64,000 bases of DNA from Antedon mediterranea (lineage: Eukaryota > Animalia > Echinodermata): assembly GCF_964355755.1 (NCBI RefSeq), contig NC_092670.1, forward strand, positions 14,804,795 to 14,868,794, written 5' to 3'. The notes under the pieces were generated by a model. The model was not told the DNA's origin and did not search any database. It was given only the letters and a program-made list of their open reading frames with translations. This document shows, piece by piece, positions 1 through 64,000 of the stretch. Positions within the stretch are counted from its first letter, which is position 1; each line of letters starts with the position of its first letter. A program made the position numbers and the translations under genes.

Positions 1-110
1 CGAGGTCAATCCATACTTCCGTCTCACGAAATGCATTTTGGGTAATGAAAGCCAACTTTTTTACAACCCACCCACGAAGTATGTGCAGCGGAAACGGTGC
101 ACGAATTTCA

Positions 111-160
111 TATACGGTATATATACGGTATATTTATACGGTATATTTATACGGTATATT
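111..160. repeat. Short tandem repeat (TATACGGTATAT-like, 4 copies)
   Basis: tatacggtat recurs at 111, 124, 135 and 148. Confidence 0.8.
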
Positions 161-2076
161 TTGGGTTGGCAGCAGAAACGGGCCATATGTTGTTGCTTGT
201 ACAGTATGTATTGTACTGTGTGAAGCATAGAGGTACAGATACAGTATACCTCCATGTGTGAAGCATAATTTATTGTAGGGATGAATGCTCAACCTAAGGC
301 ATGGAATACATGTAGGCTCATCTGTACTGTGTTTTTCTTTTAGTACTGTATGATTGATAGTTACAGGGTGCTGCACCGCTGTCTTGTCATGTATTGTTGT
401 GCCTGAAAATTGAATAAAATAAAATAAATAAATAAATAATGTAGATGTTGCAATATATGCTTACGGTATATCCCAAAAAGAAAATTATTTTGTCCACGAC
501 GACAGGCCCATAACTTTTCCGAAAGATGCATTGGCTGCAACTGAGTCAAATGTGTACACTGGAATAATTCCTGTACTGTACACAACGCCCTCTGACAAAC
601 TAGGAGAAATTGATAAAAAGTAACCAGTAAAAATGCAAGTGTTTTGATCTGCAGTGCACATATCAAAATACCTTCAAACTAAAAAAATAATACAATTGTT
701 GAGCAGCCTTTCATTCATACAGTACAAAAGTCATCATGTATAAGGGTCTCGTTGGGATTTTACACTTCCTGTCATCATTACCGATACAATGTACTTCAAA
801 AGTATTGTTGTATTGTATTGTGATAATTGTATGATTGAAGAAATATTGAAAAGTAAGATCTCAATCTCCGGGACTTTTGATGATCTTGTATTAATATTTA
901 GACTTTAAGATAAAACAAACAAATTATTGATTGAATAATTAGAATATTGATAGTGTCTGATGATTTCATGGTTATACTGTGTCTGAAATATTGCATTTTT
1001 TAATTGGTTGTGTATTGTATAGCCGTAAAGTAACCGCAAAAGCTTTAAAATAAGTGCAAAGCCTATAAAGTACAAGTCTGTATACTCTAATAAGCGTAAA
1101 ACCCATGAAGTACTTGCCTAAATACTGTCAAAAAAGTGCAGTGCATATAACGTATGCAGACAATGTGCGTAAAGTCCCCTAAAGTAAGCGAAAATACCTA
1201 TAAAATGCAGACCCAAAACGCAAGCACAAAGCCTATAACGTAAACACATTTACAAATCTCCACTCCCAATTGATTTTATCATAATTAGGTATTGAGCAAA
1301 ATTGTTAGAAAATAAAAAAGTAAACTGTATGATTTATAAGAAACGCCCAACATCGTAATTGGTGGGTGTAAATGAAATTGATGTGGGTAGTTTCACATGT
1401 AAAGAGTATACAGTAGTACTTGTGTGTATTTGACATCCCTAATTGAACTTCTAAAATGAAAATATTATTTATTACAATGGAATTCTAGGAGTGGTGATTA
1501 TAATTATTGTGTGTAAAGTGTGCAGTCATGTAATGAGTTTTATTTGTCTGGTTTGCTCAAATAGTTTGTTGTCTAGTTGTACCGTATTGGTTGTTTAAAC
1601 ATAAATAAACATGAAAATATCTACTGTAGGCCTATCTTTTCGAATGGGTGGTCTAGGAAGGGAAAGTATTACTTGTAATTTTGTTCAATTTAACTGAAAA
1701 ATGCATTTAATTATTTTGTATAGTTTTGTTTGCGTTATTTGACAAATGTTTGCCATACAACAAGTCATAAATTCAAATAAGAGGATAAACTTAATGTCAA
1801 TTTCACATTTTACAATATAAATATTTTATTAAAAACTATTAATGTGTGTAACGATAGCTACCTGATATGCTGAAAATCAACAGTATTCAAAATTGTAGAC
1901 TTACAGTAAACATGTTTCATGATTTCAAAATAACTCAATTTTTGCTAAATATCTTAGCAGCATTATAGAAAACACTGGTTTGTCCTGGTTATGTACTGTT
2001 AAACCTACAGTACTGTATGAACAAAACTTAAAAATTATTGACATGTACTGTATGCAGTTTTGTACTTGATACTCAG

Positions 2077-2388
2077 TGAGTGAGTGACCGAGCGGTTAAG
2101 ACAGTGGAACCGTAATTACCTAGCCATAACATCGGCAGGGGTTCGAGGCTCACTCACTCCATGGTTCTGGTGGTAGAACGAGTCTTCTCGGATAAGGACT
2201 ATAAACCGTAGGTCCAGTGTACACATCTAGCTCGTGTGCACTTTAAAGAACCTAGTACATCTTTTGAGACGAGTAGGGGGTTACCCCGGTGTATTAGTAC
2301 ATCACAGCCACTGATCACCAACTGGGCCCTCTGGAAGACCAGTCATTGACTGAAGAGGTCACCCAGTATAAATATATATTTCAATTCA
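2077..2388 (+). mobile_element. tRNA-derived SINE with Deu/Nin-type central domain
   Basis: A-box (tgaccgagcggttaag) and B-box (ggttcgagg), then the core ttctcggataaggactataaaccgtaggtcc...ttaaagaacc...gagtagggggttaccccggtgt. The core recurs at 11671, 28695 and, on the minus strand, 5800-6046. The Deu/Nin assignment is from recalled consensus. Confidence 0.75.
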
Positions 2389-2483
2389 AGTAAATTATAA
2401 TTGTCAAGTCAAGTATCTCTGTTGAGATATTTTTCTTGGGTAGTTTTATCCATAAAGGGTGGTTGTTGTAGACTAGAGGGTAG

Positions 2484-2696
2484 TTACCTCCGCTAAGGAC
2501 GTTATGTTTTCATGCGTGTGTAGCATTTTTTTTTATATATTTGTTTGTTAATGTTACACTTACAGTAGTAGCAGGATTACTAAATTTATTTTCATAAGAT
2601 TTTAAAGGATGGTTTCATAGCTATATTGGAACATGTCATTAAATTTTCATATGTCTAGGCAGAGGTTTGCACTCTCTGGGTGGCCTTCTTCTAGTT
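2484..2696 (+). mobile_element. Helentron-associated (HINE/DINE-like) non-autonomous element
   Basis: Starts ttacctccgctaagg..ttatgtttt, has an internal tttgtttg, a subterminal inverted repeat gcagaggt, a short hairpin gcactctctgggtg, and ends ctagtt. Confidence 0.6.
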
Positions 2697-3029
2697 ATAT
2701 AGTTTACCCACACAAATAAAATATCACATCAAACATTGTACTGTAATAGTTCAAAGAAAAGATTTTAAATGGGACCAAAAAGTAAGATTTTTCTTAAGAT
2801 GGTCTCCAGGACTGAAAAGGTAAAAAAAAAGATGATAAATTCGGAAACTGGTCTTGTTTCTGCTGGACAATAGTACTGTAACAATATTTAAAATGACCAA
2901 TTATTAATTCAAGATTATTTCTTGGCAGCAGGAACAGGCCTATAGGGACACTATGTCAAACACAATGTCTTAACACAACCATAAGTATAATATTATATAA
3001 TATAATCGAATGTCAACATTTATTTTTAG

Positions 3030-6000
3030 GTGAAAGTGGAGCTGGAAAAACGGAGGCGTCGAAGGTAATTATGAGATATATGGCAGCGATTACACATGCA
3101 AGCGGCCAGAATGAAATCAACAGGTAATTACATACATAATATTCATTCATAAATACCACTTGTTTAATAAAATTTCATGCTTGACTGAGTACATTGTCAG
3201 TGTGTCATAAATATCAATGACCCAAAAATCTTTAGATTGACAATTAAAAAAGAAATTATTGATTTTCAACACTGTTATTGTGTTTATTCTTATATTCATA
3301 CGGTTCTATTAATTGGAGTAGACATATATTACTTGCATGAATTTTACAGTAGATATAGATACCATGCAGTATTGAAGAATAGGACATAAAATAGTAAATT
3401 AATAAATTTTTTAATTGACTGTTTTATTAGTATTAATAGTTCAATGTCTTGAATTGAAGCCAGGACAAAATTTTATATACTCGGTTTAATTGTATGTTGA
3501 TGAGACAAACATAGTACCCGACCCTTAACAGCACCTCATATGGCCTAATATCAACTTGAATCCTATATTATTGTATCTCTAATGCACTTGTCAATTGTAT
3601 GACCCACTATACGACCCCCGGGAGAGGTGCGTCATGGGTGCGTCATTTACAAATAATTACTGACACAGGGGTGCGTCCAAGAACCTAGATGGTACGTCAC
3701 ATCAATGAACAAGGTTTGTCAATGTCCGTCACTTTACCACCCACCATATCATAAACAACATGGTCACAGTGCGTCAAAATGGGTGCGTCATGGTAACCTA
3801 AAGGTAAGTCACCTTTTTGACGCACGGGTGCGTCATGGTATTCAAAAGTATGACGCACATCGGACAAATGACGCACCTCTCCCGGGGGTCGTATAGTGGG
3901 TCATACAATTGACAAGTGCATAATCACTGACTGTGGTAAAGTGCGGACATGTTAGTATGTCATAGGGTCAATTTGTTATCCTCCTATAATAAGCCTCAGT
4001 TATAGATCCTAATGCTGATGATGTTATCTTGGTGTGTCTCACTATAAGGGCGCTTTTTTGACGAAGGTGCGATGTATATGATAAAGTTCTTCTTTTGGTA
4101 ATGTATTCGTCTCTTCAGAGAGAGAGGCTATTGTTGGTTTATATAGTAGACTATCAACACCACTATTTATTTGTGTTAAAAATAAAGGCCTTGTAAAACA
4201 TATGTCCTTTTGTCATTCTTTAGTATTTGAAAGCAAGGCCTCGTACCATGTTATAGAATCAACTTGTTATCCTTCTATAATGACCTTGGTTATAGGTCCT
4301 AATGGCAGCTTTTAGCATTTGCAAATAAAAAATAAGGCCTCAGTAGCACCTCATATGTCCTAATGACATAAACTTGTTAGTAAGATGAATAAAACCTCAT
4401 TCAGAAGATCTCAACTTGTTAAAATTCTTCATTATTTCACACCCAAAAGTGACATTGCCAAATTGGTACTTTATTGGTAATATATACAATAATAACATAT
4501 TGTTATATTTAATGACTATGCACAACTGTATTTTTTATGTTCTGTGGTTGAACAATAAACATACTGTACTGTAATACAGAATTGCATAGCCTATATAAAT
4601 ATGTGAATGTAATTGGTCAAAATGCATGACCATTGACCATACCAAGGCAATATTACATGTTATGTTGGCAGGGTAGATAAAATATAAAGTGATGTGAAAT
4701 TATGTGTGTATAAGCTGATGCTTTCGATTTGCACAACAAAATTAAAGTAGTACAAAATATTGTAGTTACCAATCAAATGCCTTATTTTGCTTGAAATAAA
4801 ATTATTCTCATCCAATCTAATTGTCTGATAGTGTTTATATAATAATAGTCTTTTGAGCCAATCAAAGGCCCTGTTAAAAGTAGTTTGAATGGTTTACTTA
4901 TTCTTTTTTTGGTTCTTATTTGCAGAGTCAAAAACATTCTTATCCAATCAAATGCTCTGTTAGAAGCGTTTGGAAATGCCAAGACAACTCGCAATGACAA
5001 TTCTAGTCGATTCGGCAAGTACATGGATATCAACTTTGACTTCAAGGGTGACCCTATCGGTGGTCACATTAATAATTATCTACTAGAAAAGGTATGTTTA
5101 TTTTAATAAAACCAAATCAAAATAGAAAGTTATTTGAATTTCTGTGAGCATTATTAAACATCTTTTCTGAAGCACCTATTTAAAACAGCGGCAAATGGAA
5201 GATCGATAAATAATTTCGACACTCTCTATTCAACAATGCGATAAATTAATAATTTTGTCTTTCTTTTTTTAAGTCGCGTGTCATTAGGCAGCAAGATGGC
5301 GAACGTAACTTCCATTCCTTTTACCAACTCTTGAGTGGAGGAACTGACCAACAATTAGCGGCACTCAAATTAGAACGTAACCCGGACAAATATCATTATG
5401 TTAATCAAGGAAATAGTGTAAAGGTATCAAGAAATTGTTTGTATATTTTTAGGGTTTTCATTTTTTTAAGGTGGAAAAGTTTCATCATTATCATCATCGC
5501 CAATCTTGTCAAAATCCTAGATTTTCTTGTGTGTTCATCTCTTTATGTAATTTTAGAGTGTAAGCCATATTACCTACAGTACATGATCATTAATATACAG
5601 GTAGGTCTGCACATGCCCAATGAACCCTAATCTCCCAAACATCCCTATCCTCCCATCCCCCAATATCTGTGCAGTAAAAACTGCCATAAAGTAATTAAAA
5701 TGCACCTAATATTTTTCATTTTCCCCTAATTTTTAGAAAGTACTGTAGTCTATTGTGGTATAGTGCTTATGGTTTTATAGATTCATATACAAATAGTACC
5801 CTTATTATATATACAGCAGAAAGACACAGTGCCCTACAGTAGATGATGTCACATTCACCGATGTAAGACCCTACTCTTCTGAAAGAAAGTTTCTAAAGTT
5901 CACACAGGCCAGATTTGTACACTGGGGCTGAACCTCCAGTTTGTAATTCCTAGACTGGTTCAACCACCAGAACTATGGTAGAGGAAAGTCTTGAAACTCT

Positions 6001-9000
6001 ACCGTATGGCTTTGTTTGTGGCCTAAACCGCTCGGCCACTCCACCTGATTTTGCAATTATTCCTCATAAACTTATTATGCACAAATACAGTACATAGAAA
6101 ACATGCATGAAAACAATATGTATGCAAGAAAAACTTGATGTTCTCTACATCTATGCATGACAAGTCCAGAATCAATACTCAATTTTACATAATGTGATAT
6201 TAAAATTTCATTGTAGTAATAAAATATACGTAGTTAAATTAAGAATGGGCATTAGTACTGTACACGCTTTATTACCTACTTAATGTATTGTGTTTTGCTC
6301 ATACTGTACACTGCTGGAATAGCAGCTACAGTAATACTCCTATCTGTATTAATAAATATACAGAGATGCTCCAACATTTTCTTTAAATATTTCCTATTAA
6401 TTTAGTGAACCAGTGGCATTTCAGAGCCAGAGAAAATTGGGGGGGAAAAATATTTTTTTTTAGAATTAATTATTTTTAGACATAAAATTCAAGATAGCAA
6501 TGTAAATAACTTTATGACAAAAAACTCCAATTTAATTAAACTCACTTATAATATATAGATATAATGAACAATAATATTTACATTAAATTGTATAAGAAAT
6601 CTAGCCACAATTAAAATTTCATAACATATTTGTAGATAAGCTTATAAAGTTTTTTAATAAAAGCCCTTTTGAATTTAGGTTATTAATTGCATCAGAATAC
6701 ATTGTACCATAAACCTTCTATAAGCATCAACACAGTATTAGAGATACATCTTTATGTATGTACACATATTATGATATTAACTACAGTTGTCATAATTCAC
6801 AATATTGCATATTTAATGGCTTTTTGATAGACAATAAATTGCCAATTCAGCTACCACGATAGACATCAAAATATGATTTAATAGTCACATTATATTAACA
6901 TCAGTTTCTGTTTTTATTAACAACAATCGATGCATATTGCTTGATTTAGTATTTAAACAACACAGTGTGTGCTAATTTTACCAGTATTCTTCCAATATAG
7001 AAATCAATTCCGGAAAATTAAGCGAAGTACCAAATTATTGATACACTAAAGATGTAACTAAAAAAACACAAATTGTACTTCTGTCTATCCAATTTGCAAA
7101 ATATAACCCTTGATTGCTCTTGTTCTATGTTTTTAATGGCTAGGCCTAACCTTCAACTACTAGGTTGTATTTCTTACATCATTTCCAATCTTGCTGGCAA
7201 AACCTGCCTCTGGAGGACACTGTATACAACTTTCCATGCCTATTTTTTTTTTTCTTTTCTTTGCTTGTATCATTTCTATTTCATTTGTGGTACTGATTAC
7301 AATATGAAAATTGCTCTTTTAATATATTTAAAATGTTGAAAGATATGTATCAAATATTTTTTATTTTACAAATCTTAAATTATTTTTGGCTTTTATAATT
7401 TTCATGTACATTACAAACGTTTACATGAATAATTCAGTACTAAATGCCATCATACACAGGCTCCTTGGAACTGGTGATTTACAATACTATCACTTTAATA
7501 TACATTCTTTAATGTATAAATTTTAGAATTCCAATGAAATGTAAAATGTATAAACCCCGGTATAAAGTATGATACATTTTTTTCTTTTTTTCCATTTCAG
7601 AACGACCAAAACATGGTAATTTTCTTTTGATTTCATTTATGTTTTCATATTTATTTTAGTTTACATTATTTTATTTCATAGTATTTCTTCTCGTATTTTC
7701 AATTTTGTTTTGGTTCCTATTCCGTGCCTAGATTATCTGGATTAACCAACAATAACCCCTTTCTTCAAAGAGAGGAATATGTGTATATTTTGGGTTTATT
7801 CAGCTAAATGTGGCATGCAGCATACCAACACTGTTGGTTTGTGTGATTTGAATTTTAATTACCAAATTTATTTTATCCTTATTTTTAAATTCTTTCCTTT
7901 CAATTATGTTATGTTTTTTATTTATAGTATTGTTTTGAATTGCTGTGTTTTAAAAAAAAATCTACTTTTCAAATATTTTACTTTCTATGAAATGAATTGT
8001 TACCTTTCTTTATTCTCTCTTAGTCCAAATAAATTAAACACCCACACTGATGGGTTTCTACCTGTATGTCATGTTTCAATCTATATACACTAAAGTGTAA
8101 TTTAATTCTTGAACATTTTACAGTTTAAGATTAGAGTTTACATTGGTATTGTTTTCATCAATAACAGTTTACTGTTTAAGCATGAATCTATAAATTATTA
8201 ATTTATAGGTCCATGGTTTATTAGTATTTCCTGGTAGATGGATTAGTATAGTACTTATCAGGACAGGACAAATAATAAATGTTTATAAGTGCGATGGTAC
8301 AAAATTTCAAATTTCACCTGATGAAATTATTTTTACCATCATACGAATATATAAACATTATTGTTCTATATAATACCTAAGTAGTAATTCTTGTCATTGT
8401 AATTGTTCTGATCTTTTTGTTGTGAAGGAGAGATTGTGTCGTGCACGTCGCTGCTTCTGTTCGCAGGGCCACCAAAAATATTGGATTTCACAAAGTATTT
8501 TTCCACAGTCGTTAAATAGTATGTACTAATGCATGCCATGTGACCAAAAATCATCCAATTAAATGACAAGAATCTATTTAGGTGTAATATAATAAAGAAT
8601 AGGCAGCCATAATCCTAGAAAATATTCATACAAATCTGTAGTAAAAAATGACTTTATATTTTATTTGAGCACTTTTAATCTGCAACATTTTATTAGACAG
8701 AAAATCAAGTATATATTTTAAATTAGTACTGTAAAAATTGTATAAAGATCTTGCAGTTTTCTGAATAGAAATCCGTATTATAGAAAACTTAGGTCGAAAA
8801 GATGTCTTTATCCCTATAAAAAGCTTAGGGTAGATCTATTAAAAAACTTACATTAGGGCAATTGGACACTCCTATCCTGACAGCCAGCAAAGTAGACATC
8901 CCTACACCTACACTACAACTAGATCGCATGTCATCAAAATTAATAGTTAAATGTGTTTTGCATTTTATCAATCTATATACAATATGATCCACATAATATA

Positions 9001-12000
9001 ATGTGTAAAATAATTACTACTGACAATGTAGTTATAAAACATATTTTGGTGGTTTTTAGGTTGGAACAATCAATGACCGAAAAGATTTCAAAACTGTACA
9101 AGAAGCAATGAGAGATATGCAGTTTTCACCTGATGAGTGTAAAACAGTTTGGGCAACTGTTGCATCCATCATGCACCTAGTAAGTACAAGAAAGGAAGAG
9201 TATTTCGTCTTTGGGACAACTCTATTAAGAGGAAAACCCTATTAGGAGGCGATCCTATTAAGATTCGATCCTATCAAGACAACCCTATTAAGGGGAAATT
9301 GTCAAAGAAACAAAAAATGAGAAAGTTTGTGTTTGTTTGTTTGGTCCAAAAGTTTTCATCTTAATAGTGGTTCTGTTGTACTGTATATATTTATTAAGTG
9401 TAGTATGTAGTATTTCTCTCAATACATTGTTTATAAATGATTGATTCCGCTTCCTAATTACTTCTCCTATCCAGTGCAGTTTAAACAAGCAATACAAAGA
9501 TGTAAATGCAAAAAACAAAACAGAAAGCATATGCACATATCTATTAATAGATTGTTTATATCAAAATGACTCTTTCTATACAGTATATATATAATCTCTG
9601 TTAAATGGAAACCGTTGGGTGTCCTCTTAATAGACTTGATCCCTGAAAGTGGTTGTCCGTAGAGATATTACCCCTAGAAAGTGTCCCCTTGATAGAGGTA
9701 TCCCAATAGATAATAATCTACTACTAATATTTTTAATTATTAAAACTATCTATTCCCAGTTTTGTTATTATGACATTTTTCCCAATACAGTTTGCACCTA
9801 TCATAAGAATGAACTAGCAATTGTTTTTTATTAGGGTGCAATCATTTTTGATAGCGAAGACAGTGAGCAGTGTTTTGTAAAGAACCCTGAAGATCTGTCG
9901 ACGATAACAGAGCTACTACAGGTACAGAAAGAAGACCTAGAAAAGGCATTGTGTTCCAGGGTTGTGGCTGCTAGGGGAGAGGTCATGGAGAAAGGTCACA
10001 CGTCAGAACAAGCAGAATTTGGAAGAGATGCATTTGCTAAGGTTGGTTAATGGTAGTGACTATTGTAATTATGTAAGCGTCTGGCCAGGACTATGTGCTA
10101 TTCTAGCTTCTATAAAAGTTATAATATTTCTCCTTATCTGGGTGTAGCGTACCAAAGTAGTAAGATCATTCAAATATTTGAAGGGTCAAGTACCTGACAC
10201 CTCGTAATCTATTTTGTAATTAACGCATGTTCGCTGTTAACTCAGTGACTGAACGATTATACAAACTGTATATCCAACATACACAATCTACTTTTTTTGC
10301 TCTATGAGTAAAAGGTTTCCAATGTACTCGTTCACACCATGGACAAATGAGCGCCTTTACCCATTGGTTGGAGCATCATTTATTTAAGTGTAGAATCACA
10401 ATTTAAATCGGCAATATATAAAACCATCATGGTCAAGTACTGTAGTAACAATAACAAGAACAATTTTGTAGTGGAGAAATATTTCTTATACAGCTAGATT
10501 TTCTATAGTTTAAAGTGAGTAATTCAGTCTTTCATTTATAGACAATCTTACTTTTTTCATACTCATAGCTAAACACTTGAATTCTAAATCCAAATATTTA
10601 AAGTGTTATTCGTGATTTCTTTAATTCAAAAGTGGTCTAGTTTTTTTTCTTCTTGAGTTTTTTGAGACAAGTCTAAGATGGGTATTAACAGAATTCAACT
10701 TGACATTCTGAAATTGACAATTGACAAATTAATCTGTAATTTTATAGATAAATACAATGTTCAGATATATACAATAGGTTGATATCATTTTTGTTCTATA
10801 ATTCTATTCTATAACCTTTTCTTTATGGATTTTACAACTTTTCAAGTTTCTTGGAGACATGTCTCAAGATATTTATGAGTAGAATTCAATTTCAAATTCA
10901 ATTTGACACTTGAGAAATAATCTTTTATTTATTTTTTGAATACAAAGGAAGTCATACATCAGATTAGACTAAATTAAAAAAATGGTTAGTTTCACATCCT
11001 GGATTTTAAATTAGTTTTTTTATGATTCAATAACACAACCTTTTAGAACATGACCGCGATTGTTTTTATACTAAATACGACCATTTTTTAAAAAGAAGTA
11101 CTAACAGGAATAAATTCCTGCTGCTCCAATATTTCAGAGAGGGGATGTGTTTTATTTTTTAATTTTTTTTAAATATAATGTTACTTTATTTTTATCTTGT
11201 ATTCCAATACACGTTGCTCTGTATAACATACCTTAAAAAAAGCCCAGCTCAAATGAAGCCCTCTCTTTGGTTTTCAAATGTAATTTAAAAAACAAGCCCA
11301 TTTTGAAAACAATCCCACTGGGCTTCTCGACTATTTGAATGTCAAAGGAGCAGAAATACACAATACCAACACATGGTTAAGAGTTAGTTGGGCGATTTAA
11401 ATGCTAGATATTTGTGTTTGTTTGAACTTTAAATGGCAAGTGAGCAAGTAAAACAAAAACTACACAGGCTGTGGGTTAATATCAATAGAATCATATTATA
11501 CAGAATGTGATAGTTTTGCATGTTGATCATGACTGCAGTATAGACTTCCTCATTATGCCTGTATATGGTATTGTTATGGAATGACCCTGACAAATATTGC
11601 ATATTCATTCTTTCCTGGTTTATTGAAATAAATATAATAATAATATTTGATAATTTAATTTGCAAGCCAAATGGCCAATCCGTAACTAAAGAGCCAACAA
11701 TATTGGTATGGGCTTGACGCTGACTCACTCCTACTGTAGTTCTGGTGAGGGAACCAGTCTTCTCGGATAGGGACTATAAACCATAGGTCCGGTGTAAACA
11801 GTTTTAACCTGTGTGCACTTCAAAGAACCTGAGGCTAACTGGTTCACAAAATAGCCCTGTATCAGAGGAATTACCACCTATCTGATAGGACAGTGATTTA
11901 TTTACTATTATTAGTAATCGTTTTGGTAAGCCACATGTGCCCAAAGACACAAAATGATACAAATATAAATACTATGTTTAAAATGTAAAGAAGATGGTAG

Positions 12001-15000
12001 TACTTTGAATGGAAATTGACAATTTCTTTTTATTATGAACTAATATTTACCTTTATGCATTTCACTCTGCAAATCCTTAATTAATTATCCAAACATTATG
12101 CTGCATGCACACGTGATTAATGATAATTTACATACGTGAATAAATTAAAATATTTTGGTAACCATCTTATTAATATTATGCTTGCAATGAATGCACACAT
12201 AGAAACCATCCATTTAGACACCCCTATCCGCAGAACACCTCTATTTAGTGGACACTTTCCTGTTAAAAAAAATTAGAAGCAATATATTTGTTAAATCTAC
12301 AGCCAATATTCAGGGTTTGCTTCTATTAAGGGACCCCATTGTTTGATCCTCAACAAACCACCTCATTAATAGGGGTTATATTGTAGTATGGAAAGTATAG
12401 ATTAAATGCATAATTTTGTTCAATCTTACTACAGGATTTAAATAATTACAGTACCACTTTAATTATCTAAATTTATTTTATAACATCAGGAAGTTTACAT
12501 TGTGAAAATTCACGCTTTTACTGCCTCTTTTAAAAGTTATTTTATTTTATCACTGATATAAATACATGTTATTACCACACAGGCTATTTACGATCGTCTA
12601 TTCAGCTGGATTGTGAGCAAGGTCAACGAAGCCATTGAGGTGAGAGGCTCAAACCTTAAGCACGGCAAGAGTACACTTATCGGCGTGCTTGATATCTATG
12701 GCTTTGAGATCTTTGATAACAACAGGTAAAATACATCGCTAATAACAGTGACACAAGAATGAGATTCTCTCAATATATTTTTAAGGATTAAGAAATATTT
12801 CATACTTATTTAGTTTTGAATTACAGGATAAATCAGCATGTATAAGGTTGACTTTTTAGACTTTAAGAGTATAAGTCGTTTTATTGTTGATAGATAATTT
12901 TCATTCTATGATGGTTCAAATATTCTCAATCACCCACACACATTGACCATAAGTAGGTAGTCAGCAATTCAGACATAAACAATTAAAATCAATTCTATCT
13001 TGACCCACATCTTGTAATTTCTAAAATGTAAAGTATTAAAGTCAACTAATCAATCAAAGTATGTTTGGTCAGTCAATTTCATTTGGTCAAATATATTTTT
13101 TATCGAGAGTGAGTCAAATCCAACACAATCGTAGCTCAAAAAGATAGCCACCACGGAGAGAGGAACCATTAAATTTGACTGCATCATCAATCGGCCAAAC
13201 ATATAAATGATAGTTGAAGTCACACACACTTACATATTGAGAATTCTGTTCATTACGACCTTATGCGAAAATTTCACTGGCATTAAAAATAGAATTAATT
13301 TTATAAAAATGTACTGTACTGTAGAATCCCTTTTTGATATTCAGGGGACACCTTTATTAAGGGAACTCATTCCTGTAAAAAAAATACTAAAATAAACCCC
13401 TATTAAATGGATACTTTTTTTTTTTGGTCCTTAAAAGGTCTCCTCTTAATAGAGGTTCTATCGTAAAAAAAACTGATTTATGGGGTTTTCTTGATATTGT
13501 TTTGGTTATTATAAATTTTATATACTAAAATTAGTGGTGCGGTCGCCAGGAGTACAGACCCTGTTTGCATTATATATCGGTGTCATCTATTTAACTCCCT
13601 AATACTTCTATGGGTGAAATAGTAAGGCTTGTTTTCTGCAGAGCTTTTAAATTTCAAAGAATTTATATTTTTACTGATTTTTTTAGTTTTTCCTGTTTAC
13701 TTCAATCAGAAACCTGTTGAAATTATATGTTGTATTTAACAGTAAATAAAGTACAAAGTAATTACTAGTGGCTATAGATTTTAGATGAACTGTACAAGGA
13801 AATGTCTCCGGCCTATTATAGACTTAAAATAATAAAATTTTTATGTGGGCATATGTGGGAGGAAATGTGTACCAACAATATTTTTCCTAATTATTTCCCT
13901 CTACATTTTTTCTTTCCGGTAATTATTTAAAATGCCAATGGAATGAAACGGCAACACCCAAAAAAAAAATACAGACTTTTTTTTCTTCCGCAGTCATAAA
14001 AAGGGTATATAATAGCAATAATGTGACAAATACAAAAATAAGCACTAACTCACAGTTTATCCTTGTTTAGCCTATATTTGTATGAAAATTTAACATTTTT
14101 GTCTAGATAAATAAGTTTTTTATAACATGTTTCAAATGTTCTAATACCCATAAATTGAATTTTTCTCATCATCTCATGTTAGGCTTTTTGTAGCTAGATA
14201 CTTAATAGGGTCAATGAATATCACAAGTACTGTAATACAGTGTAACATATGTATCACATGTCATAGGTCAACAAATAATCACTCTAAATTAAATTTGTCT
14301 TTTAGTTTTGAACAGTTCTGTATAAACTACTGCAATGAGAAACTTCAGCAACTGTTCATAGAATTAGTTTTGAAACAAGAGCAAGAAGAGTATGAACGAG
14401 AAGGAATTGAATGGCAGTCAATTGAGTACTTCAACAACAGAATAATCTGTGACCTAGTGGAGGAGAACCATAAAGGCATCATTGCCATCTTGGATGAAGC
14501 TTGTCTGAATGTTGGCAAAGTCACTGATGAGGTACTCGTCTTTATTTAATTCACCTTGATATATCTTGGCTGCTGTTTTCTATTTGCGAATATATCATAT
14601 AATATATAAACACCACAGGCACAGAACAAATTCTAAACCGCCCGGTGATATACTGAAAATTTATTAATTAATTTGATAATGTGAAGAAATCTGTGAGAAT
14701 GAGAAGTCACCCAACCGGGATTCGAACCTGGAACCTTTTGCTTGATATGCAGATGTCCTAACCATTAGACCACTGCGACATTCATATTATTGTTCAAACC
14801 CGATTGGATAGCGACTCTTTAACACTCTAATAATTATTTATTTTGTTTAATTCACCATTGTTCTAGATGTTTCTTGATGCAATGAACAAAAAGTTAACCA
14901 AACACCCTCATTACACAAGTAGAGCTCTGCAGCCCACTGACAAGTCTCTGGTACACAGCCAAGACTTCAGAATACGCCATTATGCAGGTGATGTCACGTA

Positions 15001-18000
15001 AGTGCCACATAATGTAGTTTTGTTTTCAGCAATTTCTTAATACTTCTCTCATTATTTCTGTAGGCTTTTAGTCTGAAGTTGCAGTGTAATATTCTATTGA
15101 TCTCATGTTTGTTTTTCCTCTAACTTAATTAACTATAAAAGAAAATATTCTACCAATATATGAGGTATATCAGGTTTAAATGTATACTAGATTGGACATC
15201 TCTTCACCCACTTTTCATGGAAGCATAGACATATTATAATGAATAATTATAATAATAATATCTCTATGATTACCCAATTAGTTTTAATTAAATAAATAAC
15301 ATTTTTACAGCTACGTTATCCATCAGTTTTTGCTCAAGAACAGAGACAGCTTGTTTCAGGATTTCAAACGATTGTTGTACAATAGTAGTAACCCCACCCT
15401 TAAAGCCATGTGGCCTGATGGAAAACAAAGTGTCAAACAGGTCAGAGGTCACAGTTCACCATTGCCATTCTAATCATTGGCTTTGCACCCTGCCTCATTT
15501 TCTGTGAATTGCAATCTGTGTTTGTTAATCATTTTAAAATTGGGAAAATTGGTGATATGTTAAATAACTGTCAATATGTATCGTCTGCTTTTGTGTAACA
15601 AAACTTGATAAACAGCATTTTGCATCTTGTTAGTTACAAAGTTCAACATTTTAAAGAGATTTTTATCATTAAACAAATTTATTTTTGTAGATATTATATT
15701 ATAGATACTTTGAACTTGGGAACCAATATAAACTACACAGTTTTATATTGAAAAAAAAATTGTTTATTTTATTAAAATTTATCAACCGAATAATGAATGG
15801 GAGATTTATATCTTGCTTTTCTCCTGTGTTTGAAATGAAATTTTCTGTAATAAAGTAATTTATAAAATGCTTAGGTATACTAAAAAATATTTATAAACAT
15901 TAGTAATATTATTAATTGCAAGAGCCAGCATCATTTTGTCAGTACATTGTATATCCATCATTGTTTTTCCACCGGCTGCTTTTTCTGCACATTCCAACAC
16001 CACATATTGCAGGTACGATGTAAGAGGCTACATGGATAAGAATAAAGACACCTTATACCAAGATTTCAAACGTCTACTGTATTCAAGCAGCAATAAGTCA
16101 ATTAAAGAAATGTGGCCAGACGGACAACAGAGTGTGTTGGAGGTATTGTAGCGCCACCGTAGATTTGACTTGATTTAACAAAGTAGAGTTGTAGCTTTGT
16201 ATTTAAGATACTTGGCTACCAATCCCATTTTCTCATGAAAAAGACTTCAATCTTTCACATACTGTAAGTGTGCATACATTAAAAAACTAGTATTATTCCA
16301 CATACCACACCTAGTGTGTTAAAGAGTCTTTATCCAAATTTGAAACATCAATAAATCCCAAGTTGTCTAACTGTAGGATTTCTGTATATCAAATTTACAA
16401 ATAAATTAATATAATATTACATCTGTTTTTAAAACTCGCCTTTTAATTGTAAGCACTGCAGGATCTTTTAGTAAAGAGCACCTAAAAAATATCCAGTTTA
16501 TTATTATTATTATCAAGCAGAAGATTCTGGGTTTGAATCTAGGTTAGGCAGCTGTTTCTCATTCTCACATTCTCATAGATTTCCTCATCTTCACCCATAA
16601 TCCTTTGCTTCTGCTATTTTATAATGTCACTATTTGTTGGTGAAGGGCAATTAAATATTATAGGTCTGGTTGAGTTTAATAATACTATTGCTTTATACAA
16701 ACAATTTTAATAATTGTTTATTAAGATTACACTGGTTCTTAATATAATTACTTCACCATTTCAGGGTTCGAAATTTACCTTAGCAAACTATCATGATTTC
16801 TTACAATCTGTAGTTTTAAATTTTAAAAGCTAGCTAATGTTTGCTTCCGGTCGTAATCTATCTTTAATAGCTAGTTTTCTACCCTGCCGTGTTGTATACA
16901 TTCTGTTTTTTATCATTACATTTGCTTAATGTGTTAATTCTTATTAACATTAACAGGTTACAAAAAGACCTTTGACTGCAGGTACAATTTTCAAAAACTC
17001 AATGATTGACCTAGTGAAGAAACTTACTACCAAGGTTAGTTAAGATTTTGATCGAAAGTAATGAATTGCGGTTGATTTTATGTTATTACACCATTGCATT
17101 TGAGTGCTGTTGAACCCCTATGAAAGACCTGACAAAGTGTCTTTTAAATAGAGGTGTCCCCTGAATAGAGATATCCTTGAATAGGGATTCCTTGAATAGA
17201 GATTCTCCTGAATAGAATGTCCTATAAGTATAGAGGTGTCCCTTAAATAGCAGTGTCCCCTGAAAGAGGTGTCCCCTGAATACGGGTGTCCCTTGAATAT
17301 AGTTGTCCCCTGAGTAAAGGTGTCCCCTGAGTAAAGGTGTCCCCTGAGTAAAGGTGTCCCCTGAAAGAGGTCTCCCTTGAATAGGAGTGACCCTTGAATA
17401 GAGTTGTCCCCTGAGTAGATGTGTCCCCTGAAAGAGGTGTCCCTTGAATAGAAGTGACCATGTTGTTTCTTCAACTGACTTTCAATACACAAAATTATTC
17501 TTTGCAGGAGCCATATTATGTTAGATGCATCAAGCCAAATGAGCAGAAATCTCCACTTCTATTCAATGATGAAAGATGCCTTCATCAGGTGCGATATCTG
17601 GGTTTGTTGGAGAATGTGCGTGTACGTCGGGCTGGCTTTGCTGCACGTATACACTATTCAAGATTCTTACAAAGGTAAGTACTTGGTTAAAGTTATCTTT
17701 TTACATCTATACATATATTGTATGCATCATCATGAACACACATAGATATGGAATCAAGAGTGCGAACCTCCAAGACAACCAGAAGGAGATGGCAAATGTT
17801 ATGGACTCTTGAGTACAAGTTCAAGATCTGTAAGGTTGTTTGTGTCATGTTTCACTCCTATTATCGTATACATTCAACTCTCCCAATACTGGAAACCTTG
17901 GAATATCTTGGAAATATCTTGATATTTTTAGTTTAATTTCAATATGTGAGGTATTTCATTTTTAGTTTTTGTATTTTGACTTTTTTTTAAATCTTGTAGA

Positions 18001-21000
18001 TACAAAATGTTGACACACTACACTTGGCCAAACTTCCATGACGGTACTGAAGAAGACGGGAGTAAAGTTATCGTTGAGCACATGGGATTTGCTGATGACG
18101 TCAAGTATGGACGCTCAAAGCTTTTTATACGAACGCCCAAAACAATCGTGGTTCTAGAAGAAGAGAGGAGAAAACTGTTACCATCTATTGTTCTTCTATT
18201 GCAAAAGGTTCATTACGTTTTTTAATAGTTGTTATCACATCCGCAGGGTATTCTTATCCTAGGCCGTACAAATTAATGCTTGTGTAGCGCAATTTGACAG
18301 CAAAAATCTATATCAAACTGTTTCAAATCAAATTGTATTTTGTAGGTTTGGCGCGGAACAGCAGCTAGGCTTCTAGCACGGCGTATGCGTGCTATTTACC
18401 TAGTAATGAACTGTTACAAACGTTACAAGGCCAGGCAATTTATGAAGAAAGTCATCGAAACGTTCCGAGACGTGAAACATTCGCGAGATTTAGGTAGGAA
18501 CCGTGCCTGGCCTCCACCACCTCATGTGTTGCTTGGCTTCACTGCTGAAATGAAAAAGATGCATAACAGGTAATAATATATATTATTGTTTAACCACATC
18601 AGAAGGAAGTGTTGTACCTTATTACTTATAATAAAGACTATTCATTAGTCCTTTAGGAGACTGACAGTATGCGGAACTATATTTAAACAAACATCGAGAA
18701 TCATAAATTATTGCATTGCAGTATAAGCGGAAAACTGCATAGCTTGTCCCACATAGAGTCTGTATCTATACTGAACGGAAACCACCCGTCCACTCTACGT
18801 TGCGTGTAAATGATCATAAGGAATAATATAGATTCTATATTTTTATTACCGTTACTGCTCGTCTGTGTAAATAGGCCTTGAAAAAGATTACAAAAGCCAT
18901 TAGTAAAACTGATTTAAATCTAGTTGTACTATGTTAATTCTAAAAATATAAATAATTCTGTATATTACAATATTGTATCAACATACAGAGTAAACTACTG
19001 TATAGCTATATTTAAATAATGAATTCATCAAGACACAAATTGAATTGTAAATAAATAAATTAAAGGCAGTGGGGGATATTTGTAATCTCTCTTCATTAAG
19101 TATCATTTTTTTTTTCAGTTTTAATCTTTGTTATACTTTATTCATATTACTGTATTTACTATTTTTTACTTGTAAAGATGGGTTGCAAAGACAGTGTTAT
19201 CAAGGATACCAAAGGAAGAATGGGAACAAGTACGGATCAAAGCAGCAGCAATGAACGCATTAAGAGGAAAGCGAAGTGATTGGGGATACAGACGAAAGTG
19301 GCAGGGAAATTATCTAGCCTCTGTAAGTTCAGAAAAGGAAATACAATTGTAAGAAAGAACCAATTGCTCATTCATAACCTCTCGACTAAATTATAAACAA
19401 ATGAGATGAGGCTATAATCACATGACTTATGAATCAGCAGCTTTTGAGACATAAAGTCATTCTTTTCACATACAGAAACATATGCGAAAACATTAGGAAA
19501 ACACGGTTCTTAACATATATATAATATTGAATAATATCTCTATTCTATTAGCTATAGCAATTTGGTTTTTTTTTTTTTGTATCCTGCCAAAATACATTGT
19601 GGTCTTTGATGTTTTTCTTTGTTTTATATGTTTTCCTTTGTTTTATATCTCTTGGCAATAAAGATTAAGAATATGAGCATACGCAAAATGACGTTTGATA
19701 CTGCTGCGTAGTCACGTTGGCACATCTAAGAAAACCTAAGATCACTATTAACATAAAAAGTTTAATTTTCTTCCAGCTAACCGACAACAATCAGACCGCT
19801 CCATTTGTGTCTGCAAGCAGCAATCTAAAGAACAAAGATAAATTCAACAAAGTGCTTTTCTCTTCCACCGTTGTAAAGGTACAGTACACCGTCCATTTTG
19901 TTATTACTAAGAACATATGACTGAATGTAATCCCATGATCAAGTATAATCCCACCCCCAAATGTAGGCTAGATTTGGACACTAGTTCATTGTTAATGCAT
20001 TCTTAGTATGATCCCACCATCACCATTTTTACCAAATTTCGTGTACCCTGACTTTACTGAAACTATACATAATAAGGAACTCTTTAATAGCAAAAACAGA
20101 ATTTGAAAGAAAAACAAAAGTGAAACAATGCCAAGTGCGGTATTTCCCATGACATACATACAGGATGGATGATTGAATTTATGAATGTTTTGATTGATAA
20201 TTAATTAATCGCATTGCAGACAGGTAAAACAATGTGTAACAAGTCAACACATTTATTGTATTGTATTGCATATTTTTTGTAGACATACATCTAGACCATA
20301 GCTCCTAGAATAACATGTGTTTATATTTAACGAATGTTTAATATGGATTATTTGCAGAATCAACAAACATGTAATATTGTAATTCTGTTAATAACAGTTT
20401 CACAATTGATGTGTTTATTTAATGAGTGTTTTAATATAATCTCTGTGATTAATATTTGCAAAGAGTCCGACCAAATAGAATACAAATATCATAATCGAAG
20501 GCGGTTCCAGGAACGCAAACACATAATATTATTAATAATGAATTAATTCATGTGTGTTAATGGATGTGGATATTAAAAAGTAGCTAATAATGTCATTTTA
20601 CAGTAGCTGCCAAAAGGCTCAACCCCTAGCAGCTTTTTAAAGACATATATTAAATAGTCAAAATTAGTTTACATTTTTGTTTTCCTTTAACCTGTTTATG
20701 CAATTATTTAGTAAGCTTTATTTGATAATAATGCATTACTTGTTAAATATTTGTTCAATTTGTTATAGGTTAATAAGCATAATAAGTGTGCAGACCGAGC
20801 CATATTGGTAACAGATAAATATATCTACAAGCTGGATCCAAAGAATGTCTTCAAGTCAATGTCACATATCAATATCACCGAGGTTAGTAAAAAAAACAAA
20901 GCAAATCCATTAGAGAAAGTGTCAAACTCTCCATGGAGAAAATAATATAGAGCGGTACAACGTTCTATACACAGAGACTGCCGGAAATGATAAGATCAGC

Positions 21001-22096
21001 ACACACAGATGCACATTGTAACGTGTCGTAGAATAGACAGTTATTTGTTTATTAATGTGGAATAAATTAGGCTATAAACAATAAATCAGACAGCTGAAGA
21101 ATCTCCTTCTATATATTTCCTCCACAGTGACCTCAAGCTTTACCACCCATCTATTCTTTTTGAACCCCACTTGACCTCTATGTATAAGCCATTGGAGATT
21201 TGTTTAAATGTTGTACAATTAAAACAATGGTACAAGTTTACACATTTCTTTCCATCCAAAGTTATAAAGATAAATATAGTTAAATTATTAATCATCTAAA
21301 CATCTAAAATAAATCCTTCTTAATATCAACAAAAAGTGTACCAGCAGGGCGTCACCCTCTGTCATTTTGTCCAGAATTTAACTTAAAGATATTCTTTTTC
21401 GGTTTTCAAACAGATAACAGCTCTGAGTATAAGTCCAGGAACAGACCAACTGGTCATCGTCCACTTACAAAATGGAAACGATTTAGTTGTATGCTTGACC
21501 AACTCATCTCAAGAAAATCGAGTTCCAGAATTTGTTGGTGTTCTATGCAGACATTGGGCAGTGTGAGTATTCCATGAATTCTAATTAGGTAATTTTGTAT
21601 CATGTGACATTGTAATTTATCCATTTACCATGTTTTCATAAGATCACATTGGACACCGCCATTTCCCATTTTCACAGCACCCTCAATGATACAGCAAAAC
21701 AAATATGCTACATGGGATTTATCATTCCTGGTTTGTTCAAGAATTTTTTTTAACCGCCCTAACATTCCTATTTCCACTACAAATTTGATCTCTCTAACAT
21801 ATTGAGGGCACACTACTAAATTGGCTCTATTCAATCCCACAATGCCTTTTTAAATGTTACATGTTTTGGATGAAGAGGATATTTTTGTGTTTTCTTTGAT
21901 ATTAATATATTAACATAAACCATTATAACATTATCATTTGTGTAGGACCAGGAATTCTGAACTGAAGGTGATAATAAATCCAATATTGAACTGTCAATTG
22001 GGTAAAAAACAACGGCATATTCAAATTGAGAAATCGCAAGTCTCATTTCCTGTCTTTGTGAAAAATGGAGAAGATTTAACATTAGCATACCCATAA
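3030..22096 (+). CDS. MYO1D: Unconventional myosin class I, MYO1D/Myo31DF-like (motor, IQ, TH1); N-terminal exons lie upstream of the window
   Basis: GT-AG exons in consistent phase: 3030-3123 (P-loop [12 protein letters not shown]), 4926-5091 ([19 protein letters not shown]), 5274-5423, 9060-9179, 9835-10041, 12583-12725 (switch II LDIYGFE), 14306-14531, 14867-14997 (HYAGDV), [15311-15440 or 16013-16142], 16957-17034, 17508-17674 ([22 protein letters not shown]), 18000-18207, 18346-18569 (IQ), 19178-19322, 19777-19878, 20769-20882, 21414-21562, 21946-22096 (TAA). About 901 aa lie in the window. [25 protein letters not shown] and a TH1 tail with no SH3 match my recollection of MYO1D rather than MYO1E/F. 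Confidence 0.93.
3583..3920. mobile_element. MITE with perfect 53-bp TIRs and TAA target-site duplication
   Basis: 3583-3635 is the exact reverse complement of 3868-3920; TAA at 3580-3582 and 3921-3923. Confidence 0.9.
5800..6046 (-). mobile_element. Diverged Deu/Nin-type SINE copy
   Basis: Reverse complement reads gtggccgagcggtttagg...agttctggtggttgaaccagtc...ccagtgtaca...gaagagtaggg. Confidence 0.6.
7601..7615 (+). CDS. MYO1D: Candidate 15-nt in-frame microexon of MYO1D (NDQNM)
   Basis: Long polypyrimidine tract and ttcag acceptor, then AACGACCAAAACATG, then gtaatt. Phase 0/0 matches the flanking exons (5423 and 9060). Confidence 0.55.
11671..11880 (+). mobile_element. Deu/Nin-type SINE, internally deleted copy
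   Basis: Shares the core ttctcggatagggactataaacc and the 3' tail aactggttcacaaaatagccctgtatcag with the 28695 copy. Confidence 0.7.
13318..13465. mobile_element. Degenerate MITE of a family with CAGTAGAACC-like ends and internal GTGTCCCCTTAATAGAG motifs (relatives near 9210-9300, 9580-9710, 12200-12390, 25222-25386, 56890-56950, 57140-57290)
   Basis: tactgtagaatccc...gaggttctatcgta ends; recurring ggggacacc / cctcttaatagagg motifs. Confidence 0.5.
14615..14780 (-). mobile_element. tRNA-derived SINE (second family)
   Basis: Reverse complement gtggtctaatggttagg...ggttcgaatcccgg gives A and B boxes, followed by a non-tRNA tail ttctcattctcacagatttc. A related + strand fragment starts at 16511. 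Confidence 0.65.
15311..15440 (+). CDS. MYO1D: MYO1D mutually exclusive exon A ([43 protein letters not shown])
   Basis: tttttacag acceptor, CAG|gtcaga donor, 130 nt, open in the required phase, homologous to exon B. Confidence 0.85.
16013..16142 (+). CDS. MYO1D: MYO1D mutually exclusive exon B ([43 protein letters not shown])
   Basis: ttgcag acceptor, GAG|gtattg donor, 130 nt, consensus DKNKD motif. Confidence 0.9.
16511..16650 (+). mobile_element. 5'-truncated copy of the second tRNA-SINE family
   Basis: tatcaagcagaagattctgggtttgaatctaggtt...ttctcattctcaca aligns to the reverse complement of 14685-14748. Confidence 0.55.
17148..17452. repeat. About 17-bp minisatellite (GAGGTGTCCCCTGAATA-like), amplified MITE-internal motif
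   Basis: Roughly 18 degenerate copies seen directly. Confidence 0.85.
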
Positions 22097-23754
22097 TGGT
22101 AATACTGTATCTGTAGTGGCCTAATGAATATTCAGCAAATATATAAAATAGAATCATGAATATTCAGTATTTGGTATATAAATATTTTTTTTTTTTATTC
22201 TGATTAAGAACTGGTATAAAAACAGGTTAAAAATACAAAGTTTAAAAAGATTGAATATAAATTTAGGACATCCTAAATAATATTAAAGTAATAATTATAT
22301 TTAATTTGGGTACTATAAATTAGTTTAAAAGCAAAATCAGATTTTTTAAAACAAATGTTTTTAAATTAAAACAACACTTGGTTGCTATGAGCACTATTCT
22401 AATTTTAACTGATCTTCCAAAATAGATAACGTGACATTATTACTAACAATAGATAATTTATTTCAATATATTCACTGTCAATAATGTTATATAAATATAT
22501 ATCAAAATCTGTAATTATAAATAATATATTTTTTTGCCAGATCATTGTAGTTATACGCTTATTCAATGAAAGGTTGAATTTGATTATCACGTTAGTATTA
22601 TACTCCGCCCACATGAACCTTATGCAAACGCACTATAATACATTTGATTTATATAGTTATGAATTGAAAAACATTCAAATAGGCTAATATAAAATGTATT
22701 CATATATTGATATTTTAAGCATATTTTCCGTACTTATTTTCATTTTTCTTTTAAATTTATTTAAATTGCCAGGAGTAATTTCCCTTATGAATTAAGAATA
22801 AAAATATATATTAAACAAAGTGATATATAAAACAAATATTAGTGTAGTTTTAATGATTAATTTCAAAGTAATTGCTTGCTTTAAGCCTGGTATTATGTAG
22901 GTAGAAGTAGCTTGTGCTGCAAGAGAATATTAATACAGTATGCTAGGCCTAGAAAAATAATTTCGGATGAGTTAGGCTTAGATGAAACAATAATATATAC
23001 TGTAGTTAGAAAAAAACTCTCTGTAGTTAGAGAATAAACTGCTTATTGGTGGACAGCTGGTGAAAGAAAATACAAATTGAGTAGGCCTATACCACAGAGC
23101 TAAAAGCTGATCGATCGAGGTATGTTGATCGCAGCATTGAGATAACTCAACAGTTCTTTTCAGAACTTTACATACGTGATGTACCTCAATTTTTATGTCA
23201 ACAAAACAAAAAGCTTAAACAATAGTGGCTAGATTACAACAGTTTCATAGGCCATAACATTGTATTCAAAGCAACAAAGGGTTCCATTTCTACCACACCC
23301 TTTGCAAAATTTACCCTTTGCCCGAATTCACCCCTTGCCCGAATTCACCCCTTGCCCAGATTTTCTCAAATTCTTTTGTATGGTTGAATGAAGCTAATAT
23401 CCGCAGTTTGTGATAGTAACGACTTGCCCAAAAATGAGTAAATGTGCATGCCACTTTTTGTAGCTTTTTAACACTAACTACAGTTTAAGTATTTGCAATA
23501 AAAATTTTGCCAAATTAGCCATATTATATAGAAACATTCCTTTTTAGAAAAGAAATATCAATTAGTATTAAGCGTATGGTTTTATTTATTTGTACACTTT
23601 ATATTTAAAGAATGATTTTATAACAAGGTATGAAGATTTAGGTGTTTTTCGGAAGTTAGGTAAGATACCTTTATAGCCTACTGAATGTTTCTCTATTTGT
23701 GTTACATAAGTTAATAAATATATTTCACATTGTCATACTTGTAATAAATAATAA

Positions 23755-24300
23755 TGTTATTAATATAGTGACATTCCATTTTCATTTCAGTATAACCTTT
23801 AATTTGTCTGTAATAATAAATGTATTAAACTGTTTTTAATAATTAATATTTAGTTGATAGTGTCACATGGTAATTCTAAATATAATTTCCCTTTAAAATA
23901 ACCTTTGTTTAGATTTCATTTCTTTTAATACTATTTCTAATATACGGTACATGTTTTAAGTAATTTGTACTGTATTTTCTTGATAATTCAAAAGAAATCT
24001 ATGATTTTCTTTTAATTATCAATTGTTTTATACATTTAATGTTAATATTACTTTTTTAGATGTTTTAAACCATACTTTTAATAATTGATTATTTTTAAAT
24101 ATGTTGTTATTAATATAGAGACATTCCACTTTATATTCATTTTAACTTTTAATTTGCACTTTTTATAATATATCACTGTATTTTCTCATAGTTTATATAG
24201 TTGACACATTTTCTTTAACAATTAACCTTTATTTTAAATTTAAAATCCTTTAATACATTTTGTTATTAATTCTTTTACAACTGCTGTATTTTTTCCTTTA
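23755..24300. repeat. Degenerate AT-rich direct repeat, period about 350 bp
   Basis: tgttattaatatagtgacattcca near 23755 versus tgttattaatatagagacattcca near 24105. Confidence 0.5.
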
Positions 24301-25803
24301 ATTATCTATTTTAATGGTTTAACTGTGCAGTTATATGTAGTAGTATATTATTAATTATTTTTAATATAATCTTTCGATTTATTTTACATGATATACCGGT
24401 ACAACTTCATTTATAACTAATTTATTACTGCATTTGGTAAAAACAACTCAATATGAAACAAATCCAATATGATATGAAGATTATACTAAAACCTGTGCCA
24501 AATTACTAATTTTATTCTAATTTAGTAATCGAATCCTCTTTAAATGTGCCTAGTTTCTGCTTTTTATAAAAAGATTATATAATCGCTTTTTTATGAAACA
24601 TTTCTTTTAAATCCATAATTTAAAAATCCATGATTGAAATAGCGGGTAAAATAATATTCAGTTCATCCAAACTCGCAATTTAATAATCAACATTAAAATG
24701 ATGAAAATTACAGCAGAACATAGACTCTGACGTCGGAATTTTATACATGCCGCGTTCAAAATATAATATGAAGGCGCGCCGCCGCCTTGACAATAATAAT
24801 ATGTCGTCGAATATACTAAGGGCCGTCGTCAATAGATATGCGAAACCATTATAATAGTTTTAAACATCGCTTTTAGATTAGTGCACACATTCTTTGGTAA
24901 GCCTCCTAGATGGACATAATTTACGTTATCTTGTTTTAAATTATGCTAAAGTGTGCTAAACGAAACTTTAAAGATAAATTAATATATAATTTATATAGAT
25001 TATCAAAGTATATCGCAGTTAATCGTAGAAAATGATAGTACCAGATAAATTGTATAGCCATAAATAAAAACACTACTTATATGTTTTGTATTGAATCGAA
25101 TAATTATAAATGATTTATATTTATAAATTCATAATTTTTAATATTCACATTAATTTATTATTATTCCGTCGATATTAATCAATTGAAATGCACTCCAATC
25201 GTAATTTAAATAGCGTCTATAGTACAGTAGAGAACCCCTCAGTAGAAACGAGGGGAAATGAATGCACTAAAGGCCAATCCATATTAGGAACAAGGCCATC
25301 ATATAGCTTTCTTAGGAGACATCCATATTAAATAGACACTTTGTGTCCAGAAGATATTCCCTCACTAGGCCTATATATTCTACTGTATAATATACGTAAT
25401 GTAACAATAGTCAATTATAGCTTTGCTTGTAAAACATCTCATTCTTTTTGTATTAGTGTATCGCATTGTTTATTTTGATAAACGCCTGGTTACAAACACA
25501 AATGATTTTTACATGTGCCAATATATAGACCCTAAGAATATTACAGGTGGTGATATAAAAACATATAGTAGGCCTCGGAGTTGCGACTGGCTGGACATAC
25601 CGTAGTCAGTCATCATTTAATATACGATATAATCGCTATGTATACAACATTTATATATATATTTATGCCGACAACGTATATTCGAATAATAAAATAATGT
25701 CAGTGTTTTTAATAAATTTCAGATTTTCTGACTAAAGTTTGAATTTGATTTTCTCTTGTGTACGCTTAATTAGCAAATGTCTTCCTAGCATCATCGTTAC
25801 GTG

Positions 25804-26046
25804 GATACAAAATAAGTTGAAATTAATTTACGTCGTATGGGGCGCAGTTTGGGACATGCATAATTAGTATTTTGTTTGAGAATTTTTTTTTCACATTTCC
25901 ATTATTTCAAAGCAAAAAATTCTTTGAACAAAATTTCTTCTCAAACTACAGTGTCTATACAATGGCTGTATTTTAACTTAATAATACATTTTTCCAAATT
26001 TCGCCCCGTACGACGTAAATTCATTTCAACTGTACTTTCCGTGTCC
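25804..26046. mobile_element. MITE with imperfect TIRs of about 50 bp
   Basis: agttgaaattaatttacgtcgtatggggcg versus cgccccgtacgacgtaaattcatttcaact. Confidence 0.7.
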
Positions 26047-26053
26047 TTACTAA

Positions 26054-26232
26054 AGCGTGGTTCCCACTAGCGACGCAACACAAAGACGTAACGCAACGCA
26101 AGTGAATTGACCAATCACAAGCGATGGCTTATTCGCTTGTGATTGCTAACTGTCTATAACTTCGCTTGTCATTGGTTAAAACGCTTGCGTTGCGTTTACG
26201 TCCTTGCGTTACGTTCTAGTGGGAACCAAGCT
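26054..26232. mobile_element. PIF/Harbinger-type foldback MITE
   Basis: AGCGTGGTTCCCACTAG...CTAGTGGGAACCAAGCT flanked by TAA/TAT; partial copy near 49613. Confidence 0.8.
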
Positions 26233-26756
26233 TATCGGCGCTTTAACGCGGATAACCTAGTAACTCGACGAGTTCAAAATCTAGTTAAGTCTTTATTGAA
26301 GCGTTTGTTTAGGAATTTTATATTAGTGTTGATATACGTTACAAAATGTCTTGTCTGAACGCCTGAAAAATTGAAAGTTAAACAATCAATGGTAACAGCA
26401 CGTAATCGAAAATTGTGAATTAAATAATTTGATACAGAATGAAGTTTATAATAATATTGGTAATGGTAATTTCGTGAGAAATTTTTTATATCTACATATG
26501 GTATTACAAATGGATATATTATTTGATTCACTTATTTATTTGACGTTAGTATTTGGAATGCCAAATTCAACAATACATCAAGTTTACATTATAGTTTTAT
26601 ATGTTGCAATTCAAATAGAATTTCAATTTAATATTACAAGTGAAGGAGAACATTGTGGAAAGTAAATACAATCACGCCGACGTTTGCAAGATTCGGAACA
26701 ACTTGAAGATAAGATTGTTATTAACAATAACCTAGTTGATTAACTAATTGATATAC

Positions 26757-26990
26757 GCGTCCAAAAGCTGATACACGCGCGTTTAAATAATGTACGCGTA
26801 ATTTATTAAAATCTAAAATTTATAAAAATGATTTAGTACGGTACGTTAATCAAATCTCCACTATTACGTTAACGATAACATGTGACTGACGGACGGACAG
26901 ACTTTGCGTCCAAAGGCTGATAATACGGATTTACACGCGCGTTTAAATAATGTACGCGTAATTTATTGAAATCTGAAATTTATAAAAATG
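26757..26990. repeat. Direct duplication of about 75 bp
   Basis: gcgtccaaa.gctgata...tacacgcgcgtttaaataatgtacgcgtaatttatt.aaatct.aaatttataaaaatg occurs twice. Confidence 0.85.
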
Positions 26991-27174
26991 TGACGACTAC
27001 TGTACGATCATCGTGGCCAGAGAACAGGTGCATTAAACAAAAGAAATAATAAATTAAAATCAAATAATTCGAAAGGCCACCGACAAAGCAAAAATGTTTA
27101 CAGAGCATAATTTCGTCATTTGCAAAGTTAAACCAAACAAGGACATCTGTGAAATATAATGTATTGAAAGTGTG

Positions 27175-27182
27175 TATATAAA
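27175..27182 (+). promoter_or_regulatory. TATA box of mucin-like gene 1
   Basis: TATATAAA about 80 nt upstream of ATG 27257; the paralog has TATAAAA at a similar position. Confidence 0.6.
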
Positions 27183-27256
27183 GGGGGGAAAGACTAAATA
27201 TATGTTATTAGTATAACCGTTTTTGGAGCGAGTTATACTGTTAAGAAGCCTCTAAA

Positions 27257-30200
27257 ATGCCTCTGATGCGAGGTTCAGATCTAATTTTGATAGTGGTAGG
27301 CCTACTATGTTTTACGAAAACTGGGTTTTCGCAAATGCAATGTGGTAATTTAGAACAACCAGAAAATGGAGAGCTCGTTTGCGCCGTATTGGCAAACGTT
27401 GCGTAAGTTTGATTTTTCATTTCATTTTTTTAGTTTTACTCGTGAAATGTTAGCAAGTACTGTAATAATCCGATTTCGTCCATATTATAAAATACATGTT
27501 CCCTTTTTAAACTAGTGTGTGTTACTAACTTATATTCAATAACTTTCAAACAAATGTTTTCGTATTCCTAAACCTCTTTAATATTACAGACGTTGTTTCT
27601 TACGCTGCGATACTGGATACGTCCTGCCTCTAGAGGCAAGTGACGAATTCGAATGCACATCGAGTGGATGGTCACCGTCGTCTGTCCCCAACTGCGTTGG
27701 TAAGTGAGGAGAAGCTTGCCAATCCTGCTACTCTAAAAATGGAAAAAGATAATTAAAACAGCAGATGTTTGCTTGTTTTTAATAATTTCCATTTTTGTTA
27801 GCTTGACTTCTTCAAATTAGGATTATTATCTATCCCTTTGAAATAAAAGTTATAAAATATATTAGAAATTAGTGAATTAATATGAATAAGATAACAATGG
27901 AAATAGAAAATAATGATAAAGATACCCATCATCATCATCATCATAATCATCATCATTATCATCGCCATCATCATCATCATTATCATCATCATAATCATCA
28001 TCATTATCATCATCATCATTATCATCATCAACATCATCATCATTATAATCATCATCATCATCATAAGTATCATCATCAGTTACGCTCGTCTTGTGAACTG
28101 ATGCTTTCCACTGTATACCATTTTACTGTGATATGAGCAGAAATTAAATGGATGTTTATTGTGTCTTATTATAATGTACCTATTCCTTTTTCGACTTTCG
28201 TGATCCATGTAGATTTAAGAGAATATTATTATTAATTATTAGTAACCCTGATGAATTTCTTGCTGTTTACTGTCATGATTTGATCCTATATTTTATTGTT
28301 GATATTAATGTCATTCTCTTATTAGCAATAAACTTGTGCTTAGAAATAAATCAACCGCTTAACGGAACGTTTTCGTGTTCTTTTCTAAGTGAAACAAGGT
28401 AAGTGTACCTTAAATTTTGCATTAGAATATTTTAATTGAAACACGCAACGTAATGTTTGGCGTATATAATAACATATATATTTATTTTATTTTATAAAAT
28501 ATATATTTAAAAATTCAATAGACGCTTTCATACGGCATGACGTTTTAGAATAGCTTAGGTTCTAGACCATATTTCTAATTGATATTAGTAAAAGGATAGC
28601 TATTTTGGCACATATGGCGTCTCATACGTAGATATTACTTTACAACCTCTATTCCTTTCATAGGAAAGCGGGGTTCTACTGTAATAAGTATCATATGAGT
28701 CATATGGCCGAGCGGGTAAGGCAGGGGCGTCGTTTACCGTACCTAAAGAGCCAACAACAACATCGGCAAGGGTTCGATGCCGACTCGCTCCTAGTTCTGG
28801 TGGTGGAACAAGTCTTCTCGGATAAGGACTATAAACCGTAGGTCCAGTGTACACAGTTATAACCTGTGTGTACTTTAAAGAAACCCAGTTCATTATTCGA
28901 AAAAGAGTAGGGGGTTACCCCAGTGAACTGGTTCACACAATAGCCCCTGTATCAGGGGGATGACCACCTATATTAATTCACTATTGGTAATCGTTGGCCA
29001 CATTGCCTAACATAAAATAAAAAAATAAAATAAATAAAATTTTGAATAACTTTTGTTTCAGTTCTTGCGTCGCAACTTGCGAAGAGGGATACGAATTCTC
29101 TAAGGGTGTTAACAGCATTAAAACTACATGTAAAAATAGTGTAGGTCGTTGGGAACCAATCATACCGGACTGTCAACGTACGTATATATATATTTTTTCT
29201 CTCTCTTTTATGGCGCAAACACCACTTTTATTCACATTCATATTATCTTGTATCAATACATAAAATAATATTATTTAACACATTTTTGTTAATTCTAAAT
29301 GTCGTTACAATTCATCAGTAACATTTTTACATTTATGAATTCCGTATTACCTCTTTTTTCATTAATGTTCTTATATTTTTCTATACACGTGACAATGATC
29401 ATCATTATCATCTATCCGGTTTTAAAATATTTTACACGTAAACAATTTGTGAGTTTTTAATTATACAAATAATGAATGATCATTAGGAGAATATTATACC
29501 TTAATCTTTAAACAAATTCAACCATTCTCTTCGTTCATCAAATACAAGAAGAATATATTTGTTCTAAAGTAAATTTCGAGGGAACCACGCAAAAAATACT
29601 GTGTTCGAATTTGGCGACAGAAAGTAGAAAGAATATAGACGACGCACTCTGTGAGTTGGTTGTCGCGCCGCGTCCTAAAGTATCATCACATGCCACAACA
29701 ATCTCGAAATGTTTGCAGAAAGATTACATCGTGTATCGGTAAATGGGACGAAATAACCATCAATACCTATTTTAAGGTGAAATTGGTATTTTTGTTGTTT
29801 AGTTAAAATGTGGTTTTGCTAATTCAAAAAATGGTTTAATATTGTCTTTACTATGTATTAGTTAATTGCAATTATTGTTATTAATTGTATTGATTGATAT
29901 TTGTGTTGTTTTTTAGCTGCTTGTGATATTGAATGCAAGAATGGCGGTACGTGCGTCGAACCAAATGTTTGTGCTTGTCGCACGGGCTTTATTGGTAGCT
30001 ACTGTGAAACCGGTAAGTCGTTCGCTATACGCTAAACAGAAAAGATAGTTTATTAAAATTATTGTGTAGGGTCAGTATATTTACGATAGCAGTTTATAAT
30101 TTGTTGCAATAAGTCTTCTTTTCCAGAAACGTTTGCCTGAAACATCAAGGAATTTGCTCAGCTACAACGATGGTCATCTCGCATCGAATTTTAATGTATC

Positions 30201-33200
30201 TTAAATGTTTAGGTACGCAATCATGTTTTCCATGTATATTTAACAAGATCTATCTTCCACATTTCAGCCGAACAAAACTGTATTATTCCTGAAGCGCCAA
30301 GGAACGGATCTCTTAGTTGTACTAGTGAGCAGAATGCATATGTATGTATTGTGAAATGTGTTCCAGGCTTTAGTTCTGATGTCTATGAGTATAAATGCGA
30401 TCCAACTACAACAGTATCTAATTGGAAACCTGAGTTACCGATTCATGACTGCAAAGGTAGGTTTTCTTTTGATTCATTGTTACAAAGTTTCCAACACGAA
30501 TGATACTAACCGCGTAAAGATGTTCGTGAATACTATAACGCGGTTTATTAGAGAGCTTCTTCACAAAACATTAGTTTTAGCTTCAAGAAACGCTCATTTA
30601 GAATTGGTGTTTATACGCCTGCTGTAAAGCTAGACAATTCATCTATTAAAATGTGTAGTTTGTGTTAGTCTGGAACGCGCTACCTGTCGATTTGAGAGGA
30701 GCGAATTCGGCACCTCTATTTAAACGTCAACTTGAAACTGTTCTTTTTAATTAATTACCGGTACTAAGTATTGTTAGGCGCTCTGTTCTTTGTAGGGTGT
30801 CATATAAAAATTGTTAAAATAAAAATTAGTTTAGTGAAAAGAACAATCCACGTGAAGCCACGTTAGTGTCACATCGTGGCGTCACCGAAGACATGTTGAC
30901 GCTTTTAATACGGATACACGATCTGAGGCAATTTCTTTGTAACAACAAATATACAGTAAATGAATACGAAACATAACAAATAACATGAATTCTAAAAAAA
31001 AAAAAAAACTAGGGCAATTCTTATAAATAAATAACACAAAATGTAAAAATATTATATATATATCTATATATATTATAATATCTTGCAACACGCACAACGC
31101 CGACCCTTATTATATACACGTTAAATTAAGTTATCGAGTTTAAAATAGTATTATTTCAAGTACTTAAAATTACCTTGACATTCATGCACGCGCGTTAGTA
31201 CCAATGGTTATTTAATAACACGTACCTTATCTTAGCGCAAACACCGAAAGAACGAATGAGCTCCTCGTGGAGCATATTTAGCTCTCGTAGTGTATTATGA
31301 TGCACGTGCACATATAGCGCATCTCGGGGCGTTAAGTCGAGTCGCAACAATATTGATGAAACGCGTAATAGTATTGCGGTAATGATTATTCATTCATAAA
31401 AGTTATGAAATAATCATTTAAACAAGTTATTACAAAGTGAGACAGCAGTTATTACAAAGTGTGACAGCTTTTGTTATTACAAAGTGCGAGAGCTCGATTG
31501 TTACTAAGTGCGACAGCAGTTATTACAAAGTGCGACAGTTTTTTTATAAAGTGCAGGTATTACAAAGTGCGACGATTATTACAAAGTGCGACAGTACACT
31601 CGTTGCCATAAGTCTGTATTTGTTTTGTTTGTGTGTTTTTTGCTATGTAATTATGCACATAGATTAATTTTAAATGACAAGTTTAAAGAAACTGTTGAAG
31701 TTAATAAATTATAATGATTTTTTTTTATTCAGAGATTTATTTCACTACTATGACGAGCAACCTTTCAGGAATCATTGGTAGGTAAAATGACGTTATGCTA
31801 AATCATAAAGTAGAGAACTGACTAACTCAGATCATGTTTCTTCCAACTGAAACTTCTTCAAATTTATGATAAGCCTAACTATCATGAAAAGAGAGAAGGA
31901 CGACAATGTATTTATTTGTGCCATATATGTTAGTAATTAGGTAACTACTGTAGGTAAATTGGAAGAGCATGCGTGTTAATATTTCAATATTCCAAACCCT
32001 TTCTGTAGAACGAACGAATTATAATCCATAGAGTTTTTAGCTTCAATTTGGTTTACAGTTTCCAATTTTGGGAAGCGAAGAATTGAGTTTTCACCAGTGA
32101 CCTTATATAAATTGCCAATATATATATAAGCTCATTGGTAGTCACATACTCATGCAAATTCTGCAAACATTTCAGCAGACACGCCCTCGATCAAAAAGAA
32201 AATCGCAGCTATTTGCTCTTGTAGTGGAAAATAATTTTAAAGGTAGCGCGAAAAATTCACCTAATAGACAGTGCTTACCGTATATTATTATAGCCACAAC
32301 TCTTAATAATACATACAGCATATTACTTATAATTATATATGTTTAGACTATAAAGAGGATTACCAAAAAGCCGATGGTTATTGTACTACGTGGAGTCAGG
32401 ACCACTACCGAACATTTGATGGCAGAATATATACCTTCCATGGTTCCTGCCACTACCTTCTTCTTGAAGATGCTTCAGACCGGACTTTCCAGATCCACGC
32501 TAAGAATGCAAAGGATTGTACTTCAAAAATGGTATGTAGCAGGTCATTGTCAATATACATATCCACTGTTGAGGTGACTCTGCAAAGATCTAAAGACACT
32601 CCGTTGGTTCTACGAAAAAACGGTCTTCAAGGAAGCGAACTTCAGGAACTTCCAACAGCATTTGATGGCATGGAAATTGAGCTGGTTTCTGGCTACATCG
32701 TCGTGCGTAGTGTGTACGGGTTTAATATTCGATGGGATGGGCATGATGCATTCTACATTTCTGTTGAAGACAAATTATTATCCAACACAAGAGGTCTTTG
32801 TGGAACCTACACGTTAAATCCTGCGGATGACTTCACGTTGCGGGATGGTAGTGTTTCCCAATCTGCTGCATCTTTTGCATCAGAGTATACCATGAATCCA
32901 GAAGGTATGTAACTTGTCTCACAAAAGGATCATCATTTTTCCTCAAGTGACGTTATGTTCAATTTAAAATGAATTATTTCTATGTTATTTTTAGCGCTGA
33001 TCGGAATAGCCGAACATGGTGACCGCTCGAAGAGTTCTCTCTTTCTTGCTTGATAGCTGGTAAACTGTTGGTTAGCTTGATCACAGTGTTTACTTTGGAC
33101 GAAGAGAGGACATTGAACTTGTCCGTTATAAATGTGTATTTTGTTGTTGTAAAAAAGTAAATTTATATTTATTTTTTATTTTTTTAATGTTAAATGTTTG

Positions 33201-36200
33201 TCTGTTCATTTTGAATTGCAGACTGTGTTGCAAAGAGTCAAACTTCTTATTGTAAAGTGGACTCACCAAGTGACGTCGAACGTTCAGAAACAGAATGTGA
33301 GGCAATGATGGTCGACGAAGAGTTTCGTATGTGTCATTTGGTAAATAATTGAATGGTGCGGTGGTGGAATGTGTAAAAGAAGGCTTCTGTTTTAGTGGTG
33401 ATGTGGTCATCATACCAGTTTATGCTTGAAGAATAATTCAATTCAATATTTATATTTATGTTTAGTGTGCTTGTTTATGCAATGTAAAGACTGGATAGGA
33501 ATGGGAGTAAATACAAAGAATGCCAGCTGTTATCTGTTGTTGTAAAATATTATTGTAGCCTAGGTACGAGTTTCTGTATGATCTGACACTCAATTGTCAA
33601 GCATTGTCAAGCATTGTCCACTATGTAAAATGATTATTTATACTTCATACAGTTCAACAAGGTTTTCTTTGTTTTTGTCAGGTTGTAAACGTTCAATCTT
33701 ATTACGATGCTTGTAAGGAAGATGTATGTAACTGTCATGAATCAAGATCCGACTGCGCATGTAACTCTTTCGAGGCGTACGCAAGAGAATGCGCGCGCAA
33801 AAAAGTTTATATAGATTGGAGATCAGAAGATAGATGCCGTAAGTGAAAGCCTTCTTTGAGATCATTATTTAGATGGAAAGTATTTTACTTTTTAAAAACA
33901 TCGTGGAAACATATTCCTTCTCAATTGTTATTAATATGTCATACTTATTCTGAACAGCTTTGGAATGTCCAGCCAATATGGAATTCCATCAATGTGGTAC
34001 ATCATGCCCTTTGACCTGTAAAAGTACAACTTACGATTGTATTGATGACCATTGCATTGATGGATGCCACTGCCCAAGTAATATGGTTCTTAACAATAAT
34101 GCGTGCATAGCTCCCGCCAAATGCCCATGTTCTTATCAGATGAGAGAATATGCTGCCGGGTCAACCATCTCAATTGACAATGGTTGCAATACATGGTAAG
34201 TAAGTTTGTTTTTTTGTTTGGCTTTCTCTTTTATAGTCCGGTTTTCCCGTTTGTTCTGAAACAGATTTTGATTGATTTATTTATTGATTATTATTTTTCT
34301 AGTGCTGAACATTTTTTCGGTGATTAAAAAATAAATAAAATCGGATCTTACAATATTTGACACACAAGTAAGTTAACCAATCAAGACACTGTGGAACTTT
34401 CACGCCTATACTTTGTTAACTTGCCGTTGTGTTGCGTGTACATTGCAAACATCAATTTATTAAGTTACTACATAGTTATTTTTATCTCAAATATCAAGCG
34501 AATGCAAAGGCGGTACTTGGTCTTGTACAGATGAAATCTGCCCGGCAACATGCTCTGCGGTTGGTGATCCTCATTACGTAACATTTGACGGTCTTCATTA
34601 CAATTTTGTTGGTGACTGTAGCTACGTTCTTGTACAGAGTTGTGATGATAATAATAACACTCTAGATTATTCCATTCAAGTGGAGAACACGAAATGTGGA
34701 TTACAGAGCTACGCATGCACAAAGTAAGTTTTGAGACCTTGACAAACGCAATAGCGCCATTCCCGAGTTTGATCTCATTATTGCCAAAGCCTCTTATTAT
34801 TTATTTTTAATAATACTGAGTAATGGTATTCTTTTTTTTAATAAAGTGGATAATGACAAACGGAAGCCACAGTAGGCTGTTTTCGGATTACTGAATCTCA
34901 TCTTAACTTATTTATAACTAGTAGTTATTAGCGTACATAAACGTATTATTTGGTAATAATCTAAAGCTCTGTCTACACTATTGACAACAAAATGTGATGT
35001 GCCCAAATATGGTAGTGATGTGAAATCATTGTTTCCATTATATGGGCACATTTGTTTGTCACACAAAGTTTGATAGTGTAGACAGAGCTTTACCTTTGAT
35101 TCTTGAAGGAGTGTAATAGTTAACGTTGGGTCAATACGTGTCAAATTGCGACAGAATTACATTGTATCAGTTAACGGTGAAGACGTCGATCAGTTGCCCC
35201 ATTCGGCAGCTGGAGTCTTTATCGAACAGTTGTCATCAATATATCAGAGGGTAACAATCTTTTATACATATATAAAAAATGTATACCGGTATTTATTATT
35301 ACTAGTGTATATGGTAGGCCTATATACCGTACGTATTAGGAACCTGTTATCAACAAATTGAGGCATCTAGAAAGTCTCGTACAACCTCTATAAAAAGCTC
35401 ATATAGATACATCTTTTCATTCATACAAAGATGGACTGAACTAATATCAATCCAAATTTCTATTAAATAGAAGCCGCTTTAAGTAATTCATATTTCTTTC
35501 AATATCTTCTTCTGCATCTGCTTCTTCTGAAATAACCATCAGATATCCTGTAGTATTAGACATGCTGTTGACATTAAAAAGGAATTCCTTTCAACTTACA
35601 ATAAACTGAGAGACGGTAACTAGAAAATATTTTGTTTATGTAGGTCACTCTGGACAATGGTTTGATCCTTTTGTGGGATGGATATGTTCGAGTGTATGTT
35701 ACAGCTCCACCATCGTTCTTTGGCGAACTTAAAACGTGTGGTCTATGTGGAACCTTTGATCGTAAACAATCGGTAGGCCTAATACATTTTCCATATTTTA
35801 TAGACGTTTTACTTATTTTATAGACGTTTTACTTATCTGCACTATGATCGCCCTAAAACATTTTGTAAAGGTTTTTTTTAATAATTGTAGAATTGCCTTG
35901 CTAAAAGATTAATGTTATCTGATCGGACGCTCGGAAGTCTCTTTCTTTTTAATATAGCTTTTTGCTTTTTATTTGTATCTCCATTCAGATTCAGACAATC
36001 GTATACACATCATCGTCATGTTTTCATTTCCTAATAATATTAGTATCTAAAAGATAAACAACATATAAAAATGTTTATTTTAATGAAATAAATTACTTTT
36101 TATATTAACATTCATCGTCCAAAATATATACAGTAAATGTGTTATTGTTGAAATTACAGACTGACTTCAGAACAAAAGCTGGTGATATTGAAATCCAAGC

Positions 36201-39200
36201 GTCCAGCTTTGCTGCAAAGTGGATGTTAGAAGGGTCTTGTCCAATCATTTCCAACAATCTAAATCTGGAAAGTCCGTGTGATATCTTCTCCCACAGAAAA
36301 CTACTGTCTCAACAATATTGCTCGGTTCTGAAATCGGCTCCTTTTGATGGTAAGAAGATCATTTAAATATTTATTAAACGGTAGGCCTTACTCCTTCGTT
36401 ATGACCAGAGTAAACAATTTGGATACACATTTCCTACAATCATAACTACAGTACAGTACTACATTACTTTCTGTTCCTAGTAATATTCGTACGAATTATG
36501 TCTTTTTTCAGCGTGCCATAATATTGTTGGAGTTGACCAGTACTTTGAAGATTGTAAATATGACGTATGTGCCAATACTGACGTCAGGATGTTTTGTGCC
36601 AGTGTGGCAGTGTACGCGGATGCCTGTGCTAAGATGGGAAAACCCATTGATTGGAGACTGAATATTACTGAATGTGGTAAGTTTCACAAATTAATGGAGT
36701 GTTTGAGTGAAATAAAATAGTGATTTTAATTTGGTGCAATGTACTGTGTTTAGTATGTTGCGGGCTTGAACGCCATCGCAGAGATCTTTATGGTTCAGGA
36801 ATATCGATGGTAGTCTTGTGATACAATGACATTGGAAGAAAACAAATCTAGGCCTGGAGGATTCATAAAAAAATTAAGCCAGGATAAAAAAAAATCCTAC
36901 CGTTTTGGTACTTATGTGCATTCTTCCATTGACTGTAAAAATGTCATTAATTGTGAAAGATAAATCAATAAGCGGTTATTTAAAATACAGAAATTAAATG
37001 TGAGGGAGACCAGATTTACCAGGAATGTGGTTCAGCATGTAAAACCAGTTGTGCTGCCCTCGGTTGGAAATTGGCCTGTGAAGAAGAATGTGTTTCGGGA
37101 TGTAGCTGCCCAAGTGGTGAAGTTCTTGACCAGCATGGTCGTTGTATAAAAATTAGCAGTTGTTCATGTGGATTTAACGGTCGGTATTACAATCCAGGAG
37201 AAAGTATTAGACAGGGATGTCAGGGTTGGTATGTACATAAATGCACCATTTAGAAAATCTTTATTTATTTATTCCCATTTATAATATGGGAAACATTTTC
37301 CAAAACATATTTGCACAACCGCCCGCGTCAAGTTCTAATATAAATGAATTTTTAATTCATGATTGTTGATAATGATTTGTCTGCTTAGTATATTTATTAA
37401 TTTCAGCTTTTCTATTTTAGTCGATGTTTCAATGGTGTTTGGCAATGTGACGAAAACACATGCTCTCCAAATGAAGGAGTATGCGGAGAAAACATGGAAT
37501 TTGTAGAATGTCGTGACCCTTGCCCTTTGACCTGTGTCAATATAGATGAAACAGAAGGAACTTGTAATGAAATATCATGTGAACCCGGCTGTCAATGTGT
37601 TGATGGATTTATATTTGATGGTATATGTCACTATACAATTTTTACAGTTTGCCTAAAATGGGACAAAATGGTTGATTTACAAGTAGGCCTATCTAAAAAT
37701 CTGATTCGTAAAATAGTTTTCCAGATCCAACCGTCGCTGCAGTTAGTAGATACTCGCTGAATTTTTAGGAAAAACCTATCTATTATCCAGGCTACTTATG
37801 AGATTGCAAGTTCACCTATATCGCCTAGATATATATCGCCTATTAAAACATTTATTAATTCTATGCGTCATTTTCAGGTGCTCTATGTGTAAAAAGAGAA
37901 GATTGCCCTTGCTACCATGGTGATAGAAGCTATCGGAACTTAGAGTTTATCATGGTTGACTGTAATGAATGGTAAATTATTCCTTAAATGTGTCTAAAAC
38001 TGCTGAAAGGAAAATATAGTTTCCAAAAGATTTGAATAAAGTTGGAATTCATTAGTTAGAAAAGTTATATTTCATATTACATATTTATCTTTTTTTTTAT
38101 AATTAATTACAGCATCTGCAATGGCCGCAAATGGGTGTGTGAAACAAACACTTGTCCAGGTAAAAATTATAATTTCAATTATTAAATTTGTATCACCATA
38201 CAGTAAGTTCTGTGTTTGGTTTGATTTTTTTACATACAGCTAGCATCGCCGTGTATTTTCAAATGTTCATGATTACATTACCTATTTTAAGACAAGTATA
38301 CTAGCAAATCTAAAGTTGCCAAAGTTTGCTAGTGTCGACAAGTTGACAAACTTTGCAGAAAACTAGTTTTTGCAGAAGCCATGCACCTTCTTAATAAACT
38401 AGTTTGCTGAGGTCTGTTAACTCATCGAATCAAATCACAAATACATCTATACAAGCATATTTAAACTATATCATTAATTAATTTTTAGTGTGCTAAATAC
38501 AAAGCAAATGAATATGATTTACGTATTGCAGGTCTTTGTACTATATATGGAGAATCTCATTATACATCGTTTGATGGCAGAAAATTTGAATTCCAAGGAG
38601 AATGTACATATACCTTGGTACAAAGTACTAAGGACTCTAACATCGAGTTCTCTATAAAAACTCAAAACATCATGTGTGGTTCTACTGGGGTAACATGTAC
38701 AAAATCAATTATGTTTACCATTGGTTCTGGAATTGATAGAGAGAGTTTAGAGTTGGTTCGTGGAAAGGAAGTTGAGATGCCTCGAGATTCACATTTTCAT
38801 ATGCATACTGTTGGTAACTATATCTTCATTACGGTACCAGAAGGAGTTACTTTGCAATGGGATAGAGGCACTTTGATGCATATCAAACTTGATCCAATAC
38901 ATAGTAAAAAGGTAAAGTTTTATATCTTTGTGGTATTTTAAATAGATGGATGATTCTTTACATCACACATTAAAGTAAAATTAAAGTTATATGTTCAGAA
39001 CTTTTAGAATTCACAATTCATCATTCATAGGTAAGCGGCCTGTGTGGCAACTTTGACAGTGACCATCTAAATGACTTTGTGACATCTTCTGGTGGGCCAC
39101 CAGTTGCCACTGCCATAGAATTTGGTGATAGTTGGAAGGTACGGCAGTCTTGTCCAGCTACCAAAGAAATCAAAAGCACTTGTTCCTTAGTACCAAACAG

Positions 39201-42200
39201 AGAAACCTGGGCTGTAAAGAAATGCGCAATTATCAAGTCAGAAATATTCAAAGTATGCCATTCTGAAGTACCTTATGAAAACTATTATGGCAGATGTGTT
39301 TATGATGCTTGTGGATGTGATTTCGGAGGTGATTGCGAGTGCCTTTGTACAGCAATTAAGGCTTATGCGCATGACTGTGTCCTACATGGTATTGCAGTGG
39401 ATTGGAGGTCCAATGAACATTGCCGTAAGTTTGTATATGTTGTTTCATTCTGGTTAGTAAGCATAAACCAGAGCATGTGAAGTTCTTCAACTTTTTACAC
39501 AGCTCTGTATTTTACCGTAGATTAAGAATGTATGGATATCGCAACTCCATAACCATTTTATCCTATACTTTTAACTATATTTAAACATGTTGCATTTTCA
39601 AACTTATATTTATCAAATTTTTGGTATTTCCTTGTTTATACTGAACGGAAATAATGATATTATTAAATTGAATTTTTTTAATGACTTTTAATTATTTTCT
39701 AATCTATGGTACTATTCTAAACTTAGCTATGCAATGTCAAGGATGTAGTCAGTGGGTACCCTGTACCTCGCCATGCCCAGACACCTGTGACAACCACTGC
39801 AACGAACACATATGTGAAATTGAGGGATGTGTTGAAGGATGTGAATGTGAAGAGAATCTTGTATTTGATTCTAAAATCAATAGATGTGTACCTATAGATA
39901 AATGTTCGACTACATGTATTCCATTGACAACCACCCGTAAGTAACATTGTGATATTATTTAGAAATATTTCTTTTTAATAAATCGTTAAAATACAGTTTC
40001 TATCTTTGCAAATTTTGTCATTAGGCTTGCTCAGGATGTGGGAATCAGCTGCTCATAAGAGTAGATGAACTGCTATTTTTTAGATAACTAAATGATTACT
40101 TTCATGAAAATAATATGTTATGTACAATATCTGGTGTTTATAAAAAAATATATAAAAATGATTACTTTATTGTACTGTATATATTACACCTACAGCTATT
40201 ACTACCAGAGTGACAACTACTGAAATGCCAACAACTATGTCGACAACAACAACTGAAATGCCAACAACTATGTTGACAACAACATCGACAACTACAGTAA
40301 CAACTGAAGTATCAACAACTACACCAGCAACTACAGCAACAACTACATCACCAACAACTACATCACCCACAACTACTTCAACCACTACATCACCAACAAC
40401 TACATCAACCACTACATCACCAACAACTACATCAACCACTACATCACCACCAACTATATCAACCACTACATCACCAACAACTACATCAACAACTACATCA
40501 ACCACTACATCACCAACAACTACATCAACCACTACATCACCAACAACTACATATACCACTACAGCACCAACAACTGGATCGACAACAACAACTGAAATTC
40601 CAACAACTATGTCGACAACAACAACTGAAATGCCAACAACTATGTTGATAACAACTTCGACAATTACAGTTACAACTGAAGTACCAACAACTACAGCAAC
40701 AACTACAACACCAACACCTCCAGGTAAGTATGCTAATTTTATTAACCCGATTATGTAAACACATTTTAAAATCCACATATTACAATAGCGCATAACACAA
40801 TTACCTGCCTTTGATTATGCAGAAAGATGTTGCTGGACCGATTGGCTGGATAGTTCAAAACCTGACCCATTTAATGGAGGTGACTTCGAAACATTGGAAC
40901 AACTAAATACATTGTATGATGTGTGTGCCGATCCTTTAAAAATTGAATGCAGATTAAGAGGCAGTGGTATCATGTATAATCTTACTGGCCAACAAGTAAC
41001 TTGTGATATTTATAATGGATTGGAATGTATAAACAGAAACCCTCCATCTGACATTTGTTATAACTATGAGGTGAAATTGTGTTGTCCATGTAATACAACG
41101 ACAGAGGCACCAACAACTACATCACCAACAACTACATCAACCACTACATCACCAACGACTACATCAACCACTACATCACCAACAACTACATCAACCACTA
41201 CATCACCAACAACTACATCAACCACTACCTCACCAACAACTACATCAACCACTACATCACCAACAACTACATCAACAACTACATCAACCACTACATCACC
41301 AACAACTACATCAACCACTACATCACCAATGACTACATCGACCACTACATCACCAACAACTACATATGCCACTACAGCACCAACAACTGGATCGACAACT
41401 GAAATTTCAACAATGCAAACAACTACATCAACCACTACATCACCAACAACTACATCAACCACTACATCACCAACAACTACATCAACCACTACATCACCAA
41501 CAACTACATATACCACTACATCACCAACAACTACATCACCCACTACATCACCAACAAGTACATCAACAACTACAATACCAACAACTACATCAACCACTAC
41601 ATGGCCAACAACTACATCAACCACTACATCGCCAACAACTACATCAACAACTACATCACCAACAACTACATCAACAACTACATCACCAACCACTACATCA
41701 CCCACAACTACATCAACCACAACTACATCAACCACTACATCACCAACGACTACATCAACCACTACATCACCAACCACTACATCACCCACAACTACATCAA
41801 CCATAACTACATCAACCACTACATCACCGATGACTACATCAACCACTACATCACCAACAACTACATCAACCACTACATCACCAACAACTACATCAACGAC
41901 TACATCACCAACAACTACATCAACCACTACATCACCGATGACTACATCAACCACTACATCACCAACAACTACATCAACCACTACATCACAAACAACCACA
42001 TCAACAACTACAGCACCAACAACTACATCAACCACTACATCACCAACAACTACATCAACCACTACATCACCAACAACTACATCAACCACTACATCACCAA
42101 CAACTACATCAACAACTACATCAACCACTACATCACCAACAACTACATATACCACTACATCACCAACAACTACATCAACCACTACATCACCAACAACTAC

Positions 42201-45200
42201 ATCAACAACTACAGCACCAACAACTGGATCGGCAACAACAACTAAAATTCCAACAACTATGTCGACAACAACACCTGAAATGCCAACAACTATGTTGACA
42301 ACAACTTCGACAACTACAGTTACAACTGAAGTACCAACAACTACAGCAACAACTACAACACCAACACCTCCAGGTAAGTATGCTAATTTTATTAACCCGG
42401 TTATATAAACACATTTTAAAATCCATATATTACAATAGCGCATAACACAATTACCTGCCTTTGATTATGCAGAAAGATGTTGCTGGACCGATTGGCTGGA
42501 TAGTTCAAAACCTGACCCATTTAATGGAGGTGACTTCGAAACATTGGAACAACTAAATACATTGTATGATGTGTGTGCCGATCCTTTAAAAATTGAATGC
42601 AGATTAAGAGGCAGTGGTATCATGTATAATCTTACTGGCCAACAAGTAACTTGTGATATTTATAATGGATTGGAATGTATAAACAGAAACCCTCCATCTG
42701 ACATTTGTTATAACTATGAGGTGAAATTGTGTTGTCCATGTAATACAACGACAGAGGCACCAACAACTACATCACCAACAACTACATCAACCACTACATC
42801 ACCAACGACTACATCAACCACTACATCACCAACAACTATATCAACCACTACATCACCAACAACTATATCAACCACTACCTCACCAACAACTACATCAACC
42901 ACTACATCAACAACAACTACATCAACAACTACAATACCAACAACTACATCAACCACTACATCACCTACAACTACATCACCAACAACTACATCAACCACTA
43001 CATCACCAACAACTACATCAACCACTACATCACCAACAACTACATCAACAACTACAATACCAACAACTACATCAACCACTACATCACCAACAACTACATC
43101 AACCACTACATCACCAACAACTACATCAACCACTACATCACCAACAACTACATCAACCACTACATCGCCAACAACTACATCAACAACTACATCACCAACA
43201 ACTACATCAACAACTACATCACCAACCACTACATATACCACTACATCACCCACAACTATATCAACCACTACATCACCAACAACTATATCAACCACTACCT
43301 CACCAACAACTACATCAACCACTACATCACCAACAACTACATCAACAACTACAATACCAACAACTACATCAACCACTACATCACTTACAACTACATCACC
43401 AACAACTACATCAACCACTACATCACCAACAACTACATCAACCACTACATCACCAACAACTACATCAACAACTACAATACCCACAACTACATCAACCACT
43501 ACATCACCAACAACTACATCAACAACTACAGCACCAACAACTGGATCGGCAACAACAACTGAAATTCCAACAACTATGTCGACAACAACAACTGAAATGC
43601 CAACAACTATGTTGACAACAACTTCGACAACAACTACACCGACGACTACATCAACCACTACATCACCAACAACTACATCAACGACTACATCACCAACAAC
43701 TACATCAACCACTACATCACCAACAACTACATCAACCACTACATCACCAACAACTACATCAACAACTACATCAACCACTACATCACCAACCACTACATCA
43801 CCAACAACTACATCAACGACTACATCACCAACAACTACATCAACCACTACATCACCAACAACTACATCAACAACTACAGCACCAACAACTACATCAACCA
43901 CTACATCACCAACAACTACATCAACAACTACATCAACCACTACATCACCAACAACTATATATACCACCACATCACCGACAACTACATCATCAACAATTAC
44001 ATCAACCACTACATCACCCACAACTACATCAACCACTACATCACCAACAACTACATCAACCACTACATCACCAACAACCACATCAACAACTACATCACCA
44101 ACAACTACATATACCACCACATTACCGACACCTACATCATCAACAATTACATCAACCACTACATCACCCACAACTACATCAACAACTACATCACCAACAA
44201 CTACATCACCAACAACTACATCAACCACTACATCACCCACAACTATATCAACCGCCACATCACCAACGATTACATCAACCACTACATCACCAACAACTAC
44301 ATCACCAACAACTACATCAACCACTACATCACCAACAACTACATCAACCACTACATCACCAACAACTTCATCAACCACTACATCACCAACAACTACATCA
44401 ACCACTACATCACCAACAACTACATCAACCACTACATCACCAACAACTACATCAACCACTACATCACCAACAACTACATCAACCACATCACCAACAACTA
44501 CATCAACCACTACGTCACCGACGACTACATCAAACACCACATCACCAACAACTACATCAACCACCACATCACCAACAACTACATCAACCACTACATCACC
44601 AACAACTACATCAACAACTACATCAATCACTACATCACCAACAACTACATCACCAACAACTACATCAACCACTACATCACCAACAACTATATCAACCACT
44701 ACATCACCAACAACTACATCAACAACTACATCAATCACTACATCACCAACAACTACATCACCAACAACTACATATACCACCACATCACCGACAACTACAT
44801 CATCAACAATTACATCAACCACTACATCACCCACAACTACATCAACCACTACATCACCAACAACTACATCAACAACTACATCACCAACAACTACATCAAC
44901 CACTACATCACCAACAACTACATATACCACCACATCACCGACAACTACATCATCAACATTTACATCAACCACTACATCACCCACAACTACATCCACAACT
45001 ACATCACCAACAACTACATCAACCACTACATCACCAACAACTACATCAACCACTACATCACCAACAACTACATATACCACAAAATCACCGACAACTACAC
45101 CATCAACAATTACATCAACCACTACATCACCCACAACTACATCAACCACCACATCACCAACAACTACATATACCACCACATCACCGACAACTACATCATC

Positions 45201-48200
45201 AACAATTACATCAACCACTACATCACCCACAACTACATCAACCACTACATCACCCACACCTACATCAACCACTCCATCACCAACGACTACACTAACGACT
45301 ACATCAACAACTACATCACCGACGACTACATCCACCACTACATCACCAACAACTACATCAACGACTACATCACCAACAACTACATCAACAACTACATCAA
45401 CCACTACATCACCAACAACTACATCACCAACAACTACATCAACCACTACATCACCAACAACTATATCAACAACTACAGCACCAACAACTACAGCAACCAC
45501 TACATCACCAACAACTACATCAACCAATACATCGCCAACAACTACATCAACCACTACATCGCCAACAACTACATCAACAACCACCACATCACCAACAACT
45601 ACATTAAGAACTACAACATCTCCTCCACCGCCTGAGTATTCGTGTGAATTCTATTGTGACTCATTTACTCTGTTTGATGAAACAAAATTCGACTTTAAAG
45701 TTTGTGATAGCATTGTTACACAAACAGTTGATCAAGATCCAATACTTGAAGTTAAAGGTAGTGTATTGTTTAATTTTATTTCTGCCTATTTAATGGATTA
45801 TAAACAATTCTCTCAGGGAGATTTCCAATACTTTCAAAATTGTCAACATTTGTTTCTAATGGCAAAAGAGAATGTATAAAACACTTTTTTATATTTCAAT
45901 TTTTAGTTCGTAGACCAACAACAAACAATAATTCATGTTGCCATTGTGATTTTGAGTTGGAAGTGATTATTGGCACATATTCCATTGTTGTACTGGATGA
46001 CATGTTCAGAATAAACTCAGTACCCATCAGTAGAGCGTCGATTTCAGCATTCAGTCAGAAATTGAAAGAAGATACCGGTGCCACTGTAAAACTGGTTCGT
46101 TTAGATATTTTTTCAGAAATGATTATTTCACTAGAAATTTATATGATTTTCAATGGTTTTAATGTTGCCTTTATAAGAATAGATAATAGTTTAAATTTTC
46201 AACATAATTTATAATGTTTTCGGGAACAGAGATTATGATGTTCTCTTAAGAATTCATTTTTTTATCTTCTAAGTAGGGCAAGAACAGATCCAGGTAATGT
46301 TATGGAGCCCCTCTACTCCAGCCTTTTCACAGCTAAAATTAAATTACTTTTAACTATTTTCATTATTAAATGCTATTTTACAGCCCTAACGTTGGCCTAC
46401 ATACTGATCTATATATTTAAATGTTATTAAGAATTGAATAAGAAAAATGAGTTGCTGGTCTCTCTCACACAAAGGCAATGACAATGATGTATCAGTAATT
46501 AACATGTGATGTAATAATCAATTATAAATTTCCTTATAAAACTGCTTAATAAATCATCATGTAGCTAGCAGAATCGATCATGTGACATGAACCACCACGC
46601 CTATATATAATACGATATATCCACCTTATTCCGCAGATACACATGATAGTATTGTTTTTATTTGCAGATTGGACAGACCGTTATCATTGACTCCAATAAT
46701 GGCATGACAATAAAATGGAAAGATAACACACTACTAAATATTGATGTGTCCAATAAATATAAAGGCAAACTGGAGGGTTTATGTGGACAAATTAATGGAG
46801 ATTTAACTGATGATGATGTTTCAATTTCATCAGAAGGAGATATGTGTGTTTGTAATGACTATGAGTGTAGAAATTGTTCAACTGTTTATCCAGATCTTCC
46901 AAATATTTGTGACCGTCTATGGTATTTATTTATTTTTTCATTTTTTGTTATCTGTCGGGCCTTTTCAATTCTTAAATGTACAATAACATTTCTTTGGCAA
47001 AATTCTTTCATAATTGCATTGCTATAGTAAAATTGTGTATCTAGTATTCAAACAAACGAAATGACAATGTCATACAATGTTTTTGAGTGTGTTGAATCAG
47101 GGAAGTTCACTCTTCCCTGGTTGATTTGTCATGGAAACAAATAATCAATATGTAATTAATGTATGTTTATAATAAATTGTACTTTCTAGGGAACCTGGTT
47201 TTTCTCGCTGTGAACCGTATGTCAATATCAGCAAGTATGTAGGAATGTGTAAACAACATATTTGCGATTGTGTTGAAAAGTCTAATGTTACAAAAACAGA
47301 TCCTAAATTTGGTGATGTTGCAGATGCCTGTGCATGTGAAATATTTGAACAGTTTATGTATGAATGCCACAACCATGCGGAAAACACTGGTTGCTATGAT
47401 TGGCGGACTGTAGAAATATGTCGTAAGTAAATTACCAGAAGTACAGAGTACTGACCACGTTGAATGCACCTCTCACTTAATGTAAGTGAAGGTCCGATGA
47501 TGATGAACCCTAACCCCACTTTTATTATACTGGTTATTAAAGCCTTGTACAGATTTTGTTGAGTTGAGAAAGTATATATTTACACAAAACCATTTTTTTA
47601 ATCTACAAAAAGCTCTTTCTAGCACCAAATGCCCAGGAAATCAAATATGGAAAGAGTGTGGTAGTACATGCGAGTGGACTTGTGATCTAAAAGGGCAACT
47701 GATCGAGGACTGTAAGACTGGAATTTCACCAGGTTGCTACTGTCCATCCGACAAGGTCAGGGACGGAGAAAAATGTGTTGATAGGGATCAATGCAAAGAT
47801 TGTAAGTCTTATTTTTACACATGAAATATAGTATACAAATACCATAAGAGAAGAGAAGAATAAAGTATTTTCGCCATTTTTCATATTTTTGAAATGCCTT
47901 TTTTCCAAAGGTGTTTGTGTGGGATATGGTGATCCACATTATTTTACATACGACAAGAAATACTTTGCTTTCCAAGGAGAATGTACATACGTATTGTCAC
48001 GTCACTCTTTACCAAACTATGACTTTGAAATATATGCATCGAATGAGAAATGTGTAAATGCACCAACCACTTCGTGCGTGTACCAGATTATTGTGTTCTA
48101 TAACAATCACAATGCTACAATTGCCCGTGAAAGACGAGTAAGTCTGAAATTATTATTTTGTAATTTTACTGAATGTAAACGGAATTAAAATGTTCTTCTA

Positions 48201-51200
48201 GGGAAGGCATATGGTGCAGTGTATTATAGGCCTTAGACATCTGATTCAGGGATCATGAGTTTGAAAGCAAAACTTTTGTGTCCTTAGGCAAGACTCTTAT
48301 GCTAGCCTCTTTCTGCCTACGTGCAAAATAGGTACCTCAGTAGGGTCAACTCTTAATATTCGTCAATGGACCTTTTTTGGTAGTAAATGAGTTAGTATTC
48401 AACCACGGTTGAGATATGGCAGGCTCTCTCCGAGATTAAACATATTTTCTTGGATTATTTTTTTTTTGCACTAGGTCTCAATAGATGGTGGTGATTGGAT
48501 AACAGTACCTCCAAAGTACCAAGGTCATGGATTCATAATCCAACCAAAAGGCTTCTTCCAAGTTCAATTAATCATTGAGGCCATACACTTGGAAGTAACG
48601 TATGACTATATCAGTGATGCCTTCATTGTAATGATACCTTCCAGTCGATACTTTAACCAAACAGAAGGACTTTGTGGTATGTGCTACATTTGTTGTATAT
48701 ATTAATATACTTATATTTACTAATATACTTATGTTGTATCTATTATGTTGTATCTTATTCTCATCTATTTTAGTGTAATAAAATGAATCAAAGGTGTTTT
48801 TTTTTTAAATTAGGAATCTGTAACCATGACCCCTCTGATGACTTGACAATGCCGAATGGCACGATCACGGAAAACACAGACGAATTTGGATTTAGTTGGC
48901 TTGTGGAGGGCTCAAATTGCACCAAGCCTCCCAAACCTACTTGCAGCGATAATATCAAAGAAGCTGAAGAACTATGTGCCCCATTTTATCAATCACCGTT
49001 ATCAAACTGTAAAATGCTGATAGATCCTACGCCATATTATAAAGCATGTCTGTATGATACCTCATGTGGACAGGGTCCATGTGACACACTGGCAACGTAT
49101 GCTAGGATGTGTAATGAAAAAGGAGGGATGTGTATTGAATGGAGACAAGCAGTTGGTATTTGCAGTACGTTTGTTTTTTACTTTATTTACCATAAAAATG
49201 ATTCAACAGCAATTTTAAAGGTCCACGATGTTTGCAGTTATGCAAATCCTTACATAGAAAGAGAATACAAATTCCAAAATCGGCAGAATGTTCTGCAGGT
49301 TTTTTTAACAACCTTAATTTATTTTTCTGCAAAGGTAATTATATGAAAATATATAAAAGATAATGAATACCAACAGTAACGCACGATATTTCATTATTAT
49401 GTAGGCTACCCTGAATGTGAAGCGCCAATGGAGTACAAGGCATGTCATGATGGTTGTCTTATACAAGGATGTGATGAGTGGGAAGACCATAAGCAAGAAG
49501 TCTGCGAACAGACAGATCTTGAAGGTTGTTACTGTCCTGATGGATTCATTATGAACAGTACTGGGCAGTGTGTCAATCCTGAGGTCTGCAGTAAGTAATT
49601 ATTTAATAATCGCATGGTTCCCACTAGTGACGCAACACATAATTCAATGCAACGACCTATTAAACACAAAACTCTGTATTGCGTAATCAAAAATGGAAAC
49701 TGATGCAAAAACAAATATCTCACTTGATATGTCACTTCAAATGTTTCTGCTGAAAAGATTTTTAAAAAAACGGTTTTCTAAAACTATTTTTTTTAACAAA
49801 TAGATTGGGGCGACGCTTAATTGCTTTACGAAACCGTTTCCAAAAAAAAAAACCCAGTCATTTGATCTAGACCAGTATACATTTTTAAAAGATTTTTTAA
49901 AAGCATTTCATTTTGCGTGGATCCGTTTCTACTGGCAAGAAAATACCGTTTTTTTTTTAAAGGGTATTAAAAAAACAGATTTGGTTACTCAGCAGAAACA
50001 GTAATTACAAACAATTTACTTAGTCTGATTTTTTTTACAGTATATTGTGAATACCAAGGTGTAAGGTATGAAACTGATGACGTTTGGATGATTAGTGCAT
50101 GTTTAATGGGAAGATGTATTAACAAAACGGTTGTTATTAGTGAAATACAGTGTGCAATACCTCCCACATGTGGACCAGATGAAACATTGAACACACGTAA
50201 TGTCGACGGAGTTTGCTGCCCCCAGTATGATTGTTGTAAGACATAAATTTTAATTAAAATTAAGATTATAAATGTCTTTCCATTATATGGTTCATCAAGT
50301 ATGATGCTATTTTATGATTGTTTTACAGTACCTGTTTCTCATTTTAAGTATGCAATTATCAACGTGCTACTGCCCCACTATGTCCAGTATAGATGCAATT
50401 GTTTGTCTGTTTCTGCGCCTCCATGCCTATATTTACTATCAGCACTAACATATACAGTATGCACTTATCAACGTGCTACTGCCCTACTATGTCCAATTTA
50501 GAAGCAATTGTTCGCCTGCTTCTGTGCCCATATGTTTACTATTATATAGCAACCAACATATAAAGTATGCAATTGTCCACATGCTATTGCATGTAGTATA
50601 GTATGAAATTGTCCATGCACTAATGCGCTACCATGCCAATGTTACTATTTATCATTTATAGTATGCAATTGTGTAAACGTTACGGTGCCACCATGTTCAT
50701 TTGGTTATGAGGTAAAAACGACATACACACAAACTAACTGTAGTTGTCCTATACCAAAATGTGGTAAGTATTGACGTACACTTTACTATTGGCATTCACA
50801 CCATACATTATTGCAAAATTTGTATCACGATAGATGCCTGTTTTAGTCTTTATCAATTTTCCAACTTCATTGTGGCTGTCAAATGAGGAAGGGGAAAATC
50901 TAGCAATACTACCTGGCCCCTGGATCCGACGTTGACTAAATATGGTAATAAGTTTTGAGTAGTAGGCTTTTTCCAGATGCTTTGACTGCATTTTAAGGGA
51001 CCATTAAAATTAATAGACCCTGACCTTAAATACAATCATTTGCACTTTAAAGTTGTTGTTTCTTGTCACAGATTTCATAGGAATGTGAAACAAAACAAAT
51101 ATATAAATGTATGGTGTGAAAAAGATAGACAATATTATAAAGAGATCTTTCTATGGAAACTACCACTAATAATTTAAAAATTAGGTTATGAACAGAATAT

Positions 51201-54200
51201 CAGCAGACATTGTGGAAAAGGGAACTCGGAATAAGCTTGTGTGATACACACACATAAATCGCTAACACCATAATGATTACACAAACTCTCATGGATGTTC
51301 AATGTTTGTTTTTTTAACAGTTCCTCAAGACGTATGTCTGTTAAACACCACTGATGAACTCCTATTGCTACAGGTACAGGTTTTACATAACCAGTAGAAC
51401 CCTGTTTAAGCATACACCTGCTTGAATCAAAGAAATCTAACAACAGGACCACGAGCGTGTGAAAGTGTTCATCTGTGGCTGCGACACGATCATTGGCATT
51501 TGTCGCAGCCAGCCATAAGATTAAAGGACTGTTACGAGTTCCTATCTTGGCAAGGAAACTTCATCATCCTGTTGTTAGATTGCTTTGCTTGGATTTAACG
51601 CATGACAGTGTGTGAAATATTGAGATATTGACCTGACGCTTAAACAAGTATATAGATTTAAATTTTAGTAAAACTAACGAGATGTTAATTGATTTCAATG
51701 TTAAATATAAGACTGAAGTTCAATAAAAAGAATCAAATAAACAAATAATCTGAATACACTTAAACTTCGACAACAAATGTTTGTTCTGATAAGATTACAT
51801 TCCTTTAAAGTAGATAAAAAAATAATTTATCCTTTTTATAAATCTATTGTACAAAGTATTATGACTTTCTATATGGTTGTTTTTACAATTCCTTCAGAGA
51901 AAGCGATAAGAAGCTGTTACTTGGGATTCATTATTCCAGCCAGTAGGATTATAGGCAATTATAGTCACACCACTGGATATTTTAAAAACGACTTTATTTT
52001 AAAAAAGATTAGAAATATCATGAGTGATAAAACTCAATATCTTTCTTAGTTAGTTCTCGAAGCTGCAGATTAGTGATCATGAGAAAAATAAATACTGAGC
52101 GCTATAATAAATCGTTCATTCCCACTGCAGTTAGATCCTAAAATAGTAGTTAATGGAAACGCTGTGCAATATGATTGGTTTTACTTGATTTTAGCATATT
52201 TTGGATTTATGAAAGTTGTGATTGTGTTTATCTTGTGTGTATTTTAACGCTTTTATGAAATTGTACTACAATTTAGGAGTTTTAGGATAATAAAGTGTTA
52301 TTGTATTGTATTGTATGGTGTTGAAAAGATGGATATTTCCGATATTTCACAGGGTTTGTAAACCTGTGTGTAAAAACAAAAACAAAATATCTCGAAGAGA
52401 TTGAAATTGTTATGTAATTTGTATGTATTGTGAAGAGGGTGTTTAATGTGTTAAGCTGATTTTACCTTTATAAATATGATTTGTATTATCAAGTATTTCT
52501 TTATTTACAGCCTGGTGAGAAAACAAAAATTGATGAATGCACTGTCTGTAATTGTTTGACTGACGAACCCCTTGATGGTAACTTTTATCAATACACATGT
52601 TTTTCCGAGCAATGTTCTGAGTGTGGAAAGGTGAAACTTTTATATTTATATTCAAGATAGTTTTGTTTACACCATACTCATCGCCAATGTAACGTTGCCT
52701 CTGTAAGCATTTCTGTCTAGTCAATAACAAGAATCTCCTGTTCGTCCGAAGCGCGTAACAATTTCGAAAGGCATTGTGGGATAGAATAGAGCTATGAGTG
52801 GCGCCATTGTGAGCCATGGAGTAGGGCGCCCGCATCAAATTAGAAAGTCAAAATCATAGAGGGGATCTGCTAATGCTCTAGGGGGGATAGAGTAATTGAC
52901 TGAGGAGTAGAGCGCCCGCATCAAATTAGAAAGTCAAAATCATAGAGGGGATCTGCTAATACTCTAGGGGGGTTAGAGTATTGACTTCCTAGTTTGGAGG
53001 GGGCGCTGCTCCATGCTGTGAAATGGCGTCGCCCAGTTTGACCTTTTAACCCTGTACTTCCGATACTGTGTTTTGAATGCAAATTGAAGAACAGGAGATT
53101 CTTGTGTTATAAGTTCTTTGCTTACACTAAAGGCAGACCAACACTATAATATCCCCATGTATTCCTCTATTTACCTCATAATTATTTAAATAGGCTGTTG
53201 TCAATGTGTAAACTTTTATTCATCACTCTGTAGTATAAAAACATACAGAACCAAAGCAGTAGGCCTATTCATTGAATTTATGAAAAGATCATTCAAACAT
53301 GTAGTATAGATGAATTATTCTGTTAGGTTTATGTACTGAATTAAAGAATTTTTCTTACGATCCTATTTTAATGTAGGGCTATTTGAGAATACCAATTAAT
53401 GGAAGTTGTTGTGGCGAATGCAGAAAAGAATTTTGCATCGATCATAAAGGTCATTTAAAAGAGGTGGGTATCATTCCTATGTTTACTGGCACTGTAGCTT
53501 GGTAAGTTACATTTAGAACGTTTTCAGTGAAATGGTACAAACAATTTTTTTCAGGATAAAGATGAAAGGTTTTTTTTTCAGTTTTCAACGAATGTAATGA
53601 TTTGTTTCATTTTTTTTCGGTTTTTTTTCTTCAAAAAACTAGTAGTACTAGCTTGGTGGTTGAATGTGATTGTCTAGCAATCCAGAGGTCCAGTACTGAC
53701 CAACCAAAATAAATTTAGTTAATAAGCACTACAAAGTTTAGTTTTCTATCCTCTAATTGGCTAGTTTTTCTCGCTGTTGGATTTTTATGAAATTGTAACA
53801 AATGTTTACATTTTTTCTTCTTAATAGGGTGGTAGTGAGTGGTCTCCGACAAATTGTGAAACATGTAAATGTACTTCAAATGGTGACGAGGTGATAGAAA
53901 GATGTACAACTAAAATCTGCCCACCATTTAATGAAACTGCATGCCTTGCTGAAGACGTAAGTAAACTTCTAATTTTTAATGGGCCCATAGCATGAACAAC
54001 TCAAATGCAGCAGCTACCCAGCGTTGGAAGGGCCTCAGGAGTGCTAAACCAGGGGCATCTGTGACTTCATCCATTCATTGTCTGTTTTTGGACATTCGTT
54101 CGATGTTCAATCAGGCCAATAAAGAAGATAATCACAATCACTTATCATTTTCACATTAAGGAAGTGTAGTTTTTGTAGGTTTACAGGGGTAAATAAAGAT

Positions 54201-55312
54201 TGAAGAATGGTATATATCATAAGGTAGTCCTATACTAATTTATAATAATAACCGCCATCCTGTTCAGGTTGATGGGGCAGGATCCTGTGCTGAGAACATA
54301 TTTTCCCCTAAGGTCTTATTAAATTATTTCTTTACGGTTGCACAACGATACTAATATTTTTGTGTTTTATTGGTAACATTTTATTAATATTTTACATTGT
54401 TATTATTTTATATTGTTATATTTTATAATAAAATTTTACATTATCATTTTATACATTAATTATTAATATTTATTCTATAGTCTATCATTGAATATGACGA
54501 GTCTGGTTGTTGTAGGACTTGTGGTAGGTTCATCATATTTATTATTTGGTCTAGCAATGTCACTACGCACTTTAAAACTATGCAATGTTAACTTTAAAAT
54601 GTACTACTGTATTATACCAGCAACTTTTGATGTTTTACCTACATCTTCAAACTGTAAAGAGATAAAAAAAAGGACAGAACATTAGTTTAAGTTCAGCATT
54701 TTACCAATTTTAGGTCTTGGGGCCTCATTTATAAAAATACCACCCAAGATCTAATTGAAGTCTGTCAGTGTTCTTTTGGCGAGATAGATGCTCTAGTCTT
54801 ATTGCCTCTAATATTAGGATGAGATATTTTCAGCTGCTGGTGGCATGTATCTTATTTTTACAAATGGGACTTGAAACACGTCCAAACAAAGTGATTATTG
54901 CAATCTTGTCATGATTACTCTCTGTGGATGTTAAGCCCTACGAGCACGTAAACACGATACATATGCGTATGTTACGCATGTGCGTAATTGTTATAATTTT
55001 TATCAATATTTTACAGTGCGTAATGAAACACAAGGAAACTGTAAACACATCACAAATATTGATTTCTTGCGAATTGGAAACTGTAAAAGTGAATCTTCTA
55101 CCATCGACCAAAGCTATTGCCAAGGGCAATGCAATTCATCGGCCAAGTATAGTAATGATCTGAAGAAGGTTGTGGATGACTGCAAATGTTGTCAATTCAA
55201 AGAAGAAGCAGAGATTCAGGTCAAGATGATTTGTGACGACGGAACTGAACGAGAAGAGAAACATGTCTATGCTCGAAGTTGCGGCTGTGATGATTGCGTC
55301 GAGAACAACTAA
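27257..55312 (+). CDS. Secreted gel-forming mucin / hemocytin (VWF family)-like protein, about 4159 aa, 42 coding exons
   Basis: Exons: 27257-27402, 27590-27699, 28326-28398, 29062-29177, 29917-30012, 30268-30456, 31733-31777, 32347-32904, 33222-33340, 33682-33838, 33958-34195, 34499-34723, 35109-35250, 35644-35772, 36160-36349, 36512-36676, 36991-37228, 37421-37620, 37878-37971, 38113-38159, 38532-38911, 39031-39424, 39727-39936, 40196-40723, 40823-42373, 42473-45757, 45907-46094, 46668-46921, 47190-47422, 47613-47801, 47911-48137, 48475-48676, 48814-49164, 49405-49590, 50041-50235, 50662-50763, 51321-51373, 52511-52630, 53377-53463, 53828-53956, 54481-54523, 55017-55312. All are GT-AG and phase-compatible; the total is 12480 nt. 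Motifs: signal peptide, HYxTFDG, GLCG x5, GDPH x2, CGCDFGGDCECLC, WTDW CysD, cystine knot. Confidence 0.9.
27927..28077. repeat. (CAT)n microsatellite, intronic
   Basis: About 50 imperfect CAT units. Confidence 0.97.
28695..28972 (+). mobile_element. Deu/Nin-type tRNA-derived SINE, near full length
   Basis: tggccgagcgggtaagg (A box), ggttcgatgcc (B box), and a core identical to the 2077 copy over gtcttctcggataaggactataaaccgtaggtccagtgtacaca. Confidence 0.78.
31428..31596. repeat. Minisatellite ATTACAAAGTGCGACAG-like, about 8 copies
   Basis: Seen directly. Confidence 0.85.
32347..39936 (+). other. Domain block: VWD-C8-TIL assemblies D1, D2, D', D3
   Basis: WSQDHYRTFDG..GLCG; GDPHYVTFDG..CGLCG; GESHYTSFDG..GLCGNFD..CGCDFGGDCECLC. 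Confidence 0.88.
34965..35089. mobile_element. PIF/Harbinger-type MITE
   Basis: 17-bp TIRs AGCTCTGTCTACACTAT / ATAGTGTAGACAGAGCT, flanked by TAA/TTA. Confidence 0.85.
40196..45630 (+). repeat. Coding PTS tandem repeats (27-bp unit, TSPTTTSTT) interrupted by two CysD domains
   Basis: Seen in ORFs 40210, 40894 and 42544; CysD CCWTDWLD...YNYEVKLCCPC starts at 40823 and 42473. Confidence 0.95.
48200..48430 (+). mobile_element. Decayed tRNA-SINE remnant (CORE/Meta-like gtgtccttaggcaagac motif)
   Basis: tggtgcagtg A-box-like start, degenerate B box, conserved core motif. Confidence 0.4.
51428..51587. mobile_element. Foldback MITE, P-element-like termini, 7-bp TSD
   Basis: CAAAGAAATCTAACAACAGGA...TCCTGTTGTTAGATTGCTTTG; flanks cttgaat / cttggat; homologous to 55320-55531. 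Confidence 0.75.
51650..52316 (+). mobile_element. Decayed 3' fragment of a non-LTR retrotransposon (Rex1/Babar, CR1/L2 group)
   Basis: Broken translation SKTNEMLIDF ... RLHSFKVDKKIIYPFYKSIVQSIMTF ... ASRIIG ... LKKIRNIMSD ... TERYNKSFIPTAVR, typical of the post-RT C-terminus; ends AATAAA plus (TTGTA)n. Confidence 0.75.
52725..53110. mobile_element. Nested inverted-repeat elements with an internal direct duplication of about 88 bp
   Basis: Outer IR acaagaatctcctgttc / gaacaggagattcttgt; inner imperfect IR about 52797-53035; gcgcccgcatcaaattagaaagtcaaaatcatagaggggatctgctaat occurs twice. Confidence 0.6.
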
Positions 55313-55319
55313 TTCTATA

Positions 55320-55531
55320 CAAGGCAATCTAAAAACAGAATGCTGAGCTCTGGAGATCAAATGGTTTATCTAGTGGCTGCGATACGAGAGGTTCCACGCC
55401 CCTTAATTGAGTAGAATATGTACATAGTACAGACTGTTGGTATTTGTCGCAGCCAGACATAAGATCAAAAGACTGTTACACGTTCCTATCTTGGCAAGGC
55501 GAGCTCAGTGTCCTGTTGTTAGATTGCCTTG
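55320..55531. mobile_element. Foldback MITE (P-element-like) in the 3' UTR, with 7-bp TSD TTCTATA
   Basis: CAAGGCAATCTAA...TTAGATTGCCTTG; TTCTATA at 55313-55319 and 55532-55538. Confidence 0.8.
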
Positions 55532-55727
55532 TTCTATACATGTTTAAATTATTATTAGGCCTATTATAAAACGATATAATTATATAATGTAACCTTACTG
55601 TTTTTTGGGGGTTTCTTCATAATTTGATGGTATTATTGTTTGATGGTTAGATAGATAAAACAATCTAGATACTCACGTTGATTTTGATTAATAATTCAAT
55701 ATCTAAGATTTAAAATATGCATGTTCA

Positions 55728-55733
55728 AATAAA
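55728..55733 (+). terminator. Candidate polyadenylation signal of mucin-like gene 1
   Basis: First AATAAA after the stop, followed by a GT/T-rich tract at about 55764-55778. Confidence 0.5.
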
Positions 55734-56690
55734 TGATAATAATAATTATTTACTGAATATAAATGTTTGTTTTATTTTAAACATTGGATAATGATTTTCT
55801 AGTTTTTGGAATTAAAAAAAAGAAATATATAAAGATATTTCCATAGGCGGAACTGGAATCAGACTCAATTAAAATATTATAACCCTTTTAACATTTTCGA
55901 AATATATATCCTGCGATGCTGCTGTTAGTCATGCTCTCATTGCTTACGCTCATTCATCAATTTTCTTTTATTCATCCAAAAGAAAATATAGAAAAAAGCA
56001 TAAAAACATCAATATAACAGAGTCAGAGTGAAACATGGACAAAAAGGAAGAGGAAGAGGCAACTACATGCCAAAATAAAGTAAAATAGTTCAGATACTTA
56101 ATAATTAAAAGTTCATGAGAATTACAGTGCTAATTTCATTTTAAAATTTAAAATAAAATTATAAGTTGATAATGATATATTTATGGTTTAAACGCTTCTA
56201 ACAATGTTACTATTTCGTTGCACTTTATTTGATAGCTCTTATGATCGGACTTGGTATTATTTTGTAGAACCCATTTAAGCGTTCTATCTATAATCGGTGC
56301 ATACACGTTAAAGCGAACTCGATACTTTGACAACTTTTATTTTCGGCTGGTAACTTGCAAATGGCGGCTACTAATAAACATACTGTCCTCCTGGACAATT
56401 TGCATACAACCAATTTTGATTTTTTTATTTACAACTTATTTAAAATAATTAATACATATTATTTAGAACTTTTTTCTTTTTGAAAGGGAGAAGTAGGTAC
56501 GGTTGAAAACCTTACCCACTTCCTTTTTTAATTGATTGATTGAGGGATTGGTTTATAAGGAAATTACACATCCTACCTATATTTAAAGAAATTCGCATGG
56601 TCTACCGCAACATTTTTTTAATAATGTACCTAATCATACAATTAATATACTTGTTGAGAGCTGGCTTATATGCGCTATATAAGAATGAAC

Positions 56691-56792
56691 TATTATTATT
56701 AATATTGTTATTATTTTTGTTGTTATTGTTATTATTATTATTATTGTCGTTGTCGTCGTCGTCGTCGTCGCCGCCGCCGTCGTCGTCGTCAT
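56691..56792. repeat. Compound (TTA/TTG)n(TCG/CCG)n microsatellite
   Basis: Seen directly. Confidence 0.9.
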
Positions 56793-58030
56793 AGTCACTA
56801 TCATGTTGTTCCGTGATCTCAATACAATTAGTACCAAACAAAAAGTTCATTTATAAATTAATCATAGAGAAATTACAATACATATCAACGACTGTATAAC
56901 CCCTATTTAAGGGACACCCTGGGACCCACATATTGTCCCCTCAATAGCGGTTTTTGTGAGAAAACAACAAATATTCCAAAATGAACAATACATTTTCTGG
57001 ACTTGATCAAGAAATTAAGAAGTGAAAATTTAGTACTTTTCACCAATGAAAACTGTCAAGCCAGAGTAAGTATCATAATAATATTATTATATCCATTTTT
57101 GTATTCAATAACGATATAAATACATATAATACATATTTTTTTATTGTCCCCTTAATAGCGGTTGAATCAAACATTTGACACACGTAAACGTGTTCCTGTC
57201 CCCATAATAGTAGGTATCCTCTTGTGGTGTTAAAACATTCCCTCTCGTTTCGCGGGAAGGTTCCCTGAATAGGGAAGGGTTCTTCTGTACTTTAAACATT
57301 AATCTCGCATGACGAAAGTTGACTAGAGCTAATCCATTGCTCCATATGTTCTGATCTTTCAACCTTTTTATGATGTATCAACTGATAATGATCTTATCTA
57401 TAATACCGTATGTATATACGGAAAACAACACATTATGTTACTTAGTTCTGCATTAGCGCCTTTTCTATTAAAGGGAAGTAGGTAGGGTTGAGATCATTAT
57501 CTACTTGTTTGATTGATTGATTGATTGATTGATCATGCATCAGCATAGTGTAAGGTGTACCGCCAAAAAATATAATCTGAATAGATAAATCTTGATTTTT
57601 CTTTCAGAATTATAGATGACACACTATATAGACTGTAAAACAGTAACTTGTTAACACGGTTGCATTTTGTAAACAGCGGTCATTTTGTAGTCTTTTTAAT
57701 ACAGAATATGAGGTCAAATGTGACATTCAAAGTCATACATGTATGTTAATGGTTATCTAACATTAAAAAGTTGAATTTAAGACGATTTAAAAAATAATAA
57801 TTTCACATATGGCGCGTTTGCCGTAAATATAGGCCTACCTCAAATTATTGCTAAATTTAAATTTATTTCCACAAATTAAAATAAAACAATACTGTGTGTA
57901 ATATAATAAACTACAGTAATATAACCCAAAAGCATATCTATAAACATAACAGGCCCTTTTTCTCTATGCATAATAATCCCAATCATTTCCAATTAAAATG
58001 GTCAAATAAGGAAGTGAAGTTGTGTAGGCC

Positions 58031-58037
58031 TATAAAA
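58031..58037 (+). promoter_or_regulatory. TATA box of paralog 2
   Basis: TATAAAA about 60 nt upstream of ATG 58093. Confidence 0.6.
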
Positions 58038-58092
58038 GAAGCCAATAGACCTGTATTGCTTTAGTCGACTTAGTTTTGGAGTCAGTAGACAT

Positions 58093-61000
58093 ATGTCTCC
58101 AAAAACATTCAGAATGCGACTAATGCGGGTTTTACTTCTCCTTTTTGTGGTATCGTGTATGAAAACGGTGTTTGCGCAAGTTACACCACCGCTGTTAGCG
58201 CAAGTTACACCACTGCTGTTAGCGCAAGTTACACCACCGCTGTTAGCGCAAACACCAACTCTGCAAACACAACCACAGTGTTCCGATTTAAGAGATCCCG
58301 AAAATGGAAAGATTGAGTGTAAAACCACTAAGTAAGTTATTATAAGTTACTTTATTATATTTTATTAATTTTTAAAATACGTAAGTGTTTGTTTTCTGTT
58401 TAAATTCGAACATGTGTAGAAAGATAATAATGGGGTATGAAAAAACTTTAATGTTTTAAGTCAAATTTAATTCCGTTAATTTTAGCCAGTGCTTTTCTAC
58501 TATTTTTGTCTTGTTCAACGTCAACAGGGATTCTTAGAAAATATCATATTTTAACAATTGTTTTCGGACAATGAAACATATTTTAAATAGTTTATATGGT
58601 TTTAATTTAATGGTTATTTACTATTATTATATAAGTGTTTTTCACTTTATTTTCATTCTAATATAGAAAGATAGAACAGAAGTACTAAGGTCTCAAATTC
58701 ATGACAAGTCCGATTTCTTTTGTACTGTGTCCGATTTCTTTCGTATTGTGTCCGATCTCTTTCGCACTGTGTCCCCCGTACTTTCCCTGTCCAAACTGTG
58801 TTACACCTTATTATATCTACATTAAATACTAAATATATAGAAATAAATATTTGATTTAATATTGGAACATTGTATTTGTACACTACAGACTCTTTCATGA
58901 AGGTGATAAAAATCACTCTTCAATCATTAGGTACTATGCAAGTAAAGATATAAATATTGTATTCGTAGATTGAAATACGTTCAATATTGTGATATAATTT
59001 GCAATAACGGATACGTCCTGCCTGCTGGAGTAAGTGATACTTTCCAGTGTATGCCAAATGGAACATGGTCGCCGCCGTCTGATGTACCTGACTGCGTTGG
59101 TAAGTGAGGTTAACCATTTATGCTACTATTATTTATTTCCATTTTGCTTATCCCCTGATCTCTTCATTTCTCCATTTTATTTTGTGTATCCTGAATCGAG
59201 TGTATGCCTACTGTTAACGCCAAGTTTTATTCAATTCAAAGTCAATGTTGGGTACGTACTACATGCAAAAATATAGCCGATATCCTTTAAAGGTTAGATA
59301 AACCTGATCGTTGTGTTTTTCTATATTATTATTATTGTTGTTGATGTTGCTGTTGTTTTTGTCACATTAACAGCTTTAGAGGGAAATTTGGAACCATTGG
59401 CTTGGTAGGCCTATCGTTTTGTATTACCATGTAACGTTACGAATAATGATATTTAATTTGATGATCTCATTGGCACAAAGCAGAGGGGGGCCGGTAAATC
59501 CCAAACATCGACTGTTTACATTAAGTCTATATAATCGCTGATTCTTCAAAGGAACAGCACTTGAGAAACGTCTATAAGTTACACCTAGTTTTCCTGGGTT
59601 TATCTCTAAAACAATGGTTCAGTTCTTATTTACTGTTTCATATAGTATGTTTATAAACATGTATATATACCATAATTTAGAGGTTTATTGTACTACGTGG
59701 AGTCACACACACTACCGAACATTTGATGGCAGAATCTATACCTTCCATGGTTCCTGCCACTACCTTCTCCTTGAAGATGTTTCAGACAGGATTTTCCAGA
59801 TCCACGTTAAGAATGCAAAGGATTGTACTTCTAAAATGGCATGTAGCAGGTCACTGTCAATATACATATCCGGTATTGAGGTGACTCTGCAAAGAAGTCA
59901 AGGCTCCCCAGAGGTTCTAAAAAACCAAAAAAATCTGAGCCTCCCAACAGCATTTGATGGCCTAGAGTTTGAGATGGTTTCTAGATACATCATCGTGCGT
60001 AGTGTGTACGGTTTTGAAATTCGATGGGATGGGCATGATGCATTCTATATTTCTGTTGAAGACACATTATTATCCAACACAAGAGGTCTTTGTGGAACTT
60101 ACACGTGGAATCCTGATGATGACTTTACGTTGCGAGATGGCAGTGTATCCCAATCTACTGTATCATTTGCATTAGAGTATACCATGAATGTGGGAGGTAA
60201 GTACCTTGTTTCAGAAATCACACCTGCTCCGGTCCGGCTACAGTTCAGGTCCAGTTCAGGTTCGCATCGGATTGTGCGTACCATTAATAGCAACTTTTCG
60301 TTTTCACGACTCCCCATGCTCACATTGAGTATAAAATATCCGCATTGAACGTCGTGAAAACGAAACGTTAAGATGCGATTTTATTTGCCGGAGCCGAACT
60401 GGAGCAGCACTGCCCCGTTAGCACTTTTATTTTACTTATTCCATGTCAATGTTAATTTTTTTATACCAGGGAAAAATCAATTTTACTCTTCCCTGTTTAT
60501 ACTATAAAATAACCGCAGTTCAGGTAGGAGAGATTCTTATACACACTTTAATTGATACGGGTGGTCTGTACATCATTTTCCTGACATATGACACACAATT
60601 TCTGTCTCCCCACACTCGGTGTCCTATTGCTAGCATGTCACAGTCATTTTCATTTCAATTGTTAAATAATCCATCAGCATTTATCCGCGTTGATTGTGGC
60701 CTAAAAATACTAACATTTCTTTTGATCAATCGTAGTTTATTTCCATTTACATCGAATATTCAATTAATCATTTGCAAGCAATGTATAGGCCTATATGTTC
60801 ATTCTTTATTGCAGATTGTGATCCAGTTATTCAAACTTCATATTGTAAATCGTCTTCAATTAACGTCAAGCGTTCAGACGTCAATCGTTCAGAAAGAGAG
60901 TGTGAGGCAATGAAGTTTGGTGAAGAGTTTCGTCACTGTCATAATGTACATTACATTATTATTTATGTTATCGTTTTAGACGCTTACTTTGTTTTTTTTA

Positions 61001-64000
61001 GTAGCTTTCACAATTGTAAAGATATATTGTCCTGCTGAAAAAAATATGTTTGTTGTTGTTAAATATGCCATTTTAAAGTTCCATAATAGTCATTCACATT
61101 GACCAAAATTGGATCGAAATTATTTTTTTGATTTTCGAATTATTTACCTGAACAAACTGTAATTTAAAGCAACAAATAGTCAAATTGGCTGCCAGCAAAT
61201 GCATTTTTGGTTCAATTTAAACATTTGTTTGTTTTTTTTTTATTTTATAAGTGAAAACATTATTTATTCCGTTTTTATTAATCTTCATTTTTCATGTTTT
61301 TGGGGACAATATATCTTTGTTATCGTCCTAAATTTCTGAATTGCTGGGAATTAATGTTTATATATCTACAGCACACAGAAAACGGTGACGTCATAAATAC
61401 TACAGGGTTGGGTAGGTTTGACCAGTATGTGTACCTTTTTATGGCCAGCGGGCGTTCCGGATATTGCGCAATATGGACAGCGGGCGTCCTATTATTGCGC
61501 AATATTGACTCTCTCCGTGCGTGTGAAAAATACCAAAGCGTACAATGCGACAGAGGGCGTTATATTAAAATTTTCACGTACTATTATTATTATTATTTAT
61601 CAGAAAAAAAAAATTTTGAAATGTGAACTTTCATTTAAAATGTTTTTTGATTGACATTATTAAGAATTATTGCTATTAATTAGGCCCTAAAATACAGTAG
61701 TATAATTTATTAAATCAGTATAACTTAGGCTAGCCTGCTCTGAACAGATAAATAGGCTTTGAGAGGCCTCAGTTCAGGCTTGCCCTACTTGCAAATTCTG
61801 TATATATCTATATATAAATTTACGTAAGGGCAAAATTCGGTAAATCTCGGTTTATTTCTAGAATTTCTACTCGATGGTATATAAAGTTGGTTCATACTTT
61901 CGGTACTGATTTTAACCATCTGATGTAACCCTGTTTACTAATTAAATTGAGTTAGGTAATTAGTTATTGACGATTAAAACGAATTTAGGTTCAACGATTT
62001 GCCCCAAATAGGGGTGTTTTCCGATCGTGGTATACACTGTCTAATGGATGTCCATCTTGAAAAATACCCGCCAAAAAAATACGAGGAGGCTTCGCATTTT
62101 CCTATCTCCTCCTACGATAATTGTTTTTAATAGCTGAAAACTGGTTGAACAGCTAGAGTACAGCATCATAATGTTGAAGACAGGCCGATTTTCTTAAAAA
62201 AATACTATTTTGATAGATTTAATATACGATTATACAAATGTATTGATTTGCGATGAATGGAACATTCAGATCTCTGTTTCACAAGTGTCTATTCCCTCAG
62301 GCGTCGTAAAGGCAAGTACAGCACTGTATACTCGAAATTCGATCCATTTTTGTTTTCAATCTGTGCTGCAGAGGTTGGATATAATTTTTTTTTAAACGGA
62401 TAATGAGCTAGCGTTTTCACTCGCCGTATATTATGTACAAATCTTTATTATTGCAGTTAAACCACCCACATCATCACCTTTCCCTCACTGGCATGAGTAG
62501 CGTTGTAAAACCAGTAGAGAATAGGCCTACGGTACATCACATGCCCTAAACGCAGAACAACTTTGGTGGGTAGGGTAGGAACCAACTTAAGTATGAATTG
62601 GCTCTAAGAAACAATTGAAAACCATTAGGCCTACTAATTAAGTTGAGTTAGATAATTTAATATTTATTGACGATTAAATCGAATTTATGATTTTCCCCGA
62701 ATAGAGGTGGTTTTCACAAATTGTTTTACATTATATTATAAACATATACACGTCGTAGTGGTGTATCGTTACATGTACTATACTATTTCAATCGACTAGG
62801 ACGGTGATAGTTTCAACAAAGTATTACATCGCAATGTTTTACTGTGTTTAGTGGTATATTATTTGTAAAACATGAAAGCAATTAATATTTCGTTACTAAA
62901 TGGATAAAGAATATATTTTAACATTGTTCCTCTTTGCACCCATCCTCTTCCCCATCCCTCAACCCTAATGTTACATACAAAACACAAATTAAGTTTGTTT
63001 AAATTTGACTTAAACAATTGGTCTAATTTTATAATAATAGGGTGCTAATTTTAGTTGAGTACATAAATCACAGTGTCTATTTATTCGTTCCTGTAAACGA
63101 CATGTATTATTGTCCTGCGGTACGTACATTTGAAATCGCCAGTTTTTTAACGCTGAAATTATTATGTATTCGAGAACCATCTGTGGGCACGACCTAGATG
63201 GTACGCGAGCGAAGCGAGCGTACCATCTAGTAAAATTAATTATGTATATAGCGCCATCTGTACAAATATTGCGCAATAGTTGGACGCCCGCTGGCCATAT
63301 TGCGCAATATCCGGGACGCCCGCTGGCCATAAAAAGGTACGCATACTGACCAAACCTACCCAACCCGTATCCATAAATACGTATTATATGAAATGAAATA
63401 TATAGCACGCCTTCTGTCGCTCTGCACTTTGCCAAACTTGGCTCAGTTCTTTAGCAAAATGTGAGCTGTGATTAATGTGCTTTCCTTCCAATACTAGGAA
63501 TCCTGAACCAGTGCCAGGGTTGTAACTCACGACACTTTCAACTCCAGTCAAGCCTTAAATGAGACTTAGTTTATAAACAAGATGAATTATAAAATATCTG
63601 TTGGATGCGTATGGAATTAAAAACCACTTGTATCTTGAATCTGAACTTCGTAACACACAAAATCATTTACTTAACAATTATATTGAAAAAGTTATTTAGA
63701 CACAATTTAAAATGTTTGCTTTATTTTTGTCAGGTTGTAAACGTTCAACCTTATTACGATGCTTGTAAGGAAGATGTATGTAACTGTCATAAATCAAGAT
63801 CCGACTGCGCATGCGACTCTTACGAGGCGTACGCAAGAGAATGCGCGCGCAAAAAATTTGAGTTCAAGTGGAGATCAGCAGATAGATGCCGTAAGTGAAA
63901 ATCATTGTTCAAGTAATTTAGGCTAATTTTGAAAGGGAACCGAAAATAATTAGTTTCTAATTATGTTTTAAACAGCTTTGGAATGTCCAAGCAATATGGT
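58093..64000 (+). CDS. Tandem paralog of the mucin/hemocytin-like gene (5' part: signal peptide, one CCP, D1 VWD-C8, start of TIL)
   Basis: Exons 58093-58331, 58969-59099, (59374-59404 uncertain), 59681-60196, 60815-60945, 63734-63890, 63976 to window end. Intron positions and phases match gene 1, and the VWD1 and C8 exons are highly similar. Confidence 0.88.
58708..58800. repeat. 21-bp tandem repeat (GTCCGATTTCTTTCGTACTGT-like), about 4 copies
   Basis: Seen directly. Confidence 0.8.
60225..60408. mobile_element. Degenerate inverted-repeat element
   Basis: ctgctccggtccggct...tcgcatc versus gatgcga...agccgaactggagcag. Confidence 0.5.
61401..63371. mobile_element. Non-autonomous DNA transposon, about 2 kb, TIRs about 100 bp, 9-bp TSD (Mutator/MULE-like)
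   Basis: gggttgggtaggtttg.ccagtatg.gtacctttttatggccagcgggcgt.ccggatattgcgcaatatgg is inverted at 63265-63367; CATAAATAC at 61392-61400 and 63372-63380; no transposase ORF. Confidence 0.8.

Follow-up and report, generated by a model that had tools for sequence, protein, structure and literature searches.

A conserved pair of mutually exclusive motor-domain exons in a MYO1D-like class I myosin gene of feather stars

The window, which is the whole 64,000 nt stretch of Antedon mediterranea DNA that was analysed, carries a MYO1D-like class I myosin gene on the forward strand (3029..22093). Its coding part consists of 19 GT-AG exons per isoform, and the spliced exons encode residues 103-1008 of, and match exactly, RefSeq XP_071959721.1 (P0121), the 'unconventional myosin-Id-like isoform X1' of this species. 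Residues 1-102 were not found in the window. Pfam recognises only a Myosin_head and a Myosin_TH1 domain in the protein, without TH2 or SH3, and the best PDB matches are class I myosins. All named proteins among the best 120 matches of two protein searches, which report similarity only, are MYO1D or MYO1G, and vertebrate MYO1D and MYO1G share 53-60% whole-length identity with the Antedon protein. From this we infer that the Antedon gene is probably a pro-orthologue of both vertebrate MYO1D and MYO1G. A large, cysteine-rich second gene follows it on the same strand (about 25400-40000+), with frames that we take to resemble von Willebrand D, TIL and sushi modules. A strong strand skew is seen at 40-48 kb (GC skew -0.65, AT skew +0.36), as a Thr-rich mucin-type repeat would give.

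Two alternative features are found within the motor domain. The smaller is a cassette microexon of 15 nt (7601-7615, forward strand) encoding NDQNM, flanked by AG/GT and of phase 0 at both ends, which accounts for the difference between RefSeq isoforms X1 and X3. At this site Anneissia carries an insert of 6 residues, and Strongylocentrotus and Lytechinus variegatus one of 7-8 residues; in Anneissia and Strongylocentrotus the inserts are likewise isoform differences. Judging from these inserts, the cassette may be as old as the echinoderms.

The larger feature is a pair of exons, A and B, proposed in an earlier note made from the DNA letters alone. They lie on the forward strand between an upstream constitutive exon (14867..14997), which ends in HYAGDVT, leaves phase 2 and provides the donor common to both, and a downstream constitutive exon (16957..17034), which starts with VTKRP and presumably encodes the basic C-terminal end of loop 2 and the helix that follows it. 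Exon A (15311..15440) encodes residues 521-563 of isoform X2 and is 100% identical to P0001, and exon B (16013..16142) encodes residues 521-563 of isoforms X1 and X3 and is identical to P0121. The intron between them (15441..16012) is 572 nt long. The positions, the length of 130 nt each, the AG/GT sites and the phases (2 in, 0 out) were all as the note had given them. Either exon on its own joins the two constitutive exons in a frame free of stops. As had also been predicted, the frame is lost when both or neither are included, and each product meets an early stop: with A and B together it falls 27 nt into B, 103 nt ahead of the next junction, and with both skipped it comes after 19 nt of the downstream exon, leaving 59 nt to the next junction. 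The pair had been called hidden, with exon A invisible in the track of open reading frames. The open frame of A is indeed only 57 aa and falls below the 80-aa ORF list that holds the frame of B. However, RefSeq models already annotate both forms, and the description is therefore true of the ORF list only.

Exons A and B are identical at 79/130 nucleotides and 25/43 residues. When the B isoform was used as a tblastn query, exon A was recovered with an E value of 1e-12, and at the level of sequence the resemblance is more than chance. No second copy of any other exon was found by tblastn at E values up to 5 in window positions 1-26000, a scan that is blind to the 15-nt microexon because that exon is too short. 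As claimed, shared residues are written with different synonymous codons (14 of the 25, including those quoted in the note). The NG86 estimates between A and B are pS 1.03, which is saturated and based on about 23 sites, and pN 0.25. Because pS is saturated against this low pN, and because A and B retain 36/43 and 39/43 identity respectively between crinoid families (see below), the pattern of substitution indicates that both copies are under purifying selection.

Five runs cover this part of the gene, and reads from four of them were mapped over 14800-17100. None of the five is recorded as RNA. Run X1, represented by contigs, is presumed to be RNA, and its GT..AG joints are the evidence drawn on; runs X2-X4 are DNA-like and come from one sample. 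The four junctions expected of an either-or choice were all present in X1, which represents one sample. The joints of exon A (14997>15311 and 15440>16957) have a contig depth of 16.2 and those of exon B (14997>16013 and 16142>16957) a contig depth of 30, contig depth being a poor measure of expression level. None of the four (0/4) was found in the three DNA-like runs, and one DNA contig (X3 record 17) covers the entire 14800-17100 stretch. The A>B joint (15440>16013), frequent use of which would have spoken against the original proposal, is not listed in X1; contigs lose rare forms, and low-level co-inclusion is possible. The same applies to the joint that skips both exons, of which none is listed in X1. 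Intronic contigs adjoining exons A and B also occur in this run at low depth. Taken together, these data confirm A and B as paralogous exons that arose by tandem exon duplication, and support their use as a mutually exclusive pair.

Some further features of this stretch were noted. Read depth is very high at the start of 14800-17100 and at 16511-16590, reflecting repeats in the flanking introns; a segment resembling a tRNA was noticed by eye near 14710-14780, and a short tandem array occupies 17140-17400 in the flanking intron. At 16080-16082 the exon B contig of X1 reads TTG (Leu) and the window TAT (Tyr), a two-base change absent from X2-X4 that may be an allele, a population difference or an assembly error.

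Comparison with a second crinoid places the pair in a wider setting. RefSeq isoforms X1 (XP_071959721.1) and X2 (XP_071959724.1) of Antedon differ at 18 sites, all within the exon (residues 522-563), and isoforms X1 (XP_033097294.1) and X2 (XP_033097295.1) of Anneissia japonica differ at 15 sites, again all within the exon (523-564). In both species X2 carries A and X1 carries B. Antedon belongs to the Antedonidae and Anneissia to the Comatulidae, and the orthologue of exon A that the earlier note had asked for in a relative is therefore found intact in another family (P0002, 36/43 residues identical). Between the two species A is identical at 36/43 residues and B at 39/43, against 25-28/43 for A versus B. 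The rest of the motor is identical at 599/657, and neither exon differs from it (Fisher p 0.11 for A, p 0.79 for B). A tree built from 20 exon peptides unites the A exons of the two species (100/98) and likewise their B exons (99/96), and pairing of the Antedon copies within the species is rejected (p-AU 0.00045). The duplication is therefore older than the split between Antedon and Anneissia. Combined with the saturated pS and the pN of 0.25, this bears out the proposal of an old duplication with both copies constrained as protein. No divergence date for the two genera was found in the literature, including parts of PMC11959729 and PMC13079724, and for this reason the age of the pair is given only as older than their split. 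The pair is almost certainly real and conserved; it is already contained in RefSeq gene models, yet apparently undescribed.

A deeper origin is possible. B clusters at 90/89 with the one exon that other echinoderms have, A lying outside, and this placement hints that the duplication may be older than the crinoids. However, the tree has only 43 columns and a long A branch, which are weak data for a deep origin, and an origin within crinoids is compatible with it (p-AU 0.29). Eleven other echinoderm species have one annotated version each, counted on 16 annotated protein records and not on genomes, and an unannotated second copy in these species is possible. A search of short A-like fragments (23-76 aa) gave one candidate, which has the usual Asp at exon position 8. 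A profile search against representatives at 50% identity turned up no additional A form from a crinoid within the best 150 of its 224 matches, and no isoform pairs were recognisable by name in the sequence clusters of 10 distant homologues. The other matches consisting of two stretches that we inspected were single exons interrupted by an intron. The top match of the profile search with three copies is a Plutella xylostella model (P0228), in which the equivalent exon is repeated in tandem and the copies are near-identical. Since the upstream stretch is also repeated in the same model, this is probably an assembly or model artefact, and a recent exon duplication is not the favoured reading.

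We then asked what the exon encodes. Its residues 1-34 align without gaps to residues 559-592 of myosin Va (8r9v), and the exon as a whole spans myosin Va 559 to about 599. Residue 12 aligns to D570, which part of PMC5550493 identifies as the Asp of the strut and the counterpart of D590 in Dictyostelium; by this alignment the exon is shown to hold the strut Asp at residue 12. The last residues of the exon presumably form the first half of loop 2, as judged from myosin topology. An AlphaFold model built on a 25-row alignment had a mean pLDDT of 56.7, with values <50 over most of 439-632, and is unusable for placing the loop-2 boundary. With the boundary taken from topology, the net charge of loop 2 would be +3 with A and 0 or +1 with B. 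Among 63 distinct loop-2 segments, +3 is reached by the two crinoid A forms only, and 10 others reach +2. Over the whole exon, +4 is found in the two A forms only among 80 distinct exon versions, and Antedon B has a net charge of 0. The comparison set behind these counts is 388 stored proteins, which is rich in vertebrates and contains no named hemichordate or amphioxus. B has a peculiarity of its own at position 6, where all 143 of 143 stretches from distant homologues have Phe and both crinoid B forms have Tyr. B is closer than A to the single exon of other echinoderms. As far as these comparisons go, A and B each have their own derived states.

Our preferred reading, to which we assign a probability of roughly 0.6, is that A and B are a conserved and expressed pair of mutually exclusive exons that tunes the actin binding and actin-activated kinetics of MYO1D. 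A tandem exon duplication before the Antedon-Anneissia split would have given rise to two MYO1D motors. The more basic loop 2 of the A motor (+3 versus 0 or +1) would hold actin more tightly in the weak-binding step and lengthen the dwell, in the manner of a tether; the B motor would be the ordinary echinoderm motor. Parts of PMC8698748 report that in myosin V the net positive charge of loop 2 increases actin affinity, and that loop 2 acts with the strut in cleft closure. That swapping A for B tunes the motor is our inference from sequence, and several observations count against it. A and B forms do not differ in the strut Asp at position 12, the Lys9-Asn10 pair or loop 2's basic KRP end. The single version of echinoids is already at +2, which makes +3 a small step, and the single version of starfish lacks the acidic residue at position 8.

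A different reading is one that we regard as a real but clearly less probable contender: the pair is real, the two proteins are nearly equivalent, and each exon has been kept by splicing specific to a tissue or stage (subfunctionalisation), with the differences arising by drift. Core strut and helix residues are common to the two forms (25/43 identical overall), their Pfam scores lie within about 1 bit of each other (819.4 and 820.5), and many mid-exon residues of A match vertebrate MYO1D/1G (29-30/43). However, both crinoids retain the basic exon end peculiar to A and the Tyr6 peculiar to B, and these states lie beyond what the remaining versions in the comparison show.

A further reading makes A a braked or partly uncoupled motor, in which the loss of the conserved Gly5 and Asp8, shortly ahead of the strut, disturbs cleft closure and the protein serves as a membrane-actin anchor or as a competitor of B. 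In the aligned stretches of 150 distant homologues an acidic residue (Asp or Glu) occupies position 8 in 142/145 and Gly occupies position 5 in 121/134; both crinoid A forms lack both residues. Moreover, the two positions differ between the A orthologues (Gln/His and Leu/Ala), which fits relaxed constraint. On the other hand, starfish MYO1D has Tyr at position 8 of its single version in 4/4 species (P0146, P0198, P0199, P0200), a loss that is separate from the one in crinoid A. The acidic residue is thus dispensable. A also retains Asp12 and Lys9-Asn10, with conservation similar to that of the remaining motor, and we consider this reading unlikely.

A bolder version of the preferred reading, also unlikely, has splicing of a single MYO1D gene exchange this exon and so switch between two mechanochemically distinct motors, a task for which flies have the two genes Myo1D and Myo1C. 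A would be strongly binding, with gliding that differs and is possibly altered in its chirality. In this version the duplication would date to the echinoderm ancestor, and sea urchins, starfish, brittle stars and sea cucumbers would have lost exon A or would carry it unannotated. It is very improbable that A serves mainly as a switch for unproductive splicing, with co-inclusion or skipping leading to nonsense-mediated decay and so setting the level of MYO1D: the products with both or neither exon do have early stops upstream of junctions, and X1 has its low-depth intronic contigs by the exons, but in the same run A replaces B in frame, and A is conserved as a protein. Finally, the least probable reading, in which A is a pseudoexon in decay or arose as an artefact of assembly or annotation, would suit its greater distance from the consensus (E 0.096 for A and 8.9e-05 for B in a PDB search against Dictyostelium MyoE) and the predicted nature of the RefSeq models, but it is already largely refuted by the DNA contig spanning the stretch (X3 record 17), the splicing of A on both sides in X1, the intact orthologue in another family and synonymous saturation alongside protein conservation.

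Returning to the preferred reading of a tuned pair, we sought signs of how the exclusion could work. Steric hindrance, which would call for a branch point of B no more than about 50 nt from the donor of A, is not supported, the 572-nt intron being too long and the AG-free zone ahead of B just 68 nt; the only branch-like motif within 120 nt of B lies at 15912. Docking-selector exclusion gained no clear support: in a search for competing RNA pairing, the best duplexes of seven pairings, intronic or exon-intron, were matched by 1 to 9 of 12 shuffles, and the inverted repeats are AT-rich. The acceptor of A scores 8.8 bits and that of B -1.6, lower than any of the gene's 17 other acceptors, and the donors score 6.4 (A) and 5.0 (B), on a matrix trained on the gene's own introns and hence on a small set. 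The choice could be set by competition between the strong A and the weak B acceptor under trans-acting control. Nonsense-mediated decay could then clear products with both or neither exon. In these products the next junction follows the stop at a distance of 103 and 59 nt, respectively, to be read against the 50-55 nt rule. The enforcement of exclusion is the least supported step in the proposed mechanism. A 6-nt insertion at 16144, just inside the donor of B with the GT kept, is present in X3 and X4 and could shift the balance of A and B between individuals.

Part of the interest of the pair lies in the protein concerned. MYO1D is a conserved determinant of left-right asymmetry, and its motor domain sets handedness in flies, according to parts of PMC10374968. 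The two forms are natural MYO1D motors identical at 990/1008 residues that differ in the strut/loop 2 exon only. They offer a minimal pair, supplied by nature, in which to see how affinity for actin, duty ratio and the path of gliding depend on this segment in a class I myosin. The surprise is moderate, since RefSeq models already contain the event and muscle myosin provides a known example of the device.

The closest records are the X1 and X2 models of Antedon and Anneissia themselves, which represent the same event and differ in this exon alone; they are automatic gene models, which do not describe what the event is, how old it is or what it means. As to the suggestion that such exons are new for MYO1D, we found no published description, but the event itself is in these models. 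No account of mutually exclusive exons in MYO1D or any class I myosin was found among the papers listed by full-text searches, subscription journals being mostly outside them, and parts of PMC6537884 and PMC2375034 name none for class I. PMC5583752 states, citing its Additional file 1, that mutually exclusive clusters are present in many myosins, and it lists Oxycomanthus japonicus, under the genus Anneissia, in its species table. The crinoid cluster may be recorded in that file or in CyMoBase.

Among related genes, vertebrate MYO1D and MYO1G and Drosophila Myo1D and Myo1C belong to the same subclass but are separate genes, and according to parts of PMC10374968 the sequence of the motor domain determines their kinetics and, as to flies, also the handedness of organ chirality. 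In fragments matching vertebrate sequences this stretch is split mid-way by an intron, and no alternative version of it was present among the vertebrate records fetched. A close parallel is muscle myosin II (Mhc), for which mutually exclusive motor-domain exons were, as the earlier note had stated, already known, in the clusters described in PMC3912159. Like those clusters, the crinoid exons are tandem alternatives of equal frame in the motor domain; unlike them, they belong by Pfam architecture to class I and not class II. According to Kollmar and Hatje 2014 (PMC3912159), cluster 8 of Mhc alters loop 2, is of bilaterian-ancestor age and is present in the Mhc of both sea urchin and acorn worm; the strut region is not named in the cluster descriptions consulted. 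The crinoid pair is not a member of cluster 8 but the upstream neighbour of its exon, holding the strut and loop 2's putative N-terminal portion, and the basic end of loop 2 presumably lies in the next, constitutive exon. This suggests that the loop 2 region has been targeted by splicing independently in class I and class II myosins.
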